Source: Bacteroidales bacterium (GTDB taxonomy: Bacteria > Bacteroidota > Bacteroidia > Bacteroidales > VadinHA17). Taken from it: DNA of 64,000 nt. Position numbers and translations under genes: made by a program. The notes beneath the pieces were generated by a model that was not told the DNA's origin, did no database searches, and saw only the letters and a program-made list of their open reading frames with translations. Location of the stretch: assembly GCA_003141895.1 (NCBI GenBank), contig PLNT01000043.1, positions 20,813-84,812 on the forward strand, read 5' to 3'. This document shows, one piece after another, positions 1-64,000 of this stretch. Numbering within the stretch: the first letter of the stretch is position 1; each line of letters begins with the position of its first letter.

Positions 1-10
1 CAGATACTAT

Positions 11-769
11 ATGGGGAAAGTACAGAATTATGATATCTGGATTGTTGATGGTAATCAGGTCAGATTGAAAATATTCAGTTCATTTCTTTATGGAGGAAAT
101 GAACAGAGATATCCCTTTAATCCTAAAGGTGAAATATGGATTGATAATGCTATATCATGCGAGGAATATTACCTTACACTGGCTCATGAACTGAATGAAC
201 GTCATCTTATGGCAAAATTCGGATGGAAATATATTACTGCTCACGATTCTTCATTATCACTTGAACAGGTTATACGGCATTCAAATGAAGAGCTTTGCCG
301 TGCACATGAAGCTTCATTAAAAAAAGTTTCTGTAAAGGACTATAGTAACGTAAAGGAGATTAAAAATATACCTGACAGTATAAAGATTCAGAATATATAT
401 CGTGTTCCGGTAGGAGTGCGTGATGGTGTTTCAGTATGGATTGTTGATGGTTATATGATCAGGAAGAATATTTACCCCGATTTTGGTTTTAGCGGTAATG
501 ATCTTTCCTATCATTTTATACCGGATAAAGAGATATGGATCGATGGTCAGGTATCTTGCGATGAAACAGAATATTCTATTGCGACAGAGTTAAAGGAAAG
601 GAATTTGCTTGAAAAAGGGAAATCATATGATGATGCATATAGCGATGCCATTGATTCAACTCTTATTCGAAGGGAAAATATGATTAAACTGGCAAAATCT
701 CATTTCAGTATTGCAGTTCCTGATTCCATTACCATGTATGCCGGAACTATAGACAAAAATGAAAAGTAG
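11..769 (+). CDS. hypothetical protein built from two tandem ~120-aa homologous repeats (start may lie upstream of the window)
   Basis: Long ORF whose frame stays open back to nt 2. Repeat 1 is 'IWIVDGNQVR..PKGEIWIDNAISCEEYYLTLAHELNERHLM'. Repeat 2 is 'VWIVDGYMIR..PDKEIWIDGQVSCDETEYSIATELKERNLL'. No family recognised. Confidence 0.5.
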   Translation: MGKVQNYDIWIVDGNQVRLKIFSSFLYGGNEQRYPFNPKGEIWIDNAISCEEYYLTLAHELNERHLMAKFGWKYITAHDSSLSLEQVIRHSNEELCRAHEASLKKVSVKDYSNVKEIKNIPDSIKIQNIYRVPVGVRDGVSVWIVDGYMIRKNIYPDFGFSGNDLSYHFIPDKEIWIDGQVSCDETEYSIATELKERNLLEKGKSYDDAYSDAIDSTLIRRENMIKLAKSHFSIAVPDSITMYAGTIDKNEK

Positions 770-837
770 ATTGCATACTTTTTAAAGATTAATACAGGCA
801 ACAAAAATCTAATGATGGTGTTTAATGTTTAAAAAAA

Positions 838-1671
838 ATGAAATTAAAACTTTTTAATATTACCAATTTCAAGGTCGACGGCGGAGCAATGTTTGGTGTT
901 ATTCCAAAAGCATTATGGTCACGGGCATATAAACCTGATGAAAACAATCTCATAAACCTTTCTCTCAGATCGTTGATAGTCGAGACCGGAGGACACGTAA
1001 TTTTAATTGATACCGGCTGGGGCGACAAACAGGATGAAAAATTTTTCAGGCATATCAATCTGAATGGAGGAGATGGCCTTATAGAAGGACTTAAAAAGAG
1101 AGGCTATAGTCCTGAGGATATTACCGACATTTTTCTTACACATTTGCACGCTGATCATTGTGGCGGATCAATAAAAAGAAGAGGTAATAAATCTGAACTC
1201 ACTTTCCCGAAAGCTACCTGCTATATTAGTGATACACAATGGGATTGGGCCGTAAAGAATAATCTCCGCGAAGCTGATTCATTTCTGAAAGAAAATATTT
1301 TGCCATTGGGAGAACTCGGGGATCTTAAACTGGTAAAAGAGGAACAGGAATTATTCCCTGGTTTCAGGGTAATGATCTGTCACGGACATACCCCTGGTTT
1401 AATGATACCTATTATTAAATATAAAGGGAAAACCCTTGTTTATACCGGTGATCTGATGCCAACTGTAGCCCATATCCCTTTACTCTGGAATATGAGTTAC
1501 GATATCGAATCACTCAAAACAATAGGTGAGAAACAAAGAATCCTCAATGAAGCTCTCGACAAAGGATATATATTTGTTTTCCAGCATGATGAACATATCG
1601 AATGCTGTAATCTCGAGATGACACCTAAAGGGATAAGAGCCAGGGATAGATTCGACTTTTCGGAAATATGA
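838..1671 (+). CDS. MBL-fold metallo-hydrolase
   Basis: Classic HxHxDH motif 'THLHADHCGG' plus downstream His/Asp ('HGHTPG', 'TGD'). 277 aa is typical for the family. Confidence 0.85.
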   Translation: MKLKLFNITNFKVDGGAMFGVIPKALWSRAYKPDENNLINLSLRSLIVETGGHVILIDTGWGDKQDEKFFRHINLNGGDGLIEGLKKRGYSPEDITDIFLTHLHADHCGGSIKRRGNKSELTFPKATCYISDTQWDWAVKNNLREADSFLKENILPLGELGDLKLVKEEQELFPGFRVMICHGHTPGLMIPIIKYKGKTLVYTGDLMPTVAHIPLLWNMSYDIESLKTIGEKQRILNEALDKGYIFVFQHDEHIECCNLEMTPKGIRARDRFDFSEI

Positions 1672-1750
1672 CATTTGTTCCTGCCGAGAGTAGCTCTTTT
1701 TAATTGTGGCAAATTTAGTTTTTAATAGAATAAAATACTTTTCAAACGCA

Positions 1751-1829
1751 TTACCCCCTTCCCATCCTTCCCCCAAGGGGGAAGGCGTATCAAAACCTTT
1801 CCCCCTTGGGGGAAAATGAAAGGGGGTAA
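1751..1829 (+). repeat. Family A GC-rich structured intergenic element, copy 1
   Basis: The outer stem is TTACCCCCTT...AAGGGGGTAA. It encloses two perfect hairpins, CCTTCCCCC-AA-GGGGGAAGG and TTTCCCCC-TT-GGGGGAAA. Near-identical copies lie at 6796, 15464 and 50887. Confidence 0.85.
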
Positions 1830-1919
1830 AATTAAAAATATAAAACATAATTTATTACCAATTTTCTGAAGTGTTGTGCTTATTGGATTTCAAGTTTTTT
1901 CATTAATAAATTAATATAT

Positions 1920-3530
1920 ATGGCAGAATTTATTTACGAAAAACCGATTCAGCTTGGGAAGGATACCACAAGGTATAAACTTCTGACAAAAGAATATGTA
2001 AAGGTTGTTGAAGAAGGAGGCAGGAAAATACTTACAATTGATCCAAAAGGTCTGGAAATCCTTGCTAAAAAAGCAGTTTCTGAAATTTCCTTTTACTTTC
2101 GGACCACTCATCTTGAAAAACTTGCATTGATTCTTGACGATCCCGAAGCAACCGATAATGATCGTTTTGTTGCCTATATGTTGCTCCGTAATGCCGTAGT
2201 GAGTGCAGATGAAGATCTGCCATCGTGCCAGGATACAGGCACTGCAATAGTCATTGGAAAAAAAGGCGAGGACGTTCGCACAGGCGGCAAGGATGCCGGG
2301 CACTTATCCAAAGGCATATTTGAAACTTATAAGGAGAAAAACCTCAGATACTCACAGGTAATTCCATTCTCCATGTTTGAGGAAAAGAATACCGGAACTA
2401 ATCTGCCGGCGCAGATTGATATATATTCAACTGAAGGAAGATCGTATGAATTTCTATTCATTACAAAAGGAGGAGGATCTGCGAATAAGACTTTCCTTTA
2501 TCAGCAATCCAAATCATTGTTGAATGAAGAGTCACTGACAAAATTCGTCAAGGATAAGATTAAGGAACTTGGTACATCGGCATGTCCTCCATATCACCTG
2601 GCGATCGTTATCGGAGGGACTTCAGCTGAGGCAACACTTAAAACAGTTAAGGAGGCTTCTGCAGGCTATCTTGATCATCTTCCTTTTACCGGTAATGCAA
2701 ACGGCCGGGCTTTCCGCGATATTGAATGGGAAAAGAAAATTGAAAAAATTTGTCAGGAGTACGGTGTCGGTGCCCAATTTGGCGGGAAGTATTTTGTTCA
2801 TGATGTGAGGGTTATCAGATTACCACGTCATGCTGCTTCGTGTCCGGTTGGAATGGGTGTCAGCTGCAGTGCGGACAGGAATATTAGGGCTCATATTACA
2901 GAGGAAGGAATTTTTATCGAAGAACTTGAAAAGAATCCATCACGTTTTATGCCGGCTAAGGCTCCGGAACTGGAAAAACCTGTAGAAATTGATCTCGATC
3001 GGCCCATGAAAGATGTACTGGCTGAGTTGACAAAATATCCGGTCAAAACAAGATTGAATCTTAGCGGAACGCTTATTGTTGCGCGCGATATTGCTCATGC
3101 AATGATTAAAAAAATGCTGGATGAAGGTAAGCCGATGCCCGAGTATTTTAAAAACCATCCGATATATTATGCAGGCCCGGCAAAGACTCCTGAAGGAATG
3201 CCATCAGGTAGTTTCGGCCCGACCACAGCTGGCCGGATGGATCCGTATGTTAATCTTTTCCAGAGTCATGGCGGATCATTAATTATGCTCGCAAAAGGTA
3301 ACCGGACACGGCAGGTGATCGAAGCATGCAAAAAATATGGCGGATTCTATCTGGGATCAATCGGTGGACCAGCTGCCATCCTTGCTGCTGAAAATATAAA
3401 ATCGGTGGAACTTGTCGATTTTGAAGAACAGGGAATGGAGGCAATCCGCAAGATAAGGGTTGAGAATATGCCTGCATTTATACTTACCGATGATAAGGGG
3501 AACGACTTTTTTGATGAATACAATAAGTAA
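1920..3530 (+). CDS. fumB: class I (Fe-S) fumarate hydratase, fused alpha/beta form
   Basis: 536 aa. '[12 protein letters not shown]' in the N-terminal catalytic region and '[13 protein letters not shown]' in the C-terminal domain are typical of FumA/FumB-type enzymes. Confidence 0.9.
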
Positions 3531-3560
3531 CTCCCTAAATTCCTCTTTGTCACAGAAAAA

Positions 3561-3624
3561 AGGTTAAGTTTGAGGCTTAGGCAGAGACCTTAACCTTTAC
3601 CTTTACCTTGACCTTAACCTTTAC
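3561..3624. repeat. hairpin (AGGTTAAG..CTTAACCT) followed by six tandem CTTNAC hexamers
   Basis: Positions 3589-3624 read cttaac ctttac ctttac cttgac cttaac ctttac. The left arm at 3561-3568 pairs with 3589-3596. The element lies in the convergent gap between fumB and the minus-strand gene. Confidence 0.6.
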
Positions 3625-3641
3625 CATTGCAAGCTGTTACT

Positions 3642-5072
3642 CTATTTGATTTTTTCAATAATAAATATATCGTGCCTGTCGAGATCACGCCAGTATTTAA
3701 GAGAGGTTTTTCTTACAAGTTCCCAATAGATATTATTATCAAGGCCATTAACAAAATTTATATCTTTCAGATCTGAAATAATCTTCTCTTCTATCTGCGA
3801 TTTAAGAGTTAATCTAATTTTCCGGTTCATATATGTAAATTCAGCTGATGGATTAGGAGGAATTTCATTTACTACCGTAAATAACCCATGTCCGGTAGTT
3901 GAACCTGTGCTGACCTGCAAACCGTCATTCATGCAGCTCAGCGGAGGATATGATCCAGCAAATGAAGTTGTATTGAACTCGTCAACTCCGGTATTAAAAT
4001 ATTCTCTTGCTCTGATACCCATTTTAACTCCAATGATGGAAAAAACACCTAGCTGACGATGTAACTCATTGGTAATTACTGATGATATCCACTCATCAGT
4101 ACCATATTTCTTAATGATTTCCGTGACAAAAGGTATCACGTCAGCAGAATAAAAAGATGAATCCATCGGAAACGATTTAATAACCTGATTTTTTTCAGCA
4201 GTTTCTCCTGCCAGCAATTTCAATACACTTTCGCGGAGTAAAGGGATATTTTCAGTGGGGCTTACAAAATAATCAGCTGTTGTATTGTATCGGAAAAGTT
4301 CAGGATAGTGTAAATAGACCGGAACCATTTCGTCAATTGCAGAATAGAGTAACTTACGGTTTTTTGATTTCTCATTCCGGAAGAATTCCGAGAATCTTGT
4401 TGCATATATTGTGGGAATTTCAGAGATAGATTTTATCATTAAATCGTTATAGAACGAGTCTTCCTTTAAGCTTATTACAGACTTAACAGGGATTTCAGCT
4501 TTCATTATTTTTTCAACAGCTGAAATATCAACCTGATAGTTAAAATGATTTTTGTCTTTTGGTCCGTTAGAACTCCAGATTATTTCCTTCACCTGTCGTT
4601 TGAAGTCGGGTACCTCTTTCATTGCCTGAGCAACAGTTGACATTCCTCCCAGGCATATAAAGCTCACCTTTGTTTTTTCAAATGACAGTACTTCTTTAAT
4701 TACACTTACGCAATCAGGAGCATTTTCCTCACTTAAATCATCTTCTTTACCCCACATAGTATTTAAGGGATCTGTATATTCTGGAGACTTGAACTTGCTG
4801 TTTTTATTAATTCCAACCGGAATACCTTCATGCCAGAAGGAGTTAAGGAGGCTTTTTACTTTTATATATACATTTTGTGTACTCAGGGCACCCGGGGAGA
4901 TTGTTATTGCAAGAACCCTGACATCGGGTGAAGCAAGAAGCAATGTGATTGCCCTGATATCCTCAATACCTCCGTCGGTATCTATTATTACGTAATGAGT
5001 TGGTTTCCAGGGATGTGAAAAAAGTGTAAGATTCAGAGCAATACATATAATTAATATCAGGAGTCTTTTCAT
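3642..5072 (-). CDS. secreted fusion protein: nucleoside hydrolase-like N-domain plus FmdE-like C-domain
   Basis: Signal peptide 'MKRLLILIICIALNLTLFS'. 'VIIDTDGGIEDIRAI' resembles the IUNH DxDxxxDD motif. The C-terminal 'GVKMGIRAREYF...LSCMNDGLQVSTGSTTGHGLFTV' resembles the FmdE-family core. Confidence 0.6.
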   Translation of the reverse strand: MKRLLILIICIALNLTLFSHPWKPTHYVIIDTDGGIEDIRAITLLLASPDVRVLAITISPGALSTQNVYIKVKSLLNSFWHEGIPVGINKNSKFKSPEYTDPLNTMWGKEDDLSEENAPDCVSVIKEVLSFEKTKVSFICLGGMSTVAQAMKEVPDFKRQVKEIIWSSNGPKDKNHFNYQVDISAVEKIMKAEIPVKSVISLKEDSFYNDLMIKSISEIPTIYATRFSEFFRNEKSKNRKLLYSAIDEMVPVYLHYPELFRYNTTADYFVSPTENIPLLRESVLKLLAGETAEKNQVIKSFPMDSSFYSADVIPFVTEIIKKYGTDEWISSVITNELHRQLGVFSIIGVKMGIRAREYFNTGVDEFNTTSFAGSYPPLSCMNDGLQVSTGSTTGHGLFTVVNEIPPNPSAEFTYMNRKIRLTLKSQIEEKIISDLKDINFVNGLDNNIYWELVRKTSLKYWRDLDRHDIFIIEKIK

Positions 5073-5163
5073 TCAAATAAATTTAGATTGTAAAAATACA
5101 CTTTTGTAACACTGCTACGAATATTAGATATTTTTTTAACTTGAACCCCGTAAATTATGATTC

Positions 5164-6693
5164 ATGAAACGATTTATATTATGGTTCATTCCAGGTCTTC
5201 TTGTTGGAGCCCTGATTATACTTGGTGCAGGAAAAGCACTGCAGGTGACATCCACTAATACATACTGTGTCTCCTGTCATATTCATCCGATGGCAGATTT
5301 TTCATGGAAGAAATCTATACATTATGATACCCGGTCGGGATACAGGGTTGCCTGCATCGAATGCCATCTTCCTCCCAAAGGTCATGGTTATCTCTGGGCA
5401 AAAGGTAAAACAGGTCTGCGCGATCTATGGAGTAAATGGACAAAAGATTCAGCTTCATTTAACTGGTCCGACAGAAGTCATCTTGAAGTTGCCCGAAATT
5501 ATGTGTATGAAAGCAGTTGCATAAAATGTCACGAGAATCTTTTCCCTGCAAAGCTTTCAAAAGCTGGTGAAGATGCTCATCTTTACTATACACAAACAAA
5601 AAAAACCGACGAACTGAATTGTATCAACTGTCATCTGAATGCCGGACATTTTATTGAAGGTTATACGCACGGAAGTAATTCAACATTTGGAAATACATCT
5701 TCAGCCGCAAAAGAAATATATACCGAGCCGGCAAAAGTTTCTGAATTTAAAAGCTTCACTGAGAGCATTCCAAAATCCTCTGTCTCTTTTAACATGGTAG
5801 CTATTCCGGGAGGGACTTTCCATTTAGGCAGTCCACTTTCCGAACCATTCAGGAAAGATGATGAAGGGCCTGTCAGGGAAGTTCGTCTGAGTCCGTTTTT
5901 CATGGCTGAGATTGAAGTTTCATGGGATGAATACCTTGCATTCTATGTACAGACAGCAGCTGAAGGCCGATCAACTGATACCGAAGGTCTGAGAAAAAAC
6001 AAAGCACTGGAAACTGATGCAATTTCCGGTGCAACTCCGCCTTACGGTCAGCCTGATCAGGGCTGGGGTCTGGGAAAAAGACCTGCTATCTCATTTTCTT
6101 TCCATGCGGCTGAGACCTATTGTAAATGGCTCAGTAAAGTCACCGGTAAGAATTATCGACTCCCGACCGAAGCTGAGTGGGAGTATGCCTGCAGGGCAGG
6201 ATCAGATGGACCCTATTTTTTCCCGGGAAATCCGAAGAAATTTGAAAAGACCGGATTAAGAGCAAAGCTTTCTAAAAATGATACAACAGTCATTAATACT
6301 TATGTTGTTTATAAGGGTAATAGTCCTGCAAAAACACAGCCTCCTGAAAGGGTTAAACCTAATCCATTCGGATTAATTAATATGACCGGGAACGTGGCAG
6401 AGTTTTGCGCCGATTGGTATCAGCCTGATGCTTACTCACGATATCCTTCCGGTGCCATAAATGATCCAAAGGGACCCTCTGAAGGAACTGAACATGTAAT
6501 TAGAGGCGGTTCCTTTCAGAGTTCGGCAGGTTATGTCAGAAGTGCATCACGCGACTATACAAAAACAGCGGCATGGTTAAAAACTGACCCTCAGATGCCA
6601 AAGAGCATATGGTGGTATTCCGATTGTTTCAATGTCGGTTTCAGAGTTGTTTGTGATTTTGATGAGAAAACCGGGAATATAAAAAAGGATTAG
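5164..6693 (+). CDS. membrane-anchored NapC/NirT-type tetrahaem cytochrome c fused to an FGE/SUMF1-like (sulfatase-modifying-factor fold) domain
   Basis: N-terminal TM helix followed by four CxxCH motifs (CVSCH, CIECH, CIKCH, CINCH). The C-terminal half carries 'MVAIPGGTFHLGS', 'YRLPTEAEWEYACRAG', 'GNVAEFCADWY' and 'RGGSFQSS...GFRVV', all typical of the FGE-sulfatase fold. Confidence 0.8.
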   Translation: MKRFILWFIPGLLVGALIILGAGKALQVTSTNTYCVSCHIHPMADFSWKKSIHYDTRSGYRVACIECHLPPKGHGYLWAKGKTGLRDLWSKWTKDSASFNWSDRSHLEVARNYVYESSCIKCHENLFPAKLSKAGEDAHLYYTQTKKTDELNCINCHLNAGHFIEGYTHGSNSTFGNTSSAAKEIYTEPAKVSEFKSFTESIPKSSVSFNMVAIPGGTFHLGSPLSEPFRKDDEGPVREVRLSPFFMAEIEVSWDEYLAFYVQTAAEGRSTDTEGLRKNKALETDAISGATPPYGQPDQGWGLGKRPAISFSFHAAETYCKWLSKVTGKNYRLPTEAEWEYACRAGSDGPYFFPGNPKKFEKTGLRAKLSKNDTTVINTYVVYKGNSPAKTQPPERVKPNPFGLINMTGNVAEFCADWYQPDAYSRYPSGAINDPKGPSEGTEHVIRGGSFQSSAGYVRSASRDYTKTAAWLKTDPQMPKSIWWYSDCFNVGFRVVCDFDEKTGNIKKD

Positions 6694-6795
6694 AAAACGT
6701 TTTTATTATTTGGGGATTCCTTGCTAACTCTTCAAACGACAATTTAACCGATAAACAGCTGTTTATCAGCCAAAGACTTCCTTGTTTTTAATTAA

Positions 6796-6876
6796 TTACC
6801 CCCTTCCCAACCTTCCCCCAAGGGGGAAGGAGTGGATCAACCTTTTCCCCCTTGGGGGAAATAAGAAAGGGGGTAA
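6796..6876 (+). repeat. Family A GC-rich structured intergenic element, copy 2
   Basis: Same outer stem and two inner hairpins as 1751-1829. Only the inter-hairpin spacer differs. Confidence 0.85.
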
Positions 6877-7006
6877 AAGCCAAAAAAAGAAATTAAAAGT
6901 GTCATTAATATTGGATTCCAAAATTGGATATTGATTCCCGCTAATGATATCAGCGTTAAAAATCCTTAAATGGAATTGTTAATTTGCTTTTTTGAAAGTC
7001 TATGTT

Positions 7007-7014
7007 TACATTTG
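7007..7014 (+). promoter_or_regulatory. candidate Bacteroidota -7 promoter element (TAnnTTTG)
   Basis: TACATTTG lies 62 nt upstream of the ATG at 7076. This is a motif match only. Confidence 0.3.
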
Positions 7015-7075
7015 ATTACATTCAAAACTAACTTAAAGAATAATATATTTATCAGTTGCTTAAACCTTATCTAAT

Positions 7076-8443
7076 ATGAAAAAATCAAGTATTTCGAGGC
7101 GTAATTTTCTTGGCAAAGCAGCTACAGTAGGCATGGCAGGAGTAATAGTTCCTTCCATTATTACAAGTTGTTCCCGCGAACCCAGGAAAGTAGTTCAGAT
7201 ACCAACCATGCTTGACCAGGCACCTGACGGCCCGGTTATTAAAGCCGGAGTTATAGGTTGTGGTGGTCGCGGAACAGGAGCAGCAATCAATTTCTTAAGT
7301 GCCGGACCAAATCTTAAGATTGTTGCTTTAGGTGACACATTCCAGGACAGGATCGATTCATGCAGGGCAGAGATTCTAAAACAAAAAGGACAGGACGTTC
7401 CTCTTGACAAGTGCTTTGTTGGTTTCGACGCTTATCAGAAAGTACTTGATGCCGGTGTTGATCTTGTTATTCTTGCTACACCGCCTTTCTTCCGTCCCGA
7501 TCATCTTGCAGCAGCAATACAGGCTAAAAAACATGTTTTTGCAGAAAAACCGGTTTGTGTTGACCCTGTTGGGGCAAGATCGGTGATGGCTTCTTCACAA
7601 AAGGCTAAAGGGATGGACCTAAGCATAGTTACAGGCACTCAGCGCAGGCATCAGCGCGACTATATTGCCACATGGCAGCAGGTGGGTCAGGGTACAATTG
7701 GAGATATAATGAGTGGTAATGTTTACTGGAATGGCGGTAAACTCTGGCATCGTGATCCAAATGCAAAATGGAGCGAAATGGAATATATGATCCGTAACTG
7801 GGTTAACTGGACCTGGCTTTCAGGAGATCATATAGTAGAACAACATGTACACAATCTGGATGTAATGAACTGGTTTACAGGTACACATCCGGTAAAAGCA
7901 GTTGGATTTGGTTCACGTTTGCGCCGTGTTACTGGTAATCAGTATGATAATTTCAGCGTCGACTTTGAATTTGAAGACGGCAGACATTTTCACAGTATGT
8001 GTCGCCAGATTAATGGTTGTGCAGAAAATGTATCTGAAAGGATACAGGGCTCAAAAGGATCTGCATTTTTATCGCAGAGTCAGGATGTTTATATGAAGGA
8101 TCTTAAGGGAAATGTTATCTGGAAATATGATTATCCTGTCGATGAGACCGGGAAACCTTCAAAATCTAAAATGGTGGATCCATATGTACAGGAACATATC
8201 GACCTTGTTACAGCGATTCGTACAAACAAACCAATTAATGAGGCTGAAAATACAGCAATCTCAACAATGATGGCAATTATGGGTCGAATATCAGCTTACA
8301 CTGGGAAAGAAACAACTTATGAGGAAATGATGAACTCCGACCTTAAGCTTGGGCCAAAAGTATTTGTTCTTGGTCAGGTTGATGTCGACAAAAGTATACC
8401 AATAGCAGGATTGGCTTATGTACCTGAAAACGCAACAAAATAA
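7076..8443 (+). CDS. Tat-exported Gfo/Idh/MocA family oxidoreductase
   Basis: Twin-arginine signal 'SRRNFLGKAATVGMAG', Rossmann motif 'GVIGCGGRGTG' and 'EKPV' are typical of the family. Confidence 0.85.
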   Translation: MKKSSISRRNFLGKAATVGMAGVIVPSIITSCSREPRKVVQIPTMLDQAPDGPVIKAGVIGCGGRGTGAAINFLSAGPNLKIVALGDTFQDRIDSCRAEILKQKGQDVPLDKCFVGFDAYQKVLDAGVDLVILATPPFFRPDHLAAAIQAKKHVFAEKPVCVDPVGARSVMASSQKAKGMDLSIVTGTQRRHQRDYIATWQQVGQGTIGDIMSGNVYWNGGKLWHRDPNAKWSEMEYMIRNWVNWTWLSGDHIVEQHVHNLDVMNWFTGTHPVKAVGFGSRLRRVTGNQYDNFSVDFEFEDGRHFHSMCRQINGCAENVSERIQGSKGSAFLSQSQDVYMKDLKGNVIWKYDYPVDETGKPSKSKMVDPYVQEHIDLVTAIRTNKPINEAENTAISTMMAIMGRISAYTGKETTYEEMMNSDLKLGPKVFVLGQVDVDKSIPIAGLAYVPENATK

Positions 8444-8448
8444 TTAAA

Positions 8449-9393
8449 ATGGATTATTCAAGGAGAAATTTCATAAAGAAAAGCACTGCAACAGGAGCTG
8501 CAATTTTAGCCGCTCCTGCAGTTTTTGGCAATATTTCTTTGCCAAAGAGACAGAAAGCAGCCGATGCAACGGAACCATTCAAACTGAAATATGCTCCGGG
8601 ATTTGGCATGTTTCACGAACATGCTGGTGATGACCTTATCGATAATATCAGGTTTTGTCACGACATGGGCTTCAGAGCAATGTTCGATAATGGTTTGATG
8701 ACGCGGCCCCTTGCCGATCAGACAAAGATAGCCAATGAGATTCATCGGCTGGGGATGGACCTTGGTCCCTTTGTTTTGTATGCTGATTTTTCAGTGACCT
8801 CATTTGTACTTAACAAAGAGGATATCCGACAAATGCTGGTAAGCAAGATGAAAGAAGGGGTGGAGGTTGCTAAACGGACAGGTGTTAAATGGGCCCTGGT
8901 TGTGCCCGGCAGGTACGATGAAAGACTCCCTCGCGATTATCAGACAGCAAACGTGATTGACAACCTAAGATATTGCTGTGATATTATGGAACCTGCCGGC
9001 CTGACAATTGTACTTGAGCCATTGAATACTATTCACGATCATCCAGGGTTATTCCTTAACGGAATACCACAGGCTTATGCAATTTGCAGAGCAGTTAACA
9101 GGCCAGTTTGTAAGATTGTTGACGATATTTATCATCAGCAGATTACTGAAGGGAACCTGATTCCAAATATTGAAGCTGCCTGGAGTGAGATTGCTGCTTT
9201 CCATCTGGGTGATAACCCGGGAAGAAATGAACCGACAACCGGGGAAATCAACTTCAAAAATGTTTTCAAATATATCTACAGCCGTAAATATGATGGTGTA
9301 CTGTGTATGGAACATGGAAACCACGATAAAGGTAAAGAGGGAGAACAAAAGGTAATTCAGGCATACCGCGAATGCGATAGCTTTGAAATATAG
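8449..9393 (+). CDS. Tat-exported xylose-isomerase-like TIM-barrel protein (hydroxypyruvate isomerase-like sugar phosphate isomerase/epimerase family)
   Basis: Twin-arginine signal 'SRRNFIKKSTATGAAILAAPA'. Motifs 'LEPLN', 'DDIYHQQITEGNL', 'HLGDNPGRNEPTTGEINF' and 'LCMEH' are Hyi-like metal-site motifs. Confidence 0.8.
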   Translation: MDYSRRNFIKKSTATGAAILAAPAVFGNISLPKRQKAADATEPFKLKYAPGFGMFHEHAGDDLIDNIRFCHDMGFRAMFDNGLMTRPLADQTKIANEIHRLGMDLGPFVLYADFSVTSFVLNKEDIRQMLVSKMKEGVEVAKRTGVKWALVVPGRYDERLPRDYQTANVIDNLRYCCDIMEPAGLTIVLEPLNTIHDHPGLFLNGIPQAYAICRAVNRPVCKIVDDIYHQQITEGNLIPNIEAAWSEIAAFHLGDNPGRNEPTTGEINFKNVFKYIYSRKYDGVLCMEHGNHDKGKEGEQKVIQAYRECDSFEI

Positions 9394-9397
9394 TTAA

Positions 9398-9502
9398 ACC
9401 TCACCCCAACCCCTCTCCCAAGGGAGAGGGGCTTAAAATTATTTACGGGCTTTGTCCTTTTACTCCCCTTCTCCCCTGGGAGAAGGGGTAGGGGGATGAG
9501 GT
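9398..9502 (+). repeat. Family A-like element with the same architecture but different sequence
   Basis: The outer stem pairs ACCTCAcCCC with GGGGGATGAGGT. It encloses two perfect 10-bp hairpins, CCCCTCTCCC-AA-GGGAGAGGGG (9410-9431) and CCCCTTCTCC-cctg-GGAGAAGGGG (9465-9488). It starts 4 nt after the upstream stop codon. Confidence 0.75.
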
Positions 9503-9533
9503 AAATGATATATGGTTAATAAATACTCTTCTT

Positions 9534-10637
9534 ATGAAAAAATTCTTATTCCCAGTCCTTGTATCTGTTCTTATTATTACGACATCAGTATCATCTTTCA
9601 GCCAGCCAATAAGATTATTTGCCGGCAGATATACCGACAGCGGAGGGAAGGGACTGTATCTCTTTGATTTAAACCGTGAATCCGGAACTTTTAAAGAGTT
9701 ATCTGAGGCGGAAGCCGGTCCAAACCCATCATATTTCTGTCTTTCAAAAAAGAAAGGGTTGATTTACGCTGCAAATGAGGTTATGGAATTCAATGGTGTC
9801 AACGGCGGAGGTGTAACTGCATTAAAATATGACCCGAAAAATGGAAGTATTGAAAAGATCAAAGATTTATTAGTGCCTGATGGCGGACCCTGTTTTATAT
9901 CGATAACACCAGATGAAAGCTATTTATTACTGGCCAATTATTCAAGCAGTTCAATTTCTGTTGTAAAGTTAGACGCCGATGGAATTCCAGACAGTGTTAC
10001 TGATAAAATAGCGTTCCCTGAAAATGACGGAAAGGTTTCTCATCCTCATATGATTTCTTTTGGTCCGTCAGGGAAAGTTTATCTGACTGATCTTGGGCTT
10101 GACAGGATTGTGATCTATGATTTTGATAATGGGACAGGGAAACTAAGCCAAAGTGGCATTATCAACTTTCCGAAAGGAACAGGCCCACGACATTTTGTAT
10201 TTAATTCCAGCGGAACAAAAATGTACGTTATCTGTGAGCTTAATTCAACAATATCGGCCCTGGATGTTGATAAAGATGGTGGGTTAAAATTAATTCAGAC
10301 TCTGTCAGCTCTTGCGGAAGATTTTAAAGGTGAAAGTAATTGTGGTGACATTCACCTGGGCAACAACAAGCAGTATCTTTACGGATCAAACAGGGGTGAA
10401 AACACAATTGTTGTATTCAAAATTGAAACTGACGGGAAATTGAAACTTGCCGGAAGAACTTCATGCGGAGGTGTCTGGCCAAGAAATTTCGTTATCGATC
10501 CGTCTGGAAAATATCTTCTTACAGCAAATCAGAAATCCGGGAATATTGTTCTCTACAAAATCGATTCGAAAAGCGGCCTTCCTGTTGCGACTTCAAAAGA
10601 GTTTAAAATTGATTCACCTGTTTGCCTGAAATTTTAG
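9534..10637 (+). CDS. secreted 7-bladed beta-propeller lactonase (Pgl/YbhE-type 6-phosphogluconolactonase family)
   Basis: Signal peptide. Repeated blade motifs and 'GPRHFVFNSSGTKMYVICELNSTISALDVD' and 'PRNFVIDPSGKYLLTANQKSGNIVLYKID' are typical of this lactonase family. Confidence 0.8.
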   Translation: MKKFLFPVLVSVLIITTSVSSFSQPIRLFAGRYTDSGGKGLYLFDLNRESGTFKELSEAEAGPNPSYFCLSKKKGLIYAANEVMEFNGVNGGGVTALKYDPKNGSIEKIKDLLVPDGGPCFISITPDESYLLLANYSSSSISVVKLDADGIPDSVTDKIAFPENDGKVSHPHMISFGPSGKVYLTDLGLDRIVIYDFDNGTGKLSQSGIINFPKGTGPRHFVFNSSGTKMYVICELNSTISALDVDKDGGLKLIQTLSALAEDFKGESNCGDIHLGNNKQYLYGSNRGENTIVVFKIETDGKLKLAGRTSCGGVWPRNFVIDPSGKYLLTANQKSGNIVLYKIDSKSGLPVATSKEFKIDSPVCLKF

Positions 10638-10661
10638 TATACTTGTTTTAAACCAAGGCTC

Positions 10662-10785
10662 CGCTCGGAATGACATTTACTGAGGCTTAGCGTAGTTAGA
10701 GGAAGGAAGGAGCATTGAGTCGCGCACGCGATTCAATGCTCCTTCCTTCCTACGTCCAAATAAAAATGACGTGTCATTCCGAGCG
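10662..10785. repeat. Family C nested palindromic element, copy 1
   Basis: The outer inverted repeat pairs CGCTCGGAATGACA (10662-10675) with TGTCATTCCGAGCG (10772-10785). The central ~24-bp hairpin GGAAGGAAGGAGCATTGAGTCGCG / CGCGATTCAATGCTCCTTCCTTCC spans 10701-10750. Confidence 0.8.
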
Positions 10786-10918
10786 AAGCGAGGAATCCCC
10801 TAATCTTATTAATTGTTTGAAAGAAAAAATTTCTTTGTGATACTTTGTGCCTTTGTGCTTGGTGGCAATGTTCTTGTTTCTCAATTAATGTATATTTGCC
10901 CGGATTTAATAAAAAATT

Positions 10919-12139
10919 ATGAAAAATCATTCCCGATATTATTTTGAAATTATTGCCCTGTTTCTTGTTTCCCTGATTCTGCTGTCTGGCTTCAGGAAAG
11001 ATACCAGGAAACCTTATAAAAACTATGTACTTCTTGTTTCGCTTGATGCATTCCGTTGGGATTACAGTAAAATTTATAATACACCGAACCTTAATAAAAT
11101 TGCAAAGGAAGGTGTGAAAGCTGAAAGAATGTATCCATCGTTTCCCACAGTCACATTTCCAAATCATTATTCAATTGCCACTGGTTTATATCCCGATCAC
11201 CATGGATTAATAAATAATAGTTTCCCGGCGCCGGATCTGGGTCTTTTCTACAGAATGGGTGACCGGGCTGCAGTGGAAAATCCCGATTTTTATGGTGGAG
11301 AACCAATTTGGGTGACTGCTGAAAAACAAGGAGCCAGGGCCGCTTCATTTTTTTGGGTAGGATCGGAAGCAAAGCATCCCTCGTACTGGAAAAAGTATGA
11401 TGAATCAGTCACCTTTGAAGCAAGGATCGATACCGTCATCAAATGGCTCGGTTATCCTCAGGAAAAACGTCCTGAACTGGTTACTCTGTATTTTGACGAA
11501 CCCGATGCTACAAGTCATAAATATGGTCCGGTCTCACCCCAGACAGGAAAAATTGTAGAACGTTTGGATAGTCTCATGGGTGTTCTTCGGACAAAACTTT
11601 CTGCATTACCCGAAGCAAAAAAAATTAACCTGATAATATTATCCGATCACGGTATGTCTGCTATATCATCTTCACGGTATGTAAATATAAAATCTCTTGT
11701 GCCCGACAGAATGATTGCTTCTATATCCGGAGGAAATCCTGTATATCTTATTAACCCTGTAAGCGGAAAGAAGGATAGCGTTTTGTTACTTCTCAACAGG
11801 TCAAAAGGATTGAAAGCATGGAGTAAATCACAACTTCCTCTCAAATGGCACTACGGTATAAACCCAAGAATACCGGAAGTTGTTGTTGTTGCTGACAGTT
11901 CATGGAGTATCGGGACAAAACCAGATGGTTCTTCTTTAAGAGGGGGTGCTCATGGTTATGATAATTCAAATTCTGATATGTTTTCAATTTTCTATGCAAC
12001 CGGACCTTCATTCAAAAAAAAATATTCTTTTAAAGAGTTGAATAATATTGATGTTTATAACCTGATCTGCCAGATACTCAGAATCACTCCAGCAAAAAAT
12101 GATGGTGATCCTGAGCATATAAAGGGAATGTTGAAGTAA
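10919..12139 (+). CDS. ectonucleotide pyrophosphatase/phosphodiesterase (NPP, alkaline phosphatase superfamily)
   Basis: 'SFPTVTFPNHYSIATGLYPDHHGLINN', 'YFDEPDATSHKYGP' and 'LSDHGM' are hallmark NPP metal and nucleophile motifs. There is an N-terminal TM or signal segment. Confidence 0.85.
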   Translation: MKNHSRYYFEIIALFLVSLILLSGFRKDTRKPYKNYVLLVSLDAFRWDYSKIYNTPNLNKIAKEGVKAERMYPSFPTVTFPNHYSIATGLYPDHHGLINNSFPAPDLGLFYRMGDRAAVENPDFYGGEPIWVTAEKQGARAASFFWVGSEAKHPSYWKKYDESVTFEARIDTVIKWLGYPQEKRPELVTLYFDEPDATSHKYGPVSPQTGKIVERLDSLMGVLRTKLSALPEAKKINLIILSDHGMSAISSSRYVNIKSLVPDRMIASISGGNPVYLINPVSGKKDSVLLLLNRSKGLKAWSKSQLPLKWHYGINPRIPEVVVVADSSWSIGTKPDGSSLRGGAHGYDNSNSDMFSIFYATGPSFKKKYSFKELNNIDVYNLICQILRITPAKNDGDPEHIKGMLK

Positions 12140-12146
12140 ATTCTTT

Positions 12147-12302
12147 TTAACCACAAAGCATGACCCCCTGCCGCTGAGCGGTTGTACCCTTTCCTCATCA
12201 GGCTCGGAAGGGGGACTAATTCGGTATACTTGATGAAATTATTGATTGACTGATAATTTACCCCCATTTAGTGGGAAGGGGGGGCGTGACCTTTGCGGTT
12301 AA
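12147..12302. repeat. Family B GC-rich element bounded by 12-bp terminal inverted repeats (MITE-like)
   Basis: TTAACCaCAAAG (12147-12158) pairs with CTTTGCGGTTAA (12291-12302), matching 11 of 12 positions. The interior contains GGGGGACTAATTCGG (12210-12224), which is also found at 57216 (+) and 59880 (-). The 19-mer CTTTGCGGTTAATTGTTTT is repeated at 59958. Confidence 0.7.
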
Positions 12303-12402
12303 TTGTTTTTTTCTTTCTGTAGTTTTTCTGAGCCGTCCTTCGGATTCTATTTGTAAATCGGAAATTTCTCCGTATAATTATTATCAAAATCTTTCCATTT
12401 TT

Positions 12403-13956
12403 ATGAACCGCCATAATTTTGTTGAAGAATTAGTAAAAAAATCAGATTCAGTCTGGGATCTTATAATAATAGGAGGAGGAGCCACCGGTCTGGGAATAGC
12501 TCACGATAGTGCGTCGCGGGGCTACACCACACTATTACTGGAACAATCTGATTTCGCTAAAGCCACTTCATCGAGAAGTACCAAATTGGTTCATGGCGGA
12601 GTTAGATATATGGCCCAGGGCGATCTTTTATTGGTTATGGAAGCATTGCATGAACGAGGATTATTGCTAAAAAATGCACCTCATCTTACTTTTAATCAGG
12701 AATTCGTTATTCCTGTTTATACCTGGTGGGATGTTTGCAAATATACTGCCGGACTTAAATTTTATGATCTCCTGTCAGGCCGCTTGAGTATGGGGAAATC
12801 GTATTATATCGGCAGGGAAAAGACTATGAGTCGATTACCACTTTTAAAGTCCGATAGACTGAAAGGAGGAGTTGTATACCATGATGGACAATTTGACGAT
12901 TCACGCCTGGCTTTTGCCCTGGCGCAGTCGAGTGCTGATAAAGGCGCTATTGTCCTCAATTATTTTCAGGTTATAAGTCTTCTCAAGGACAACCAGGGTA
13001 AAATTAATGGCCTGACTGCAAGAGATAATGTCTCAGGGAAAGAACATGTTTTAAAAGCTAATCTGGTAATTAACGCTACTGGCGTATTTGCTGACTCGGT
13101 TGCCAGAATGGATAACCCTGAAGCAAAACCAACACTCAGACCAAGTCAGGGGGTTCATATTGTACTCAACAGGTCCTTCCTTCAAAGCGATTCAGCCATT
13201 ATGATACCTAAAACAGATGATGGGAGAGTTTTATTTGCTATTCCATGGTATAATGAAGTTGTAATTGGTACAACAGATACTCCGCTTGAAAATATAAGTC
13301 TTGAACCCATTGCTCTGGAGAAGGAAATCGATTTCATTTTGCAGACGGCAGGGAGATACCTGATCAAGCCTCTTTGCCGGACAGATATTCTGAGCATATT
13401 TGCCGGGTTAAGGCCTCTGGCTGCTAACAGTAAAAATCCTTCTTCAACAAAAGAAGTATCCCGAAGGCATAAAATCACATTATCATCCTCAGGACTTCTG
13501 ACAATTATCGGGGGCAAATGGACCACCTACCGCCTGATGGCTGAGGAGATATTAAACAGAGCGATTAAGTCTGGTTTACTTCCCAGTGCCAAATGTATCA
13601 CTTCGGATCTTAAACTAACTAAAAATGGTGTTGAATCTGGGAGGTTACGCATTTATGGAGATGATTTCATTGAGATCAAAAAAATTTTAACTGACAATCC
13701 AGCTTTTGGAATACCTCTTAATCCCGATTTGCCATATACCAGAGCTGAGATTCTTTGGATCTGCAGAAACGAAATGCCAATACATATCGATGATGTTCTT
13801 GCTCGCCGCACCCGGTCCTTGTTTCTGAATGCAAAAGCTAGCGCTTCCATTGCACCAGAAGTAGCGGAAATAATGGCAACTGAATTAGGGTATGACAAGG
13901 AGTGGCAGAAGGAAGAGATAAAATCATACAATGAACTTGTGAAAAACTATTTATAG
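12403..13956 (+). CDS. glpD: FAD-dependent glycerol-3-phosphate dehydrogenase
   Basis: '[22 protein letters not shown]' FAD fold plus 'KLVHGGVRY'. It sits directly upstream of glpK. I chose the ATG at 12403 because the track's GTG at 12271 lies inside the repeat element. Confidence 0.85.
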
Positions 13957-13958
13957 AT

Positions 13959-15455
13959 ATGAAAGAATTCATTTTAGCCTTCGATCAGGGAACAACAAGT
14001 TCGCGCGCAATAGTGTTTAACCGGGATGGGATCCCTGAAGCATCTTCACAAAAGGAATTTACACAGTTTTACCCAAAACCCGGTTGGGTTGAACATGACC
14101 CGGAAGAAATATGGTCAACTCAGGCCGGAGTAGCGCTCGAGGCGATTACCAGGGCCGGACTGGAAAGTAAAAACATAGCTGCTATTGGTATCACGAACCA
14201 GCGTGAGACAACGATTGTATGGAACAGGAAGACAGGCAAGCCTGTTTATAATGCAATCGTATGGCAGGACAGACGAACTGCTGATTTTTGTGATCAGCTG
14301 AAGATTAATGGTCAGAGTCGTACTATACTTGAAAAAACAGGTCTGATAATCGATGCTTATTTTTCTGCAACGAAAATAAGATGGATACTCGATAATGTTA
14401 AGGACGCACGAAAGCTTGCAAACGAGGGACAGTTGGCATTTGGAACCGTTGATTCATGGCTCATATGGAATCTTACAAAGGGGGAATTGCATATAACTGA
14501 TGTGTCTAATGCATCAAGGACTATGTTGTTTAATATTCATACTCTTAAATGGGATGAAGAATTACTTAAAATATTTGATATCCCGTTTTCAATGCTTCCT
14601 GATGTAAGATCTTCAAGCGAGGTATATGGAAAAACAGAAGGTTTATTTGCCACATCTATACCTGTGGCGGGTATAGCAGGTGATCAGCAGGCTGCCCTTT
14701 TCGGACAGATGTGTATTGAACCCGGAATGGTTAAAAATACCTATGGAACCGGATGTTTTATGATGATGAATATTGGGAGCAAACCAATAGAATCAAAAAG
14801 CAGACTGCTGACTACTGTGGCCTGGAGAATCGGTAATGATACACAATATGCACTTGAAGGCAGCATCTTTATTGCCGGTGCAGTTGTTCAGTGGCTCAGA
14901 GATGGCTTGGGAATAATCAAAAAATCGGGAGATGTGGAAAAACTTGCTTCCAGGGTAAAAGACAGCGAAGGTGTTTATTTTGTGCCGGCTTTTGCGGGAC
15001 TTGGTGCTCCATACTGGAATCAGCATGCCCGGGGAACTCTGGTTGGCATCACACGGGGTTCTACCTCCGCGCATATTGCCCGTTCAGCCCTCGACAGTAT
15101 AGCTTTTCAGACACTCGAAGTTCTTCTGGCAATGCAAAAAGACTCGGGGATCAATATACGCGAATTACGTGTGGATGGAGGGGCAACTGTAAATAACAGC
15201 CTTATGCAGTTTCAGTCTGATTTATTACAGGCCAGGGTGGTACGGCCAAAGATTACTGAAACAACTGCTCTTGGAGCGGCCTATCTTGCAGGTCTTGCTG
15301 TAAATTATTGGGCAAGTATAAAGGAGATAGGGAAACAATGGCAGGTCGATCAGGTATTCTCGCCTCAGATGAAAGCGGATGAGACACTTTCCTTGATCAA
15401 AGGTTGGCATAGGGCTGTCAGAGCTGCGGAAGCCTGGGCAGATGATTCAAAATAA
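13959..15455 (+). CDS. glpK: glycerol kinase
   Basis: '[16 protein letters not shown]', '[12 protein letters not shown]' and 'NTYGTGCF' are canonical GlpK motifs. 498 aa. Confidence 0.95.
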
Positions 15456-15463
15456 GTAATGGC

Positions 15464-15543
15464 TACCCTCTTCCCGGCCTTCCCCCAAGGGGGAAGGAGT
15501 AGCGCTATCATTTCCCCCTTGGGGGAAATAAGAAAGGGGGTAA
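15464..15543 (+). repeat. Family A GC-rich structured intergenic element, copy 3
   Basis: Both inner hairpins are identical to the other copies. The outer left arm is slightly degenerate (TACCCTCTT). It starts 8 nt after the glpK stop codon. Confidence 0.8.
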
Positions 15544-15649
15544 AAAAAATAAGATAATGAGATTCCTAATTTGATCGTAAATTCATGCTTTTTAGGCACT
15601 TAACAATAAAGGAAAATAATTTTTATAGCTAATTTAATAATTAGATGAC

Positions 15650-16366
15650 ATGAATGCATTTTTTGCTGAATTTTTCGGAACTGCTATTATCATTGTTTTC
15701 GGAGGAGGAGTTGTTGCAAACGTACTTCTTGATAAAACCAAAGGAAACAACAGCGGCTGGATCGTAATATCTTTCGGATGGGCCGTTGGTGTCTTTACCG
15801 GGGTATTAATCGCCGCACCATACAGCGGGGCTCATTTGAATCCTGCCGTAACTCTGGCGCTGGTACTCGCTAAGAAGTTTTCAGTTAATCTTATGCCGAT
15901 GTATATTTCAGCCCAGCTACTCGGTGCAATGTTTGGTGCTTTGCTAGTATGGCTCGCATATAAAAAGCATTTTGATGCCACAGAAAATGCTGATAGTAAA
16001 CTAGCAGTTTTCGTTACTTCTCCGAATATTAGAAGCTATTGGTACAATATCATAACTGAAGCCATTGGAACCTATGTATTGGCTCTCGCGGTACTTTATA
16101 TGGCTAAACCTGATGTCGGGTTAGGAGCATTGAATGCCCTTCCTGTTGCGATTGTTGTTCTTGGACTCGGACTATCAATCGGCGGACCGACCGGCTATGC
16201 TATAAATCCTGCACGAGATCTGGGTCCAAGAATAATTCATTTTCTGCTCCCGATTCCAGGGAAACGCGATAGTGACTGGAAGTACTGCTGGGTTCCTATT
16301 CTTGGCCCGTTTCTTGGAGCGGCACTTGCTGCAGGAATGTTTTTGATTTTTAATGGAATCAAGTAG
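15650..16366 (+). CDS. glpF: glycerol uptake facilitator (MIP/aquaglyceroporin)
   Basis: Two NPA boxes, 'GAHLNPAVT' and 'YAINPARDLGPR'. 238 aa. It lies next to glpK. Confidence 0.9.
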   Translation: MNAFFAEFFGTAIIIVFGGGVVANVLLDKTKGNNSGWIVISFGWAVGVFTGVLIAAPYSGAHLNPAVTLALVLAKKFSVNLMPMYISAQLLGAMFGALLVWLAYKKHFDATENADSKLAVFVTSPNIRSYWYNIITEAIGTYVLALAVLYMAKPDVGLGALNALPVAIVVLGLGLSIGGPTGYAINPARDLGPRIIHFLLPIPGKRDSDWKYCWVPILGPFLGAALAAGMFLIFNGIK

Positions 16367-16635
16367 GATTTAATAGAATCTTGTCAATACTTATCCCTGG
16401 TCTCTTTCACGGAAATGCACTTCTTTCTGCAAAAAGGGAAACATATTTCTTTTACTGAACCATATTATTTAATTTAGCTTTACTTTAAGTATATCAGAAA
16501 TGAATGTGAGCATTCATGGTATCAGAGAATACTTTAAAAGCCTTTTAATATATCTGTGGCAGGAGCTTAGAACATGGATAAACAAAAATCAAAAAATATT
16601 GTTAAATAATAAAACATCTGTTAAAAATTATAGCT

Positions 16636-17172
16636 ATGAAGAAACTTTTACTTGTATTGCTCGTTGCTGTTTTTTCACTAACACAACTTATTGCTCAGGA
16701 ATCTACTTTTAAAAAGGGAGACAACGTAGTTAATCTGGGTATCGGATTTGGCTCGACTTATTATAGCAGTCTCTACACATCCCGTGCTCCTGCATTATCA
16801 GTTTCATTTGAAACAAATATAAAGGATGGAATTCTCGACAAAGGATCGATAGGAGTTGGAGGTTATCTTGGTTATTCTTCGGCTTCATATTCAGACCACT
16901 GGAAAACTTCCAGCGTCGTAATTGGAGCAAGAGGGAGTTTTCATTATCCTCTTGTAAATAAGCTTGATACCTATACAGGACTATTACTTGGGTATAATAT
17001 TTACAGCTTTACATATGAATCCGGTTATAGAGGTTCTGCAGGAACTTCCAGCGGTTTTATTCTTGCATGGTTCGCTGGTGCAAGATACTATTTCACCGAC
17101 AAATTTGCTGTGATGGGAGAAATTGGCTATGGAATTTCTTACCTTACTTTAGGTGTTTCTTTTAAGTTTTAA
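16636..17172 (+). CDS. small outer-membrane beta-barrel protein (hypothetical)
   Basis: Signal peptide 'MKKLLLVLLVAVFSLTQLIAQ', alternating aromatic and Gly-rich strands, and a C-terminal '...GVSFKF'. Confidence 0.55.
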   Translation: MKKLLLVLLVAVFSLTQLIAQESTFKKGDNVVNLGIGFGSTYYSSLYTSRAPALSVSFETNIKDGILDKGSIGVGGYLGYSSASYSDHWKTSSVVIGARGSFHYPLVNKLDTYTGLLLGYNIYSFTYESGYRGSAGTSSGFILAWFAGARYYFTDKFAVMGEIGYGISYLTLGVSFKF

Positions 17173-17294
17173 AATGAAGTATAATTAACCGAAAATTGCT
17201 AAAGCAATCCAAATCAAAGATTCCTTTTTTTATTGAATTCTGTTCATTATAATGGAAATCCAAAAACTCGATTATCTTTAATGAAAAAATTGTT

Positions 17295-18857
17295 ATGAAA
17301 GCAAGGATTAGTTTGTTCTTTCTTAAGATGAAGAGTTATCTGGCAAAGTCAGCTCTTCCCAAGTTGATTTTTATCGCTTTGGGCATCTCCTCAACGATCT
17401 GGTTCCTGATCAGGGTAATTCCAAAGCCTCAGAGAGCAACTTATCCATGTATGAGAGCAGCTGCTCCTGTTATGTCAGGTTTTATAATTTACCTTATTTC
17501 ATTATCCGGCTCTGTCCTTGCATTCCGGAAAGCTAAAGATCATTTCAGGAAAGCGCGTTTCATCTACGCCGTATCTTTTTTTTGTATTGCAATATTATGT
17601 GCCTTTCTCTTTTTGACAAATAAGCCTCAAACCGTAAGCGCAAACAGCGTTGATGTTAGTATAACCTCCAATGCACCGATTGGTACGGGACATGGAATTT
17701 TCCCGGGAAGGGTTGTATGGGTTTTTGATCCAAAAGTTGCAACCTGGAATGGGACAAATAAATATTGGTGGGATGAAATGAGCACCTCCCAGACAGAAGC
17801 AAACATAATGCTTGGAAATGTATTGAAATCGCTTAGCGGCAAAAATTCAGAGGCAAAATCATGGGATGCGCTTTTTAAAAATTTCAATGAAGAGAAGAAA
17901 AATATTAAGGCTGGTTATATTGCCAATCAAAAAATTGCTGTAAAAATTAACCAGAACAATACCAAACGTCATGCTGATACTACTGGTCTGAACGCTTCTC
18001 CACAATTGGTGTATGCATTGATTCTAAGTCTTACAAAAGAAGCTGGAGTGCCACAAAAAGATATTACAATATTTGATGCCAGCCGGTTTATCTGCGACAA
18101 CATTTTCAATAAATGCCATAAAGATTTTCCGGAAGTTAATTTCGTTGATAATGAAGGGGGAGAAGGACGCATAAAATCAACTTATGTTGCAAATGCTATT
18201 CCTTATTCTGTTGATAACGGTAAACTGGCAACAGGCCTGGCTTCATGTGTTGTTGAGGCAGATTATGTTATCGATATGGCTCTGCTTAAGGGACATATTG
18301 GTCAGGGAGTTACTCTGTGTGCAAAGAATTTTTACGGGGCGACAAGCATTGATCGCAGCTGGCGAAAAAATGCACATGATAATTTTAATCAGGATCCGCA
18401 GGGGAAAGATAAATATATGACATTTACAGATTTTCTCGGGCATAAAGATCTCGGAGGTAAAACACTTTTGTTCATGATTGACGGTTTTTATGCCGCGCGT
18501 TCACAGGACGGCCCTCCTCTGATAAAAGATAAATGGAGAATGGAGCCTTTTAATAACAGGTGGTGCTCGAGTCTTTTTGCATCACAGGATGGTGTTGCCG
18601 TTGACGCCGTAGGGATTGACTTTCTAAGGGCAGAATGGCCTGATCTGGCTGACATTGCATATACAGAAAAATACCTGGTGGAAGCAGCTCTTGCAAATAA
18701 CCCGCCATCCAAAACCGTATACGATCCCGAACGGGACGGGACAAGATTAAAAAGTCTCGGTATTCTCGAACATTGGAATAATGCAACAGATAAGAAATAC
18801 AGCAGGAACCTTGGTAAGAATTACGGGATTGAATTGGTTTACGTTCCGGTAAATTAA
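17295..18857 (+). CDS. membrane-anchored DUF362-like protein
   Basis: Two or three N-terminal TM helices. 'KIAVKINQNN', 'LLKGHIGQGVTLCAKNFYG', 'LFMIDGFYAARSQDGPP' and 'ASQDGVAVDAVGIDFL' resemble the DUF362 pattern. Confidence 0.55.
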   Translation: MKARISLFFLKMKSYLAKSALPKLIFIALGISSTIWFLIRVIPKPQRATYPCMRAAAPVMSGFIIYLISLSGSVLAFRKAKDHFRKARFIYAVSFFCIAILCAFLFLTNKPQTVSANSVDVSITSNAPIGTGHGIFPGRVVWVFDPKVATWNGTNKYWWDEMSTSQTEANIMLGNVLKSLSGKNSEAKSWDALFKNFNEEKKNIKAGYIANQKIAVKINQNNTKRHADTTGLNASPQLVYALILSLTKEAGVPQKDITIFDASRFICDNIFNKCHKDFPEVNFVDNEGGEGRIKSTYVANAIPYSVDNGKLATGLASCVVEADYVIDMALLKGHIGQGVTLCAKNFYGATSIDRSWRKNAHDNFNQDPQGKDKYMTFTDFLGHKDLGGKTLLFMIDGFYAARSQDGPPLIKDKWRMEPFNNRWCSSLFASQDGVAVDAVGIDFLRAEWPDLADIAYTEKYLVEAALANNPPSKTVYDPERDGTRLKSLGILEHWNNATDKKYSRNLGKNYGIELVYVPVN

Positions 18858-19375
18858 TCACAATCCTGTTCAACCCTGATAATTGGTTTTACATCATATC
18901 CGTTATCGACAGCTTTCCGGAGAAGCATATTATAAGTTTCTTCATCCATTTTCTTTTCCCTTGAAAGGATCCACAGATATTTAAATGAGGGTTCCCCTAC
19001 AAGAACATACTTATAATCCTTATCGAGTACCATGATCCAGTAATCTCCTGAGAAAGGCCAGAAAAACTGTACTTTGAGCTTTGCAGGGCTGTTTTTATCC
19101 GGAATCCAGGCAACTCCTTTTGCACTGTTGACTTTTTGTGGATCGGATAAAAGATTACCTTTGTTAATCACTGTTATTTTCCCGTCATCGCGCAGAATAT
19201 AAGTGGCCGAAGGGCATTTTAATTTTCTCTCGAACCAGTTGGGAAGGCGTGCAATTTCATACCACAGACCTTTATATCTGTAGAGATCGACTGTCGATTC
19301 CACTGTGGGTACCTTTTGGGATTTTGCTGAAGTGAATATCATTATAATAAAAAAGATTAATGCTGTTTTTTTCAT
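18854..19375 (-). CDS. blc: bacterial lipocalin (outer-membrane lipoprotein Blc family)
   Basis: 'YKGLWYEIARLPNWFE' is the lipocalin signature. 173 aa with a signal peptide. Confidence 0.85.
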   Translation of the reverse strand: MKKTALIFFIIMIFTSAKSQKVPTVESTVDLYRYKGLWYEIARLPNWFERKLKCPSATYILRDDGKITVINKGNLLSDPQKVNSAKGVAWIPDKNSPAKLKVQFFWPFSGDYWIMVLDKDYKYVLVGEPSFKYLWILSREKKMDEETYNMLLRKAVDNGYDVKPIIRVEQDCD

Positions 19376-19612
19376 TTAAGATATTTTCTTTAGAACAAGT
19401 AAAATCAGAATCTGTTCGAACTCTCCGTTATCAGGTTTAATTATTGGGAAGTCTTATATGTTAAAAAGCTTCCTCTGAGTTTAATCAATAATTAACACTC
19501 TATTAACAACATTTCGATAAATAGGCTTCATTCAGGCATAAAATTTGTAATGTAATATGATAAATGACAAGAACAAAAAAGATTTAAAGAGAGATTAGAG
19601 GAGGAAATTAAA

Positions 19613-20113
19613 ATGAAAAATCTGATGAACTTTAAAAAAGCGGTTTATTTAACATTAATTGTTACTGGAATCGTGAGTATACAAAGTTGCATAGTGTACC
19701 GTCCTTATCCTGAAAATGCACAGTTGTTAAAAGTACCTGATATTATCCAGATGAGTAAAGACGGAGTATCTTCAAAGGATATTATCAATGAAATAAATCA
19801 ATCCCATACTGTTTATTCTCTTAAAGCAGATCAGCTTGTAAAACTCAGGGACGAGGGAGTACAGGATTCGGTATTAAATTATATGGAGGAGACTAAGATA
19901 AGTGCAATTCAGCAAAATCAGCGATATGCAGATTCAGCTTACTGGATGATGGCTGCTGATGGTTTCTATTATGGAGCTTTTGGCTTAGGATTTGGCTGGC
20001 CTTATGGCTACTTAGGATGGGGCTGGGGACCTACTGTTATATTAAGGAGCTATGGAGGTTTTCACAGCGGCGGAGGCTTTCATGGCAGCGGATTTCATGG
20101 AGGGAGACGTTAG
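19613..20113 (+). CDS. hypothetical lipoprotein with Gly/aromatic-rich C-terminus
   Basis: Lipobox 'VSIQSC', a C-terminal 'GFGWPYGYLGWGWGP...GGFHSGGGFHGSGFHGGRR', and a terminator hairpin downstream. Confidence 0.5.
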   Translation: MKNLMNFKKAVYLTLIVTGIVSIQSCIVYRPYPENAQLLKVPDIIQMSKDGVSSKDIINEINQSHTVYSLKADQLVKLRDEGVQDSVLNYMEETKISAIQQNQRYADSAYWMMAADGFYYGAFGLGFGWPYGYLGWGWGPTVILRSYGGFHSGGGFHGSGFHGGRR

Positions 20114-20123
20114 AACTAAAAGA

Positions 20124-20150
20124 AGCCCGGCTTTATGTCGGGTTTTTTTG
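20124..20150 (+). terminator. intrinsic terminator
   Basis: The stem pairs CCCGGC with GTCGGG (one G-U pair). It is followed by TTTTTTT, 10 nt after the stop codon. Confidence 0.6.
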
Positions 20151-20160
20151 TTAATTTTCC

Positions 20161-20856
20161 ATGATGATAAAAATGTTTCTTTCTAAAGTATTTTATTTGT
20201 TTTGCGCAGGCATTCTTTTTAGTTGCCAATCAGATTTCCCAGGCAATTATAAGGGGACTCCCTACACTGATAAAATATACAATGCTGGTCCTCAACCAAT
20301 TCCTGGTAAACTTCAATGTGAGTATTATGATTTTGGAGGAGAAGGAGTAGCTTTTCACGATGTAGATACAATCAACTCAGGAAGCGGAAGATTAAATCCG
20401 GCCGAAGGTACTTATCTGAATGAATTCAGAATTAATGAAGCCGTGGATATCTCTTACACTAAGTTTCGTGATCCTGCTATAGATAACAACCCTTATAATC
20501 TGGTGGAACCGCTAAAGGATCAGCTCTATGTAGGTTGGACCCAACCTGGTGAATGGACTAAATATACCGTAAATGTAAAGAGGGCAGGAACATACCAGTT
20601 GGGAATCATGTATACGTCAAATCAAAACGGGAAGATTTCCATTTCGGTTAATGACAAAGACGCAACCGGTCCTATTTCTATCCCGGCAACATTTGTTGCA
20701 GCAGACACAGTCGCATGGAGGCAATGGCATCACTGGAATTATATTGATCAGATTGCACGTATTAATCTGAAAAAGGGGTTACAGACAATCACCCTTCACT
20801 CTGTTGAGATTGGTCAGATGAATTATGATTTTATCAATTTTGAACTGGTAAATTAA
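20161..20856 (+). CDS. lipoprotein with CBM6/CBM35-like carbohydrate-binding module
   Basis: Lipobox 'ILFSC'. 'IPGKLQCEYYDFGGEGVAFHD' and 'GEWTKYTVNVKRAGTY' match the usual CBM6-type pattern. Confidence 0.65.
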   Translation: MMIKMFLSKVFYLFCAGILFSCQSDFPGNYKGTPYTDKIYNAGPQPIPGKLQCEYYDFGGEGVAFHDVDTINSGSGRLNPAEGTYLNEFRINEAVDISYTKFRDPAIDNNPYNLVEPLKDQLYVGWTQPGEWTKYTVNVKRAGTYQLGIMYTSNQNGKISISVNDKDATGPISIPATFVAADTVAWRQWHHWNYIDQIARINLKKGLQTITLHSVEIGQMNYDFINFELVN

Positions 20857-21864
20857 CTACTTGTTTATTAAGGCATCCAGTATTGGTCTTACCCATTGTT
20901 CATTGTCAATGTCGTAGAGTATAAAATCGCTGTCGAATTGCCAGTATGCCCAGCAGAAACCCAGTTTTTCGGCCGTGCGGGCGACAAAAGATGTATAGCG
21001 GACCCTTGATTCAATATCACCTTTGTCATAGGAACCAAATTCACCAAGGAAAATTGGTCTGTTGTTTTGCAGGGACCAGTCAGCTGCAACCTTGAGTTTA
21101 GATTCTACTTCATTTATCTCTTCAGGTGTGCCATTCCATTTTATGCCGCTCAGATTCTTATATTCGGCTGCCCAGGCTGCTCCCTGGTGAGTAAAACGCA
21201 TACGATGGTAAAAATGCACTGTTACAATGATGTTCCTGTCATTTTCAGGTAGTTTTAATGTAGTTAAACTTTCAATACCGTTCCAGTTTCCAGGGCCAAT
21301 GATCAGAGTGCGGTCGGGATTGGTCGACCTGATGATATTGACTGCTTCAGACAGGAACGTATTCCATATTTCCACAGTGAGCTTCTGGTTTGGCTCATTC
21401 AAAAGCTCAAAAACTAAATTGCGCGATTTGTCTTTGTACCTTTGAGCAATCTGTCTCCAGAATGAAAGGAACATCTCTTTTTTTTCTTCAGGATTATCAG
21501 CCATCGTTGTGAACTCGTGCAGATCGAGGATAACCATAAGATTTGCCTCAAAGCTTTTATTAACCACCCAATCAAGTGTTTCCAGCCATTTGGTATTGAT
21601 TTTATTCTGACCGTCCATTTGTGAGAAAGGATTCAGGTTTACCCGGACAGTTGAAAAGCCGGCATCTTTGATCATTTTAAAGTACGACTCCTTGAAGCGT
21701 CCTTTTGTATGGTCCATCCAGAATGCTTTATCATATCCGAGGATGTTAACTCCTCTTCCCAGTTTAAGACATGGATTGCTGGCAGAAACGATTTGTGCTA
21801 ATGATATCTGGTTTATGGAAATACTAACCATAAACACAGCGACGAAGAAAAAAAGTCTTTTCAT
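20857..21864 (-). CDS. glycoside hydrolase family 5 (cellulase/mannanase-like)
   Basis: Signal peptide. The acid/base motif is 'FELLNEPN' and the nucleophile motif is 'FLGEFG'. 'HFY' is also present. Confidence 0.85.
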   Translation of the reverse strand: MKRLFFFVAVFMVSISINQISLAQIVSASNPCLKLGRGVNILGYDKAFWMDHTKGRFKESYFKMIKDAGFSTVRVNLNPFSQMDGQNKINTKWLETLDWVVNKSFEANLMVILDLHEFTTMADNPEEKKEMFLSFWRQIAQRYKDKSRNLVFELLNEPNQKLTVEIWNTFLSEAVNIIRSTNPDRTLIIGPGNWNGIESLTTLKLPENDRNIIVTVHFYHRMRFTHQGAAWAAEYKNLSGIKWNGTPEEINEVESKLKVAADWSLQNNRPIFLGEFGSYDKGDIESRVRYTSFVARTAEKLGFCWAYWQFDSDFILYDIDNEQWVRPILDALINK

Positions 21865-22072
21865 AGAATGATGCTTAGGTTATTGTTTTTTACCTGGGGC
21901 AAAGTAAGTTGTGAAATCAAATTTAGCAAATTTTTGATAAATTTGGTTTAACTTGATTGGTAGATCTAAGAATGTGATGATACAAATAATTAATTGGAGT
22001 CTTCAAATCCGGATCTTCATTGCTTATTTGTCTAAAAAGTTTAGCTTTATCCTTAGATTTCAACATTTTATT

Positions 22073-23050
22073 ATGAAAGCTGCAGTTACCGGAGCCAGTG
22101 GACATATTGGAAATTGCCTTGTACGGGAGCTGAAGAAACAGGGGGCCACGATAAAAGTTCTGGTTCACAATTTCAGAAGTGATTTAAATGAACTGGATAT
22201 TGAGCTTATCAAGGGAAATCTGCTTGAACCTGAATCTTTGATTTCCCTTTGCGAGGGAGTGGATGTTGTATTTCATCTTGCAGCTCAAATTGATATTGGT
22301 AACAAATCAGTAGCACAAATATATGATACCAACGTTACAGGTACTAAAAACATAATAAAAGCAGCTAATCACGGAAAGACAAAGAAATTCATTCATTTTA
22401 GCAGCATACATGCTTTTCAAACTGAACCTACAGATCTTATGTTCGACGAAAGCAGACCATTGGTTCAAACAAATAAAACAATCTATGAGTATACCAAAGC
22501 TATGGGCGAAAGTGAAGTTATGAAAGCGGTGAAGGAAGGATTAAATGCGGTAATTTTAAATCTCACGGCGGTAATTGGCCCTTTTGATTACAGAGGCTCT
22601 TTGCTGGGTCAGGCACTTCTAAAAATTTATCAGAATAAATTACCCTTTTTGGTCTCCGGCGGATACAACTGGGTTGATGTACGTGATGTGGTGGCTGCTT
22701 CATTACAGGCAATTGAATCGGGACGTAATGGAGAGAATTATATCCTTTCAGGGAAATTCTGCAGCCTCCGGGATTTGTCAGCAATGATAAGTAAAATATC
22801 TGGCTACAAAATTCCTGTAATTGTTCCGGTTTCCCTTGCGCGTATGGCTTGTCCGTTTTTTAAGATTTACTCATTAATTTCAAAAAAGGAACCATTGTAT
22901 ACATATCAGTCACTTAACATTCTGGTCAATTCCCCGACTAATATATCAAATGCAAAAGCCGTAAAGGAGTTAGGGTATAAACCACGACCTTTTGAACAAA
23001 CACTCAGAGACACATTTGACTGGTATAAAGAGAAAAAGTTTATAAACTGA
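22073..23050 (+). CDS. NAD-dependent epimerase/dehydratase (extended SDR, dihydroflavonol reductase-like)
   Basis: 'MKAAVTGASGHIGNCLVREL' (GxxGxxG) lies at the chosen ATG at 22073. 'YEYTK' is the catalytic YxxxK. The track's upstream extension has no homology signal. Confidence 0.8.
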   Translation: MKAAVTGASGHIGNCLVRELKKQGATIKVLVHNFRSDLNELDIELIKGNLLEPESLISLCEGVDVVFHLAAQIDIGNKSVAQIYDTNVTGTKNIIKAANHGKTKKFIHFSSIHAFQTEPTDLMFDESRPLVQTNKTIYEYTKAMGESEVMKAVKEGLNAVILNLTAVIGPFDYRGSLLGQALLKIYQNKLPFLVSGGYNWVDVRDVVAASLQAIESGRNGENYILSGKFCSLRDLSAMISKISGYKIPVIVPVSLARMACPFFKIYSLISKKEPLYTYQSLNILVNSPTNISNAKAVKELGYKPRPFEQTLRDTFDWYKEKKFIN

Positions 23051-23302
23051 TATGATATCACACGAGATATTTGACATACTGTGCTGGATCTGGATCGCTG
23101 TTGCAGTTGTTATATTTCCAATACTTTTAAAAGTTACACAATTGTTTTCTTACCAGACAACCAGCATGTGTGTTTATTTGTTATACATTAATTATGGTAT
23201 AATTTATTTTATAGCATTAGTGAAGATGAATAAAATTAAATTTAAAAAAATGAAATTTGTTTTGGTATTTATCCCATATGTACTACATTTGCACCTCGAT
23301 AA

Positions 23303-23376
<74 letters not shown>

Positions 23377-23383
23377 AAGAAAA

Positions 23384-23420
23384 AGCCTTGTTGCGAAAGC
23401 AACAGGGCTTTGTTATTTTC
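23384..23420 (+). terminator. intrinsic terminator after tRNA-Met
   Basis: The hairpin is AGCCTTGTTGC-gaaa-GCAACAGGGCT. It is followed by the T-rich tract TTGTTATTTT. Confidence 0.6.
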
Positions 23421-23928
23421 AGACTCGTCAAGAGCTTGCTCTTGTAAGAGGATGGAAATAATAAAGCCTGTATTCCGCTTTAGCGGAAAAGGCTTTTTCT
23501 TTGTTAAGCACCCCTAAGAGGATCAAGCCGAACAAAGTGAGGCTTAATCCTCCGATTTTTTACCCCCAAATCCCCTAAAGGGGGCTTAAATTCGAGATAT
23601 CAATTGAATCTGTTATTTGAAATAAATCTCTAAAGCTGAAAGGCAGATGCAGGGCTTTTTCTTCGGGCTGTTATCCAAAAAGGAAAAAGCTGAGTGAAAC
23701 GAGGCTTAATCCTCCTTAACCTTAATCATTGTTGATTGGGGGTTTTTCTTTTATATCTTCTGACGTTATCATAAAATAACATTTTAAGGAGAAGAGACCT
23801 ATAACTTTAAAAGTCAGATATTGTCAGTTTTGAATATTTTGGTAAATCAGTTTAACATTGTCTTTGGTGATAAAGAAGGTACTGATAATTGGACCTGCCC
23901 TCACCTCATTTTTAAACCAGAATGAAAA

Positions 23929-25449
23929 TTAATTTAAGCTCGGGATCCTAAAACTCCACGCTATTTTACATGGCCGTTTCGACTCATCCTGTAATTCTGC
24001 AGGAAGTAAAATTTCCAAACCTGTTTTCTTATTATACTTCCATTCCAAAGGCTTTGCCCAGCCCAACATATATATTTCGGAACCTTGTTCAGGCTCTACT
24101 GTTCTTAGTTTGAGCCGTTGACCTGGCCAACTACGACTGATGGCATAAATGGTTTGTCTGTCCTTTGTGCGGGTATAACGGATAGTATCGCCCTCTTTCC
24201 AAAGATTGCCCACGCGCGGACGGGTAGCGTAAATGGCCTCCCCGTTGACTTTTAACCAGGCCCCCGTCTCTTTAATTGCCTGAATTACCCTCGGGTCGAA
24301 GCGACCAGTGGCATCTGGGCCGATACCCATCATGAAGTTACCTCCTTTTGCAACAATATCCGTCAGACTATTGATAATCCAGGCAACGCCTTTGAAATCA
24401 TCGTTTTTAACGTACGAAAAAGATTTGCCAAAGGGGTAAATTACAAACCATGGCATATCAGTGTTCTCCTGACTGCCGGGAATAAACCCTTCAGGTGTAT
24501 AATAGTCGCCATAATTGCCAATACCCCGTGCGCGGAACATTACCTCGGGCTGTATTTTACGGAAATCTTTCATTTCCTGGCGCATCTGTGGCCACACTTT
24601 CTTGCCCAACCACTGATCGAGGCATATCATATCAATCTTGCCATAATTAATAAGCAGTTGAGTAAGTTGTTCACGGTGATAGGCCATCATCCGATCTTCC
24701 TCATTAGGGGTTGGGTTTTGTACCATGATGTAAGGTGTGTTTTCTCGCACCTCAATGCCGTAAAGTTTTGGATGTTCCTTAACATCAGGTATCTGTAACG
24801 GATGATAGTTGTAAGGTCTGAAATCGGCATTGTACCAATCCGGATGCGAATAATAAAGATCAATCTTAAGTCCATATTTATGGGCGGCATCGCAAAGTTC
24901 TTTAATTACATCGCGGTGAAATGGTGTTTCCATGATGCTGTAAGCCAGGTCGCAATCTTCCAGGACAGGACCTCTGGGGGCAATCCAGTTGACCCTCTTT
25001 TTAACCCGGGCTTTGGTATCAAACATTGAGAAGCCTTCGTGGTGCATAGTAGTGATGGCGAACATTTTAATGCCATTATCACTGAACAGTTTCATCCATT
25101 CCTCAGCATTAAAACCGGTCGGGTTCCAGGTCTTATAAAGTTCCTGGTAGGCTTGTTTCTTTTCATTTGAGAGCGTAAGAAATGGCCATGATTCATTACC
25201 TTGCCCTGTGATCGAGTACAATCCCCAATGAATACGTACCCCGAACTTCATATCGCGGAATGCCTCAATAGTGGCTGGCGAAGGATGGTGATAACCGGAG
25301 TCAGGCTTATCTTCGATCCAATCTTTGACACGGAGGTAATGAACATCATTCTTAGGCAACGTGTAGTTCAATGCAGGAACGGACTCTTGTGCAGAAGTAA
25401 ATGCACTGATTGTTATGAGAAAAATAATAGATAGAACTATTGTTTTCAT
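23929..25449 (-). CDS. alpha-L-fucosidase (GH29), secreted
   Basis: 'GVRIHWGLYS' and 'TTMHHEGFSMFDT' are GH29 signatures. The signal peptide begins at the second Met ('MKTIVLSIIFLITISAFTSAQ'), so I chose 25449 as the start. Confidence 0.85.
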   Translation of the reverse strand: MKTIVLSIIFLITISAFTSAQESVPALNYTLPKNDVHYLRVKDWIEDKPDSGYHHPSPATIEAFRDMKFGVRIHWGLYSITGQGNESWPFLTLSNEKKQAYQELYKTWNPTGFNAEEWMKLFSDNGIKMFAITTMHHEGFSMFDTKARVKKRVNWIAPRGPVLEDCDLAYSIMETPFHRDVIKELCDAAHKYGLKIDLYYSHPDWYNADFRPYNYHPLQIPDVKEHPKLYGIEVRENTPYIMVQNPTPNEEDRMMAYHREQLTQLLINYGKIDMICLDQWLGKKVWPQMRQEMKDFRKIQPEVMFRARGIGNYGDYYTPEGFIPGSQENTDMPWFVIYPFGKSFSYVKNDDFKGVAWIINSLTDIVAKGGNFMMGIGPDATGRFDPRVIQAIKETGAWLKVNGEAIYATRPRVGNLWKEGDTIRYTRTKDRQTIYAISRSWPGQRLKLRTVEPEQGSEIYMLGWAKPLEWKYNKKTGLEILLPAELQDESKRPCKIAWSFRIPSLN

Positions 25450-25492
25450 TATTTTAAAGCTTGAAATTGTTAACAAATTGATTTTTTATTAT

Positions 25493-26815
25493 TTAACCGA
25501 CTAAATTAACTAAGTGTCCCCCATCCTGATTAACATAATCCTGCAATTCTTTGTTACTTACGAGTGGACCCGTTAAAAAAAGAACAATAGCTAATCCAAC
25601 GAGGGAAATGAGTCCGTATCCAATAAAAACCGCATTATAGGCTATTGCATAATTAAAATGAGTTGACAGGTTTTTTATTGCTATGCCTGATACTGACTGG
25701 AAAACCACACCTCCCAGGCCGGCTCCGACACTTGCAACGCCCCATACTGAAGCTGTAGCGCTTTTTGGTACTACATCTGCCGGAAATGCCATAGTGTTAG
25801 CTGTATATGCCGCATACCCAAATCCTGCAATAGCCAGTACAATTAGTGCACCTGTAGGGCCGGTTATAACTAACGGTCCAAATAACAGGGATAATGCCAT
25901 AATTAACCCAAAAATGCCAACAGATATTTTCCGCGCTTTGGGGATTTCAATTCCTTTTTTAATTATAAATTGAGTGAACAGACCACCTAAAATATTTCCA
26001 AAATCAGCAACAATAAAAGGGAACATGGCAAACCATCCTATCTTAGCCAGGTTCCATCCATATACATCGGCAAGATATCTGCCGATCCAAAAAGTAATGA
26101 AATACCAAACCGGATCCATGAAAATCTTTGATAAAGTTAGACCAGAAACAAATCTATTCTTTAACAACTTTAAAGGAGGAATAATTCTGGCTTTTGCCTC
26201 TTTGACAACCTTTTTTGGGGTATAATAAATAAACCAGAATGAGGCCAGCCATATATACCCCAATACTCCAACAACCAGGAAGGTTGCCTGCCATCCATAA
26301 GTCGTTCCCAACCAGGCAATTAATGGAGGAGCAACAACAGCCCCTACAGAAGCGCCACTATTAAAAATTCCTGAGGCAGTTGAACGTTCATCTGGAGGGA
26401 ACCATTCTGAAGTGAGTTTTATTGCCGCGGGCCAGTTTCCTGCTTCTCCGATTCCTAATAAAAACCGGAAAAATCCAAATTGAAAAGGAGACATTGCCAG
26501 GGCATGCAGTATTCCTGCAGTTGTCCAGAATCCCATAGTTAATGAATACCCAATACGTGTGCCCAGTTTATCAATAGCAAAACCTGAAAAGGCATTGGAA
26601 ATCATATAAGCTATGAAAAACGCCGATGCTATATAACCAAATGCATCATCAGGGATAATTCCCCGTAAATATCCGTTAGCAGTCAGGTAAGTAAATGATA
26701 ATCTGTGCAAATAATTTAATACTGTTGCAACAAAGGCAAAAGATATCATTACCCAGCGCATTCTGGAGGATCTGCTTTGCACTATAAAGTTTTCATTTCC
26801 TGAATTTTTTCTCAT
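25493..26815 (-). CDS. MFS transporter (ACS/hexuronate-like subfamily)
   Basis: About 12 predicted TM segments. 'LNYLHRLSF' and 'GLGEAGNWPAAIK'-like motifs are typical of ExuT-type MFS transporters. Confidence 0.8.
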   Translation of the reverse strand: MRKNSGNENFIVQSRSSRMRWVMISFAFVATVLNYLHRLSFTYLTANGYLRGIIPDDAFGYIASAFFIAYMISNAFSGFAIDKLGTRIGYSLTMGFWTTAGILHALAMSPFQFGFFRFLLGIGEAGNWPAAIKLTSEWFPPDERSTASGIFNSGASVGAVVAPPLIAWLGTTYGWQATFLVVGVLGYIWLASFWFIYYTPKKVVKEAKARIIPPLKLLKNRFVSGLTLSKIFMDPVWYFITFWIGRYLADVYGWNLAKIGWFAMFPFIVADFGNILGGLFTQFIIKKGIEIPKARKISVGIFGLIMALSLLFGPLVITGPTGALIVLAIAGFGYAAYTANTMAFPADVVPKSATASVWGVASVGAGLGGVVFQSVSGIAIKNLSTHFNYAIAYNAVFIGYGLISLVGLAIVLFLTGPLVSNKELQDYVNQDGGHLVNLVG

Positions 26816-26900
26816 TAATTATTTTTGACAAGGGTAATGTACCGAATTCGCTAATCGACCATTTCCTGTAATGTATATTCTTGCTCTCTTTCCCATTTAC

Positions 26901-28025
26901 TTAAATTCTCCCATCATAGTCAAGACGGTCATATTCAGGCATCAAAGGAAATTTTACAGCCTTCCCATCTCTTTGAGAGCGGTATATCGCAGTAAAAATC
27001 TCTACGGTCACCCGCCCTTCCTCTCCGCTAACCATCGGTTTTCTTCCCTCAATCAATGCATTTATAAAATCTTCAATCTGCAACATATGAAAGTATTCCA
27101 TGGGATTGACACTATTAAAAAAATCTGAATCTTCTTTTATCCAATCTTTTAGTTTATTTTCTTCTCCGGGAATCGTCCATAGGTCATTTACCGGCGGTTC
27201 CAGAATACTTGTCATACCAGCTATGAACATTGCACCTCCATCCGTTTGAACACCTACGGAAGCACCGTTATCTCCATGTATATGAACTTTTCCGTATATG
27301 CCGGGTTTTTGCGAATTACTTACAATAATATTCCCCACTCCACCATTTTTAAATTTCAGTATTGCCAGTGCAGTGTCTTCAACTTCAATATATGGATGGT
27401 TCATATTTTTCCAGATACCATATATTTCTTCAATTTCGCTGCCCATAAACCATTGCAGTAAATCTAACTGGTGAGGAGCCTGATTGACCAGGACACCGCC
27501 TCCTTCGCCTTTCCAGGTTCCTCTCCATGGATCACTTTCGTAGTAGGCCTCGTTGCGCCAGCCAAACATAAAAACTGTTCCAAGAGCAGGCTTTCCAATC
27601 TTACCGGAATCAATTGCTTTTTTTAGACGGATACATGGAGAATAGAAACGTCTTTGCGAAATTATCGCGATTTGTTTACCTGTTTCTTTGGCCGTAGAAA
27701 GCATCGCATCGCAATCCGCCAGCGAAGAGGCCAATGGTTTCTCAATAAGTACATTGGCGCCTGCTCTTAGCGCTTCAATTGCTGAGGCTCTATGTGCAGG
27801 ATGTGGAGTACAAATAATTACCATATCCAACCCTTCCTTAGTGACCATTTCTGTAACATTAGTATATGCATTTACTCCATATCTGGCAGCATACTCCTTA
27901 GATTTTTTTTCATCTCTGCTACAAACCGCAGTAAATGCCGATTTTGTTATTGTTTTTAATGCAGCGGCATGGATAGCCGCTACTTTTCCACATCCTATAA
28001 TTCCGGTTTTTAATTTATCGTTCAT
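26901..28025 (-). CDS. cytoplasmic Gfo/Idh/MocA family oxidoreductase
   Basis: 'LKTGIIGCGKVAAIHAAAL' Rossmann motif plus 'EKPLA'. No signal peptide. Confidence 0.85.
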   Translation of the reverse strand: MNDKLKTGIIGCGKVAAIHAAALKTITKSAFTAVCSRDEKKSKEYAARYGVNAYTNVTEMVTKEGLDMVIICTPHPAHRASAIEALRAGANVLIEKPLASSLADCDAMLSTAKETGKQIAIISQRRFYSPCIRLKKAIDSGKIGKPALGTVFMFGWRNEAYYESDPWRGTWKGEGGGVLVNQAPHQLDLLQWFMGSEIEEIYGIWKNMNHPYIEVEDTALAILKFKNGGVGNIIVSNSQKPGIYGKVHIHGDNGASVGVQTDGGAMFIAGMTSILEPPVNDLWTIPGEENKLKDWIKEDSDFFNSVNPMEYFHMLQIEDFINALIEGRKPMVSGEEGRVTVEIFTAIYRSQRDGKAVKFPLMPEYDRLDYDGRI

Positions 28026-28037
28026 GCAAAATAGTTT

Positions 28038-29066
28038 TTATGGGATAAGGATAACTTTTAATAATCCTTGTTCGTTTTTATACAATTTGCTGAAATACAA
28101 AGCCCCTTCAGATAATGGTGCCACAGCGCTGATCATTCTGTCTACATTGATTTTTCTTTTTGAAATGAGGTCAAGTACAGCCGGGTATTCACCATTGATG
28201 GCACAGGAACCTTTGACATTAATCTCCTGAGTTACCACTTTTTGCAATGGAAGTTCTACAGAAGGGGATAAGTTACCTACCAATATCAGAGTCGCTCCCT
28301 TTCGTAGGCTATCGATGGCAGATTTAATAGTTGGAGTAATGCCCACGGCTTCAAAGGCAAAATCCGCTCCGCGGTTTTGTGTCAGCTTTCGGATTTCACC
28401 AGGGACATTGTCAGTTTGAGCGTTAAGGATAACACCGGCTCCGGCATTTTTAGCCATATCCAATTTCCCCTGCAGCACGTCAACGGCGATGACATTGCAT
28501 CCTGCCTGTTTTAATAACTGGATAATGAATAAACCGATCATTCCTGAACCAAATACCACAGCCGTATTGTTAATTTTTACTCCTGAAAGATTAATTGCAT
28601 GTAAAGCTACAGCTGCCGGCTCAACCATTGCTGCCTGCTCAAAAGAGACATTATCAGGTATACGATAAAGAATATGGCCCGGGATAGTTACAAATTGAGC
28701 AAATGCGCCATTACGTCTGAATTCTTTACATGAAACACCCAATACCATTCTGTTATCACTAAGATTGTAGTGGCCATTACGTGTATACCAATCATCAAGT
28801 TTATAAATCGTCGAATCAAAAGTAACTCTGTCACCAATATTCCAACCAGTTACATTTTTACCGGTTTCAACAATAATCCCGGAGGCTTCATGACCCATGA
28901 TTATTGGCGGAATACGCCGACCGGTGCTTCCATCCATTCCATGTACATCACTTCCACATATTCCGACAGCTTTAACTTCAACCAAAACTTCATCGTCATT
29001 TGCAGCAGGCTTAACAACATCTTTATAAATAAGCTTATTATATTCTTCTAAAACCAGCGCTTTCAT
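28038..29066 (-). CDS. zinc-dependent alcohol/polyol dehydrogenase (MDR family, sorbitol/threonine DH-like)
   Basis: The 'GICGSDVH' zinc motif, 'GHEASG' and 'VFGSGMIGL' NAD motif are present. 342 aa. Confidence 0.85.
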   Translation of the reverse strand: MKALVLEEYNKLIYKDVVKPAANDDEVLVEVKAVGICGSDVHGMDGSTGRRIPPIIMGHEASGIIVETGKNVTGWNIGDRVTFDSTIYKLDDWYTRNGHYNLSDNRMVLGVSCKEFRRNGAFAQFVTIPGHILYRIPDNVSFEQAAMVEPAAVALHAINLSGVKINNTAVVFGSGMIGLFIIQLLKQAGCNVIAVDVLQGKLDMAKNAGAGVILNAQTDNVPGEIRKLTQNRGADFAFEAVGITPTIKSAIDSLRKGATLILVGNLSPSVELPLQKVVTQEINVKGSCAINGEYPAVLDLISKRKINVDRMISAVAPLSEGALYFSKLYKNEQGLLKVILIP

Positions 29067-29133
29067 TTGAAAAAAATTAAGGCACTTTTAAACCCGGGTT
29101 TATCAATGCCGTAGTTCATGATTAATTTATTAA

Positions 29134-30147
29134 CTATTTTTCTAAAAGGTTCAGTTTTTTTGTAAAACTGAACCCCCTTTTTTTATCAATTTCCCTCCTG
29201 CTGCGATCCTGATAATCAGTCAGTTCTTCCATCCCAAATTCTTTGGCCAGAGAACGGGCAGACACCCCGGACTTTTTTGCTCTCAGTACAAACCATTGTT
29301 CCCTTGGCATACTTTGTTCTTTTTCGACTTCTTCGCCATGGGTCTTTAACAGATTTTCCAGTTTATCCATATTAAAATTTTCATGATAAATTCCACGATC
29401 AAGATCAAGTGTTATCCGGGCAATTGTTATGTCCCCACTGTTCTCATCTACAATCCTATCCCCGGTGATATCATAAACCTGACAATCCCGGGTTTGTGTG
29501 CTTGTAACAATGTAATAGTGGTATAATAAGGCGTATGCCTGTAATTGTGTGCCTGCAGAGTAGGCGCTCGACCAAAAAATTATCTCCGCTCCATTATCTC
29601 TTAATGCCTGCCAGACCTCAGGGAAGTTTGCATCAAAACAGATAGCCATTCCTATTTTCCCGAAATCAGTTTCGAATACAGGGGCACCTGATATGCCCGG
29701 CTTCACAGGAGGATTCAGATCAAACTCGCTCCAATATGGATAGGCCTTATCATAACTGCCAACAACCTTCCCGTTTCTGTCAATCAATACGGCAGTATTT
29801 AAACGACTTTCCCCATCCTTGCGTTCAATAGGTGAAATTATGTATGTATTGTGTTTCTTAGCTAAAATCGACAGTTCTGTTATTGATTCACCGTTGAGTG
29901 TCTCTATTAATTTATCTCCTCTCCAGGTTTCGGGTAGCACAATTATATCAGTTCCTTTCGCGCCCTCCTGATCAACTATTTTCAGGATTTCCGAAAAATC
30001 ATTCCCCTGAAAACAGATGCTTACAACCCTGACCGGACGGCCGGTTTTTTCCGATGCGTTCATTTTGGATACAGTTAAAAACAAAAAAGCGACTAATAAA
30101 AACCCGGATAACAGGTGTTTTACTGATTTTAAATTTTTCATTCTCAT
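29134..30147 (-). CDS. secreted carbon-nitrogen hydrolase (nitrilase superfamily) with ~60-aa C-terminal extension
   Basis: Signal or TM segment 'LLSGFLLVAFLFLTVSKMNAS'. Candidate E-K-C triad from 'VLPETW', 'YDKAYP' and 'MAICFDANFPE'. The start could be Met1 or Met3. Confidence 0.7.
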   Translation of the reverse strand: MRMKNLKSVKHLLSGFLLVAFLFLTVSKMNASEKTGRPVRVVSICFQGNDFSEILKIVDQEGAKGTDIIVLPETWRGDKLIETLNGESITELSILAKKHNTYIISPIERKDGESRLNTAVLIDRNGKVVGSYDKAYPYWSEFDLNPPVKPGISGAPVFETDFGKIGMAICFDANFPEVWQALRDNGAEIIFWSSAYSAGTQLQAYALLYHYYIVTSTQTRDCQVYDITGDRIVDENSGDITIARITLDLDRGIYHENFNMDKLENLLKTHGEEVEKEQSMPREQWFVLRAKKSGVSARSLAKEFGMEELTDYQDRSRREIDKKRGFSFTKKLNLLEK

Positions 30148-30246
30148 CCTCCTTTTTTAAAAATGACATTGTGAATTTATTTACTGACTTCAAATTTATA
30201 TATTGATACTTTTGGTTAGTCTTATATTTTGCATTAATACGAATAT

Positions 30247-31293
30247 TTATAATGTCCGGTCATTTTCAGCGCTTTCGTAATAATCGAAATGATTGCCAAG
30301 TTTTTCCATGACAGGAAGGGTAATCTGGTCGAGTTCGGCCTTTTTTTCTTTATTTAATGGGCAATTAACAGCTTTTACATTTGCCTCCAATTCGCCTACA
30401 TTCCTGGAACCTACGAGTGTACAGGTGATTGCAGGGTTTTCCAAAATCCATCTAATGGCAATCTCGGCCATTGAGAAACCTGATTCTTTACAGATCCCTC
30501 GTATTCCTTTTATTGCGGCATTGGTCTCTTCTTCTGCCCCTTCTTCACCATGCCTGCATTCTTTCGTGCTTTTACAATTGAAGTGGCGTGTACGCCGTTG
30601 CCAAACCGGAATATCCTCCAGTGTAGGGTAAATGTCTGCCAATATACCCTGTAGCAAAGCCATATAACCAATTACACCAATTCCATTTTGTTCACAAAAA
30701 GGCAAAGTATCATATTCAACTGCACGGCAAAGAAGGTTATACGGAAGTTCATTTACAGCAATTTCTTCAAGTGGTAATTTTTTTAACCTGTTGCGGCTAA
30801 AATTACTAACTCCGAAATTTCGTATTTTCCCCTGTTGTTTTAATTCCTGGAGAGTCACTATGGCTTCACCGATTTCAGGAGGATTTTTAATGATTCGAAT
30901 ATCATTCGTAAAATGTCTGATTGAATGAGGGTGTAATGGCCAATGCACCATATATAAATCAATATAATCAGTTTGAATACGTCTTAACGAAGCCTCACAA
31001 TGCTGTATTAATGTTTCTTTATAACAATTTGAAGGACTAATCTTTGTACCAATAATTATCCCATCCCTTGGAATTCCAATAATTGCTTTCCCCAATGAAG
31101 ATTCACTTCTTCCTTCATTATATGCTTCTGCTGTATCAAAATAATTGATACCCAGATCAACAGATGCATGGACCACGTTATTTACATCGTTTTGATTTTG
31201 GTCTCCCCAGTATTCTCCACCACCAAAAGCCCAGCAACCGGTTCCTATTAAAGATAATTCGAGGCCAGGATTTTTACATTGTCTTTTTTCCAT
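30247..31293 (-). CDS. aldo/keto reductase
   Basis: 'GTGCWAFGG', 'FDTAEAYNEGRSE', 'YIDLYMVHWP' and 'GVSNF' are typical AKR motifs. Confidence 0.85.
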   Translation of the reverse strand: MEKRQCKNPGLELSLIGTGCWAFGGGEYWGDQNQNDVNNVVHASVDLGINYFDTAEAYNEGRSESSLGKAIIGIPRDGIIIGTKISPSNCYKETLIQHCEASLRRIQTDYIDLYMVHWPLHPHSIRHFTNDIRIIKNPPEIGEAIVTLQELKQQGKIRNFGVSNFSRNRLKKLPLEEIAVNELPYNLLCRAVEYDTLPFCEQNGIGVIGYMALLQGILADIYPTLEDIPVWQRRTRHFNCKSTKECRHGEEGAEEETNAAIKGIRGICKESGFSMAEIAIRWILENPAITCTLVGSRNVGELEANVKAVNCPLNKEKKAELDQITLPVMEKLGNHFDYYESAENDRTL

Positions 31294-31907
31294 TTATTCA
31301 AAAAATTGTTTGAATTCATTAATTACTTTTTTAATAATAATTTATTTGTGCACATTTCGTTGCCTATTATGACGGTTTTTTAGGCAAAAATTTATTTTTC
31401 CGATCTTAGTTTAGTATGAACCATACAATGGCCAAACAGGATAAATTACTGACTCATCCATATTTGTCCGTCATAGTTTATGTAAAATTATGAAAAATCA
31501 GATTCCAAGATAGAAATATTTATTCGGTACTACCTGCTATGAGACTTTGCTGGAATGATTCCGGTAAAGGTCGATCAAGAAATAAGCATAAAAGCCAGGC
31601 AAAAAGAAAAAATATTATCCGACCTCTTCTAATAGCAGTACTGACTACTACTTAAGTGTAAGAATGCATGTAATACAGGAATATATGAATATAGTTACAT
31701 TATAGACAGGTTAGGATTAGCTTCTTGCCCTAAAACCCACCTGAGGTGCTTAACCCTGTTTTGATAAGGTTTTTATTATCATTTTGCTTTTTTAGCTTTT
31801 CTTTAAAATATTCCTCCTTTACATTCGTCTTTATATCAGAAGAAGTTTTTCAAAGGAAGAAATTAAAAAGTAATCAATTAAAATCAAATCAACAAAAAGC
31901 GAACTAG

Positions 31908-32498
31908 ATGAACAATAACAATTCAAAACCACCTTCAACCAGCGATCAATTCAATAAAGTATATAGGTCGCCAATAGCTTCTTGGGCCTGGAGAGATATT
32001 CGTATCCCAAAGGAACTTAATGAACTTGTCGAAACAAATAATCCAAAAACTTCTTTAGAATTTGGTTGTGGGATTGGAGGATTTTCTACTTATATGGCAG
32101 AGCAAGGAATAAAAGCAACAGGTGTTGACTTTTCATCAGTTGCTATTGAAGAGGCAAAAAAAAGAGTAGCCAATTCTGAACATAAACCAACCTTCCTGGT
32201 AGGTGATGTAACCAATTTGGAAATGTTTAACGACCAGTTTGATGTTTCCTTTGACATTGGATGTTTTCATTGTTTGAATGAAGAAGATCAGCAAAAATAT
32301 GTTTCAGAAGTTTACAGACTATTAAATCCAGGCGGATCGCATTTGATTTGGGCTTTAGATAATGCTCCCAGCGATATTAAACTAAACCCTGACTTTATTG
32401 CTAAGACATTTGAAAACGGGTTTCAATTAGTGAATTCCAAGGTTAGCCGTAGAAGAATAATCGCATCTCATTGGTATTGGATTGTTCGTGAAAAATAA
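31908..32498 (+). CDS. class I SAM-dependent methyltransferase
   Basis: Motif I 'SLEFGCGIGGFS', motif II 'VGDV' and post-I 'GVDFS' are present. 196 aa. Confidence 0.75.
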   Translation: MNNNNSKPPSTSDQFNKVYRSPIASWAWRDIRIPKELNELVETNNPKTSLEFGCGIGGFSTYMAEQGIKATGVDFSSVAIEEAKKRVANSEHKPTFLVGDVTNLEMFNDQFDVSFDIGCFHCLNEEDQQKYVSEVYRLLNPGGSHLIWALDNAPSDIKLNPDFIAKTFENGFQLVNSKVSRRRIIASHWYWIVREK

Positions 32499-32517
32499 TT
32501 CTTGATAAAAAAATACA

Positions 32518-32688
32518 ATGATTACAGCTATAAAGAACGCACAGATTTTCGACGGTGAGAGCATTATTGATGACAAAATAATCTTGATTGAAGGGGAACG
32601 GATTCTTAGTGTTGGTGGAGTTGTGCCAACCGGTGCAACCGTTATCGATGCCAAAAATGCAATGCTAATGCCCGGGCTTATTGATTAG
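32518..32688 (+). pseudogene. 5' remnant of an amidohydrolase-family gene (56 codons, then stop)
   Basis: My translation is 'MITAIKNAQIFDGESIIDDKIILIEGERILSVGGVVPTGATVIDAKNAMLMPGLID*'. This is the typical amidohydrolase N-terminus up to 'PGLID', where 'xHxH' should follow. Instead a TAG occurs, and downstream frames show no HxH or further homology. Confidence 0.55.
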
Positions 32689-32774
32689 CACACTTGTTTT
32701 TTCATCGTTAAATTACTACTGAAGTATCACAGCGAGTGGTGCGAGCAATCCTCATTCTGGTTTGCATGAACTTC

Positions 32775-33314
32775 TTATGGAGTCGTTTTCAGACTGTCCA
32801 GAGACAGTGTAATGTCGGCAACCTGATTCGGAGGCTGATGATAATTATATTTTGTCATTCCGCTGTCTGCTTTAAAAATACAATTCATACTCGGCATGCC
32901 TGTATCACCAATCTTTTTTAATTCTATTTTAGAAACACTTTGATATCTTTTAAAAAGGAATCCCCATAATGAGATTTTTGAAGATGATTTGTCTTGAGTA
33001 ACTTCCAGGTATGTTATACTATCTGTAATTACTATTTTATAACTAGCTAGAGTTATTATAGCATTCAACTTCCGCTCAATCATATATTTAATAGAACCGC
33101 CCTGTGAAGATTCTGATACTACCTTCCATGTTTCAGTTCCTTTGGTGTCAGCAGGAAGTTCTCTTTTTTCGTATCTATAGTAATATTCATTACCGGTTTT
33201 AAGCGGAAATAAATCATATGGATTTTTCTGTTTTTCGCAAGCATTAAATAGAAAAACGAATGAAGCAAGAATCCATAATAAGCCTTTTCGCTGAAGATTT
33301 TTCATAATCCACAA
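32775..33314 (-). CDS. hypothetical lipoprotein
   Basis: Lipobox 'FLFNAC'. No recognised domain. Confidence 0.45.
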   Translation of the reverse strand: MWIMKNLQRKGLLWILASFVFLFNACEKQKNPYDLFPLKTGNEYYYRYEKRELPADTKGTETWKVVSESSQGGSIKYMIERKLNAIITLASYKIVITDSITYLEVTQDKSSSKISLWGFLFKRYQSVSKIELKKIGDTGMPSMNCIFKADSGMTKYNYHQPPNQVADITLSLDSLKTTP

Positions 33315-33567
33315 ATTACAATTTTAATCTGTCAAAGTCAAGTTAGGAGCAGGTTTTATAATGGAAATCCGTCAATAGATTGATATTGTAATAAAGCAGG
33401 AGATCTTATCATGGTCACAGGAATTAGTTTATCCTTGTGCGATACATGTTCAAGTACTTTTTTACATCTGCCAGAGTCTCATCGCCTGATCATAATTAAA
33501 AAATAAATCATTAATTTTGAGGAAGATTAAGTAGTTCAGTTATCTCATTAATATAAAACAGATTGCC

Positions 33568-33951
33568 ATGCCAAGAGTTTTTAAAGCGACAGAGATAGAG
33601 AAGGAAGATAAAGAGGTAAAACGTGATTATCTGGATAGACATATGCCACATGTTTTCTGCCCCGATACAGTAAAAAGAGGGGAAAAATTTGAAGTCAAAA
33701 TAATAGTAGGCGAAGAATATACGCATCCCGATGAACATGATCATTTCATCAGCGTTCTCCAGCTATGGAACAGGGAAACCCTTCTTGCTGAAGCTCGCTA
33801 TACGGCAGGTGTCTACGGAAGTAAGCCATCACATTTTGAGGTCGGGTTTTATATTGTTGCTCCGGAGGTATCAATGAACCTCTCTGCAATGTCGGTATGT
33901 ACAAAACACGGTCTCTGGCAGAGTGAAGATAAACCGGTAAAAGTTATATAA
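33568..33951 (+). CDS. superoxide reductase (1Fe-SOR / neelaredoxin-type, desulfoferrodoxin ferrous-iron domain)
   Basis: All iron ligands are in the expected spacing: 'RHMP', 'THPDEHDHFI' and 'CTKHGLWQS'. Pyrococcus SOR has KHVP, PHPxxxxHHI and CNIHGLWE. Confidence 0.75.
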   Translation: MPRVFKATEIEKEDKEVKRDYLDRHMPHVFCPDTVKRGEKFEVKIIVGEEYTHPDEHDHFISVLQLWNRETLLAEARYTAGVYGSKPSHFEVGFYIVAPEVSMNLSAMSVCTKHGLWQSEDKPVKVI

Positions 33952-34006
33952 CCTCATTAAATTACCATTTTTGATTCCTTTATCTCATATGATGAGACAG
34001 GATTAT

Positions 34007-34014
34007 TATCTTTG
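34007..34014 (+). promoter_or_regulatory. candidate -7 promoter element (TAnnTTTG)
   Basis: TATCTTTG lies 23 nt upstream of the ATG at 34037. This is a motif match only. Confidence 0.3.
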
Positions 34015-34036
34015 CAAGCCGATTAAATAATTCACA

Positions 34037-34900
34037 ATGCCGAAGGACGAAAAGAAAAAAAGCAACTGGCGCGATAAATACAGGTTCTCCATAATAAATG
34101 ATCATACTTTAGAGGAAGTCTGGAAAATTATACTCACTAGGTATAATGCCTTCCTTCTTGTAACATTTATTCTCTTGTTTCTCGTGTGGGGCACCAGCAC
34201 TCTTATCTCATTTACAAACCTGAGGGAATTTATTCCGGGATATCCCGATGTAACAATGCGTCGCAATATCCTCATGAGTGCAATTCGTCTTGATTCTCTC
34301 GATCGGGAACTGAAACTGAGAGATAAATATTTCGATAATCTGAATAAAATTATTACTGGGGGCCAGCCTGTTGGAATGAAATTGCTACAGGACAGTACCA
34401 AAAATTATAAAGCCATAAGTTTCAATACTTCACCGAAGGATTCAATACTACGGGCACGTGTTGAAAACGAAGAAAGATATAATCTTACACTCGGGACATC
34501 TTCACCTGAAACCGTTTCAGGTCTGGCAACCCTTCATTTCTTCCCTCCTGTAAAAGGGATAGTTTCAGGGAGATACGATTTAAGAACAAAACATTTTGGT
34601 ACTGATATTGTCACAAAACCCAGAGCTCTTGTATCGGCTGTACTCGATGGCACGGTCATTTTCACGGGATGGACAATGGAAACCGGATTCGTTATTGAGG
34701 TTCAGCATCAGAATAATATCGTTTCGGTTTATAAACATAATGCGGGACTTTTGAAGGAAACCGGCGATCTGGTCCGCGCCGGTGACGCTATTTCCATTGT
34801 AGGTGATTCAGGCGAAATGTATACTTCAGGTCCTCATCTTCATTTTGAGGTTTGGTACAAAGGAAGTCCGCTTGATCCTGAAAAACATATAATATTCTAA
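34037..34900 (+). CDS. M23 family metallopeptidase (peptidoglycan endopeptidase), membrane-anchored
   Basis: N-terminal TM helix, then 'HFGTDI', 'HQNNIVSVYKHN' and 'GPHLHFEV' (LytM-type HxxxD / HxH motifs). Confidence 0.85.
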   Translation: MPKDEKKKSNWRDKYRFSIINDHTLEEVWKIILTRYNAFLLVTFILLFLVWGTSTLISFTNLREFIPGYPDVTMRRNILMSAIRLDSLDRELKLRDKYFDNLNKIITGGQPVGMKLLQDSTKNYKAISFNTSPKDSILRARVENEERYNLTLGTSSPETVSGLATLHFFPPVKGIVSGRYDLRTKHFGTDIVTKPRALVSAVLDGTVIFTGWTMETGFVIEVQHQNNIVSVYKHNAGLLKETGDLVRAGDAISIVGDSGEMYTSGPHLHFEVWYKGSPLDPEKHIIF

Positions 34901-34914
34901 TTTCGTTACCCGGT

Positions 34915-36084
34915 ATGGGAGAAAGAATTGCTTTGCTGGGATCAACTGGGTCGATAGGTACCCAGGCTCTGGACATCATCTCAAAATATCCTGAAAGGTT
35001 TGTGGTAGAGGTACTTGTTGCAGGTAACAATCTTGATCTTCTGACAAAACAAGCTTTGTTATTTCAACCCGATTCCGTTGTAATCGCAAATCCTGAGCAC
35101 TACCTTGAATTAAAAGAAAATCTTCATAATACAAATATAAAAGTATATGCCGGCAATGATGCAATAGACCAGGTAGTTACTTCGGCATCAGTAGATGTTG
35201 TGATTGCTTCTATTGTTGGGTATTCGGGAGTAAGACCAACTATTTCTGCTATAAAAGCCGGGAAAAAGGTTGCACTTGCAAATAAAGAAAGTCTGGTTGT
35301 TGCAGGTGAGATAATAGGCAGACTGGTAAGAGAATCCGGAAGTCTTATTATTCCTGTTGATTCTGAACATTCTGCTATATTTCAGTGTCTTGTAGGAGAA
35401 TCAGGGAATCCGGTGGAAAAAATAACACTGACTGCATCCGGAGGTCCCTTTCTTAATTTCACGGAAGAGATGTTGAAAAAAGTAAAGCCCTGTGATGCTC
35501 TGAAGCATCCAAACTGGAATATGGGCTGTAAAGTAACTATAGATTCTGCGTCACTCATGAATAAAGGACTGGAAGTGATCGAGGCTAAATGGCTTTTTGA
35601 TCTGACCCCGGAACAGATCTCAGTTGTTATTCATCCCCAATCGATCATTCATTCATTTGTCCATTTTGCCGATGGTTCTGTTAAAGCTCAGTTAGGTGTT
35701 CCGGATATGCGGGTACCGATCCTTTATTCCCTTACTTATCCCGACAGGCTGCAATCTGACCTTCCGCGTCTTAAGCTGAATGATTGCAAACCACTGACAT
35801 TCATTGATCCTGACGTAAAAAAATTCCGAAACCTTTCACTGGCTTATGAAGCGCTTTCAAAAGGTGGAAATATGCCATGCATATTAAATGCAGCTAATGA
35901 GATAGCAGTCAATGCGTTTCTAGACTCAAAGATAGAATTTACCCAAATGCCTGATATCGTTGAGTATACAATGGAAAAAAGTTTTTACTCCGCGACGCCC
36001 GATCTGAATTTCCTTGAATTGACAGATACCGAGGCCCGGAATACGGCTCTCAGCTTTGTTAATAAACTCCAAAAAGAAAAATGA
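34915..36084 (+). CDS. dxr: 1-deoxy-D-xylulose-5-phosphate reductoisomerase
   Basis: 'IALLGSTGSIGTQALD', 'LANKESLV', 'PVDSEHSAIFQ' and 'HPNWNMG' are canonical Dxr motifs. Confidence 0.95.
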   Translation: MGERIALLGSTGSIGTQALDIISKYPERFVVEVLVAGNNLDLLTKQALLFQPDSVVIANPEHYLELKENLHNTNIKVYAGNDAIDQVVTSASVDVVIASIVGYSGVRPTISAIKAGKKVALANKESLVVAGEIIGRLVRESGSLIIPVDSEHSAIFQCLVGESGNPVEKITLTASGGPFLNFTEEMLKKVKPCDALKHPNWNMGCKVTIDSASLMNKGLEVIEAKWLFDLTPEQISVVIHPQSIIHSFVHFADGSVKAQLGVPDMRVPILYSLTYPDRLQSDLPRLKLNDCKPLTFIDPDVKKFRNLSLAYEALSKGGNMPCILNAANEIAVNAFLDSKIEFTQMPDIVEYTMEKSFYSATPDLNFLELTDTEARNTALSFVNKLQKEK

Positions 36085-37412
36085 CTATACTTATCAAAAT
36101 CCTGCAATTTGTAATGAGTCTCTCAATTCTTGTGATTATACATGAATTCGGACATTTTACCTTTGCTAAATTATTTAAAACAAGAGTCGAAAAATTTTAT
36201 CTCTTTTTCGATCCATGGTTTTCCCTTTTTAAATACAAGAAGGGTGAAACTGAATATGGAATAGGCTGGCTTCCCCTGGGCGGTTATGTTAAGATTTCCG
36301 GAATGATCGATGAATCGATGGATAAGGAACAGATGAAACTTCCCCCTCAACCATATGAATTCAGATCGAAGAGTTCATGGCAGCGATTACTCATAATGAC
36401 TGGAGGAGTAATGTTCAATTTTATTTCTGCCATGCTGATCTATATACTTGTATTATTTGCATGGGGAGAAACCTATCTTCCCACCGCTAATGTCAAATAC
36501 GGAATTGTTACCGATTCAGTTGGATATGCAATTGGCCTGAGAAACGGAGACAAGATCATCTCAGTTGATAATCAGTATATTGAGAATTTCATGGAGATCA
36601 CTTCAAACATTGCTTTGAATAACCGTAAAACAATCCAGGTTGAACGTGACGGAGCACTTCTGAATATCGATATACCCGCGGAATATGTTCCCAAGATGCT
36701 TAAAGGAAAGGGTCAAATTGAACCCAGAGCTCCTTTTGGGCCATTCGTTGTTGCCACCTTCGGAAAAGAATCGCCGGGGAAAATCGCCGGTGTTCATCTT
36801 GGCGATGAGGTCGTAGGTCTGGATAATAAAAAATTCAATTATTTCGATGAATTTCAGAAATATATTGCTGAAAATAAGGAACATTCTGTAATTCTGAATC
36901 TCCTGCGAAAAGGAGATACAGTTAATATCGAGGTAAAACCCACGGCAGCCGGATTACTTGGAATAAACAGAACTATCTCTTCTGACCAGATCTTTGATCT
37001 TAAAACAGTAAAATATGGTTTTCTTCAATCCATCCCCGCCGGAATTCAAAAAGGTGTTAAAACAGTACGGAATTACCTGAAACAATTTAAACTCATCTTT
37101 TCACGGCACACAAAAGGGTATGAGTCGCTTGGCGGATTTATTACTATTGGGAGCATATTCCCCGGCGTATGGGACTGGCAGGCGTTCTGGGATCTCACAG
37201 CATTTCTTTCAATAATACTGGCTATCATGAATATTCTTCCTATTCCGGCTCTCGATGGCGGTCATGTCCTATTTTTATTATTTGAAGTAATTACTGGGAA
37301 AAAACCAAGTGATAAATTCCTGGAATATGCCCAGATCGCAGGAATGATATTATTACTTGCACTCCTTTTATATGCCAATGGGAATGATGTTCTGAGACTT
37401 CTCAGGAAATAG
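36081..37412 (+). CDS. rseP: RIP (site-2) zinc metalloprotease RseP
   Basis: 'HEFGH' in the first TM helix, a PDZ region, and a C-terminal '[12 protein letters not shown]'. The ATGA start/stop overlaps dxr, which is the conserved dxr-rseP order. Confidence 0.9.
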
Positions 37413-37445
37413 TTTTTCACGATTTGTAAATAAAGAAAGTATTTT

Positions 37446-37453
37446 TACCTTTG
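37446..37453 (+). promoter_or_regulatory. candidate -7 promoter element (TAnnTTTG)
   Basis: TACCTTTG lies 24 nt upstream of the tatA ATG. This is a motif match only. Confidence 0.3.
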
Positions 37454-37476
37454 TATATAATCTAAAACTAATCGAG

Positions 37477-37653
37477 ATGGGCAATTTAGGCATGACAGAA
37501 ATATTACTGATATTAGTAGTAGTAGTGTTGCTTTTTGGTGGGAAAAAGATTCCTGAACTTATGAAAGGCATTGGTCAGGGTATGAAGGAGTTTAAGAAAG
37601 CTTCAAAGTATGATCCTGCTGAAGACGACAAGGAACTGGCACACAAAGACTAA
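37477..37653 (+). CDS. tatA: twin-arginine translocase subunit TatA/E (58 aa; absent from the ORF track because it is under 60 aa)
   Basis: My translation is '[58 protein letters not shown]'. It shows the TatA signature: a TM helix, 'FG.KK.PEL' and an amphipathic 'G.G..EFKKA'. A strong terminator follows. Confidence 0.8.
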
Positions 37654-37672
37654 ATCTGATATAACAATATTC

Positions 37673-37709
37673 AAAAAAACCTGCATTTTAGACAATGCAG
37701 GTTTTTTTG
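37673..37709 (+). terminator. intrinsic terminator (A-tract / hairpin / T-tract, potentially bidirectional)
   Basis: The sequence reads AAAAAAA-CCTGCAT-tttagaca-ATGCAGG-TTTTTTT. Confidence 0.7.
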
Positions 37710-37924
37710 TATCCATGTTTTGACCCCCTAAATCCCCTTCGTCGACAAACTCAGAATGGAGGACTTTTTTAGTATTCTTCCAATGCTAAAAGGTCCCTCA
37801 AATAGGGCCGAGGGGCATAGGCGTTAACTTAAGTAGTTGAATATAGTAAAATTTGGAGAGAGTTTTGTACAAAACAGGATGTAAAGTATTGAAAAAGTGC
37901 CTGATACATTTCCCATCCTTCAAA

Positions 37925-38260
37925 AGCTACTCTTTGTACACATCTTGAATTGATTCACTGTGCCTCTGAATTTCTGAATAGAGGAAGGAGATCCTTCATT
38001 TCGCTGGTACTTCGCAAGCTCCATACCAGCTCATTCAGGATGACAGTGTTCCGTGGGTGTGATTTGGGGAAGGAAGCGGCGCGTTTTGTAGAGAACAAAA
38101 CGCGCCGCTTCCTTCCTCCCCCATTTTACACACATTGCCTTGTCATCCTGAGTTGCAGCTATCCCGAGCTTGCGAGGGATTGCTACAACGAAGGATCCCA
38201 TGGATTTTTCGACAAATTTGTTAAAAAATGAAATATGACCTTTGTGTACAAAGAGGAGCT
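37925..38260. repeat. Family C 336-bp nested-palindrome element with 18-bp terminal inverted repeats (MITE-like)
   Basis: The TIRs are AGCTACTCTTTGTACACA (37925-37942) and TGTGTACAAAGAGGAGCT (38243-38260), matching 17 of 18. Internal inverted pairs are GATCCTTC/GAAGGATC and CAGGATGACA/TGTCATCCTG. The central perfect 22-bp stem GGAAGGAAGCGGCGCGTTTTGT (38068-38089 / 38095-38116) has a 5-nt loop. Confidence 0.8.
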
Positions 38261-38459
38261 TCAAAGGAGGGGGAAACCTTTTTATGCATTATCTCATTCA
38301 TCCCCAAAGCTTAAATTGACGGCTATGGGCTGACGCCGGAACATATTCATATATTACCACTTCGCGACATAATTTCTAAAAAAAATCAAGATATTGATTA
38401 CAAGATTAAAAGATGCATACAAGAGTAGTTTAGGGAGCTAAGGGGGAAAATGAATACTG

Positions 38460-38867
38460 CTAGTTTCTCTTCCCTGTTACATGAGTCACGATTGAAAAAC
38501 CCGCAGAATCTCCCGAAATATCAAATATTACCTCATCTTGACTACTAAATTGGCCAGAAAGTCTATTAGATGAATATCCCCCCTCATCTACAAATTGACC
38601 GCTTTCCAAAACCTTGGGTGTAATAGCAAGTCCACTTCCGTAATTAATTGAAAGTCGTCTAAGTTTCTCATCATCAATTGTTATCTGACCATTAAATGTT
38701 GATGAGTATGTGGTGTCAATATTCTCTATATAAATTGTCTGGTGTATTGTAACAGTAAAGGCAAAAGATCCGGTATACTTCTTTAAATAGTCAGCATCCT
38801 TCTCACAGCTGAAGATTGAACTAAATAAGGTAAAAAGAATCAATAATCTCAACAACTTACTTTTCAT
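38460..38867 (-). CDS. hypothetical lipoprotein
   Basis: Lipobox 'SSIFSC'. No recognised domain. Confidence 0.45.
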   Translation of the reverse strand: MKSKLLRLLILFTLFSSIFSCEKDADYLKKYTGSFAFTVTIHQTIYIENIDTTYSSTFNGQITIDDEKLRRLSINYGSGLAITPKVLESGQFVDEGGYSSNRLSGQFSSQDEVIFDISGDSAGFSIVTHVTGKRN

Positions 38868-38973
38868 GGATCTAAGTTAAGAAAAAGGATAATGCACGTC
38901 AATAAAAAAAGTTTTCTGAACTTAGATAGAATTTACAATGGTGACACAATCTGTTAATACCAGTTCTTGGGAG

Positions 38974-40071
38974 TCAGATCAATTCATATTTCTGATTCCT
39001 TCTCCCCGGAATAAATCCAGCTTCTTTTATTATTGCCTGCATTTCGTCGGCATTAAAACGGTTATTCGAACCTGCTGCACTAACCACATTTTCCTCAATC
39101 ATAATTGAACCAAGGTCGTTTGCTCCCGAATGAAGTGACAGCATTCCGGTATCCTTTCCGACAGTGAGTATTGAAGCCTGTATATTTTTAATGTTATTTA
39201 AGATTATCCGACTCAGGGCAATCATCCTTATATAATCAGGCCCCGTATAGCCACTCTTTATAGCATGTTTTTTTAGTAGAACTGTTCCCTCATCCTGGAA
39301 AGCCCAAGGAATAAATGTAATGAATCCGAAATGTCCCTCAGGTTTCATTGCCTGTAAATCGCGCAAACGGATGAGATGTTCAACTCGTTCCTCAATTGTC
39401 TCAACGTGTCCAAACATCATAGTTGCTGATGTCGGTAAGTTAAGATTGTGGGCTTCCTTCATTACTTCAAGCCATTCTTTTGTTGATGCTTTTGCCGGAG
39501 AAACAATCCGCCTTACCCTGTCAGAAAGAATTTCTGCTCCAGCACCAGGCAGACTATTCAATCCTGCATCAATCAGCCGGCTAAGAACCTTAGAATAAGA
39601 CAAGTGTTCTTTCCGGGCAAGATGAACTATCTCCGGCGGGCCGAGAGCATGCAATTTAAGCGATGAATACATTTTTTTAAGATTCCTGAAAAGGTCCGTA
39701 TAAAATTCCAGACCCAGATCCGGATTCATTCCGCCTTGTAAAAGTAATTGATCGCCTCCGAGAGAGATCATTTCATCAATCTTGGTTATATACTCAGGTA
39801 TCGATGTCGTATATGCCTCATCTGAGCTCTTCTTTCGGCAGAAATTACAAAAGGAACATTGCGAAAAACAAATATTTGTTATGTTCACATTTCTGTCAAT
39901 CATCCAACCTACTTTTTTGCCGGGATTATGTATTTGCCTGAGCTTGTTTGCAACAAACATCAGTTCTTCAACCGGAGCTGTTGAATAAAGCCTGAGTCCT
40001 TCGGAAACGCTCAACGGAACAAGGTTTACAGCTTTCTCATATAGTTGTTCGAGAATCATCTTGGCTAACAA
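38974..40071 (-). CDS. radical SAM enzyme of the CofH/MqnC/MqnE family (futalosine-pathway menaquinone biosynthesis-type)
   Basis: 'NITNICFSQCSFCNF' is the CxxxCxxC cluster motif. 'MMFGHVETIEERVEHLIRLRDLQ' and 'FITFIPWAFQ' are typical of MqnC/MqnE. I cannot distinguish C from E by eye. Confidence 0.7.
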   Translation of the reverse strand: MLAKMILEQLYEKAVNLVPLSVSEGLRLYSTAPVEELMFVANKLRQIHNPGKKVGWMIDRNVNITNICFSQCSFCNFCRKKSSDEAYTTSIPEYITKIDEMISLGGDQLLLQGGMNPDLGLEFYTDLFRNLKKMYSSLKLHALGPPEIVHLARKEHLSYSKVLSRLIDAGLNSLPGAGAEILSDRVRRIVSPAKASTKEWLEVMKEAHNLNLPTSATMMFGHVETIEERVEHLIRLRDLQAMKPEGHFGFITFIPWAFQDEGTVLLKKHAIKSGYTGPDYIRMIALSRIILNNIKNIQASILTVGKDTGMLSLHSGANDLGSIMIEENVVSAAGSNNRFNADEMQAIIKEAGFIPGRRNQKYELI

Positions 40072-40250
40072 ATTAGTAAAAGTCTGAAGTCCAAAGCCGG
40101 TATTACGAAGTTGGAAGAAGGAAATTAATTTTGAATCAGATTTCCGGTTTCCGTTTTACGATTTCCGACGTTCTCAAAGGTAACTCTTTGGAAACGAAAC
40201 ATTCAATAATTTATTTAACTTTACGACTTCGAAAGCAACTCACAAAAAAT

Positions 40251-41708
40251 ATGAAATCTAAAATTCAAAAAATAACAAAATTATCATCTGACCAATCTGT
40301 TGTATGTATTCTAGGAAGTGATAAGATTCCTGATAAACTAAAACTAAGCAAACAGGAAAGGGATTATGTTGAAGCTCATATCGGAGCAGGTGATGAAAAA
40401 CTTTTCATTAATTCTTATAACAGATTTATTTATATTGTAACATTAAAAAAAGATGTTCCGCATTATAAGGTGAGGGAGGAACTAAGAAGAACTGCGTATA
40501 AAATAAAAAAACATATCAGGGGAAATAATTATAATGAGCTCGTTATTACATCTGATAATGCATATAAAGGAGCAATCGAAGATTTTGCTGAGGGACTGAT
40601 TCTAAGTTTTTATTCCTTTGATAAGTACAAGACTAAAGAAGAAAAGGATGATAAAAAGAAATATCCTGAGAAGCTCTTGTTAGAGGGTGAAATATCAGAC
40701 TCAGAAATCGCCTGGCTTATTGATCTGACAGATGCTGTCTATTTTTCACGAAATCTCATTCAGGAACCTGTTAACCAGCTTAATGCTACCGCCTTGTCCG
40801 AAGAGATTAAAAAAGCTGGTGAGATGTCGGGTTTCAAGGTTGAAGTATTAACAAAGGGCAAAATAGAAGCATTAAAAATGGGAGGACTCCTGGCCGTTAA
40901 TAAAGGGAGTGTTGATCCTCCGGTTTTCTGTATCCTGGAATGGCATCCCGCAAACAGTGTTAACAAAAATCCTGTTGTCCTTGTTGGAAAGGGTATTGTT
41001 TATGATACTGGTGGATTGAATATCAAAACCGGTGATTTTATGGCGGGAATGAATGGAGACATGGCCGGTGCCGCAACCGTAACGGGTGTTATTCAAACTA
41101 TTGCAAAGACCAAGCTGCCAATTTATGTTATAGGATTGATCCCTTCAACTGATAATCGCCCTGGTGGAAATGCGTATACGCAGGGAGATATAATAACCAT
41201 GTACAATAAATCAACTGTAGAGATCGGAAATACTGACGCTGAAGGAAGATTAATTCTAGCTGATGCTATTAGTTACGCTTCAAAATATTCTCCTGATCTA
41301 ATAATTGATATTGCAACTCTTACCGGATCTGCAGCTATGACTTTCGCGAACCAGGGCATTGCTGTTATGACAAACGCCGACGCAAAATATATCAATTTGC
41401 TCAGAGAGTGCGGCAACGATGTATATGAGAGAATTGCAGAACTGCCTTTATGGGATGAATATGGTGAATTACTGAAATCGGATATTGCCGACATGAAAAA
41501 TGTCGGAGGACGTGAGGCCGGTGCAATCATTGCCGGAAAATTCCTAGAAAAATTCGCAGAATTTCCACTTATACATTTAGATATTGCAGGGACAGAAATG
41601 TTGAAGAAAGATGACTTTTACAGGTCGAAAAACGGAACCGCATCCGGTCTGAGGTTACTTTCAACGTTTTTGCGGAGAATGGCATCTAATTATATTGAAA
41701 AGAAATAA
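40251..41708 (+). CDS. pepA: leucyl aminopeptidase (M17)
   Basis: 'VGKGIVYDTGGLNIK', 'MNGDMAGAA' and 'NTDAEGRLILAD' are present. I chose the ATG at 40251. The track's TTG at 40131 adds 40 aa of non-homologous sequence. Confidence 0.9.
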   Translation: MKSKIQKITKLSSDQSVVCILGSDKIPDKLKLSKQERDYVEAHIGAGDEKLFINSYNRFIYIVTLKKDVPHYKVREELRRTAYKIKKHIRGNNYNELVITSDNAYKGAIEDFAEGLILSFYSFDKYKTKEEKDDKKKYPEKLLLEGEISDSEIAWLIDLTDAVYFSRNLIQEPVNQLNATALSEEIKKAGEMSGFKVEVLTKGKIEALKMGGLLAVNKGSVDPPVFCILEWHPANSVNKNPVVLVGKGIVYDTGGLNIKTGDFMAGMNGDMAGAATVTGVIQTIAKTKLPIYVIGLIPSTDNRPGGNAYTQGDIITMYNKSTVEIGNTDAEGRLILADAISYASKYSPDLIIDIATLTGSAAMTFANQGIAVMTNADAKYINLLRECGNDVYERIAELPLWDEYGELLKSDIADMKNVGGREAGAIIAGKFLEKFAEFPLIHLDIAGTEMLKKDDFYRSKNGTASGLRLLSTFLRRMASNYIEKK

Positions 41709-41714
41709 GAACTT

Positions 41715-42815
41715 ATGGAAAAGAAAACAATACTTGCCGGGATATCCCACGGAGATATAAATGGAATAGGCTATGAAGTTATAATAAAGGCCCTTTCGGA
41801 TCCTACAATTAATGATATTTGCACTCCCATCGTTTATGGATCGCCTAAGGTTGCAGCTTATCATCGTAAAGCATTGAATGTAAATAATTTCAGTTTTAAT
41901 AATATCAGGGTAGCAGAGGAAGCACATGCGAAGAAAGCCAATATGATAAATTGCCTCGATGATAATATAAGGGTTGAATTAGGCAAATCGACACCACAGG
42001 GAGGTGAAGCCGCTTTAATATCTCTTGAGAAGGCTGTTGATGATCTGAAAAACGGGAAAATTGATGTTCTGGTCACTGCTCCTATTGACAAAAAGAATAT
42101 ACAATCGGAGAATTTTCATTTTAATGGACATACCGATTATCTTAAATCTGTTGCAGGATCAAATGAAGCACTTATGTTCATGATAGGTGAAAGCATGAGA
42201 ATAGGTATAGCCACTGATCATGTGCCCCTTAACAAGGTTTCAGGATTAATTACAATCGAAACTTTATTGCAAAAGATAAGACTGATGAATCAATCTCTCA
42301 TCCTTGATTTTGGTATACGTAAACCGAGGATTGCTGTGCTTGGTCTTAATCCGCATGCTGGCGATAACTCATTGCTCGGAACAGAAGAAGCTGAAATAAT
42401 TGATCCCGCAATTCAGCAAGTCCAGAAGGAAGGTATTATGGCATTTGGTCCATTCCCGGCAGATGGATTTTTCGGGGCCGGTTCCTTTGCGAAATTTGAC
42501 GGAATCCTTGCAATGTATCATGATCAGGGACTTACGCCATTTAAGGCATTATCATTCGATTCCGGAGTTAACTTTACTGCAGGATTGCCTTTTATTCGTA
42601 CCTCACCGGTACATGGTACTGCATTTTCACTGGCAGGGAAAGGCGAAGCATCCGAAAATTCATTCCGCCAGGCTATATATCTTGCCTGCGACATCTTCAG
42701 AAACAGGGAGATGTACAAGGAAATATCAAAAAATCCCCTGAAACATCAGGATATTGAAATTCATAGTGATCGTATCGATGAACTACCACCCGATATATTT
42801 AATCCTGAGCTATAA
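41715..42815 (+). CDS. pdxA: 4-hydroxythreonine-4-phosphate dehydrogenase
   Basis: 'GDINGIGYEV', 'GHTDYL', 'LNPHAGDN', 'MYHDQGL' and 'IRTSPVHGTAF' are canonical PdxA motifs. Confidence 0.9.
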   Translation: MEKKTILAGISHGDINGIGYEVIIKALSDPTINDICTPIVYGSPKVAAYHRKALNVNNFSFNNIRVAEEAHAKKANMINCLDDNIRVELGKSTPQGGEAALISLEKAVDDLKNGKIDVLVTAPIDKKNIQSENFHFNGHTDYLKSVAGSNEALMFMIGESMRIGIATDHVPLNKVSGLITIETLLQKIRLMNQSLILDFGIRKPRIAVLGLNPHAGDNSLLGTEEAEIIDPAIQQVQKEGIMAFGPFPADGFFGAGSFAKFDGILAMYHDQGLTPFKALSFDSGVNFTAGLPFIRTSPVHGTAFSLAGKGEASENSFRQAIYLACDIFRNREMYKEISKNPLKHQDIEIHSDRIDELPPDIFNPEL

Positions 42816-42817
42816 GT

Positions 42818-43399
42818 ATGATAGATTATATTAAAGGTGAAATTGCCCGTGTAACTCCGACTTACCTGATCATGGAAACCGGAGGAATAGGTTATATGAT
42901 TAATATCTCCCTCACAACCTTCTCCCGACTCGAAAACATGAAAGAATTCAAGGTTCTGATTCATGAAGTTATCAGGGAAGACAGTCATCAGCTTTTTGGA
43001 TTTGCTGAGGAGGAGGAAAGGGATATTTTCCGCTCTCTGATATCTGTTTCAGGAGTGGGAGCTAATACAGCAAGAATGATGCTTTCTTCGCTTAGCCCGG
43101 GCGAAATTGAAAAGGCAATTTTAGGATCCGATGTAAACCTCCTCAAAAGTGTTAAAGGTATAGGATTAAAAACCGCGCAAAGAATTATTGTAGACCTGAA
43201 AGACAAACTCGGCAAACATACCGGAAGCGGTGAAATATTTGCTTTTGCAGACAATACACGACGCGATGAAGCGTTATCTGCATTAGTAATGCTGGGATTT
43301 GCCAAAAGCACTGTCTCCAAAGTCCTTGACAAAATAGTTAGAGATGAAAAAAACCTTACTGTCGAGGATATGATAAAGAGAGCGCTTAAAAACTTGTAA
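42818..43399 (+). CDS. ruvA: Holliday junction branch migration protein RuvA
   Basis: 'MIDYIKG', 'LFGF..EEERDIFRSLISVSGVGANTARMMLS' and 'VKGIGLKTAQRIIVDLKDK' (HhH motifs) are present. Confidence 0.9.
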   Translation: MIDYIKGEIARVTPTYLIMETGGIGYMINISLTTFSRLENMKEFKVLIHEVIREDSHQLFGFAEEEERDIFRSLISVSGVGANTARMMLSSLSPGEIEKAILGSDVNLLKSVKGIGLKTAQRIIVDLKDKLGKHTGSGEIFAFADNTRRDEALSALVMLGFAKSTVSKVLDKIVRDEKNLTVEDMIKRALKNL

Positions 43400-43418
43400 T
43401 TCTTGAATATAAGCCGGA

Positions 43419-46400
43419 TTGGGATCAGGGATATCATATAAGAATATTCTGATATTTTCGTATCTTCTACTTTTAACTTCTTTCCTTTTAAAACCCACAG
43501 AAGCAAGTAGTCAAGCTGCGTTGACCAATGTTGTAAGGGATACTACCACCCGAAAATCAATTCTAAAACTAAATGATGATAAAGGAATCCCATGGGAACC
43601 GCAACAAAAAGCTCCCTTATTCCTTGATAAACCGTCAAACATCAAAACTACTGCAATCTATGATCCCGTTAAGAATGAATACATCTTATATGAGAAAGTA
43701 GGCGCTTTTGATTATCGCCCCCCTGTGCATATGGATCCCGAAGAATTCAGGAAGTATGCATATGCAAAAGCAATGCGTGATTACTGGCAATCGCGAATCT
43801 CAGGGAAAGAAGCCGGTTTTAAGTCAAATCTGATACCGCAGATAGAAATTGGAGGGGCGGCATTCGATAAAATATTTGGAAGTAATACCATTAATATCGT
43901 TCCCCAGGGATCGGCTGAACTCATATTCGGTATAAATATTTCAAAGACGGAAAATCCCACCCTCCCCGTTAAGCTTCAGACAATTCCAACATTCGATTTC
44001 AAGGAAAAAATTCAGATGAACGTTACCGGAACCATCGGTGATAAAATGACACTCGGTATTAATTATAATACCGATGCGATGTTTGAATTTGAAAACCGGA
44101 CAAAACTTCAATATGCAGGAAAGGAAGATGAAATATTAAAAAAAGTTGAAGCTGGAGATGTAACTCTTCCTCTGACAGGTACTTTAATTACTGGTAGTTA
44201 TAGTCTGTTTGGTCTCAAAACTGAAATGCAATTTGGCAAGCTTACTGTCACTACTGTTTTATCGCAACAGAAGGGCCAGTCTTCCGTAATTCAGGCCAAG
44301 GGAGGGGCACAGATCACAGATTATGAGGTTTTTGCAGATGATTACGAAGCGAACAGACATTTTTTTCTATCTCAGTTCTTCAGAGATACATATGATGAGT
44401 CGCTGAAGAATATGCCTGTTGTAAGTTCAGGAGTAAACATTCAAAGGATAGAAGTCTGGGTTACAAACAAACAGAGCAGTTTTGTAGAGGCCAGTAACAG
44501 GAATATTGTAGCGTTTATGGACCTTGGAGAAAACTCAAAACATATCTTTAATAAAGTGCCGGCCTTCCAGGCCGGAGGGTCTGCTGTATATCCCGATAAT
44601 GAGGCAAATAAAATGTATAATCAACTTACCACTTCATACGGAATGATCCGTAATGTTGATCAGGTAACAAATGCTTTTGCGCCCTTATATCCGGGATTTC
44701 AGATTGGAAGGGATTTTGAGAAGATTGAGAATGCCAGAAAACTTGATGAACGGGAATATGATATTAACACCAAGCTTGGGTATATCTCACTAAATACTGC
44801 TTTGAATACTGATGAAGTACTCGCAGTTGCTTATGAATACACATACGGAGGCAAGATTTATAAAGTCGGTGAGTTTTCTACCGATGGTATAACTGCACCA
44901 CAGGCACTGGTGCTGAAACTCATTAAAGGAACCACCCTGAGCCCTAAATTACCCACATGGAATCTCATGATGAAAAATATTTATTCTCTGGGATCGGGGA
45001 AGCTTGATAAAAAAGATTTTGTACTAAATGTGCTTTACCAGGATGACAAAACCGGAAATTCAATTAACTATATTCCGGAAGGTAGCCTTGCAAATAAAGT
45101 TCTTTTACAGGTATTAAATCTGGATAATCTGAATTCTCAGCTTGATCAACAGCCTGATGGGTTTTTCGATTTTATCGATGGGGTGACCGTTATGGTTGAC
45201 AGGGGTAAGATTATTTTCCCTGAGATTGAACCCTTTGGCAGTTACCTGAAAAATAAAATTGGGAATCCTGCTCTGGCAAGCAAATATGTTTTTCAGGAAT
45301 TATATGATTCAACACAGACCATTGCAAGACAGATGGCTGAAAAAAATAAATTCACTCTGAAAGGACAATATTCATCACAATCAGGTTCTGTAATAAGGTT
45401 AAATGCTTCAAACATCCCTCAGAACTCAGTTAAGGTTACTGCCGGAGGAGTCCCTCTGACTGAAAACACTGATTATACTGTTGACTATAATATGGGAACA
45501 GTGACTATTATTAACAGTGCCCTGATTGAATCACAGACGCCTATACAGGTTTCATTAGAAAATAATCAGTTCTTCGGATTCCAGACAAAAACACTCGTAG
45601 GGACCCATCTCGACTATCGTGCTTCGGAAAACTTCGACATTGGAGCAACAATACTACATCTTACTGAAAGACCCTATACCCAGAAGGTGAATTATGGCGA
45701 AGAACCAATCTCAAATACAATATGGGGCTTAAATACTTCATATAAGACAGAATCACAATTGCTTACAAAGATCATTGATAAAATTCCGCTTCTTAATACG
45801 AAAACGCCTTCTTCAATATCCTTCTTTGGTGAATTTGCAAATCTTATTCCAGGGCATTCGAAGGCAATAACAAATGCCGGTAATGCATACATAGATGATT
45901 TTGAAGCCAGCGAAATTCCTCTCGATCTTAAATCATTTAATGCCTGGACAATTTCAAGCGTACCACAGGGACAGGATCAATTTTTCCCTGAGGCTAAGTT
46001 CAATGATAATCTGGTAAGTGGTTTTAACAGGGCTAAATTAGCATGGTATGTAATTGACCCCCTGTTTCTGCGTAATGGATCATCCACCCCAGATTATATT
46101 AAACAGCACCCCGATGAACAATCGAGCCATTTTGTAAGAGAAATTTACGAAAATGAGATTTTTCCTAACATAGAGAGTCCAAGCGGAATCCCGACAAATA
46201 TAGCCGTGTTGAATCTTGCCTTCTATCCCGGAGAAAAAGGTCCATATAATTATGATACTTCCCCGGGCCCCTATTCGGCTGGGATGAATTCAGCCGGGAA
46301 ATTAAATGACCCACAAACAAGATGGGGCGGCATAATGAGAGAGGTGCTGACGAGCGATTTCGAAACTGCAAATGTGCAGTATGTTCAATTCTGGGTTATG

Positions 46401-49400
46401 GATCCGTTTGTTGATAATCCAAATGGGGCAGGAGGAGATCTTTATTTTAATCTTGGAGATATTTCAGAAGATATCCTGCGCGATTCCCGGAAAAGCTTTG
46501 AAAACGGACTTCCCAATTCTCCGGTTGTAAAAGATGTCGACACTACTGCATGGGGTAGGGTTCCTACAGTGCAAGCAGTAGTTCATGCTTTTGACAATGC
46601 CCCGGAATCAAGATTGTTTCAGGACGTTGGACTCGACGGGCTTATGGATCAGGACGAACAGACTTTTTTCGCTAATTATCTGCAGAAAGCTTTGCTGATT
46701 ACATCTCCTGATGCGTACAGTGAAATTCTAAAAGATCCATCGGGTGATGATTATCATTATTTCAGGGGTTCAGATTACGACGCCCAGCAGTTGGGCATCC
46801 TTGACAGGTATAAAAAGTATAACGGAGAAGAAGGAAACTCTCCTACTTCACAGATGTCGAAAGAATCTTATCCGACTTCCGGCTCGACACTACCGGATGA
46901 AGAAGACATCAACCGTGATAATACCTTAAATGAAACAGAAAGCTACTATCAGTACAAAGTCAGTATGCGTCCGGGAGACCTTAAAGTCGGCTCAAACTAC
47001 GTAGTTGATGAAATTGAATCACCCGTAATTACTTTTCCAAACACCAAAAAATCCAGTGTAAAATGGTACCTGTTTAAGGTTCCAATCACAGATTATCAGA
47101 AAGTTGTCGGACCCATTAAGGATTTTAAGTCAATCCGTTTCATGAGAATGTTTCTACGTGGTTTCAGCGAACCTGTAATAATGCGATTTGCAAAACTCGA
47201 CCTTGTCCGTGCTGAATGGAGAAAATACAATATTTCATTCATGGAAGGGGGAGAAAGGGTGACGGTACCGGAAGCTACTGATGGATCATTTGAAATCAGC
47301 TCGGTCAGTATTGAACAGAATGCAAGTAAAATACCTGTAAATTATACTTTGCCTCCCGGGTTTGACAGAGTGACAGATCCTCAGAATCCCCAACTGAGAC
47401 AGCTCAACGAACAATCAATGGTTCTTAAAGTTATGAATCTTCAGGACGGTGATGCACGGGCAGCATTCAAAAATATTAATCTTGACATCAGAGATTACCG
47501 CAAATTACGAATGGAGGTTCATGCTGAGGCAATGATCGGTCAGCCATTACATGATGATGATCTGACTGCATTTATCAGGATCGGATCAGATTATAAGGGA
47601 AATTTTTATGAATATGAAATTCCTCTGAAGCTCACCGCGCCTGGCCATTATGATAATAATTCAGAAGATGACAGGGCTAAGGTCTGGCCCGCAGAAAATA
47701 GTTTTATAATAGACCTTTCAGTTTTGCAGGCTGCGAAACAGGAACGAAACCGGCAGATGGATCTTCCCGGATCGTCTTTGAGTCTCACTGATGTATTCGT
47801 GTATCAAAACGGAACAGCGAGAGTTTCAGTTTCAGGGAATCCAAATATGAGCAACATTAAGGTCATAATGATAGGGGTAAGGAACCCAATTAAAACTCGG
47901 AGCAGTTCTACTGATGATGGGCAACCAAAATACGCCGAGGTTTGGGTAAACGAACTCCGTTTAAGCGATTTTATTGAAGACGGAGGTTGGGCTGCTAATT
48001 CACATTTACAGGCACGACTGGCTGATCTTGGAACCGTTGATATGGTTGGTCAGGCAAGTACGCCCGGATGGGGAAGTATCGAGCAAAAGATAAATGAAAG
48101 GAGCAAGGAAAATATTTTAAAATACGACATTTCGTCAAGTATCGAACTTGGCAAATTTTTCCCCGAAAAGGTTGGTGTCAGACTTCCTGTATATGTCGGC
48201 TATTCTGAGACCAGGATAAAACCTCAGTATAATCCCCTTGATCCTGATATACTTTTAAGCAGTGCATTAAATGCGGCAAAAAATAAGGCTGTCAGAGATT
48301 CAATATTAAATATTGCAGAAGATTATTCAAGAAGAAAAACAATAACCGTCAGTAACGCGGGTATAACAAAACGAGGTGAAAAATCTCATGCCTGGGATCC
48401 TGCTAACTTAAGTGTGAATTATACTTACAATGAAATATTAAGCCATAATACAAATACTGAAATTAATCTGGAGAAAGACTACAAAGGGGGCCTGAACTAT
48501 GATTTTCAGGCTCAACCAAAAAATATTATGCCCTTCAGGAATGTAAGTTTTCTTAATGGATCAGCTTTCAAAATTATTAAAGACTTTAATTTTTATCCAT
48601 TTCCTAAAAGTCTCTCATTCAGGACTGATCTGAGCAGAACTTACAATGAATTAATAACCAGGAATATAGATAATCCGTATCTAATGGTTACACCGTCTTT
48701 TAAAAAAGATTTTGAATGGAGCCGTATTTATGATTTTAAATATGATGTTACAAGACAATTGAAGTTTGATTTCACAGCAACAAATCTATCGCGAATTGAT
48801 GAGCCGCCAGGCGGAGTTGATAAAAACAGATATAGCAGTTCATACAACATGTGGCGTGATTCTGTCTTAACTAATTTAAGAAGAGGAGGGAGAACAACAA
48901 CCTATAATCATTTTATGAATATAACGTACACACTGCCTGTAAATAAGCTTCCGTTCCTTTCATGGGTGAATGCGAACGCCCGTTATAGTACAGATTATAC
49001 ATGGCTTGCAGGACCGCTTTTCCCCGATAGTACGCATATTAACCTGGGAAACTCAATTAAGAACCATAATGAGATGACATTTACAACAATGGCATCTCTC
49101 TCCTCCCTCTATACTAAATTGAAATTCCTGAAAAATATTGAAAATAATACTATGCCCGGAGCGGCGAAAAAAATGAAGGCCGAGTTAAGAACCGTTACTT
49201 ATACCAAAGATAATGTGAGCTTTAAAGCAAACGTAGCTAAACTTGTTAACCATAATCTGAAAACAAAAGATATTAAGGTTAAGGTTGTTGGTAAGAACGG
49301 TGAAGAGATAAAAGGTAAAGTAGATATTGTAAGCGAGAACAGAATTAATTTTACTGCATCGACGCAGGTTGATGGTGCCAAGGTTGTTGTGGAAGGTAAG

Positions 49401-50861
49401 GTCAAGAAGACCAGGGATCCATTTATTGTTGCTGGTGAGTATGTGATCAGGGCACTAATGGGCATAAGGTCAGTTAGCCTGACATATACCACATCGCAGG
49501 GACAATTCTTACCTGGTTATTCTCCTGAAACGAGCTTTCTTGGAATGTCAGACTATAATGGCAGTCTTGCACCAGGGTGGCCGTTCATCCTTGGATACAG
49601 CGACAGGAATTTCTTCGACAGGGCTGTTACCAAAGGTTGGCTTTCAAGGGATACAATACTTAATACCCCTGCAATCTATGATAATAAAAGAGAACTTTCT
49701 CTGAGGAGTCTTATTGAACCTTTCCCCGGTTTAAGAATTGATATTGATGCAGACAGAAGATTCCTCGAATCGGAAAGCTCATATTATATTGCTGATATCA
49801 ATGGGAATTTTCCCGATAGCATTCGCAACCGCATCATGAATGGGAACTTTTCAATGTCAATTATTTCGTGGGGAACGTCATTCGAAAAGATATCGAAAAG
49901 TAATGACTACGTCTCACCTGCATTTGAAGCATTTAAGAAAAATATTGTAATAATTTCAGATCGGAGAGCTTCAGCCCGGCAGAAGATAGATCCAAATTAT
50001 GATCCCAATATTGATCCGATAACAGGACAACCAATTGTTGGACCTTATAAAAGTGGATATGGTGAAACTTCGAGTGAAGTATTGATACCTGCATTTATAG
50101 CGGCATACACAAAATCAAATCCAAATAAGATATCACTGGAAACTTTCCCTTCTGCTTTCCGGATGATGCCAAACTGGAGGATAAATTTTGATGGGTTGTC
50201 GAAATTTGATTTTGTACAAACAGTATTCAGGTCGATTAATCTTACTCACCAGTACAGAAGTACGTATCAGATAGGATCCTACACCACAAATCTGAACTAT
50301 GTGCCTGATGAAGACGGAATAATCAGACTAAGAGATCTTCAGGAAAATTTCATTCAGCAATATCAAATTGATGTCGTCACAATTAATGAACAATTCAGTC
50401 CTTTGATAAATGTGGATATGAATTGGAAAAATAGTCTCACCACACGTTTTGAATGGAGAAAGTCGCGTACTGTGACTCTTAATCTGACGAGTAATCAGGT
50501 TTCGGACGCCCGGATAAATGAGCTTATATTTGGTGCCGGATACCGGTTTGATGATGTCCAGTTAATTCTCAAGACCATGGGAGGGGGACAAAAGGCTTTG
50601 AAAAGCGATCTTAATTTGCGTTTTGACCTTTCTATTCGCGATAATAAAACTCTGGCACGAAAACTTGTTGAGGATGTTGATCAGCCTGTTGTAGGACAGA
50701 AAGTATTTTCAATAGGAGTGACAGCAGACTATGTCCTGAGCGACAGGTTCAATCTTCAGGTCTTTGCTGATCGTTCTATGAATAATCCGTTCGTGGCAAA
50801 TACTTTTCCCACTTCTAATACCAATTTTGGATTCAGCCTTAAATTTACATTGGTACAGTAA
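43419..50861 (+). CDS. sprA: SprA, giant outer-membrane translocon of the type IX secretion / gliding system
   Basis: 2480 aa, with an N-terminal signal-like segment. Size, composition and the ruvA-adjacent position are typical of Bacteroidota SprA. The C-terminus is beta-barrel-like ('NFGFSLKFTLVQ'). The only in-frame start after the upstream TAA is the TTG at 43419. Confidence 0.85.
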   Translation: MGSGISYKNILIFSYLLLLTSFLLKPTEASSQAALTNVVRDTTTRKSILKLNDDKGIPWEPQQKAPLFLDKPSNIKTTAIYDPVKNEYILYEKVGAFDYRPPVHMDPEEFRKYAYAKAMRDYWQSRISGKEAGFKSNLIPQIEIGGAAFDKIFGSNTINIVPQGSAELIFGINISKTENPTLPVKLQTIPTFDFKEKIQMNVTGTIGDKMTLGINYNTDAMFEFENRTKLQYAGKEDEILKKVEAGDVTLPLTGTLITGSYSLFGLKTEMQFGKLTVTTVLSQQKGQSSVIQAKGGAQITDYEVFADDYEANRHFFLSQFFRDTYDESLKNMPVVSSGVNIQRIEVWVTNKQSSFVEASNRNIVAFMDLGENSKHIFNKVPAFQAGGSAVYPDNEANKMYNQLTTSYGMIRNVDQVTNAFAPLYPGFQIGRDFEKIENARKLDEREYDINTKLGYISLNTALNTDEVLAVAYEYTYGGKIYKVGEFSTDGITAPQALVLKLIKGTTLSPKLPTWNLMMKNIYSLGSGKLDKKDFVLNVLYQDDKTGNSINYIPEGSLANKVLLQVLNLDNLNSQLDQQPDGFFDFIDGVTVMVDRGKIIFPEIEPFGSYLKNKIGNPALASKYVFQELYDSTQTIARQMAEKNKFTLKGQYSSQSGSVIRLNASNIPQNSVKVTAGGVPLTENTDYTVDYNMGTVTIINSALIESQTPIQVSLENNQFFGFQTKTLVGTHLDYRASENFDIGATILHLTERPYTQKVNYGEEPISNTIWGLNTSYKTESQLLTKIIDKIPLLNTKTPSSISFFGEFANLIPGHSKAITNAGNAYIDDFEASEIPLDLKSFNAWTISSVPQGQDQFFPEAKFNDNLVSGFNRAKLAWYVIDPLFLRNGSSTPDYIKQHPDEQSSHFVREIYENEIFPNIESPSGIPTNIAVLNLAFYPGEKGPYNYDTSPGPYSAGMNSAGKLNDPQTRWGGIMREVLTSDFETANVQYVQFWVMDPFVDNPNGAGGDLYFNLGDISEDILRDSRKSFENGLPNSPVVKDVDTTAWGRVPTVQAVVHAFDNAPESRLFQDVGLDGLMDQDEQTFFANYLQKALLITSPDAYSEILKDPSGDDYHYFRGSDYDAQQLGILDRYKKYNGEEGNSPTSQMSKESYPTSGSTLPDEEDINRDNTLNETESYYQYKVSMRPGDLKVGSNYVVDEIESPVITFPNTKKSSVKWYLFKVPITDYQKVVGPIKDFKSIRFMRMFLRGFSEPVIMRFAKLDLVRAEWRKYNISFMEGGERVTVPEATDGSFEISSVSIEQNASKIPVNYTLPPGFDRVTDPQNPQLRQLNEQSMVLKVMNLQDGDARAAFKNINLDIRDYRKLRMEVHAEAMIGQPLHDDDLTAFIRIGSDYKGNFYEYEIPLKLTAPGHYDNNSEDDRAKVWPAENSFIIDLSVLQAAKQERNRQMDLPGSSLSLTDVFVYQNGTARVSVSGNPNMSNIKVIMIGVRNPIKTRSSSTDDGQPKYAEVWVNELRLSDFIEDGGWAANSHLQARLADLGTVDMVGQASTPGWGSIEQKINERSKENILKYDISSSIELGKFFPEKVGVRLPVYVGYSETRIKPQYNPLDPDILLSSALNAAKNKAVRDSILNIAEDYSRRKTITVSNAGITKRGEKSHAWDPANLSVNYTYNEILSHNTNTEINLEKDYKGGLNYDFQAQPKNIMPFRNVSFLNGSAFKIIKDFNFYPFPKSLSFRTDLSRTYNELITRNIDNPYLMVTPSFKKDFEWSRIYDFKYDVTRQLKFDFTATNLSRIDEPPGGVDKNRYSSSYNMWRDSVLTNLRRGGRTTTYNHFMNITYTLPVNKLPFLSWVNANARYSTDYTWLAGPLFPDSTHINLGNSIKNHNEMTFTTMASLSSLYTKLKFLKNIENNTMPGAAKKMKAELRTVTYTKDNVSFKANVAKLVNHNLKTKDIKVKVVGKNGEEIKGKVDIVSENRINFTASTQVDGAKVVVEGKVKKTRDPFIVAGEYVIRALMGIRSVSLTYTTSQGQFLPGYSPETSFLGMSDYNGSLAPGWPFILGYSDRNFFDRAVTKGWLSRDTILNTPAIYDNKRELSLRSLIEPFPGLRIDIDADRRFLESESSYYIADINGNFPDSIRNRIMNGNFSMSIISWGTSFEKISKSNDYVSPAFEAFKKNIVIISDRRASARQKIDPNYDPNIDPITGQPIVGPYKSGYGETSSEVLIPAFIAAYTKSNPNKISLETFPSAFRMMPNWRINFDGLSKFDFVQTVFRSINLTHQYRSTYQIGSYTTNLNYVPDEDGIIRLRDLQENFIQQYQIDVVTINEQFSPLINVDMNWKNSLTTRFEWRKSRTVTLNLTSNQVSDARINELIFGAGYRFDDVQLILKTMGGGQKALKSDLNLRFDLSIRDNKTLARKLVEDVDQPVVGQKVFSIGVTADYVLSDRFNLQVFADRSMNNPFVANTFPTSNTNFGFSLKFTLVQ

Positions 50862-50886
50862 TGCGAATTAAATATCAAGGTTACAT

Positions 50887-50965
50887 TTATTCTTTTTTAC
50901 CCCCTTCCTAACCTTCCCCCAAAGGGGAAGGAAAAATCAGACCTTTCCCCCTTGGGGGAAAATGA
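50887..50965 (+). repeat. Family A GC-rich structured intergenic element, copy 4
   Basis: The outer stem TTACCCCCTT...AAGGGGGTAA is perfect. The inner hairpins are CCTTCCCC(C)-AAA-GGGGAAGG and TTTCCCCC-TT-GGGGGAAA. It lies 25 nt after the sprA stop codon. Confidence 0.85.
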
Positions 50966-51141
50966 AAGGGGGTAAATCATAAACCAAGAATTTACTAGTC
51001 TGAGTGAACCGTCTGTTGAGTGTAATCAAGGTTCACTTTCAGAAATCGAATGAAACATAGGGATGTTTCTTCCTTCCTGAAAATCAGGCGTAATGTGATA
51101 AAATAAAGAGGATTACATGTACATTTATCGAAGCATTTTTC

Positions 51142-51149
51142 TATTTTTG
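51142..51149 (+). promoter_or_regulatory. candidate -7 promoter element (TAnnTTTG) for the maltose/starch operon
   Basis: TATTTTTG lies 73 nt upstream of the ATG at 51222. This is a motif match only. Confidence 0.3.
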
Positions 51150-51221
51150 ATCTAATAACTCTGTGTCCCTATTGGTCCCTTGCAATGACGTGATACAAAT
51201 CTCAACACTAATTCGCTACCC

Positions 51222-52745
51222 ATGAAAAAATCAAAACCCCGTTTAACCTTCTGGCAGATCTGGAACATGAGTTTTGGATTTCTGGGAATTCAGTTTGGAT
51301 TTGCACTTCAGAATGCCAATGTCAGCAGGATTTTTGAAACTCTTGGTGCGAAAGTAGAAAATATACCTATCCTATGGATCGCCGCTCCGGTGACAGGTCT
51401 TATTATCCAACCTATAATCGGACATATGAGCGACAACACCTGGAACCGGTTGGGCAGGAGACGTCCGTACTTTCTTACCGGGGCTATTCTTGCTTCCCTG
51501 GCACTGATTATTATACCAAATTCACCGGCCCTCTGGATTGCAGCAGGTATGCTGTGGATCATGGATGCATCGATAAATGTTTCAATGGAACCGTTCAGAG
51601 CTTTTGTTGGTGATATGCTTCCTTCCGATCAACGTACAACAGGTTTCGCAACTCAGAGTTTCTTCATCGGTACAGGAGCGGTTATCGCCTCAGTGCTTCC
51701 TTATGTTCTTACAAACTGGTTTCATATTCAGAATACGGCTCCGGCAGGACAAATCCCTCTGTCAGTAAAGCTTTCGTTTTATATAGGTGGCGCTGTTTTT
51801 ATCTCAGCAGTGATATGGACAATTATCAGAACAAAAGAATATTCTCCGGAAGAACTGGCAGAGTATTCTTCTCAGGAAAATACTGTTCAACATTCTGAAA
51901 GGGTTCCTGAAAAATTATTTGAATCCGGTGTATTTTTTAAAAGAGGACTTTATTGGATTTTTGCTGGGATTATAATCAGCCTGATAATTTATTACTATTC
52001 ATTTGAAAAGCAACTGTATATCTTGTCGGTAGGAGTAGGCGCTTTCGGTTTGATACAGATTATTTCCGGATTATTTGTATCACAAGGCAGATCAGAAAGT
52101 GGGTTAGTGGTTGTTTTAAGCGATCTGTACAATATTCCAAAGACTATGGGACAATTGGCAATAGTCCAGTTCTTCTCGTGGTTTGCTCTTTTCTCGATGT
52201 GGATTTATACCACTTCCGCTGTAACCAGTCATATATACGGAACTAAAGATCCAACAAGTGAATTGTACAATCAGGGAGCAAACTGGGTGGGTATTCTATT
52301 CGCTGTTTATAACGGCTTTGCGGCCCTTGTTGCATTTTTACTTCCTGTCCTTGCGAAACTGACAAACAGACGTGTTACCCATTCAATAAGTCTTGTTGCG
52401 GGAGGACTTGGATTAATATCCATTATCATTTTCCATACACCACACCTGTTAATAATTTCAATGCTCGGGATTGGACTTGCCTGGGCAAGCATTCTTGCTA
52501 TGCCATACGCGATACTTACCGGTTCTCTTCCTTCAAACAAAATGGGCACGTATATGGGAATCTTTAATTTCTTCATAGTTATTCCCCAGATTCTTGCAGC
52601 AAGCATCCTCGGGTTTTTTGTACGCGATGTTTTTGGCGGTGAAAGTATCTACGCTCTGGTTACAGGCGGCATCTCGATGTTCATTGCAGCTGTTCTGATA
52701 TTGTTTGTGAACGACGTTGATGAAACTAAGCCAGTGAAATCATAA
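51222..52745 (+). CDS. GPH/SLC45-like MFS sugar (maltose/oligosaccharide) transporter
   Basis: About 12 TM segments. 'GFLGIQFGFALQNANVSRIF' and 'GHMSDNTWNRLGRRRPY' are typical of the glycoside-pentoside-hexuronide/sucrose-transporter-like group. It is the first gene of the pgmB/GH65 operon. Confidence 0.8.
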   Translation: MKKSKPRLTFWQIWNMSFGFLGIQFGFALQNANVSRIFETLGAKVENIPILWIAAPVTGLIIQPIIGHMSDNTWNRLGRRRPYFLTGAILASLALIIIPNSPALWIAAGMLWIMDASINVSMEPFRAFVGDMLPSDQRTTGFATQSFFIGTGAVIASVLPYVLTNWFHIQNTAPAGQIPLSVKLSFYIGGAVFISAVIWTIIRTKEYSPEELAEYSSQENTVQHSERVPEKLFESGVFFKRGLYWIFAGIIISLIIYYYSFEKQLYILSVGVGAFGLIQIISGLFVSQGRSESGLVVVLSDLYNIPKTMGQLAIVQFFSWFALFSMWIYTTSAVTSHIYGTKDPTSELYNQGANWVGILFAVYNGFAALVAFLLPVLAKLTNRRVTHSISLVAGGLGLISIIIFHTPHLLIISMLGIGLAWASILAMPYAILTGSLPSNKMGTYMGIFNFFIVIPQILAASILGFFVRDVFGGESIYALVTGGISMFIAAVLILFVNDVDETKPVKS

Positions 52746-53410
52746 TGCAAACTTCTGCATGTATTTTTGACCTTGACGGAGTAATTGTTGATACTGCCCG
52801 ATATCATTTTCTGGCATGGAAAAGATTAACAGATCAGCTTGGTATTCATTTTACTGAAGAGGACAACGAAAGATTGAAAGGCGTAAGCAGAATAGCATCT
52901 CTTGATATAATCCTGGAAATTGGCAAAGTAAATGCTGATGAGAATCAGAAACATGAGTATGCAACCAGGAAGAACAAATGGTACGTTGAATATATAAGCA
53001 AAATGACCCCGGATGAAATACTACCCGGCAGTCTTGCTTTTATTAAAGAACTCAGAAATGCCGGTATCCGTGTGGCAATAGGATCGGCTAGTAAAAATAC
53101 ACCGATGATTCTTGAAAGAGTCGGTATTTCGGAGCTGTTTGATGCAGTTGCAGACGGGAACATTGTAAAAAGAGCAAAACCCGATCCGGAAGTTTTCCTA
53201 AAGGCTGCTGAACTTTTAGATATTGAACCCCAACGATGTGTTGTGTTTGAAGACGCAGTAGCAGGAGTTCAGGCCGCACTTAATGCTGGTATGATGTGTA
53301 TTGGAATCGGGTCACCCGGAATTTTAAAAAAAGCACAATTCGTTATATCGGGATTAAATGAGATGAATCTTATGAAACTTAGAATTTTAGAAAATGAGAT
53401 CCGGTCATGA
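52745..53410 (+). CDS. pgmB: beta-phosphoglucomutase (HAD superfamily)
   Basis: 'CIFDLDGVIVDT', 'GSASKN' and 'VVFEDAVAGVQAA' are present. It has a 1-nt TAATG overlap with the transporter and an ATGA overlap with GH65. Confidence 0.9.
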   Translation: MQTSACIFDLDGVIVDTARYHFLAWKRLTDQLGIHFTEEDNERLKGVSRIASLDIILEIGKVNADENQKHEYATRKNKWYVEYISKMTPDEILPGSLAFIKELRNAGIRVAIGSASKNTPMILERVGISELFDAVADGNIVKRAKPDPEVFLKAAELLDIEPQRCVVFEDAVAGVQAALNAGMMCIGIGSPGILKKAQFVISGLNEMNLMKLRILENEIRS

Positions 53411-55734
53411 AAAGTTTTTATAAAAAGGATGTTTGGAAGATTATAGAAGAGGGTTTTCATCCCGATATGAACAGGGAATCGGAAAGCATATTCTCGATTG
53501 GTAACGGGTATATGGGCCAGAGAGCTAATTTTGAAGAGCAGTACTCAGGAGATAAACTGCAGGGGAGTTATGTAGCCGGGGTCTATTATCCCGATAAAAC
53601 CAGGGTTGGCTGGTGGAAAAACGGATATCCTGAATATTTTGCGAAGGTTCTGAATGCCCCAAACTGGATCGGTATTGATGTTTCAATAGATGGAATACCA
53701 GTTGACCTGGCAAAATCAAAATTAATCTCTTTCACAAGGACCCTGAATATGAAAGAAGGTTATCTTGAAAGAATCTTTAATGTTGAAGTCTCTGAAAATA
53801 AGAGTATAGAAGTAGCCAGCCGTAGATTTGTCAGCATGGCTGAACCCGACCTGGGACTTATAAGATATTCTGTTAAGTTTTTGAATTTTAATGGAACCGT
53901 CAGCTTCACAATATATATTGATGGTGACGTTAAGAATGAAGATACCAATTATGGGGAAAAATTCTGGGAAGAGGTAAATAAAGAGATAAAAGGAAATACC
54001 GGGATTCTTGTCACCAGGACATTGAAAACTGATTTTCATGTCGCGACCGGCATGTATTTCGAACTGATGAAGAATAGCAGGGATATTGAGGTAAAAACTG
54101 ATATTGTTAAAAAGAAAAAATATGTTGCCGCTATCGCTGGTCTGGATATTAAAGAAGGAGAAGAAGTAGTAATAAATAAATATGTATCTGTTCTATCTTC
54201 CTTAAATAATAATAAGGAAAGTTTAATTGAAGATTGCAAGGCAAGACTGAATGAAGCAAAATCAATGGGCTTTTCAAAGCTATTCAACGAACATGTAAAG
54301 GCCTGGGAGATGATATGGGCAACATCTGATGTGGTTATTGAGGGAGATGTAACAGCCCAGCAGGCTATACGCTTTAATATTTTTCAACTTAACCAGACCT
54401 ATACAGGCAAGGATGAACGTCTGAATATTGGTCCAAAGGGATTTACTGGTGAAAAATATGGAGGAAGCACATACTGGGATACCGAAGCTTTCGCTCTGCC
54501 TTTTTTCCTTAAAACTGCAGAGAAGGAAGTGGGGAGGAATCTCCTGATGTATAGATATAAGCACCTTGAAAAAAGTATTGAGAATGCCAGGAAACTGGGC
54601 TTTAATAATGGCGCAGCTTTATATCCTATGGTTACCATGAATGGTGAAGAATGCCATAATGAATGGGAGATCACCTTTGAAGAAATTCACAGAAATGGGG
54701 CTATTGCGTTTGCTATTTTCAATTACATAAGGCATACCGGTGATGACAATTATATGGCTGATTACGGACTGGAAGTTCTTATAGGCATATCCAGATTCTG
54801 GAGTCAGAGGGCGACATATTCTGAAAACCTTAATAAGTATGTAATATTAGGCGTTACGGGTCCTAATGAATATGAGAATAATGTCAATAATAACTGGTAT
54901 ACTAATACTCTGGCTATTTGGACTTTATCGTATACATTGAATAACATCAGTATCCTCGAGAAAGAGAATCCCGCCAAACTGGCTGCCCTTTTCTCAAAAA
55001 TTAAATTTGACATAGATGAAGAAACTCCGAGGTGGCAAAACCTGATCAGCAATATGCACTTTCCCTATGATAACTCAAGAAATGTTTTTCTGCAGCAGGA
55101 TGGCTTTCTTGATAAGGAACTAATTCCGGCTTCAAAACTACCTGTCTGTGATAAACCAATAAACCAGCATTGGTCGTGGGACAGGATACTCAGATCATGC
55201 TATATCAAACAGGCTGATGTTTTACAGGGATTGTACCTTTTTGAAGATCAGTTTGATACAGAAACGATTAAGCGGAATTTTGATTTCTATGAACCACTCA
55301 CAGTTCATGAATCATCATTATCTGCTTGTATACATTCCATAATTGCTTCAAGAATTGGTAATATCGAAAAAGCCTATGACCTTTATCTGCATACTGCAAG
55401 GCTCGATCTCGATGATTATAATAATGAAGTTTCTGATGGACTCCACATAACAAGTATGGCAGGAACCTGGCTTGCAATTGTTGAAGGATTTGGCGGAATG
55501 AGAATTTTTAATGATAAAGTGTTGCTGAATCCACTTATTCCCTCCAACTGGGAATCTTATTCATTCCATGCACGATTCCGGGGTAGTTTATTTAAGGTCA
55601 ATGTAATTAAAGATTGCATCTCTGTAAATAATTTATCTGAAAAACCATTAAATCTGATCATCTCTGGTAAAGAATGCCATGTAGAAGCTTCAGGTAAAAT
55701 TGTTCTTAATCTGAAAGTAGACTTTTTTTCTTAA
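53407..55734 (+). CDS. GH65 glycoside phosphorylase (maltose phosphorylase-type)
   Basis: 775 aa. 'FSIGNGYMGQRANFEE', 'GFTGEKYGGSTYWDTE' and 'HITSMAGTW' are present. It is adjacent to pgmB, the classic maltose phosphorylase pairing. Confidence 0.9.
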   Translation: MKSFYKKDVWKIIEEGFHPDMNRESESIFSIGNGYMGQRANFEEQYSGDKLQGSYVAGVYYPDKTRVGWWKNGYPEYFAKVLNAPNWIGIDVSIDGIPVDLAKSKLISFTRTLNMKEGYLERIFNVEVSENKSIEVASRRFVSMAEPDLGLIRYSVKFLNFNGTVSFTIYIDGDVKNEDTNYGEKFWEEVNKEIKGNTGILVTRTLKTDFHVATGMYFELMKNSRDIEVKTDIVKKKKYVAAIAGLDIKEGEEVVINKYVSVLSSLNNNKESLIEDCKARLNEAKSMGFSKLFNEHVKAWEMIWATSDVVIEGDVTAQQAIRFNIFQLNQTYTGKDERLNIGPKGFTGEKYGGSTYWDTEAFALPFFLKTAEKEVGRNLLMYRYKHLEKSIENARKLGFNNGAALYPMVTMNGEECHNEWEITFEEIHRNGAIAFAIFNYIRHTGDDNYMADYGLEVLIGISRFWSQRATYSENLNKYVILGVTGPNEYENNVNNNWYTNTLAIWTLSYTLNNISILEKENPAKLAALFSKIKFDIDEETPRWQNLISNMHFPYDNSRNVFLQQDGFLDKELIPASKLPVCDKPINQHWSWDRILRSCYIKQADVLQGLYLFEDQFDTETIKRNFDFYEPLTVHESSLSACIHSIIASRIGNIEKAYDLYLHTARLDLDDYNNEVSDGLHITSMAGTWLAIVEGFGGMRIFNDKVLLNPLIPSNWESYSFHARFRGSLFKVNVIKDCISVNNLSEKPLNLIISGKECHVEASGKIVLNLKVDFFS

Positions 55735-55755
55735 GAAATTCAGCACCCCTTTTAT

Positions 55756-57159
55756 ATGATTAAACTAAAAAATAAGATAATGGAAAAACTGCCCTTAAGT
55801 ATTCTGATCCTGGTTCTGGCACTGGTAGTAACTATTGTTGGTTGTACAGTTTCAGGAAAAAAGAAAGAATTTAAGCCTTTTGTTTCAGAAGTTGTACACC
55901 CTGAATGGTCAAAAAATTCGGTACTGTACGAAGTTAATGTCAGACAGTATACACCTCAGGGTACTCTCAATGCTTTTACGGAACATCTGCCCAGACTAAA
56001 ATCACTCGGAATTGATGTGTTGTGGTTCATGCCAACGTTCCCTATCGGAATTAAAAATAAAAAAGGGGAGCTTGGGAGCTATTATTCGGTAAAAGATTAT
56101 CTCAACGTGAATCCTGCTTTCGGGACTCTCGATGATTTTAAATCTATGCTGAACAAGGCGCATGAAATGGGTATGAAAGTTGTTATTGATTGGGTACCGA
56201 ATCATACTTCATGGGACAATAATCTTACAATTGAGCACCCTGACTGGTATGTCAAAGATGCTAAAGGAAATTTCACACCGCCAATCGGATTTGACTGGAC
56301 TGACGTGATTCAACTTGACTGGTCGAAGAAAGAACTGCAGGATTATATGTTAGATGCATTGAAATTCTGGGTAAATATGGGCGTCGATGGATTCCGTATT
56401 GATCATCCGAATAATACGCCAAAGGAATTCTGGGATAGGGCAAGAACTGAACTAACTGCAATCAGACCAGTTCTTTTGATTGGAGAAATTGAACAACCAA
56501 CCAATTATATGGAAAAAGGATATGACATGAACTATGCCTGGGAGTTGTATCACCTTACAGTCAATATTGCGCAGGGGAAAGATAATGTTGGGAAACTCGC
56601 AAAATACTATAATAGAGAATGGCAGATTTATCCGAATAATGTTTACAGGTTGCAGTTTCTTACTAACCACGACCAGAATACATGGGAAGGAACAATTGAC
56701 ACACTTATGGGTAAAGCTCAAAAGCCTTTGGCTGCTTTAATTTTCACAGCACAGGGAGTACCATTAATTTATAGCGGGCAGGAAGTCTGCCTTAACAAAC
56801 GTCTGAAGTTTTTTGTAAGAGATACAATCAAATGGGATACCTGCAGTATGACAGGGTTTTATCGTAATCTTGTAAAGCTGAAACATTCAAACAAAGCTAT
56901 CTGGAATGGTGATGCCGGAGGTCGTATGATCAAAATCGCAACAGATAAGGATAGCAGTATCTTTGCTTTTTACCGTGAAAAGGATGATAACAGGGTTGTT
57001 GTATTTCTCAATCTGACAAAGAAGAATATTGCAATTAAGTCACTTCCCGGAAACATAAATGGTGAGTATACAGACTATTTTGCAGGTTCGAAGATCGTTC
57101 TTCCTCTAACTGATTCATTGAGATTTGAACCCTGGGATTTTAAGATTCTGGTGAAATAA
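55756..57159 (+). CDS. GH13 alpha-amylase, lipoprotein
   Basis: Lipobox 'IVGCT'. The GH13 regions are 'VIDWVPNHTS', 'VDGFRIDH', 'LLIGEI' and 'FLTNHDQ'. The start may instead be the Met at 55780. Confidence 0.85.
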   Translation: MIKLKNKIMEKLPLSILILVLALVVTIVGCTVSGKKKEFKPFVSEVVHPEWSKNSVLYEVNVRQYTPQGTLNAFTEHLPRLKSLGIDVLWFMPTFPIGIKNKKGELGSYYSVKDYLNVNPAFGTLDDFKSMLNKAHEMGMKVVIDWVPNHTSWDNNLTIEHPDWYVKDAKGNFTPPIGFDWTDVIQLDWSKKELQDYMLDALKFWVNMGVDGFRIDHPNNTPKEFWDRARTELTAIRPVLLIGEIEQPTNYMEKGYDMNYAWELYHLTVNIAQGKDNVGKLAKYYNREWQIYPNNVYRLQFLTNHDQNTWEGTIDTLMGKAQKPLAALIFTAQGVPLIYSGQEVCLNKRLKFFVRDTIKWDTCSMTGFYRNLVKLKHSNKAIWNGDAGGRMIKIATDKDSSIFAFYREKDDNRVVVFLNLTKKNIAIKSLPGNINGEYTDYFAGSKIVLPLTDSLRFEPWDFKILVK

Positions 57160-57186
57160 AGGATAAGAACTTACACAAAATGGGCA

Positions 57187-57310
57187 ACCCCCTCCCGCTT
57201 CGCGGGGTCCCCCTAGGGGGACTAATTCGGACATTTAAACGAATTTGCTATAAAAAAGAGCATTGACCCCCCTGCCTACCGGCAGGCAGGCTTTAGGGGG
57301 GCAGGGGGGC
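57187..57310. repeat. Family B GC-rich palindromic element between the two amylase genes
   Basis: It contains the small hairpins CCCGC-ttc-GCGGG and TCCCCC-ta-GGGGGA. It also contains GGGGGACTAATTCGG (57216-57230) and CCCCCCTGCC...GGCAGGGGGG. Confidence 0.7.
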
Positions 57311-57341
57311 TCAACCCAGGTGTTTAAATCATATATATTTC

Positions 57342-59243
57342 ATGAAAACCGGAATCATTCTTCTGATCGTATTTATATCGTCTCTTTCCGGTTGCGGAAC
57401 AAAGTCAACTTATAAACAACAACCAGATATTAATAGGCTTTCCGCAGTTCCTGTATGGGCAAAAGAAGCAATCTGGTACCAGATTTTTGTAGAAAGGTTT
57501 CGGAATGGAGACCCCGAAAACGATCCGACACCATCAGATATGTCTGGTTCATATCCTGAAAAATTACCCGTTAACTGGAAAATAACTCCATGGGGTCATG
57601 ATTGGTTTGCTCATGAGCCATGGCTTGATGATGTCGGGGCAAATGGATTCGATTCAAAAATTCAGGCCAGACGATATGGAGGCGATCTGCAGGGGGTACT
57701 CGATGAAATGGATTATCTTCAGGCTCTCGGAATTACAGCGATCTATTTCAATCCTCTAAATGATTCACCGTCGTTGCATAAATATGATGCAAGGAATTAT
57801 GCACATATTGACAGAAATTTTGGTCCGGATCCAAAGGGAGATGTTGCCATAATGGATGCCGAAATCCATGATGATCCTTCAACCTGGAAATGGACGTCAG
57901 CCGACAAACTTTTTCTGAAAGTCATTAATGAGTTTCATAAAAGAGGGATCAGGGTGATAATGGATTATTCGTGGAATCACACTGGGAAAGCATTCTGGGC
58001 ACTTGACGACATAAGAAAAAACGGGAAAAATTCAAAGTATGCAGATTGGTACACAATTACCCGTTTTGATGACCCGGCAACTAAAGAAGATGAGCTAAAG
58101 TACGTTGGATGGGGAGGGAATAATCCATGGATGCCAGTGTTTAAAAAGGATATAATTCCGCCTGATAAAAAGACGATGCCCTTCGAAGGCAATTTTCATT
58201 CGGAATCATTAAAAAAACATATTTTCGATGTTACCAAACGATGGCTCGACCCTGACGGAGATGGCAATCCATCAGATGGCGTAGATGGATTCAGGCTTGA
58301 TGTTGCGGGAGAAATACCCATGGGATTCTGGCGAGAATACCGCAAGGTAGTCCGTTCTGTTAACCCGGAAGCTTACCTTGTCGGGGAAATATGGTGGCTC
58401 GAATGGCCAGATAAATTATTTGATCCGAATGTCTATCTAGAAGGAGATCAATTTGATGCAATAATGAATTACAGGTGGTTCCGGGTTGCAAGAGGATTCT
58501 TCGGACAGGCTGAACCGGTATTGACGCCAACCGGATTTGTAAGTGAAATTGACAGGATCAATAAGGGAATAAAATCTGATAATCTTGAAGCAATGATGGA
58601 TGTAGTTTCTACACATGATACACCCAGGCTTTCAACTTCCTTATACAATAAGGAGATGGATAAATACAAAGCAAAACCATCAGAGAATGCTGATTATAAG
58701 ATAAATAAGCCAGATCAGCGAACAAGGACGGAACAAATTATGCTTCTTATTCATCAGTTTACATTTATCGGGGCACCGCAGATATGGAACGGAGAAGAGA
58801 CCGGAATATGGGGAGCAGATGATCCGGATTGCAGAAAACCTCTTGTATGGGATGATATCACATACGAAGATGAACGTGCCGCATATGATCCTGAAAAGAC
58901 CAGGCCTGTTGATGTCGTGAAACCAGATAAAGCTTTAAGATCATTTTACAAAAAGCTTTGCAGCATAAGAAAAGAAAATCCGGTTCTGGTTTATGGTAAT
59001 CTTCATTTTTCAATTGCCGATGACAGGAAAATGGTGTTGGCATATAGCCGTACCCTGGGGAAAGATGAAATCGAAGTTGTTTTTAACAGGTCGGATAGTG
59101 TAAGACTTGTAAAGGTTCCGGTAAAAGCGGAAGGGAAATTTGAAGATTTGCTTTCTCCCGGTAAGATCTCATTTGAAAGTTCTGATAAAAAAATTGAAAT
59201 CATCATGAAACCCCTTTCAGGTGTAATACTAAAAAAGGAGTGA
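57342..59243 (+). CDS. GH13 alpha-amylase (neopullulanase/cyclomaltodextrinase-like), lipoprotein
   Basis: Lipobox 'LSGCG'. The GH13 regions are 'IMDYSWNHTG', 'VDGFRLDVAGEI', 'YLVGEIW' and 'VSTHDTPR'. Confidence 0.85.
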   Translation: MKTGIILLIVFISSLSGCGTKSTYKQQPDINRLSAVPVWAKEAIWYQIFVERFRNGDPENDPTPSDMSGSYPEKLPVNWKITPWGHDWFAHEPWLDDVGANGFDSKIQARRYGGDLQGVLDEMDYLQALGITAIYFNPLNDSPSLHKYDARNYAHIDRNFGPDPKGDVAIMDAEIHDDPSTWKWTSADKLFLKVINEFHKRGIRVIMDYSWNHTGKAFWALDDIRKNGKNSKYADWYTITRFDDPATKEDELKYVGWGGNNPWMPVFKKDIIPPDKKTMPFEGNFHSESLKKHIFDVTKRWLDPDGDGNPSDGVDGFRLDVAGEIPMGFWREYRKVVRSVNPEAYLVGEIWWLEWPDKLFDPNVYLEGDQFDAIMNYRWFRVARGFFGQAEPVLTPTGFVSEIDRINKGIKSDNLEAMMDVVSTHDTPRLSTSLYNKEMDKYKAKPSENADYKINKPDQRTRTEQIMLLIHQFTFIGAPQIWNGEETGIWGADDPDCRKPLVWDDITYEDERAAYDPEKTRPVDVVKPDKALRSFYKKLCSIRKENPVLVYGNLHFSIADDRKMVLAYSRTLGKDEIEVVFNRSDSVRLVKVPVKAEGKFEDLLSPGKISFESSDKKIEIIMKPLSGVILKKE

Positions 59244-59349
59244 GGTTTGAGGAAAGAGAAGTGAGGAAATATTCTGGTGAAATTTTTATGTCTTCGTGCC
59301 TTGGTGGCAGAAAATGTCATAAGTCAATTTTTTTAAACAAAAAAAGACT

Positions 59350-59357
59350 TATTTTTG
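59350..59357 (+). promoter_or_regulatory. candidate -7 promoter element (TAnnTTTG)
   Basis: TATTTTTG lies 46 nt upstream of the gcvH ATG. This is a motif match only. Confidence 0.3.
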
Positions 59358-59402
59358 GCTGACGCTGAATACAGGAAGAAACTTATCAAAATCTAACTAA
59401 AT

Positions 59403-59777
59403 ATGAATGTTCCAGAAAATTTATTGTACACAAAAGACCATGAATGGTTAAGGGTTGAAGAAAATTTCGGTTATGTAGGAGTTACTGATTTTGCTCAGGG
59501 AGAACTTGGTGATGTTGTATTTATTGAGATCGAAACCGTTGGTGAAACTCTTAAAAAAGAAGAGGTATTCGGAACTATTGAGGCAGTAAAAACAGTCTCA
59601 GACATGTTTATGCCAGTAGGTGGCGAAATTCTCGAATTAAATCCAATGCTTGAGCAGTCACCCGAAGTTGTAAATAAAGATCCTTATGGAAATGGTTGGA
59701 TGGTGAAGATTAAGATTACCGATCCTTCGGAGGTTAGTAGTTTGCTTACAGCAGAAAAATACAAAGCTCTCTTGTAA
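59403..59777 (+). CDS. gcvH: glycine cleavage system H protein
   Basis: 'YTKDHEWL' is present, and the lipoyl-lysine motif is 'IEAVKTVSD'. 124 aa. Confidence 0.95.
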   Translation: MNVPENLLYTKDHEWLRVEENFGYVGVTDFAQGELGDVVFIEIETVGETLKKEEVFGTIEAVKTVSDMFMPVGGEILELNPMLEQSPEVVNKDPYGNGWMVKIKITDPSEVSSLLTAEKYKALL

Positions 59778-59806
59778 CTCTTCCAGAATTCCTTATAAAC
59801 CTTAGA

Positions 59807-59976
59807 GCCCCTCCCGCTACGCGGGATCCACCTAAAGGGGGAACAATTCTGTGGTATTTTTGTGAATTCATTCAGGACACCGAATTAGTCCCCCTAAAGG
59901 GGGACATCCCGATAGCTATCGGGAGCGTAGCGGCAGGGGGTTGGCCTATTTAGCGTACTTTGCGGTTAATTGTTTT
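59807..59976. repeat. Family B GC-rich palindromic element in the gcvH/infB convergent gap
   Basis: It contains CCCGC-ta-GCGGG, CCGAATTAGTCCCCC (59880-59894, the reverse complement of the 15-mer at 12210 and 57216) and TCCCCC-taaa-GGGGGA. It also has the perfect palindrome TCCCGATAGCTATCGGGA. The terminal 19-mer CTTTGCGGTTAATTGTTTT (59958-59976) is identical to 12291-12309. Confidence 0.75.
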
Positions 59977-62900
59977 AGAGAGTTTTCTTTACTTCAAATT
60001 CCTGATATCCCTCAACAACGTCACCTACTTTAATGTCGTTGAAATTATGGATGTTAAGTCCGCATTCATATCCGCCGACAACCTCTTTCACATCATCTTT
60101 AAACCTCTTGAGTGATCCAAGCTCCCCGGTATAAATTACGATACCATCGCGGATAATTCTGACTCTTGTATTTCTTGTAATTTTGCCTTCCTTAACATAG
60201 CATCCGGCTACTGTCCCGACTTTTGTAACCTTAAATATCTCGCGGATTTCAAGAGTTGCAACAATCTCTTCTCTTACTTCAGGCATAAGCATACCTTCCA
60301 TTGCGGATCTAATCTCCTCAATTGCATTGTAGATAATAGAATAGAGACGAACATCAATTTCCTCTTTTTCAGCGAGTTTTCGGGCACTCATTGAAGGTCT
60401 TACCTGGAATCCGACAATAATGGCGTTGGAAGCTGCAGCGAGGAGAACGTCTGATTCAGAGATCTGACCTACTGCCTTGTGAATTATATTAAGCTGTATC
60501 TCAGGTGTTGAAAGTTTAATAAGCGAATCGCTTAATGCTTCAACAGAACCATCGACATCACCTTTAACAATAATATTAAGTTCCTGGAAATTACCGATTG
60601 CAATTCTTCGTCCGATTTCATCAAGTGTAATATGTTTCTGTGTACGCAGGCCTTGTTCCCTCTGGAGCTGAGCTCGCTTTGTTGCAATATCCTTGGCTTC
60701 GCGGTCGCTATCCATCACATTAAATTTGTCACCTGCCTGTGGAGCTCCGTTAAGTCCCAGTATCAGGGTAGGGGTTGCTGGACCTACTTCATCAACCTTA
60801 TAACCTCTTTCGTTATACATTGCTTTTATATGTCCAAAACAACTGCCTGCAAGCATGACATCTCCGATTTTTAATGTTCCGGCCTTTACAAGAACTGTGG
60901 CAGTAAATCCACGTCCTTTATCAAGTGAAGATTCAATGACTGTTCCGATGGCCGGCTTGTCAGGGTTGGCTTTCAGGTCAAGCATTTCGGCTTCAAGAAG
61001 TATTTTATCAAGGAGAACGTCAATATTGAGACCGCTCTTGGCAGAAATTTCCTGTGACTGGTATTTTCCGCCCCAGTCTTCAACCAGATAATTCATGGCT
61101 GCCAGAGCTTCTTTTATTTTGTCAGGATTTGCGGTAGGTTTATCAATTTTGTTGATTGCGAAAATAATCGGAACGCCGGCTGCGGAAGCATGGTTAATAG
61201 CTTCTTTCGTCTGAGGCATGACGCCATCATCTGCTGCAACAACTATTATGGCAATGTCAGTTATTTGTGCACCACGGGCACGCATTGCGGTAAATGCTTC
61301 ATGACCGGGGGTATCGAGGAAAGTAATCTGCCTTCCATCCTCAAGGATAACACCGTAAGCTCCTATGTGCTGGGTAATACCTCCGGCCTCACCTGCGATA
61401 ACGTTTGTATTCCTGATATAGTCGAGTAGTTTTGTTTTCCCATGGTCAACATGTCCCATGACCGTTACAATCGGTGGTCTTGGTTTAAGATCCTCTTCCT
61501 CATCTGCTTCTTCACGAACTGCTTCCTGTAATTCTGCACTCACGAATTCAACTTTGAAACCGAACTCATCGGCAAGAAGCGCCATCGTTTCAGCGTCGAG
61601 ACGTTGGTTAATCGAAACGAACAGACCAAGATTCATGCATGTGGAAATAATATCAGTAACAGGGACAGCCATCATCGAGGCGAGTTCATTAACTGATACA
61701 AACTCGGTGACTTTCAAAATATTTTTATCGAGTTCCTGCTGATCAACAACCTCCTGGTGTTTCTGACTGATTGCTTCTCTTTTTTCCCTGCGGTACCTTG
61801 AACCTTTTGATTTGCCTTTTGTGGTAAGTCTGGCAAGTGTTTCTTTGATCTGCTTCTGAACCTCTTCCTCATTAACTTCTGCTCTTATTGGCCGTTTTTT
61901 AACGACCTTTTTTGCAGTTGGTTTTTCCTTTTTATCGGTCGTTACCGGTTTTACAACAGGTACATTTTCTTTTTCCTTAAGTATTCTTTTTCTCCTCTTC
62001 TTTCTCCTGAAATCTGAATCTCCACTAACTCTTACAGGTTGAAATGGAGTTGCTTTCTTTTTCTCTTCAACAGGAAGATCTATTCTTCCAACTACTCTCG
62101 GACCAACAAGTTTTTTGAAATCAGTTTTATATAGTGCTACTATGTCTTCCTCCGGTTCAGGAATTATAATGTCCTCAATTAGATTTTCAATTTGGACCTC
62201 CTCGGCTGCAGGTTCTTCAACCGGTTCTTCAATAATTTCCGGTTCCTTTATAGGTTCGGGCTTCCTGCGGATCTCCTTTTCTTTTGTTTTTTCTTTAGCA
62301 GGCGTTTTAGCCTTTTCTTTCTGTTCTTCCTTTTTTGTTTGTTTATTGTCTTTGGTAATTGTCTCAAGATCAATTTTCCCTACAATATGAAGATCAATGT
62401 TTGATTTGGAATTTTTTTCTTCTACCGGGATCTCAGGTTCGTTTTTCTCTTTCCTGGCAATTGCTTTCTGGACTTTCTCAGGTTTCTCAGTCTTTTCAGG
62501 CTCAACTGGAACTGGGGTGGCTTTTTGAACGGGTTCCTCTTTAGGTGCAGGAGCTTTTTCAACTTTCGGTTTTAATGTCTTTTCAAGATCAATCTTACCA
62601 ATAAGTTTTATATCCGGTTTCTTAATTTCAGTTTTAATCTCAACAGTTGACTTAATTCCGGAAGAGTCTTTTACCAGAACATCATCATCCCTTTCAGATT
62701 CTTCAGTTTCAGATTTTTCTGAAAAATCGTTTATTGAAACAGTTTCTTTTTTTCTGTGAAGATCTTTTAAAATAAGTTTCTCAGATTCCTTTTTTACGCT
62801 GATATCTGTACTGTACTCTTTTACAAGCAAAATATAAGCTTCATGCGGAAGTTTTGTATTTGGGTTGGGATCGAGATCAAACCCTTTCTTATGCAGGAAA

Positions 62901-62977
62901 TCCACAATAGTGGATATTCCCACATTAAATTCGCGGGCTGCTTTACTCAATCTTGTAACCTTTATATCCTCTGTCAT
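59975..62977 (-). CDS. infB: translation initiation factor IF-2
   Basis: 1000 aa. It has a K/E/P-rich N-terminal region and G-domain motifs 'GHVDHGKT', 'DTPGH' and 'NKID'. It lies downstream of nusA. Confidence 0.95.
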
Positions 62978-63030
62978 AAATATGCCTTGCCTTTATTATA
63001 TTCTTGTTGGGAATGATTTAGAATTATTTT

Positions 63031-64000
63031 TTACTCAAATTCGGCTCTCAGTATGTTAACAACCTCTTTAACTGTTTCTTCTTCCAGGTCAGTTCTTTTA
63101 ACTAGATCGCTTATTGATAGATTCAGCACGCTTCTTGCTGTATCGCAACCAATTGCTTTGAGTTCCTCAATTATCCAGTCTTCTATTTCATCTTCAAATT
63201 CTTCGAGGTTTACATCTTCCTCATCTTCTCCTCCTGGTTCCCTGTAGACGTCAATCTCGTAACCTGTCAGCTGGCTAGCGAGCTTTATATTCAGACCGCC
63301 CTTCCCAATTGCCAGAGAAACTTCATTGGGTTTCAGATAAATCTCTGCTCTTTTTGTTTCTTCAACAAGTTTTATGGAGGTAATCTTGGCTGGACTTAAT
63401 GCTCTCTGTATAAATAGCTGATTGTTGGAAGTATAGTTAATTACGTCAATATTTTCATTTCGCAATTCCCTTACAATACCATGGATCCTCGAACCTTTCA
63501 TTCCAACGCAGGCACCAACCGGATCAATTCTTTCATCATATGATTCAACAGCAACTTTTGCACGTTCACCTGGTACCCTGACGATATTTTTAATCGTGAT
63601 CAAACCATCAAATATTTCGGGAACTTCAAGTTCAAATAACCTTTCAAGAAATACAGGTGATGTACGGCTCAGTATGATAAACGGAGTATTGTTTCTCATT
63701 TCGACCTTTATGACAACTGCCCTTATTGAATCTCCTTTGCGGAAATGATCGGATGGTATCTGTTCGCTTTTTGGCAATATCAGTTCATTCCCATCGTCAT
63801 CAAGAACAAGAATTTCTCTTTTCCAGACCTGGTAGACTTCACCGGTGACAATTTCGCCAATCCTGTCTTTATACTTGATATAGATATTATTCTTTTCCAG
63901 ATCGAGAATACGGGCGGTAAGATTTTGTCTTAGTGACAATATCGCCCTTCTTCCAAAATCAAGAAATTTGACTTCATCAGATACCTCTTCACCTACTTCA
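63031..64000 (-). CDS. nusA: transcription termination/antitermination factor NusA (N-terminus beyond window edge)
   Basis: S1 domain ('GEIVTGEVYQV'), KH domains ('VGACVGMKGSRI', 'LAIGKGGLNIKLAS') and an acidic C-terminus. The frame stays open to nt 64000 ('...KFLDFGRRAILSLRQN'), so the track's Met at 63939 is internal. Confidence 0.9.
   Translation of the reverse strand, partial: EVGEEVSDEVKFLDFGRRAILSLRQNLTARILDLEKNNIYIKYKDRIGEIVTGEVYQVWKREILVLDDDGNELILPKSEQIPSDHFRKGDSIRAVVIKVEMRNNTPFIILSRTSPVFLERLFELEVPEIFDGLITIKNIVRVPGERAKVAVESYDERIDPVGACVGMKGSRIHGIVRELRNENIDVINYTSNNQLFIQRALSPAKITSIKLVEETKRAEIYLKPNEVSLAIGKGGLNIKLASQLTGYEIDVYREPGGEDEEDVNLEEFEDEIEDWIIEELKAIGCDTARSVLNLSISDLVKRTDLEEETVKEVVNILRAEFE

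Follow-up and report, generated by a model that had tools for sequence, protein, structure and literature searches.

The REP sequences and BIMEs of Escherichia coli act as stabilisers of mRNA 3′ ends and carry sites for gyrase and IHF. In insertion sequences of the IS200/IS605 type, the two ends neither form inverted repeats nor pair with one another, and a fixed target of 4–5 nt lies 5′ of the left end. REPINs are doublets of REP sequences that form hairpins and are mobilised by HUH tyrosine transposases called RAYT or TnpA-REP (Bertels and Rainey, 2011, PMC3116915; Quentin et al., 2018, PMC6006769), and these two studies are the REPIN literature used for comparison here. The catalogued REP superfamilies are defined by a GTAG or CGTC tag at one end of the palindrome (PMC3733652), and the Correia elements of Neisseria are characterised by a TA duplication, an IHF site and promoter-like ends (PMC10969869).

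Here, we analyse four GC-rich elements in a 64,000-nucleotide stretch of contig PLNT01000043.1 from a Bacteroidales bacterium, which is referred to as the window. A preliminary description of the window had likened them to REP/BIME- or Correia-type elements, and the class of REP, BIME and MITE-type elements has proved to be the right one for comparison. The four elements are genuine members of one interspersed palindromic repeat family of wetland Bacteroidales that had not been described before and that is built like selfish DNA of the REP or REPIN type. With a probability of about 0.6, we regard the repeat as a REPIN-like non-autonomous DNA element, with copying or maintenance in DNA form by a putative trans-acting enzyme.

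Four copies of the element in the window

The four elements are near-identical, 75–77 bp long, all on the + strand and each situated between + strand ORFs, in agreement with what had been described. Their two hairpin motifs are far more frequent than in shuffled sequences: the 20-mer CCTTCCCCCAAGGGGGAAGG matches at 1766, 6811 and 15478 and, with one mismatch, at 50912 (0.01 expected from shuffles), and the 18-mer TTTCCCCCTTGGGGGAAA matches at 1798, 6844, 15511 and 50944 (0.14 expected). In an alignment of 46 copies of the family the boundaries of the element are sharp: an invariant A-CCCCC opens it and GGGGG-T closes it, and conservation collapses outside.

The element consists of two inverted copies of one unit joined by a variable spacer of 10–25 nt. 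The unit comprises a C5 tag (ACCCCCTT), a linker of 5–7 nt and a self-complementary GC hairpin built around TCCCCC-WW-GGGGGA. Copy 1, delimited by alignment and by nhmmer (92.3 bits on the + strand, 42.6 on the − strand), occupies 1753–1827 on the + strand, 81 nt 3′ of the stop of ORF 838..1671 and 92 nt 5′ of ORF 1920..3530. All of its parts are read on the + strand: the 5′ arm of the outer stem, ACCCCCTT, at 1753–1760; hairpin 1, CCTTCCCCC-AA-GGGGGAAGG, at 1766–1785; the variable spacer between the hairpins at 1786–1797; hairpin 2, TTTCCCCC-TT-GGGGGAAA, at 1798–1815; and the 3′ arm of the outer stem, AAGGGGGT, at 1820–1827. Copy 2 (6798–6874, +) has hairpin 1 at 6811–6830 and hairpin 2 at 6844–6861 and lies 3′ of a cytochrome-FGE ORF (5164..6693); its arms, 6796–6828 and 6844–6876, are imperfect 33-nt terminal inverted repeats with 73% complementarity. 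Copy 3 (15465–15541, +; hairpin 1 at 15478–15497, hairpin 2 at 15511–15528) is located just 3′ of the glpK stop (15455), and copy 4 (50899–50973, +; hairpin 1 at 50912–50931, hairpin 2 at 50944–50961) is 3′ of the sprA ORF 43419..50861.

Of the intervals originally given, that for the fourth copy, 50887–50965, was about 10 nt too far to the left, the span from TTACCCCC to GGGGGTAA being 50897–50975. Distances of 79, 102, 8 and 35 nt from the stop codons are correct when they are measured, as they were at first, to a TTA/CTA start. The layout of an outer stem enclosing two hairpins also stands, but the stem is of 8 bp rather than 10 bp, and the pairing is not perfect throughout: in copy 3 the outer stem contains a single mismatch (ACCCTCTT) and copy 4 has a G-to-A change at the loop-closing pair of hairpin 1. 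The ORF 1510..1848 on the − strand is indeed spurious, reading through copy 1 as ...SPLGEGWEGG....

The window has further palindromes. A fifth element with the same three-stem layout and other cores is located at 9397–9503, between ORFs 8449..9393 and 9534..10637: CCCCTCTCCC-AA-GGGAGAGGGG, a spacer and CCCCTTCTCCC-CT-GGGAGAAGGGG are closed by ACCTCACCCC and GGGGGATGAGGT, and a relative of this element is found at L095:4566–4655. Near-perfect hairpins with arms of 22–25 bp, starting with GGAAGGAAG and ending with CTTCCTTCC, are located at 10700–10751 and 38068–38116 and, from their sequences, look like another repeat family; that at 10700–10751 is nested within a second inverted repeat of 18 nt (10658–10675/10772–10789).

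An undescribed family and its relatives

When the window and 18 related loci were searched against Rfam 15, only a tRNA reached the gathering threshold, and permissive thresholds added generic miRNA-precursor hairpins only, far below threshold. In open-access full text the core sequence strings were found only as unrelated primers. The statement that no family with this sequence had been described is therefore upheld by both Rfam and the open-access literature. A BLAST search of plasmid and phage collections gave one partial match and nothing else.

A hidden Markov model built from the four window copies detected 43 further members of the family in at least 18 species-level Bacteroidales MAGs from fens, peat, lake sediment and soil, and a metagenome scan added 124 copies at 120 loci. 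In all, 171 copies from related Bacteroidales MAGs and metagenomes were reduced to 132 distinct sites. Three sub-lineages can be distinguished by the right linker (ATG, TAAG or CGGG), which coexist in single genomes and recur across genomes. The repeat family is thus undescribed, but its general kind, the interspersed palindromic repeat, is known. What is unusual is that its two arms are non-identical, each self-complementary, and closed by a third C5/G5 stem, and that the same layout is present in several phyla.

This last point comes from a genome scan for two TCCCCC-WW-GGGGGA dyads, which gave at least 110 loci, as against about 0.004 expected by chance according to our own arithmetic. Among the genome matches listed, other families have the layout CCCCCT, hairpin, spacer, hairpin, AGGGGG; their carriers are Prevotella, Alphaproteobacteria including Phenylobacterium, Terriglobia/Acidobacteriota, Ignavibacteriota and Cytophagales, and the families of Phenylobacterium and other Alphaproteobacteria have extra hairpins in the linkers. 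The outer C5/G5 clamp, which was absent from the search pattern, is present in 79 of 104 non-tandem matches among those listed. The Bacteroidales family could belong, as a single branch, to a superfamily of three-stem C5/G5 elements that spans phyla and in which a folded DNA junction would be read by a distinct and widespread putative enzyme; we hold this only tentatively, and it is improbable as matters stand. Such a superfamily, with a CCCCCT/AGGGGG clamp and two non-identical TCCCCC-WW-GGGGGA hairpins, would unite the elements of Bacteroidota, Alphaproteobacteria, Acidobacteriota, Ignavibacteriota and others. If true, it would mean a new element–enzyme system or host function distinct from that of GTAG/CGTC REPs and RAYTs.

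In one family from Prevotella MAGs (L049, L085, L101, L102, L105, L109, L115, L122, L124 and L126), a 37-nt spacer (TGATGGCTGCGCACAGTGGAAGCGCTAACGGGGCT) is conserved between GCCCCCTCCAGC-TCCCCCAAGGGGGAG and its complement, and copies occur in either orientation; conservation of the loop suggests that it has its own function. The dyad is also found in head-to-tail arrays of 36–51-bp units, each with one TCCCCC-WW-GGGGGA, which are tandem clusters unlike the doublet form (L023:328–429 in a betaproteobacterial MAG, L099:2050–2147, L111:2633–2718, L119:855–1021 and L104:2925–3038). A scan of viral contigs with a loose pattern picked up iterons of small viruses, which are unrelated tandem repeats of small circular viruses and were set aside. 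In the IMG/VR contigs L001, L002, L005, L006, L009, L010, L012, L013 and L015 (2.8–5.9 kb, mostly close to 3 kb), units of about 27 bp, for example CCCCCAAGGGGGCTCCGCCCCCTTAAA, are repeated in tandem near a contig end and are probably replication-origin repeats unrelated to the element.

Two local hairpins or one long hairpin

The element is predicted to fold with −40 to −54 kcal/mol. The preliminary description had proposed a three-way junction, which is favoured by one kind of evidence and not by the other. By RNAfold, with RNA and with DNA parameters, the energy minimum is a single long hairpin, formed by pairing of the two hairpins with each other and of the AA loop with the TT loop. It is better than the three-stem fold by 5.6–14.5 kcal/mol with RNA parameters and by 2–9 kcal/mol with DNA parameters, although the three-stem fold, at −38 to −43 kcal/mol, is still very stable.

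Comparison among copies points the other way. Over 134 distinct copies, the local hairpins are paired in 99.5% of cells as against 87.3% for the pairing between hairpin 1 and hairpin 2, in which two positions are unpaired throughout. In 23 copies AA at the centre of hairpin 1 is replaced by AT, AC, GT or TT and hairpin 2 shows no compensating change, and a compensatory C-G versus T-A pair distinguishes hairpin 1 (CCTT...AAGG) from hairpin 2 (TTT...AAA). In L182:1710–1809, a 6-nt insertion makes hairpin 2 longer and still perfectly paired. Nine or more independent related families have hairpin stems that are unlike each other and yet each self-complementary, with local extensions of the stem by 2–4 bp as against cross extensions of 0–1 bp. 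Since the stems are invariant within the family there is no classical covariation, and the hairpin cores are invariant in the alignment partly as a result of the search patterns, which fixed them. From the sequences, then, comparative data favour two local hairpins and thermodynamics favours the long hairpin; the junction keeps its pairing across copies and related families but is not the energy minimum.

The stems consist of Watson–Crick pairs only, with neither G-U pairs nor strand asymmetry, so that both strands fold alike, as expected of an element acting at the DNA level. The equivalence of the strands would equally suit a platform for binding of protein to double-stranded DNA, as BIMEs are for gyrase and IHF, on which a dimeric host protein would occupy each 14-bp dyad TCCCCC-WW-GGGGGA, so that the elements would contribute to chromosome structure or supercoiling. 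Conservation is highest in the dyad, of which only the two central bases vary, which is typical of the spacer between half-sites, and the same dyad recurs in several phyla. However, this recurrence is partly imposed by the search pattern, and the dyads are 13 to 38 nt apart, depending on the family, and show no helical phasing. Moreover, the compensatory differences are found beyond the dyad, where they lengthen the local stems; this matters to a hairpin and not to a fixed protein site. No candidate protein is known. We consider such a platform unlikely.

Position and orientation relative to genes

The copies are always intergenic. None is inside a coding region, and the long open frames that run through copies merely touch the ends of genes. 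Called ORFs are present on both sides at 97 of the 132 sites, where the spacer is co-directional in 80, convergent in 9 and divergent in 8; the baseline for spacer types at the same loci is 71, 15 and 14%, and the types are occupied roughly in proportion to it. At the co-directional sites the element is on the strand of the genes in 45 cases and on the opposite strand in 35 (p = 0.31). It follows that the co-orientation of all four window copies with the upstream gene, taken earlier as a trait of the elements, is a local coincidence. Orientation relative to local GC skew, for which 8-kb windows are a poor proxy of replication direction, is 25:22 and also shows no bias. Position within the spacer is not random: the nearer gene boundary is the upstream stop at 52 sites and the downstream start at 26 (n = 78, p = 0.004), with the element at a median distance of 48 nt 3′ of the stop. 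The earlier idea of a 3′ intergenic placement is thus retained as far as closeness to stop codons is concerned, but convergent spacers are not enriched and divergent ones are occupied.

In the 46-copy alignment the 5′ flank is rich in T and the 3′ flank in A, and neither a direct repeat nor extra pairing is present in the flanks; the left flank has a weak preference for TT (27–30 of 46 copies). A U-tract on the 3′ side is absent from all four window copies and from the family consensus, and a scan with a terminator consensus picks up nothing but hairpin 2 of copy 1, on the − strand. An intrinsic terminator of the classical type, already discounted in the preliminary description because T-tracts are missing, is ruled out by these A-rich 3′ flanks with no U-tract.

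A different proposal is that the element is a cis-acting RNA element selected by the host at mRNA 3′ ends, kept site by site, the fold of which would stop 3′–5′ exonucleases or terminate or attenuate read-through. The closeness to stop codons agrees with this, as do predicted folds of −46 to −54 kcal/mol with z-scores of −4 to −6.6, and the near-symmetric design would serve both orientations. Nevertheless, there is no strand preference with respect to the transcribed gene, which was named from the start as the finding that would speak against an oriented 3′-end signal, and 8 of the 97 sites are divergent promoter spacers, with no enrichment of convergent ones. The T-rich 5′ and A-rich 3′ flanks are the reverse of those of a bidirectional terminator, and the absence of G-U pairs and of strand asymmetry from the stems also speaks against it. 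The comparison of orthologous sites bears on this proposal as well.

Turnover at orthologous sites

Loci orthologous to all four window sites were found through the neighbouring proteins, with protein identities of 83–98%. At site 1, 3′ of the MBL hydrolase gene, the element is present in the window and absent from L139 and L140. At site 2 it is present in the window, in L136 (98%) and in L140 (83% protein identity), and absent from L137 and L139. At site 3, the glpK–glpF spacer, it is present in the window and absent from L134, L135 and L132, and at site 4, 3′ of sprA, it is present in the window and absent from L262, in which the neighbour is 96% identical; a decayed relic with a weak signal may be present in L263. 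None of the four sites shows a clean indel of 77 bp; the orthologous spacers always differ by more than the element, and the boundary of insertion is therefore not readable. A truncated solo arm (L029:5320–5374) and a copy interrupted by another palindrome (L019:7297–7424) show decay and nesting.

The retained orthologous copy at site 2 is 96% identical, as against about 70% for the surrounding spacer, which would be expected if a host function were under selection at an mRNA 3′ end. On the other hand, the orthologous genes of close relatives manage with no element. Taken together with its position and orientation, we regard a host-selected 3′-end RNA element as a possible but improbable origin of the family.

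The orthologous spacers have other contents. The L136 locus is on a strain-level JGI contig (Ga0334826_002316, 13,762 bp) that, by arithmetic on lengths only, appears to start at about copy 1 and to end about 300 nt past the glpK stop, shortly past copy 3. The glpK–glpF spacers of L134 (4498–4664) and L135 (4498–4671) contain an unrelated AT-rich inverted repeat in which tandem AAGTGCCTAAAGTG-like units face CACTTTAAACTTT, and a similar AT-rich inverted repeat is present in the window at 3559–3622, 3′ of ORF 1920..3530. In L132, with a 95% identical GlpK, the same spacer contains a transposase gene of the IS110 family (L132:4504–6021; PF01548/PF02371), seemingly inserted in the middle of an ATCCCCC-T..A-GGGGGAT palindrome, 3′ of CCCCCT and a GGCCGCTTCGCGGCC hairpin. 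This arrangement recalls members of IS110 that target REP sequences (PMC12288879).

Search for a partner gene

In six-frame translations of the window and 245 loci, about 1.6 Mb around the 171 copies, no ORF with the HUH and Y motifs of a RAYT was found; this search covered the loci around copies, and a single-copy RAYT could easily lie elsewhere in the genome. Likewise, no RAYT- or IS200-like gene adjoins any copy, an association that had been suggested for checking. All-against-all clustering of neighbouring ORFs gave neither a recurrent neighbouring gene nor a recurrent transposase, and only housekeeping genes lie between paired copies. The loci examined contain neither a longer element with the same ends nor a pair of solo arms at the spacing of an insertion sequence.

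These results also bear on whether the element is a classical MITE, that is, an internally deleted derivative of an insertion sequence with a DDE transposase that moves by cut-and-paste through the 33-nt terminal inverted repeats. The imperfect repeats themselves, the small size, the multiple intergenic copies and the IS110-family element at the orthologous glpK site of a relative could be taken in this sense. However, a target-site duplication of 2–4 bp is not seen: direct repeats of 2, 3 and 4 nt flank 1, 1 and 1 of 46 copies, respectively, at or below the expectation from shuffled partners. In addition to the missing longer elements, solo-arm pairs and recurrent transposase, the DDE mechanism does not require that the arms be palindromic. 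We therefore consider a DDE-type MITE very unlikely, its terminal inverted repeats notwithstanding.

A probable REPIN-like DNA element and its possible consequences

The element occurs in multiple, strictly intergenic copies with sharp ends, no target-site duplication, random orientation and presence or absence at orthologous sites; truncated and interrupted copies exist, and several sub-lineages share a genome. An inverted doublet of tag and hairpin with exact ends, situated between genes in either orientation with no duplication, diversified into sub-lineages and, where retained, better conserved than its flanks, is the pattern of REPINs, and from this pattern we infer that the element is copied or maintained as DNA. 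In the REPIN-like scheme, a structure-specific enzyme acting in trans would recognise the folded hairpins in single-stranded DNA, and it would most plausibly be of the HUH/Y1 type, as for REPINs and IS200/IS605-derived elements. Copies would survive mainly just 3′ of stop codons because insertions there would be least harmful. Once co-transcribed, the very stable fold would probably be an incidental block to 3′-exonucleases or a roadblock to transcription in either orientation. An effect at mRNA 3′ ends, as a side effect or a co-opted function, is plausible as a secondary property in view of the closeness to stop codons and the stability of the fold in either orientation, but the statistics of orientation and spacer type argue against it as the reason why the family exists. 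The conservation at site 2 and the proximity to stops would, conversely, also fit a selected host function.

For annotation, the repeat matters as a source of spurious ORFs, and the data suggest that it breaks short-read assemblies. For genome evolution, it is of interest as a marker of the hot spots at which intergenic DNA turns over in uncultured Bacteroidales of wetlands. Arms that are each self-complementary and yet unlike each other, in a layout shared by several phyla, point to a putative enzyme that recognises folded DNA. If such a partner were found, the paradigm of REPINs and RAYTs would be extended to elements of the Bacteroidota type that have no GTAG tag. A fold that also stabilised or ended transcripts would be relevant to gene expression in this phylum, for which the map of 3′-end signals is poor.

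Comparison with known systems

The element resembles the BIMEs of E. coli in its location just 3′ of stop codons within operons and in a predicted fold that would be stable enough to block exonucleases, but it has no sequence relationship with them and belongs to another phylum. It shares with Correia elements and other MITEs (PMC10969869) the form of a short intergenic inverted repeat, a long RNA hairpin, which is predicted here, and the creation of spurious ORFs; co-transcription with neighbouring genes may, by analogy, be another likeness. Unlike Correia elements, it has no duplication and no sequence similarity to them, and each of its arms is a palindrome in itself.

As in PATEs, which are derived from IS200/IS605 and non-autonomous, two subterminal hairpins on the same strand are slightly unlike each other, in the manner of left-end and right-end hairpins, there is no terminal duplication, and the ends are exact to the nucleotide. 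The element differs in that its ends are inverted and pair with each other, in that the only preference on the 5′ side is the weak one for TT, and in that no relative of tnpA or tnpB was found.

The catalogued REP superfamilies do not include the element: its ends are A-CCCCC-TT and AA-GGGGG-T, and neither hairpin has GTAG or CGTC beside it in the alignments of 46 and 134 copies. The REPs listed for RAYT subclass 2.6 of Bacteroidetes (PMC6006769, supplement) are unrelated in sequence. At the level of motifs only, GGGGWSAS, as given for terminal inverted repeats flanking Acidobacterial tyrosine transposases (PMC3733652), matches GGGGTGAG in relatives of the Terriglobia type.

REPINs differ from the element in several respects. 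The tag of the element is ACCCCCTT instead of GTAG or CGTC, the hairpin of each unit is a near-perfect GC palindrome with a loop of 2–4 nt, the two tags pair together to close a three-stem structure, and the approximately 1.6 Mb around copies contained no RAYT. The architecture of a REPIN is nevertheless found here: two short inverted units, each with a conserved 5′ tag and a hairpin, are separated by a variable spacer. Like REPINs, the element is present in tens to hundreds of intergenic copies with no target duplication and in several sub-lineages per genome, and its orthologous copies are kept across related genomes, where the element is more conserved than its surroundings.

Follow-up and report, generated by a model that had tools for sequence, protein, structure and literature searches.

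The cytochromes of the NrfH, NapC, CymA and cM552 group (PF03264) have a single N-terminal transmembrane (TM) anchor, four CxxCH haems and a lysine and an aspartate at the quinone site, and the partners of the NrfH/NapC type are nitrite, nitrate or TMAO reductases. Cytochrome cM552 is a precedent for a NapC/NirT family member that runs in the quinone-reducing direction. The FGE fold is that of the formylglycine-generating enzyme (FGE, SUMF1), which has a Cu(I)-binding cysteine pair, and of PvdO. Flavin carriers modified by ApbE (the FMN_bind domains of NqrC, RnfG, NosR and PplA, and the DUF2271 and DUF3570 proteins) are extracytoplasmic, have ApbE genes adjoining and carry on an exposed loop the flavinylation motif, defined as D-x-x-[S/T]-G-A-[S/T] (PMC12052999). 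Their proposed role is that of a one-/two-electron relay to membrane cytochromes (PMC8238504, PMC12052999).

Periplasmic oxidation of sugars and glycosides is described for LacABC glucoside 3-dehydrogenase, ThuAB, GFOR and BT2158. Catalytic subunits exported by Tat with a bound cofactor are found among the cytochrome-linked sugar dehydrogenases, GFOR and BT2158, and systems of the LacABC/ThuAB type have co-encoded TIM-barrel enzymes that process keto-sugars. In GFOR and BT2158 the NAD(P) is thought to be recycled on a second sugar, with no respiratory outlet known (PMC8121099). The authors of the BT2158 work in B. thetaiotaomicron proposed the acceptor only as "another as yet unidentified sugar", and reasoned that, with so short an electron transport chain, Bacteroides could not have cytochrome c-dependent dehydrogenases (PMC8121099). 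The fate of the reducing equivalents on Tat-exported, NAD(P)-carrying Gfo/Idh/MocA (GFO) enzymes is an open question, which the fusion family described here may address.

The window, that is, the whole stretch of DNA analysed (64,000 nucleotides from a Bacteroidales bacterium), encodes a cytochrome fused to an FGE-like domain and, downstream, a GFO enzyme. The features of the locus are as follows.

5164..6693, + strand: whole fusion gene (P0001, 509 aa), comprising TM anchor, NapC/NirT tetrahaem module, linker and signature FGE-like domain
5173..5232, + strand: N-terminal TM anchor, about residues 4-23 (hydrophobic stretch; AF2 helix 2-29)
5179..5652, + strand: NapC/NirT/NrfH-type tetrahaem domain, residues 6-163
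5266-5280, 5353-5367, 5518-5532 and 5620-5634, + strand: CxxCH motifs, residues 35-39, 64-68, 119-123 and 153-157
5656..5733, + strand: linker, residues 165-190, of low confidence (pLDDT <50 at 165-181) and poorly conserved (variable alignment columns)
5755..6663, + strand: FGE-fold domain of the signature subfamily, residues 198-500, with S453 and V458 in place of the cysteine pair
6016..6036, + strand: DAISGAT, D285-T291, exact ApbE flavinylation motif, with T291 as the proposed FMN attachment site
6574..6624, + strand: second family signature WLKTDPQMPKSIWWYSD, residues 471-487, inserted with respect to canonical FGE and part of the predicted dehydrogenase interface
6694..7075, no strand: spacer of 382 bp between the fusion and partner genes, with palindromic elements at 6743-6774 and a GC-rich part at 6813-6860
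7076..8443, + strand: partner gene, a Tat-exported lipoprotein-type GFO oxidoreductase
8449..9393, + strand: Tat-exported xylose-isomerase-like TIM barrel, a frequent third member of the module
9534..10637, + strand: Sec-exported 7-bladed beta-propeller lactonase, of uncertain module membership (same order in the same-genus genome G521)

The reading that we prefer, with a probability of about 60%, is that the fusion is the electron-transfer subunit of a periplasmic dehydrogenase:menaquinone oxidoreductase, in which the GFO would be catalytic and the FGE-like domain would carry a flavin.

The fusion is a single uninterrupted ORF (5164-6693, + strand) with a stop-free translation of 509 aa. Its N-terminal half matches Pfam Cytochrom_NNT (residues 6-163, E 2.3e-25, 89.8 bits against a cut-off of 24.1) and its C-terminal half matches FGE-sulfatase (PF03781; residues 210-464, E 4.6e-44, 151 bits against a cut-off of 23.3), so both halves are what the first-pass annotation had taken them to be, a NapC/NirT-type cytochrome and an FGE-fold domain. 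The same annotation had considered that the fusion might be a frameshift artefact or be restricted to one genome. The artefact is excluded because, of the more than 7,900 homologous proteins retrieved, all 120 listed have the same two domains and a length of ∼510 aa; moreover, 34 of the 301 genomes sampled within the order carry the gene (25 of 208 genera). The AF2 model had a pLDDT of 79 and a pTM of 0.64, with low confidence in the linker and in the motif loop, residues 268-300 (pLDDT <55).

The fusion shares with the PF03264 cytochromes the N-terminal anchor, the four haems and the two quinone-site residues. All four CxxCH motifs are invariant in 28 orthologues, four further histidines of the module (41, 53, 139 and 162) are invariant, and so are K80 and D87, which align with the quinone-site K82 and D89 of D. 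vulgaris NrfH (2j7a_C). A phmmer search of the PDB with the N-terminal 190 aa gave no match; a profile of N-terminal halves (n = 20) matched the same NrfH chain at E 2e-11. The fusion scored far below all NCBIfam equivalog cut-offs, including those for NrfH (66.5 against 134.2), NapC/NirT (49.5 against 310.6) and TorC (61.6 against 478). The ligand of haem 1 is a methionine in NrfH (CxxCHxM; Met49 position), whereas the fusion has the invariant His41 (CxSCHxH), and unlike NrfH, NapC, CymA and cM552 the fusion has a C-terminal FGE-fold domain and a GFO dehydrogenase as its partner. A third Cytochrom_NNT match in the genome (on contig C23) was considered as part of the system and rejected, being a different multihaem protein.

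The fold of the C-terminal domain, common to FGE and PvdO, was supported by matches to T. curvata FGE (tcFGE; 6s07, E 6e-28) and, with Foldseek, to FGE structures at ∼E 1e-16, the best Foldseek match being PvdO (5hha, E 1e-18). The domain contains RGGSFQSSAGYVRSASRD, and the two copper-binding cysteines of tcFGE (GGSFLCHESYC) align with Ser453 and Val458, FLCHESYC being placed against FQSSAGYV. The cysteine pair is missing, as had been noted before, and is present in none of the signature proteins. Judged by its sequence, the domain lacks the FGE active site and should be unable to make formylglycine. It also scored below the NCBIfam equivalog cut-offs for PvdO (dihydropyoverdine dehydrogenase; 113.7 bits against 500) and for the GldK/PorK T9SS ring lipoprotein (100.7 bits against 350), and the N-terminus of the fusion is a TM-anchored cytochrome without the lipoprotein signal of GldK/PorK. 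The genomic context is unrelated to sulfatases or to pyoverdine.

The first-pass annotation had looked to metal or active-site residues as those that matter, and had allowed for their loss across orthologues. No conserved metal-ligand set was found in the FGE-like domain in the orthologue alignment; the signature residues that are conserved form two loops peculiar to the family, DAISG[A/P]T and W..TDPQxPKSxWWYSD, the first matching the ApbE motif and both placed at a predicted interface with the GFO (below). Compared with FGE and PvdO, the subfamily carries two insertions of its own.

The partner GFO has an SRRNFL Tat motif, a lipobox cysteine, a GCGGRGTGA NAD loop and EKP and HxxD catalytic motifs, and fell into no NCBIfam equivalog (64 bits for iolG, cut-off 355; 26.8 for BT_2158, cut-off 750). 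Of 33 loci in other genomes, 29 have a GFO orthologue (50-75% identity) as the next gene downstream, in the same orientation, and in two more it adjoins the fusion but is convergent. Two same-genus loci (L012 and L014) appeared to be GFO-less, which was rejected when longer flanks revealed the gene 2.4 kb (G521) and 9.3 kb (G639) downstream. The gap between fusion and GFO is only ∼10-100 bp in most relatives, and a promoter/terminator scan of the 382-bp spacer gave nothing above shuffled expectation that bears on co-transcription. This spacer with its palindromes, and the wide separation in G639, count against the preferred reading. A Tat-exported GFO of this type occurs in exactly the same 34 of the 301 genomes as the fusion. 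The genome has a paralogue of the fusion (59% identity) on a different contig, followed after 25 nt by a GFO; this paralogous operon encodes a BT_2158-like GFO and a ThuA protein. The TIM barrel resembles hydroxypyruvate, 2-oxo-tetronate or keto-sugar isomerases or epimerases. The locus has the TIM-barrel enzyme in common with systems of the LacABC/ThuAB type, and the proposed system would share with the described ones both periplasmic sugar oxidation and a Tat-exported catalytic subunit with bound cofactor. LacABC differs in combining an FAD-containing GMC enzyme with a separate cytochrome c, whereas here the gene next to the GFO encodes a dedicated haem, and possibly flavin, subunit.

The association extends to the wider subfamily of FGE-like domains that carry the signature loops, which is found in at least six phyla. 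These domains stand alone or are fused either to NapC or, in loci of Verrucomicrobiota, Planctomycetota and Acidobacteriota, to PSCyt1, an unrelated haem c module; the haem-less stand-alone forms still pair with GFO and ApbE. Eighty loci from GTDB species genomes were surveyed, of which 58 have FGE-like genes with the signatures and 22 have generic FGE genes. Within 6 kb of the 58 signature genes there were 40 with GFO, 19 with ApbE and 14 with the TIM barrel, against none for each around the 22 generic genes (Fisher p = 8e-9, 1e-3 and 8e-3, respectively, with relatives that are not independent).

The FGE half was modelled in complex with the GFO, FMN and NAD with a score of 0.71, the best of three controls giving 0.00. 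Among solved complexes 58 of 80 reach this level, as do 2 of 110 mismatched pairs, counts that apply only roughly here because custom alignments were used and ligands were included. The runs shared at least 78% of contacts, with a partner pLDDT of at least 93. The modelled contacts involve residues 291-300 and 470-479 on the fusion side and, on the GFO side, the Gly-rich NAD loop (64-69) and residues 218-225, and both signature loops are predicted to form this interface.

The interface and the gene linkage require binding alone and no flavin. It is accordingly conceivable, though we think it unlikely, that the FGE-like domain has no cofactor and serves as a scaffold, either positioning the GFO next to the tetrahaem module or simply tethering the GFO to the membrane, the Thr291 loop being an interface element only and the nearby ApbE of other phyla serving another substrate; PorK/GldK are FGE-fold proteins that are purely structural. 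The loop itself bears on this choice. DAISGAT (residues 285-291) is an exact match to the ApbE motif, and D285, G289 and T291 are invariant in the orthologue alignment. In the wider subfamily a hydroxyl residue, T or S, is kept at the acceptor position in 55 of 55 signature proteins and Asp at −6 in 52 of 55, which argues against a mere scaffold. The core of the motif favours it: G-A in the canonical motif is usually x-P in the subfamily (Gly in 11 of 55, Pro in 48 of 55) and is x-P in most non-Bacteroidales signature proteins, and SGPT is the sequence in roughly half of the fusions from Bacteroidales. In one fumarate reductase, flavinylation was halved by G-to-A and A-to-V substitutions (PMC12052999). 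The strict motif gave nine matches in the 3,138 ORFs of the genome, two of them the two fusions and one an FMN_bind protein; the motif alone was rejected as proof of flavinylation, because about five of the nine fall in proteins of the cytoplasm or outer membrane and appear fortuitous.

The genome encodes an ApbE (G000 C7:56136-57158). In Bacteroidales the single ApbE sits elsewhere in the genome and is needed anyway for FMN_bind proteins. In the survey, only 1 of 12 four-haem fusions has an ApbE within 6 kb. The adjacency of ApbE to 19 of the 58 signature loci and to none of the 22 controls is harder to reconcile with docking alone, as is a Sphingobacterium operon, FGE-like-GFO-ApbE-TIM, in which no other known ApbE substrate is encoded. 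The GFO was rejected as the ApbE target because its Gly-rich loop, TGAA, is without a conserved final Ser/Thr. Also against a scaffold without cofactor, a bound NAD(P)H can only give up two electrons at a time and haems accept one, so that a mediator would be needed. The fusion resembles the ApbE-flavinylated carriers in being extracytoplasmic, in its exact motif on an exposed loop, in the ApbE genes that adjoin many of its relatives and in its proposed relay role. It differs from them in its FGE/C-type-lectin-like fold, which is not a described ApbE substrate class, and none of the known FMN-carrying Pfam domains FMN_bind, NqrB/RnfD, DUF2271 and DUF3570 was found in it. FGE-sulfatase is not mentioned in the eLife 2021 survey (PMC8238504), a 2024 preprint (10.1101/2024.03.13.584918) or a 2025 review (PMC12052999), and a limited literature search found no publication on a NapC/FGE-like fusion, a GFO-ApbE link or FGE-like flavinylation.

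Under the preferred reading, of an electron-transfer subunit with a flavin, the GFO would be exported folded via Tat with tightly bound NAD(P), and would oxidize a sugar- or polyol-type secondary alcohol. The FGE-like domain would dock on the NAD face of the GFO via its two family-specific loops, with FMN attached by ApbE to Thr291 of the DAISGAT loop through a phosphoester bond. This covalent FMN would take hydride from the GFO-bound NAD(P)H and pass electrons singly to the four c-type haems, and the NapC/NirT module would reduce menaquinone at the NrfH-like site beside the membrane anchor. By established midpoint potentials, electrons would run downhill from NAD(P)H (−320 mV) via flavin and haems to menaquinone (∼−74 mV). 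The periplasmic redox role that the first-pass annotation gave to the FGE-like domain is supported, but its picture of an enzyme fed by quinol oxidation is not: the evidence favours an adaptor, probably a flavin carrier, between GFO and haems, and the likely direction is therefore quinone reduction, from dehydrogenase to menaquinone.

That the FGE-like domain is itself the catalyst, a PvdO-like or metal-dependent oxidoreductase acting on a periplasmic small molecule with menaquinol electrons delivered by the NapC module, seems improbable. NapC/NirT proteins classically oxidize quinol, and PvdO is the best NCBIfam as well as the best Foldseek match of the domain; however, the domain reaches only 113.7 of the 500 bits required for PvdO, the cysteine pair is missing with no conserved metal-ligand set, and the conserved residues sit on a predicted protein-protein interface. 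Such a catalyst would also leave unexplained why the fusion co-occurs perfectly with, and lies adjacent to, a single GFO subfamily, and why haem-less stand-alone forms are still paired with GFO and ApbE. Least probable of all is reverse flow, from menaquinol through haems and flavin to GFO-bound NAD(P)+, with the GFO reducing a periplasmic keto-sugar or balancing two sugars, for which there are a precedent in the ping-pong oxidation and reduction on one bound cofactor of Z. mobilis GFOR (cited in PMC8121099) and a co-encoded TIM-barrel isomerase that handles keto-sugars, but in which menaquinol (−74 mV) would have to reduce NAD(P)+ (−320 mV), strongly uphill without energy input, and which fits less well than donor-to-cytochrome c flow with the PSCyt1-fused forms of aerobes.

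If the preferred reading of a flavin-bearing electron-transfer subunit is extended to the whole subfamily, the odds seem to us balanced that the signature FGE-like domain is a new, widespread ApbE-flavinylated module that makes respiratory dehydrogenases of a bound-NAD(P) GFO subfamily in at least six phyla. The NapC-type haems would then deliver electrons to menaquinone in anaerobic Bacteroidales, and the PSCyt1-type haems to the aerobic chain in Verrucomicrobiota and Planctomycetota.

The fusion family offers a testable answer for one large GFO subfamily, in the form of a dedicated flavin and haem subunit that would drain electrons into menaquinone. If this is true, the FGE fold would join the ApbE substrates, and thousands of genes named "formylglycine-generating enzyme" or "SUMF1/EgtB/PvdO family nonheme iron enzyme" would be mis-annotated. 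Anaerobic Bacteroidales of sediments, wetlands and guts would have an energy-conserving periplasmic sugar oxidation, and bacteria of at least six phyla would gain a previously unrecognized route from periplasmic sugar oxidation to respiration.

The open reading frame at 5164-6693 on the forward strand is intact and its translation gives a product of 509 aa. All four CxxCH motifs, and likewise the hydrophobic helix at the N-terminus, lie where the first-pass annotation had placed them, and HMM searches bore out both proposed halves, with Pfam matches to Cytochrom_NNT (residues 6-163, E 2.3e-25) and to FGE-sulfatase (residues 210-464, E 4.6e-44). In NCBIfam, the nearest families were NrfH, TorC and NapC for the N-terminal half and PvdO, GldK and EgtB for the C-terminal half, all scores being far under the equivalog cut-offs. 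The domain had also been described as lacking the FGE cysteine pair, and alignment to T. curvata FGE indeed places Ser453 and Val458 at the copper-binding cysteines. The AF2 model of the whole fusion (mean pLDDT 79, pTM 0.64) is confident for the TM helix and FGE core, with a floppy linker at residues 165-181; in Foldseek, PvdO came first, followed by FGE structures.

A word-indexed search retrieved >7,900 proteins, and the 120 matches listed all had the fusion-like architecture at ∼510 aa, which rules out a frameshift or other artefact. Bacteroidales MAGs account for most of the listed homologues, whose database names are ‘formylglycine-generating enzyme’ or ‘SUMF1/EgtB/PvdO family nonheme iron enzyme’. 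The protein is very likely a real tetrahaem-FGE-fold fusion. It extends beyond one genome, being present in 3 of 401 genomes sampled phylum-wide and in 34 of 301 same-order genomes (25 of 208 genera, spread across many families), and full-length fusions form just a handful of clusters in a 50%-identity representative library (P0125-P0127, P0170, P0138). A 59%-identical paralogue is encoded on contig C8 of the same genome, and relatives of the FGE-like half (44-54% identity) also occur as stand-alone secreted proteins.

The loci discussed below are as follows.

Genes and operons of the fusion and its relatives
5164-6693, forward strand: NapC/NirT tetrahaem-FGE-like fusion
6694-7075: 382-bp spacer between the fusion and GFO genes, with palindromic elements
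7076-8443, forward strand: Gfo/Idh/MocA (GFO) oxidoreductase gene, next downstream of the fusion; twin-arginine signal and lipobox cysteine
L004:5280-10739, reverse strand, contig C8: paralogous four-gene operon of NapC-FGE fusion, GFO, BT_2158-like GFO and ThuA-domain protein
L054:5959-12862, Sphingobacterium sp. N143: operon of haem-less FGE-like protein, Tat-GFO, ApbE and TIM barrel

The next genes after the GFO in the window encode a xylose-isomerase-like TIM barrel exported by Tat and a lactonase exported by Sec. An orthologue of the GFO (50-75% identity) lies directly downstream of the fusion on the same strand in 29 of 33 loci of other genomes, and is adjacent but convergent in two more. 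In the remaining two, from same-genus genomes G521 and G639, it lies downstream at a distance of 2.4 kb and 9.3 kb, respectively, so that in this genus the junction is a hot spot for insertions. The gap is just ∼10-100 bp in relatives; the spacer in the window contains a hairpin of 16+16 nt (6743-6774), followed by a GC-rich pair of self-complementary 16-mers (6813-6828 and 6845-6860). At a threshold of E <= 1e-90, the GFO was found in exactly the 34 same-order genomes, out of 301, that carry the fusion. On contig C8, a GFO orthologue begins 25 nt after the paralogue, followed by the BT_2158-like GFO (GFO_IDH_MocA_C2; NCBIfam E 1.3e-41, under the cut-off) and the ThuA protein; these four genes were found again in an uncultured Bacteroidia MAG (L083). 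Functionally, the fusion protein is very probably partnered with the GFO. In some genomes a single fusion coexists with several GFO paralogues (five, on different contigs, in the same-order genome G631), which suggests that the fusion may be a hub for several dehydrogenases, perhaps with different substrates. Divergent and upstream of the fusion is a gene for a secreted inosine-uridine nucleoside hydrolase fused to an FmdE domain (3642-5072, reverse strand); it is shared with G639 (L014, 53% identity) but is absent from more distant relatives and is therefore probably not part of the module.

Alignment of 28 fusions revealed two invariant insertions that are missing from canonical FGE.

Signature insertions of the FGE-like domain
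Insertion 1: D285-A-I-S-G-[A/P]-T291-P-P
Insertion 2: W471..TDPQxPKSxWWYSD487

Scanning GTDB with one genome per species yielded 80 loci, 58 with these signatures and 22 generic FGE-family loci without them. The signature loci, placed by MAG names, fall in Planctomycetota, Verrucomicrobiota, Acidobacteriota, Gemmatimonadota, KSB1, Brocadiaceae and several Bacteroidota classes, and cultured carriers include Sphingobacterium sp. N143, Pedobacter sp. Hv1, Eudoraea adriatica DSM 19308 and Tautonia sociabilis. Of the 58 signature genes, 40 have the GFO, 19 an ApbE flavin transferase and 14 the TIM barrel at a distance of no more than 6 kb, whereas none of the three lies near the 22 generic loci (Fisher p = 8e-9, 1e-3 and 8e-3, respectively, values that exaggerate the association as relatives are not independent). 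The stand-alone relatives P0139, P0252 and P0166 are each beside a GFO, two of them also directly beside ApbE. The N143 operon contains no other known ApbE substrate; it runs on into genes for a nucleoside:H+ symporter-type MFS transporter and a GMC oxidoreductase, which may hint at the substrate oxidised. Loci named Verrucomicrobiota, Planctomycetota and Acidobacteriota have the FGE-like domain fused not with NapC but with class-I haem domains of the PSCyt1 type, one or two per protein. That the domain has been combined with c-type cytochromes of two unrelated kinds is an argument for electron exchange between it and haem. A further architecture is a 723-aa signature protein from a Limisphaerales MAG (L047:4684-6855), whose long N-terminal extension has no CxxCH and a weak FG-GAP match.

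NAD(P)H bound in the GFO gives a hydride while haems take single electrons, FMN being the usual converter, so that a flavin would solve the NAD(P)H-to-haem problem. ApbE transfers FMN to the last Ser/Thr of D-x-x-[S/T]-G-A-[S/T] (PMC12052999; PMC8238504), and DAISGAT in the fusion is an exact match. The strict motif occurs nine times in the 3,138 ORFs of the whole proteome, which includes one ApbE: in the two fusion paralogues, an FMN_bind protein and a DoxX-like protein beside a multihaem cytochrome, the other five probably being chance matches. All 55 signature proteins have T/S as the acceptor and 52 have the Asp; however, the G-A core is mostly x-P, so the recognition motif would be a variant if these x-P proteins are flavinylated. 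The flavin hypothesis is weakest on this point. The DoxX-like protein, on contig C23 (512 aa, L005:9644-11182 = L133), carries a DoxX domain at its N-terminus and, at residue 209, an exact DAVSGAT flavinylation motif, and lies directly downstream of a 499-aa multihaem cytochrome (L005:7991-9490, partial Cytochrom_NNT match); the pair may form a further haem-flavin membrane redox module of a different kind.

For a complex model, residues 186-509 (the FGE half) were folded together with mature GFO (residues 40-455), FMN and NAD. The complex scored 0.71 against 0.00 for the best of three controls; 58 of 80 solved complexes attained this mark, as did 2 of 110 mismatched pairs, though this calibration is only rough here (own alignments, ligands present). 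Runs had at least 78% of contacts in common, with partner pLDDT of at least 93. We know of no solved FGE-fold/GFO complex for the model to recall, and the prediction supports binding of the FGE half to the GFO. The confident predicted interface comprises, on the fusion, residues 291-300 (starting at Thr291), 470-479 and 486-489, which in the model are the two family signatures, and, on the GFO, the Gly-rich dinucleotide loop (64-69), 218-225, 313-319, 334-336 and 364-370.

A profile of 20 N-terminal halves matched D. vulgaris NrfH (2j7a_C) at E 2e-11, with invariant K80 and D87 aligned to NrfH K82 and D89. NrfH haem 1 has Met49, whereas the fusion has the invariant His41 at the aligned position; with His53, His139 and His162, the four extra invariant His suffice for bis-His ligation to be possible. 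The match, K80/D87 and the His conservation point to a genuine quinone-interacting NapC/NirT family member, outside every named equivalog.

In the best-supported chain, a substrate alcohol would reduce GFO-bound NAD(P)+, the resulting NAD(P)H would reduce FMN on Thr291, and electrons would pass via the four haems c to menaquinone; terminal reductases of the organism would then reoxidise the menaquinol. We put the probability that the fusion carries covalent FMN and feeds quinone in this way at roughly 0.6. Standard potentials suggest this direction, as do the forms fused to PSCyt1 in aerobes. Matches of the GFO to iolG and DgpA/BT_2158 are weak, and the co-exported TIM barrel resembles isomerases and epimerases of keto-sugars and keto-acids, a likeness that would fit a reaction in which a hydroxyl of a sugar, inositol or glycoside is oxidised to a ketone.

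Each of the parts is of a known kind, namely NapC/NirT quinone modules, flavin relays of the ApbE type and GFO enzymes exported by Tat. Neither their combination nor a flavin-tagged FGE fold was described in the literature searched. Sphingobacterium sp. N143, being cultured, is tractable for experiments. Liu et al. (PMC8121099) explicitly left open how the periplasmic GFO enzymes of Bacteroides have their cofactor reoxidised. We rate the system as akin to membrane-linked periplasmic dehydrogenases with cytochrome subunits, and there is a realistic chance that the FGE-like domain is an additional class of ApbE substrate.

Follow-up and report, generated by a model that had tools for sequence, protein, structure and literature searches.

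A tetrahaem cytochrome-FGE fusion and a Tat-exported Gfo/Idh/MocA protein as a candidate flavin-linked periplasmic dehydrogenase

Two neighboring genes in a 64-kb stretch of Bacteroidales DNA (the window, meaning the whole stretch that was analysed) probably specify a two-component dehydrogenase that works in the periplasm and passes its electrons to the respiratory chain, a reading to which we assign a probability of roughly 0.6. Gene 1 encodes a membrane-anchored tetrahaem cytochrome fused to a domain resembling formylglycine-generating enzyme (FGE), and gene 2 encodes a Tat-exported dehydrogenase of the Gfo/Idh/MocA type. If covalently flavinylated, gene 1 would let electrons from periplasmic oxidation enter the quinone pool of the respiratory chain. 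The whole case is built from sequence and gene neighborhood, from which we infer contact between the two proteins, the direction of electron flow, reduction of the quinone, and the substrate.

Composition of the locus

As shown in Table 1, the locus comprises four consecutive genes with export signals. Their coordinates, as given by the initial annotation, agreed with the ORF list, Pfam searches, and our reading of motifs. The tatA gene that it had placed in the same window was also recovered, and is a component of the export route that genes 2 and 3 need. A gene encoding a nucleoside-hydrolase-like/FmdE protein diverges from gene 1. It takes this divergent position at six loci, which make up four locus clusters, and is possibly a lineage-specific accessory. 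The window also contains an MqnC/CofH-type radical SAM gene, of a kind that Pfam alone cannot separate into MqnC or CofH, which is consistent with menaquinone synthesis via the futalosine route.

Table 1. Coordinates of features at the locus and elsewhere in the window.
Feature	Position	Strand	Basis or property
IU-nucleoside-hydrolase-like + FmdE-domain protein, exported	3642-5072	-	PF01156 + PF02663
Gene 1, membrane-anchored fusion, 509 aa	5164-6693	+	ORF; TM helix, NapC/NirT tetrahaem domain, linker, FGE-like domain
Haem c attachment motifs CxxCH, four	5266-5634	+	Motif coordinates
CVSCH	5266-5280	+	Haem c attachment motif
CIECH	5353-5367	+	Haem c attachment motif
CIKCH	5518-5532	+	Haem c attachment motif
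CINCH	5620-5634	+	Haem c attachment motif
FGE-like (C-type-lectin-like) domain, residues ~195-509	5746-6690	+	Subfamily motifs, without FGE catalytic cysteines
Predicted ApbE flavinylation site, D285-A-I-S-G-A-T291	6016-6036	+	Exact motif match
REP-like 82-nt nested hairpin	6797-6878		-52.4 kcal/mol, z = -4.9
Gene 2, Gfo/Idh/MocA NAD(P)-type dehydrogenase, 455 aa, Tat-exported	7076-8443	+	ORF; Pfam, TIGR01409, motifs
Gene 3, xylose-isomerase-like TIM barrel, 314 aa, Tat-exported	8449-9393	+	ORF; PF01261, TIGR01409
Hairpin between TIM barrel and lactonase	9398-9500		-64.5 kcal/mol, z = -6.4
Gene 4, 7-bladed beta-propeller lactonase, 367 aa, exported	9534-10637	+	ORF; PF10282, 330.4 bits
Large hairpin past lactonase	10660-10790		-81 kcal/mol, z = -13.2
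tatA	37477-37653	+	ORF; PF02416, 64.9 bits

The gene 1 product has a hydrophobic N-terminal anchor, read from the sequence as MKRFILWFIPGLLVGALIILGAG, and matches Cytochrom_NNT (PF03264, 89.8 bits, residues 6-163) and FGE-sulfatase (PF03781, 151.4 bits, residues 210-464) in Pfam. Its four CxxCH motifs are at residues 35, 64, 119, and 153, and all eight cysteines and four histidines of these motifs are invariant in a family alignment reaching down to 40% identity. The family is strongly conserved, with at least 120 clusters and 77-89% identity among the matches listed. Conserved alignment columns define the motifs of the FGE-like subfamily (YRLPTEAEWEYAxRA, RGGSF, and DPQxPKSxWW). The domain aligned with the Thermomonospora curvata FGE (6s07) at 103.8 bits. 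However, that enzyme has a catalytic cysteine pair, whereas the gene 1 domain lacks both residues, with LCHESYC of 6s07 aligning with QSSAGYV. The "sulfatase-maturation" name is a misnomer for the gene 1 domain.

Gene 2 contains N-terminal and C-terminal GFO_IDH_MocA domains (Pfam) and a Tat signal (SRRNFL) scoring 18.5 against a cut-off of 16.7 with the NCBIfam model TIGR01409. Its motifs include RRNF at residue 8, a lipobox-like ITSC at 29-32, the Rossmann motif GCGGRG at 61-66, and EKP at 157-159, and the protein is probably lipid-anchored. Gene 3 starts 5 bp past the Gfo stop codon, matches AP_endonuc_2 (PF01261) at 104.7 bits, and has the Tat signal SRRNFI (TIGR01409 score of 22.2, same cut-off). 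The N-terminus of gene 4 is Sec-type as judged by eye only.

Structured repeats had been noticed after genes 1, 3, and 4, and all three fold far better than shuffles. The first lies in the 382-bp spacer between genes 1 and 2 and belongs to an 82-nt family with four copies in the window (at 1752, 6797, 15464, and 50898). The element past the lactonase is an inverted repeat with 25-nt arms that are 96% complementary. The suggestion of separate transcription units fits this genome, given its spacer, the strong hairpin, and a TAnnTTTG box at 7007. In most relatives, the gap between the FGE-like gene and Gfo is only 4-200 bp.

Conservation of the gene pair

The initial annotation had linked the cytochrome to the dehydrogenase and proposed looking for the neighborhood across Bacteroidota. 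The adjacency was found there and beyond, with an FGE-like gene directly upstream of a Tat-exported Gfo orthologue, on the same strand, in Bacteroidota, Acidobacteriota, Planctomycetota, and Verrucomicrobiota. When the genome collection was anchored on the FGE-like protein, a Gfo orthologue was directly downstream at 12 of 13 tetrahaem-fusion loci, the contig of the 13th stopping 2 bp past the match, and at 24 of 43 other loci of the FGE-like subfamily. None was directly downstream of generic FGE-sulfatase controls (0/24 loci). Anchoring on Gfo in the metagenome collection revealed a same-strand FGE-like gene directly upstream at 39 of 56 testable loci; no FGE-like gene was found within 6 kb for the other 17. 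The genes flanking the pair vary between loci, and the gene order here is no chance arrangement.

Partner Gfo proteins belong to an orthologous subfamily with 38-64% identity across phyla. Their Rossmann and EKP motifs are invariant, and nearly every one has a twin-arginine signal. As read by eye, a lipobox-like cysteine comes after the Tat region in almost every Gfo that partners a tetrahaem fusion, but not in haem-less lineages. The TIM barrel, also previously proposed as a partner, was the sole widely recurrent third gene (23/49 locus clusters), and gene 3 very probably works with genes 1 and 2. The lactonase had been counted in the module as well, yet it occurred at only 6 of 62 Gfo-anchored loci and neighbors the pair in close relatives only (nine loci). 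We regard it as a lineage-specific neighbor whose membership of the conserved module is doubtful.

Versions of the FGE-like protein in aerobic Bacteroidota and Planctomycetota have neither haem nor an adjoining cytochrome gene. Because these haem-less proteins are also paired with Gfo, what is conserved as its partner is the FGE-like domain rather than the haem. Homologues from Verrucomicrobiota and Acidobacteriota have the domain fused not to NapC/NirT but to c-type cytochrome domains of the PSCyt1 kind, either one or two of them. These represent two independent, unrelated cytochrome fusions, and the existence of the second points to electron transfer.

A predicted flavin relay

The ApbE flavinylation motif is D-x-x-[S/T]-G-A-[S/T] (PMC12052999), to which residues 285-291 of gene 1 (DAISGAT) are an exact match. 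FMN is predicted to be phosphoester-linked to T291. The aligned site reads D-x-x-[ST]-G-[AP]-T in 53 of 56 tetrahaem-fusion proteins and D-x-x-[ST]-x-x-[ST] in 41 of 48 other members of the FGE-like subfamily, and only 2 of 26 generic FGE proteins have a flavinylation-type motif there. Among 11 window proteins tested, none besides gene 1 had the motif, and it was found in 0/122 Gfo orthologues, 0/8 lactonases, and 1/27 TIM barrels. Numerous FGE-like family members have proline at motif position 6 and arginine at position 5 (TRPT, SGPT). Published motif mutants, comprising G-to-A and A-to-V only, retained ~50% flavinylation (PMC12052999).

When flanks of ±6-10 kb around the FGE-like gene were examined, apbE was present at 24 loci, and it lay ≤ 800 bp away at 17 of 130. 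It was directly adjacent in most of these, which include six loci without a Gfo above threshold nearby, and it adjoins FGE-like homologues in other phyla. All ten ApbE neighbors checked were bona fide PF02424 (219-264 bits). The window has no apbE, and neither do the ±10 kb flanks in its close relatives; a housekeeping copy must be assumed. From the motif and these neighbors, we infer that gene 1 is flavinylated, with its FGE-like domain very probably acting as a relay that carries a covalent flavin.

Under the mechanism that we propose, the Gfo/Idh/MocA protein would fold around NAD(P) in the cytoplasm before its Tat export and probable lipid anchoring, and would then act on a sugar, cyclitol, or polyol, oxidising one of its hydroxyl groups. 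Its reduced nicotinamide would be re-oxidised by the ApbE-attached FMN on T291, and the flavin would split the hydride into single electrons that travel along the NapC/NirT domain's four haems to menaquinone, and onward to fumarate reductase or an oxidase. A covalent flavin would remove the chemical problem of handing a hydride to one-electron haems. The Hyi-type TIM barrel would isomerise or epimerise the keto product. The lactonase and nucleoside-hydrolase-like protein may tune this core to one substrate in this lineage, and a NupG-like transporter in relatives may likewise fit it to a particular substrate. Transfer from NAD(P)H (~-320 mV) to menaquinone (~-74 mV) is downhill, and the PSCyt1 versions of aerobic lineages are sensible only as electron acceptors.

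Competing readings and comparison with known systems

Electrons could instead flow in reverse, from menaquinol through haems and flavin to the Gfo cofactor and an oxidised organic terminal acceptor, such that the module would be a quinol-driven periplasmic reductase. NapC/NirT proteins normally oxidise quinol rather than reduce quinone. The nearest functional analogy, that of CymA, also runs this way (PMC8238504). However, NAD(P) reduction by the PSCyt1 fusions of aerobic lineages is implausible. The step from menaquinol to NAD(P) would be strongly uphill at the potentials given above, and ketone/alcohol couples likewise have more negative potentials than menaquinone. Overall, we consider reverse flow unlikely.

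A redox-neutral Gfo that recycles its own cofactor is about as improbable. It could act by a ping-pong mechanism, as in Zymomonas glucose-fructose oxidoreductase, or as an NAD-assisted glycosidase, as in GH109/GH4, with the FGE-like domain serving as a lectin-like binding or anchoring subunit and its motif left unmodified. To our knowledge, the FGE fold, which is C-type-lectin-like, is not known to bind flavin, and the haem-less versions lack an obvious route by which electrons could leave. Tat-exported Gfo enzymes whose NADP does not dissociate are also known (PMC8121099). Nevertheless, this reading leaves the two independent cytochrome fusions and the recurrent apbE neighbor unexplained, and sequence searches of the PDB with a threshold as loose as E ≤ 1 gave no GH109 or GFOR structure.

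We give similarly low odds to the initial annotation's four-gene glycoside oxidation-elimination module of the 3-keto-glycoside or DgpA/DgpBC type, in which the dehydrogenase hands its electrons straight to the haems, with the FGE domain as a non-redox passenger. Oxidation-elimination chemistry is indeed carried out by Gfo and TIM-barrel pairs broadly like this one (PMC8121099). DgpA was among the weak PDB matches of gene 2 (41-55 bits), and the lactonase is similar to PpgL (6igb, 136 bits), a gluconolactonase of the periplasm. The profile matches of gene 3 in the PDB were led by 3ngf (109.8 bits) and YgbM (91.6 bits); below these came ketose 3-epimerases, YcjR (60 bits), and IolI. YcjR is a 3-keto-glucoside 4-epimerase, and a match to it would suit a glycoside pathway. 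However, nothing specific tied the locus to glycoside cleavage. The closest solved relatives of gene 2 in the profile search were inositol dehydrogenases (4n54, 86.5 bits), and the BT_2158 glycoside 3-dehydrogenase family model, whose cut-off is 750 bits, scored only 26.8. By sequence, gene 3 resembles isomerases of the Hyi/OtnI type rather than glycoside lyases, with NCBIfam scores of 108.9 bits for Hyi and 99.8 bits for OtnI that are both below cut-off. Further points against this module are that no DUF1080 hydrolase was found in it and that the lactonase is restricted to close relatives. We know of no good precedent for a hydride passing directly from NAD(P)H to haem c, and a direct haem route does not accommodate the pairing of haem-less FGE-like proteins with Gfo. 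It also leaves the conserved flavinylation motif and apbE linkage unexplained, both of which favor the FGE-like domain as a flavin relay.

The already disfavoured possibility that the fusion serves another periplasmic process and is merely near the dehydrogenase in this lineage is very remote: in close relatives synteny extends over the entire block, fumarase to GlpD and GlpK, and in some of them an insert of ~9 kb with SusC/SusD and further genes separates the FGE-like gene from Gfo, but adjacency is kept across four phyla amid unrelated flanking genes and is absent from generic FGE proteins.

The flavin-linked dehydrogenase that we favor would mirror a known arrangement with its direction inverted. 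CymA passes electrons to flavinylated periplasmic reductases, including urocanate and fumarate reductases (PMC8238504). That system runs from quinol to reductase, whereas the module of genes 1 and 2 is proposed to run in the opposite direction, from dehydrogenase to menaquinone.

The FGE-like gene and the exported dehydrogenase as a conserved pair

Four consecutive plus-strand ORFs lie at exactly the coordinates first reported. They encode a NapC/NirT tetrahaem protein fused to an FGE-like domain (gene 1, the fusion), a Tat-exported Gfo/Idh/MocA oxidoreductase (gene 2, hereafter Gfo), a xylose-isomerase-like TIM barrel (gene 3) and a beta-propeller lactonase (gene 4). The three intergenic structured elements and the tatA gene described in the initial annotation are also present. 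The nearest proteins are 77-90% identical and come from uncultured Bacteroidales. Gene 3 starts 5 bp past the end of gene 2, and between genes 1 and 2 this genome has a REP hairpin as well as a possible promoter box. This box, TAnnTTTG (the Bacteroidetes -7 box), is not enriched in the window (65 observed vs. 68 expected by chance) and is weak evidence for a promoter.

The intergenic spacers of the window contain G/C-tract nested hairpins of ~82 nt (REP/MITE-like) as well as further very stable hairpins, one of which has 25-nt arms that are 96% complementary. SprA is encoded elsewhere in the window and assigns the organism to Bacteroidota. A separate minus-strand cluster has the appearance of a cytoplasmic route for oxidising deoxy-sugars. 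The listed GlpD ORF opens with a GTG and a stretch of 44 extra residues that is unlike protein; translation probably begins at the Met of [11 protein letters not shown].

Coordinates of features in the window and, where prefixed by L, in homologous loci of other genomes or metagenome contigs
Feature	Position	Strand	Remarks
Class I fumarase	1920-3530	+	
Exported nucleoside-hydrolase-like (inosine-uridine) + FmdE fusion	3642-5072	-	divergent from fusion gene
Gene 1, tetrahaem-FGE fusion	5164-6693	+	509 aa; N-terminal hydrophobic helix, PF03264, PF03781, four CxxCH
DAISGAT motif of gene 1	6016-6036		residues 285-291
Spacer between genes 1 and 2	6694-7075		REP element only
TAnnTTTG	7007		upstream of Gfo gene
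TAnnTTTG	10891		
Gene 2, Gfo/Idh/MocA oxidoreductase	7076-8443	+	SRRNFL, lipobox-like ITSC, GCGGRG (residues 61-66), EKP (157-159)
Gene 3, xylose-isomerase-like TIM barrel	8449-9393	+	SRRNFI
Gene 4, lactonase	9534-10637	+	7-bladed propeller, Sec-type leader
~82-nt nested hairpins	1752-1833, 6797-6878, 15464-15545, 50898-50979		REP/MITE-like
Further stable hairpins	9398-9500, 10660-10790, 38068-38116		
GlpD ORF as listed	12271-13956	+	GTG start
Separate cluster	23929-31293	-	alpha-L-fucosidase, MFS transporter, signal-less Gfo/Idh/MocA, Zn-dependent alcohol dehydrogenase, CN-hydrolase, aldo-keto reductase
MqnC/CofH-type radical SAM gene	38974-40071	-	
NupG-type transporter	L002:11577-12791, L005:8688-9899, L040:14323-15582, L021:2300-4222		
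Insert between fusion and Gfo genes	L001:11826-20437, L004:1-9750		~9 kb
Two paralogous Gfo genes behind one fusion	L016:6248-8978, L022:2499-6690, L135:4064-7215		tandem in L016
Tandem Gfo pair	L148:3378-6225		fusion gene not in view
Second, distant Tat-type Gfo, then ThuA-domain protein (PF06283)	L132:7325-9901		directly past pair

In close relatives, with proteins ~80% identical, the whole block is syntenic in the order fumarase, fusion, (NupG-like transporter), Gfo, TIM barrel, lactonase, (phosphodiesterase), GlpD and GlpK, where parentheses mark optional genes. Synteny at ~80% identity says nothing about function. Two close relatives carry an insert between the fusion and Gfo genes with SusC/SusD, DUF6057 and Tricorn-like genes, accompanied in L004 by an IS1595 transposase.

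To reach beyond close relatives, we scanned one genome per species with a fusion alignment whose members extended to 40-48% identity, and scored the resulting 80 loci by phmmer for all window proteins. Of the 13 loci that had a complete tetrahaem-FGE fusion, 12 had a gene 2 orthologue next on the same strand; at the 13th, the contig ends at the fusion. Eleven of these orthologues scored 447-668 bits and the remaining one, a fragmented ORF in an Acidobacteriota locus (L019), 179 bits. The gap between the two genes was ≤ 210 bp in ten loci and ~620-660 bp in L019 and L022. These loci belonged to Porphyromonadaceae, Prolixibacteraceae, Draconibacterium, Tannerella, Cryptobacteroides, Rikenella and one Acidobacteriota metagenome-assembled genome (MAG).

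The pairing extended to haem-less FGE-like proteins carrying the sequence DPQxPKSxWW, which occurred in Flavobacteriaceae, Sphingobacterium, Pedobacter, Algoriphagus, Chitinophagaceae and Saprospiraceae, as well as in Planctomycetota, Verrucomicrobiota and Acidobacteriota. A Gfo orthologue (about 180-400 bits) adjoined the haem-less gene in 24 of 43 loci, and none of the 24 lowest-scoring generic FGE-sulfatase loci had an adjacent Gfo. Flanking genes were wholly different from locus to locus. We also ran the reverse test by searching metagenome contigs with the Gfo alignment: an FGE-like gene lay immediately upstream of Gfo in 39 of 56 testable loci, and a nearby FGE-like partner was missing for the other 17. 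Since the fusion-anchored and Gfo-anchored tests agree, we consider the conserved unit to be the FGE-like protein plus the Tat-exported Gfo. The lactonase is restricted to relatives with a Gfo identity of at least ~70%. No consistent alternative partner was found for FGE-like paralogues lacking an adjacent Gfo.

Some loci departed from the one-to-one arrangement. Two paralogous Gfo genes follow a single fusion in L016, L022 and L135, spaced by about 0.4-1.4 kb in the latter two, which implies that one relay may serve several dehydrogenases. L148 has a tandem Gfo pair. A second, distant Gfo is found in L132, L141 and L146, and the L132 locus is another arrangement of a Gfo plus a partner.

The FGE-like domain, its motif and its cytochrome fusions

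Homologues of the C-terminal domain of gene 1 are currently named "formylglycine-generating enzyme", "sulfatase modifying factor 1" or "SUMF1/EgtB/PvdO nonheme iron enzyme". The domain indeed has the FGE-sulfatase fold (PF03781, 151.4 bits; 6s07, 103.8 bits; PvdO, 81.7 bits). Its counterpart of the copper-binding catalytic Cys pair is replaced, with LCHESYC of the T. curvata FGE aligning to QSSAGYV. Across the subfamily of FGE-like proteins related to this domain, we found neither a conserved Cys pair nor an alternative conserved metal site, and the EgtB-like His triad is absent from gene 1. The recurrent neighbors are Gfo, TIM barrel and ApbE, with no sulfatase family among them. Because the catalytic cysteines and a sulfatase partner are both absent, we rejected a true FGE activity, including that of an anaerobic quinone-linked FGE.

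A different role is suggested by a short motif. The sequence recognised by ApbE is D-x-x-[S/T]-G-A-[S/T], whose final residue receives the FMN (PMC12052999). Gene 1 contains DAISGAT, which matches the canonical motif, and was the only one of the tested window proteins with such a motif. The aligned site reads D-x-x-[ST]-G-[AP]-T in 53 of 56 tetrahaem-fusion proteins, 22 of them exactly canonical, and D-x-x-[ST]-x-x-[ST] in 41 of 48 other subfamily members, mostly as [ST]RP[TS]. Among generic FGE proteins, just 2 of 26 show a comparable sequence there. Most members of the FGE-like family therefore carry a variant motif, either [ST]GPT or [ST]RP[TS]. DAISGAT must be extracytosolic because it sits behind the membrane anchor and the c-type haem domain in the same chain, and a c-type haem domain is necessarily periplasmic. 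No known flavin-binding domain surrounds the motif, as only FGE-sulfatase and cytochrome families match gene 1. The FGE fold does not count among the recognised flavin-binding folds and has no known flavin site. Judging from sequence, the FGE-like domain nevertheless looks flavinylated, with FMN predicted on T291.

We clustered the neighbors of 68 pair-bearing loci (49 clusters at 80% Gfo identity), and ApbE, the FAD:protein FMN transferase, ranked second in recurrence among the families. When we searched for ApbE specifically, a homologue lay within ±6-10 kb of the FGE-like gene in 24 loci, mostly immediately adjacent, and within 800 bp for 17 of 130 FGE-like proteins. All ten ApbE neighbors that we checked belonged to PF02424 (219-264 bits). 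We rejected the Gfo as the target of ApbE, since none of 122 Gfo orthologues has the motif, and apbE also occurs beside FGE-like genes with no Gfo above threshold nearby (6 of the 24 loci). We found no apbE in this window or in the flanks of close relatives. Lineages with divergent motifs tend to have their own apbE alongside, and Bacteroidia have a near-canonical motif with no apbE nearby. Presumably, Bacteroidia use for the FGE-like domain the housekeeping ApbE that serves Nqr and Rnf.

The N-terminal part of gene 1 matches PF03264 at 89.8 bits (gathering score 24.1) over residues 6-163. It has a membrane helix, as read from sequence, and CxxCH motifs at residues 35, 64, 119 and 153 that are invariant in the fusion alignment. 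Gene 1 falls far under every NCBIfam equivalog cut-off (NrfH, 66.5 vs. 134; NapC, 49.5 vs. 310), and we propose that it exchanges electrons with the quinone pool. The FGE-like domain bears the NapC/NirT tetrahaem anchor in anaerobic Bacteroidia and in some members of Acidobacteriota; in Verrucomicrobiota and Acidobacteriota, the same domain is preceded by PSCyt1 c-type cytochrome domains, either one or two. Fusion of one domain to two unrelated cytochromes suggests electron transfer. The fusions of L019 and of two unassigned metagenome contigs (L133 and L135) have only three canonical CxxCH motifs, the first haem site of L019 being CDQFCH with CxxxCH spacing, and all three loci have an adjacent apbE.

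No description of the FGE-like/Gfo pairing was found in the searchable literature. The main text of flavinylation surveys and of a 2025 review does not mention FGE, sulfatase, NapC or Gfo/Idh/MocA as flavinylation substrates or partners. An FGE-sulfatase entry is absent from the accessible part of the eLife supplement, and a prior mention is thus possible.

The dehydrogenase, its neighbors and a proposed electron path

Gene 2 has the Gfo/Idh/MocA domains PF01408, PF22725 and PF02894, which comprise an N-terminal Rossmann domain and a C-terminal alpha/beta domain, and its GCGGRG (Rossmann GxGxxG) and EKP motifs are invariant in the Gfo alignment. With the Tat model TIGR01409, Gfo scored 18.5 and the TIM barrel 22.2 (cut-off 16.7), and the RR motif is retained in nearly all Gfo orthologues. 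No curated family claims gene 2: it scored 26.8 vs. 750 bits with the BT_2158-type glycoside 3-dehydrogenase model (NF058561) and 64 vs. 355 bits with the IolG inositol 2-dehydrogenase model (TIGR04380). Its nearest solved relatives are inositol dehydrogenases. A GH109-type glycosidase was dismissed for lack of detectable similarity. Gfo partners of tetrahaem fusions have a lipobox-like Cys behind the Tat region and partners of haem-less versions an A-x-A type cleavage site, a pattern that fits a membrane-surface complex. We made this comparison by eye because a regular expression caught the Rossmann "LIGC" in haem-less lineages. AlphaFold2 models were discarded (mean pLDDT of 31.7 for the fusion and 37.1 for Gfo, from 27-sequence alignments of 77-89% identical homologues).

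The TIM barrel was the only widely recurrent additional neighbor, present in 23 of 49 locus clusters, mostly immediately downstream, and in 23 of 62 Gfo-anchored loci, 11 of them at orthologue level. Its nearest structures are Hyi/OtnI-type isomerases (3ngf, YgbM), followed by ketose 3-epimerases, YcjR and IolI. It belongs to the general PF01261 fold and is under the cut-offs for Hyi (108.9 vs. 353.45) and 2-oxo-tetronate isomerase (99.8 vs. 325). The lactonase has the PF10282 fold (330.4 bits) and scored 171.6 vs. 500 and 150.5 vs. 370 with 6-phosphogluconolactonase equivalog models. By curated tests, the module is not a true FGE, BT2158-type enzyme, IolG, Hyi or OtnI.

Other neighbors were confined to particular lineages. 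The nucleoside-hydrolase-like/FmdE protein occupies the same divergent position in L001, L018, L093, L104, L120 and L143 (4 locus clusters). In Bacteroidales relatives, one Sphingobacterium and one Gemmatales MAG, the module encloses or adjoins a gene for a NupG-type (Nuc_H_symport) MFS transporter; the corresponding position in the window is the spacer between genes 1 and 2. A secreted phosphodiesterase and GlpD are encoded near the module, and GlpD also lies by the pair in two Flavobacteriaceae (L028 and L037). Speculatively, these genes are lineage-specific hints of the substrate. The fumarase gene, which close relatives always have just upstream of the fusion, and the MqnC/CofH-type gene fit a background of menaquinone/fumarate respiration, although the link may be plain synteny.

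We propose that NAD(P) held in the Tat-exported Gfo would oxidise a substrate hydroxyl and pass the hydride to FMN on T291 of the FGE-like domain. From the flavin, single electrons would travel through the four haems to menaquinone, and the TIM barrel would then isomerise the keto product. The flavin would supply the two-electron to one-electron converter missing from the scheme in the initial annotation, which linked the dehydrogenase and the cytochrome directly. The oxidative direction is favored by thermodynamics and by cytochrome c fusions in aerobic lineages, and the MqnC/CofH-type gene is consistent with the use of menaquinone. Overall, we give slightly better than even odds (roughly 0.55) to the FGE fold hosting a hitherto unrecognised class of ApbE substrate, in which a covalently FMN-tagged subunit, either free or fused to PSCyt1 or NapC/NirT domains, re-oxidises the Gfo.

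Bacteroidota, Planctomycetota and Verrucomicrobiota encode Tat-exported Gfo/Idh/MocA dehydrogenases in very large numbers. For one large Gfo subfamily, a dedicated flavin-cytochrome partner would explain how the trapped NAD(P)H is re-oxidised, and FMN on T291 is a directly testable prediction on this long-standing question. If true, a new fold would join the flavinylated redox domains, and periplasmic nicotinamide-dependent oxidation of sugars or polyols would have a general coupling to respiration in at least four phyla. The module would also let electrons from carbohydrates enter respiration in anaerobic Bacteroidales, and the widespread misannotation of such FGE-like proteins would be corrected.

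Comparison with known periplasmic redox systems

An NAD-type Gfo enzyme, an FGE-fold carrier and a NapC/NirT anchor are parts that were not connected before, and each has known counterparts. Like the tetrahaem quinol dehydrogenases NapC, NirT, NrfH and CymA, gene 1 has an N-terminal anchor helix and four CxxCH motifs and is proposed to link the menaquinone pool with periplasmic redox enzymes. Unlike them, it carries a C-terminal FGE-like domain of 315 residues and is proposed to work toward quinone reduction, a direction reported for cytochrome cM552 of ammonia oxidisers. The domain shares its fold and periplasmic location with FGE, PvdO, NirV and GldK/PorK, and, as in PvdO and NirV, would be accessory to a periplasmic redox process. 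It differs from FGE and the non-catalytic relatives in having its own C-terminal DPQxPKSxWW and a predicted flavinylation loop.

ApbE-flavinylated proteins include NqrC/NqrB, RnfG, NosR, PceC and the FMN-bind domains of CymA-fed urocanate and fumarate reductases. Gene 1 resembles them in being periplasmic and having the seven-residue motif ending in Thr, which bears the FMN in those proteins. Many genomes also have apbE near homologues of gene 1, which is not the case in this window or in close relatives. In those systems, the flavin links cytochromes or quinone to a partner that donates or accepts two electrons, in modular combination with multihaem cytochromes (PMC8238504, PMC12052999). The predicted flavin of the module would likewise stand between a two-electron partner and cytochromes or quinone. 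The module would work like periplasmic flavocytochrome systems such as CymA feeding flavinylated reductases or the flavinylated Nqr subunits. In contrast to known ApbE substrates, the gene 1 motif lies in an FGE-sulfatase fold rather than FMN_bind, NQR2_RnfD_RnfE, DUF2271, Flavodoxin_4 or FMN_red, and most FGE-like members have a variant motif. Furthermore, catalysis falls to an NAD(P)-type Gfo/Idh/MocA partner rather than to a flavoenzyme, and the predicted flavin domain shares a single chain with a NapC/NirT tetrahaem anchor.

Gene 2 has the same fold as the Zymomonas glucose-fructose oxidoreductase (GFOR), the Caulobacter aldose-aldose oxidoreductase and Bacteroides BT2158, and is predicted to share their twin-arginine export as a cofactor-loaded enzyme and their periplasmic oxidation of sugars. 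It is distant from GFOR, which is not among its PDB matches, and from BT2158, given its low score with that model. How the bound cofactor is re-oxidised without free NAD is a question common to Tat-exported Gfo enzymes, and the authors of the BT2158 study postulated a second sugar, not identified, as acceptor (PMC8121099). Whereas all three enzymes are thought to regenerate their cofactor by reducing a second sugar, gene 2 lies beside a gene for a dedicated partner that has haems and a predicted flavin.

Finally, the module resembles the LacABC glucoside 3-dehydrogenase and PQQ glucose dehydrogenase with PpgL, in that sugar oxidation is proposed to be periplasmic, electrons would enter the respiratory chain and the product would be handled by periplasmic helper enzymes, with gene 4 resembling PpgL. 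The module has no sequence relationship to LacABC. While those systems use FAD or PQQ, the primary cofactor of the module would be NAD(P) in a Rossmann enzyme, and its relay would be an FGE-like domain that is predicted to be flavinylated.
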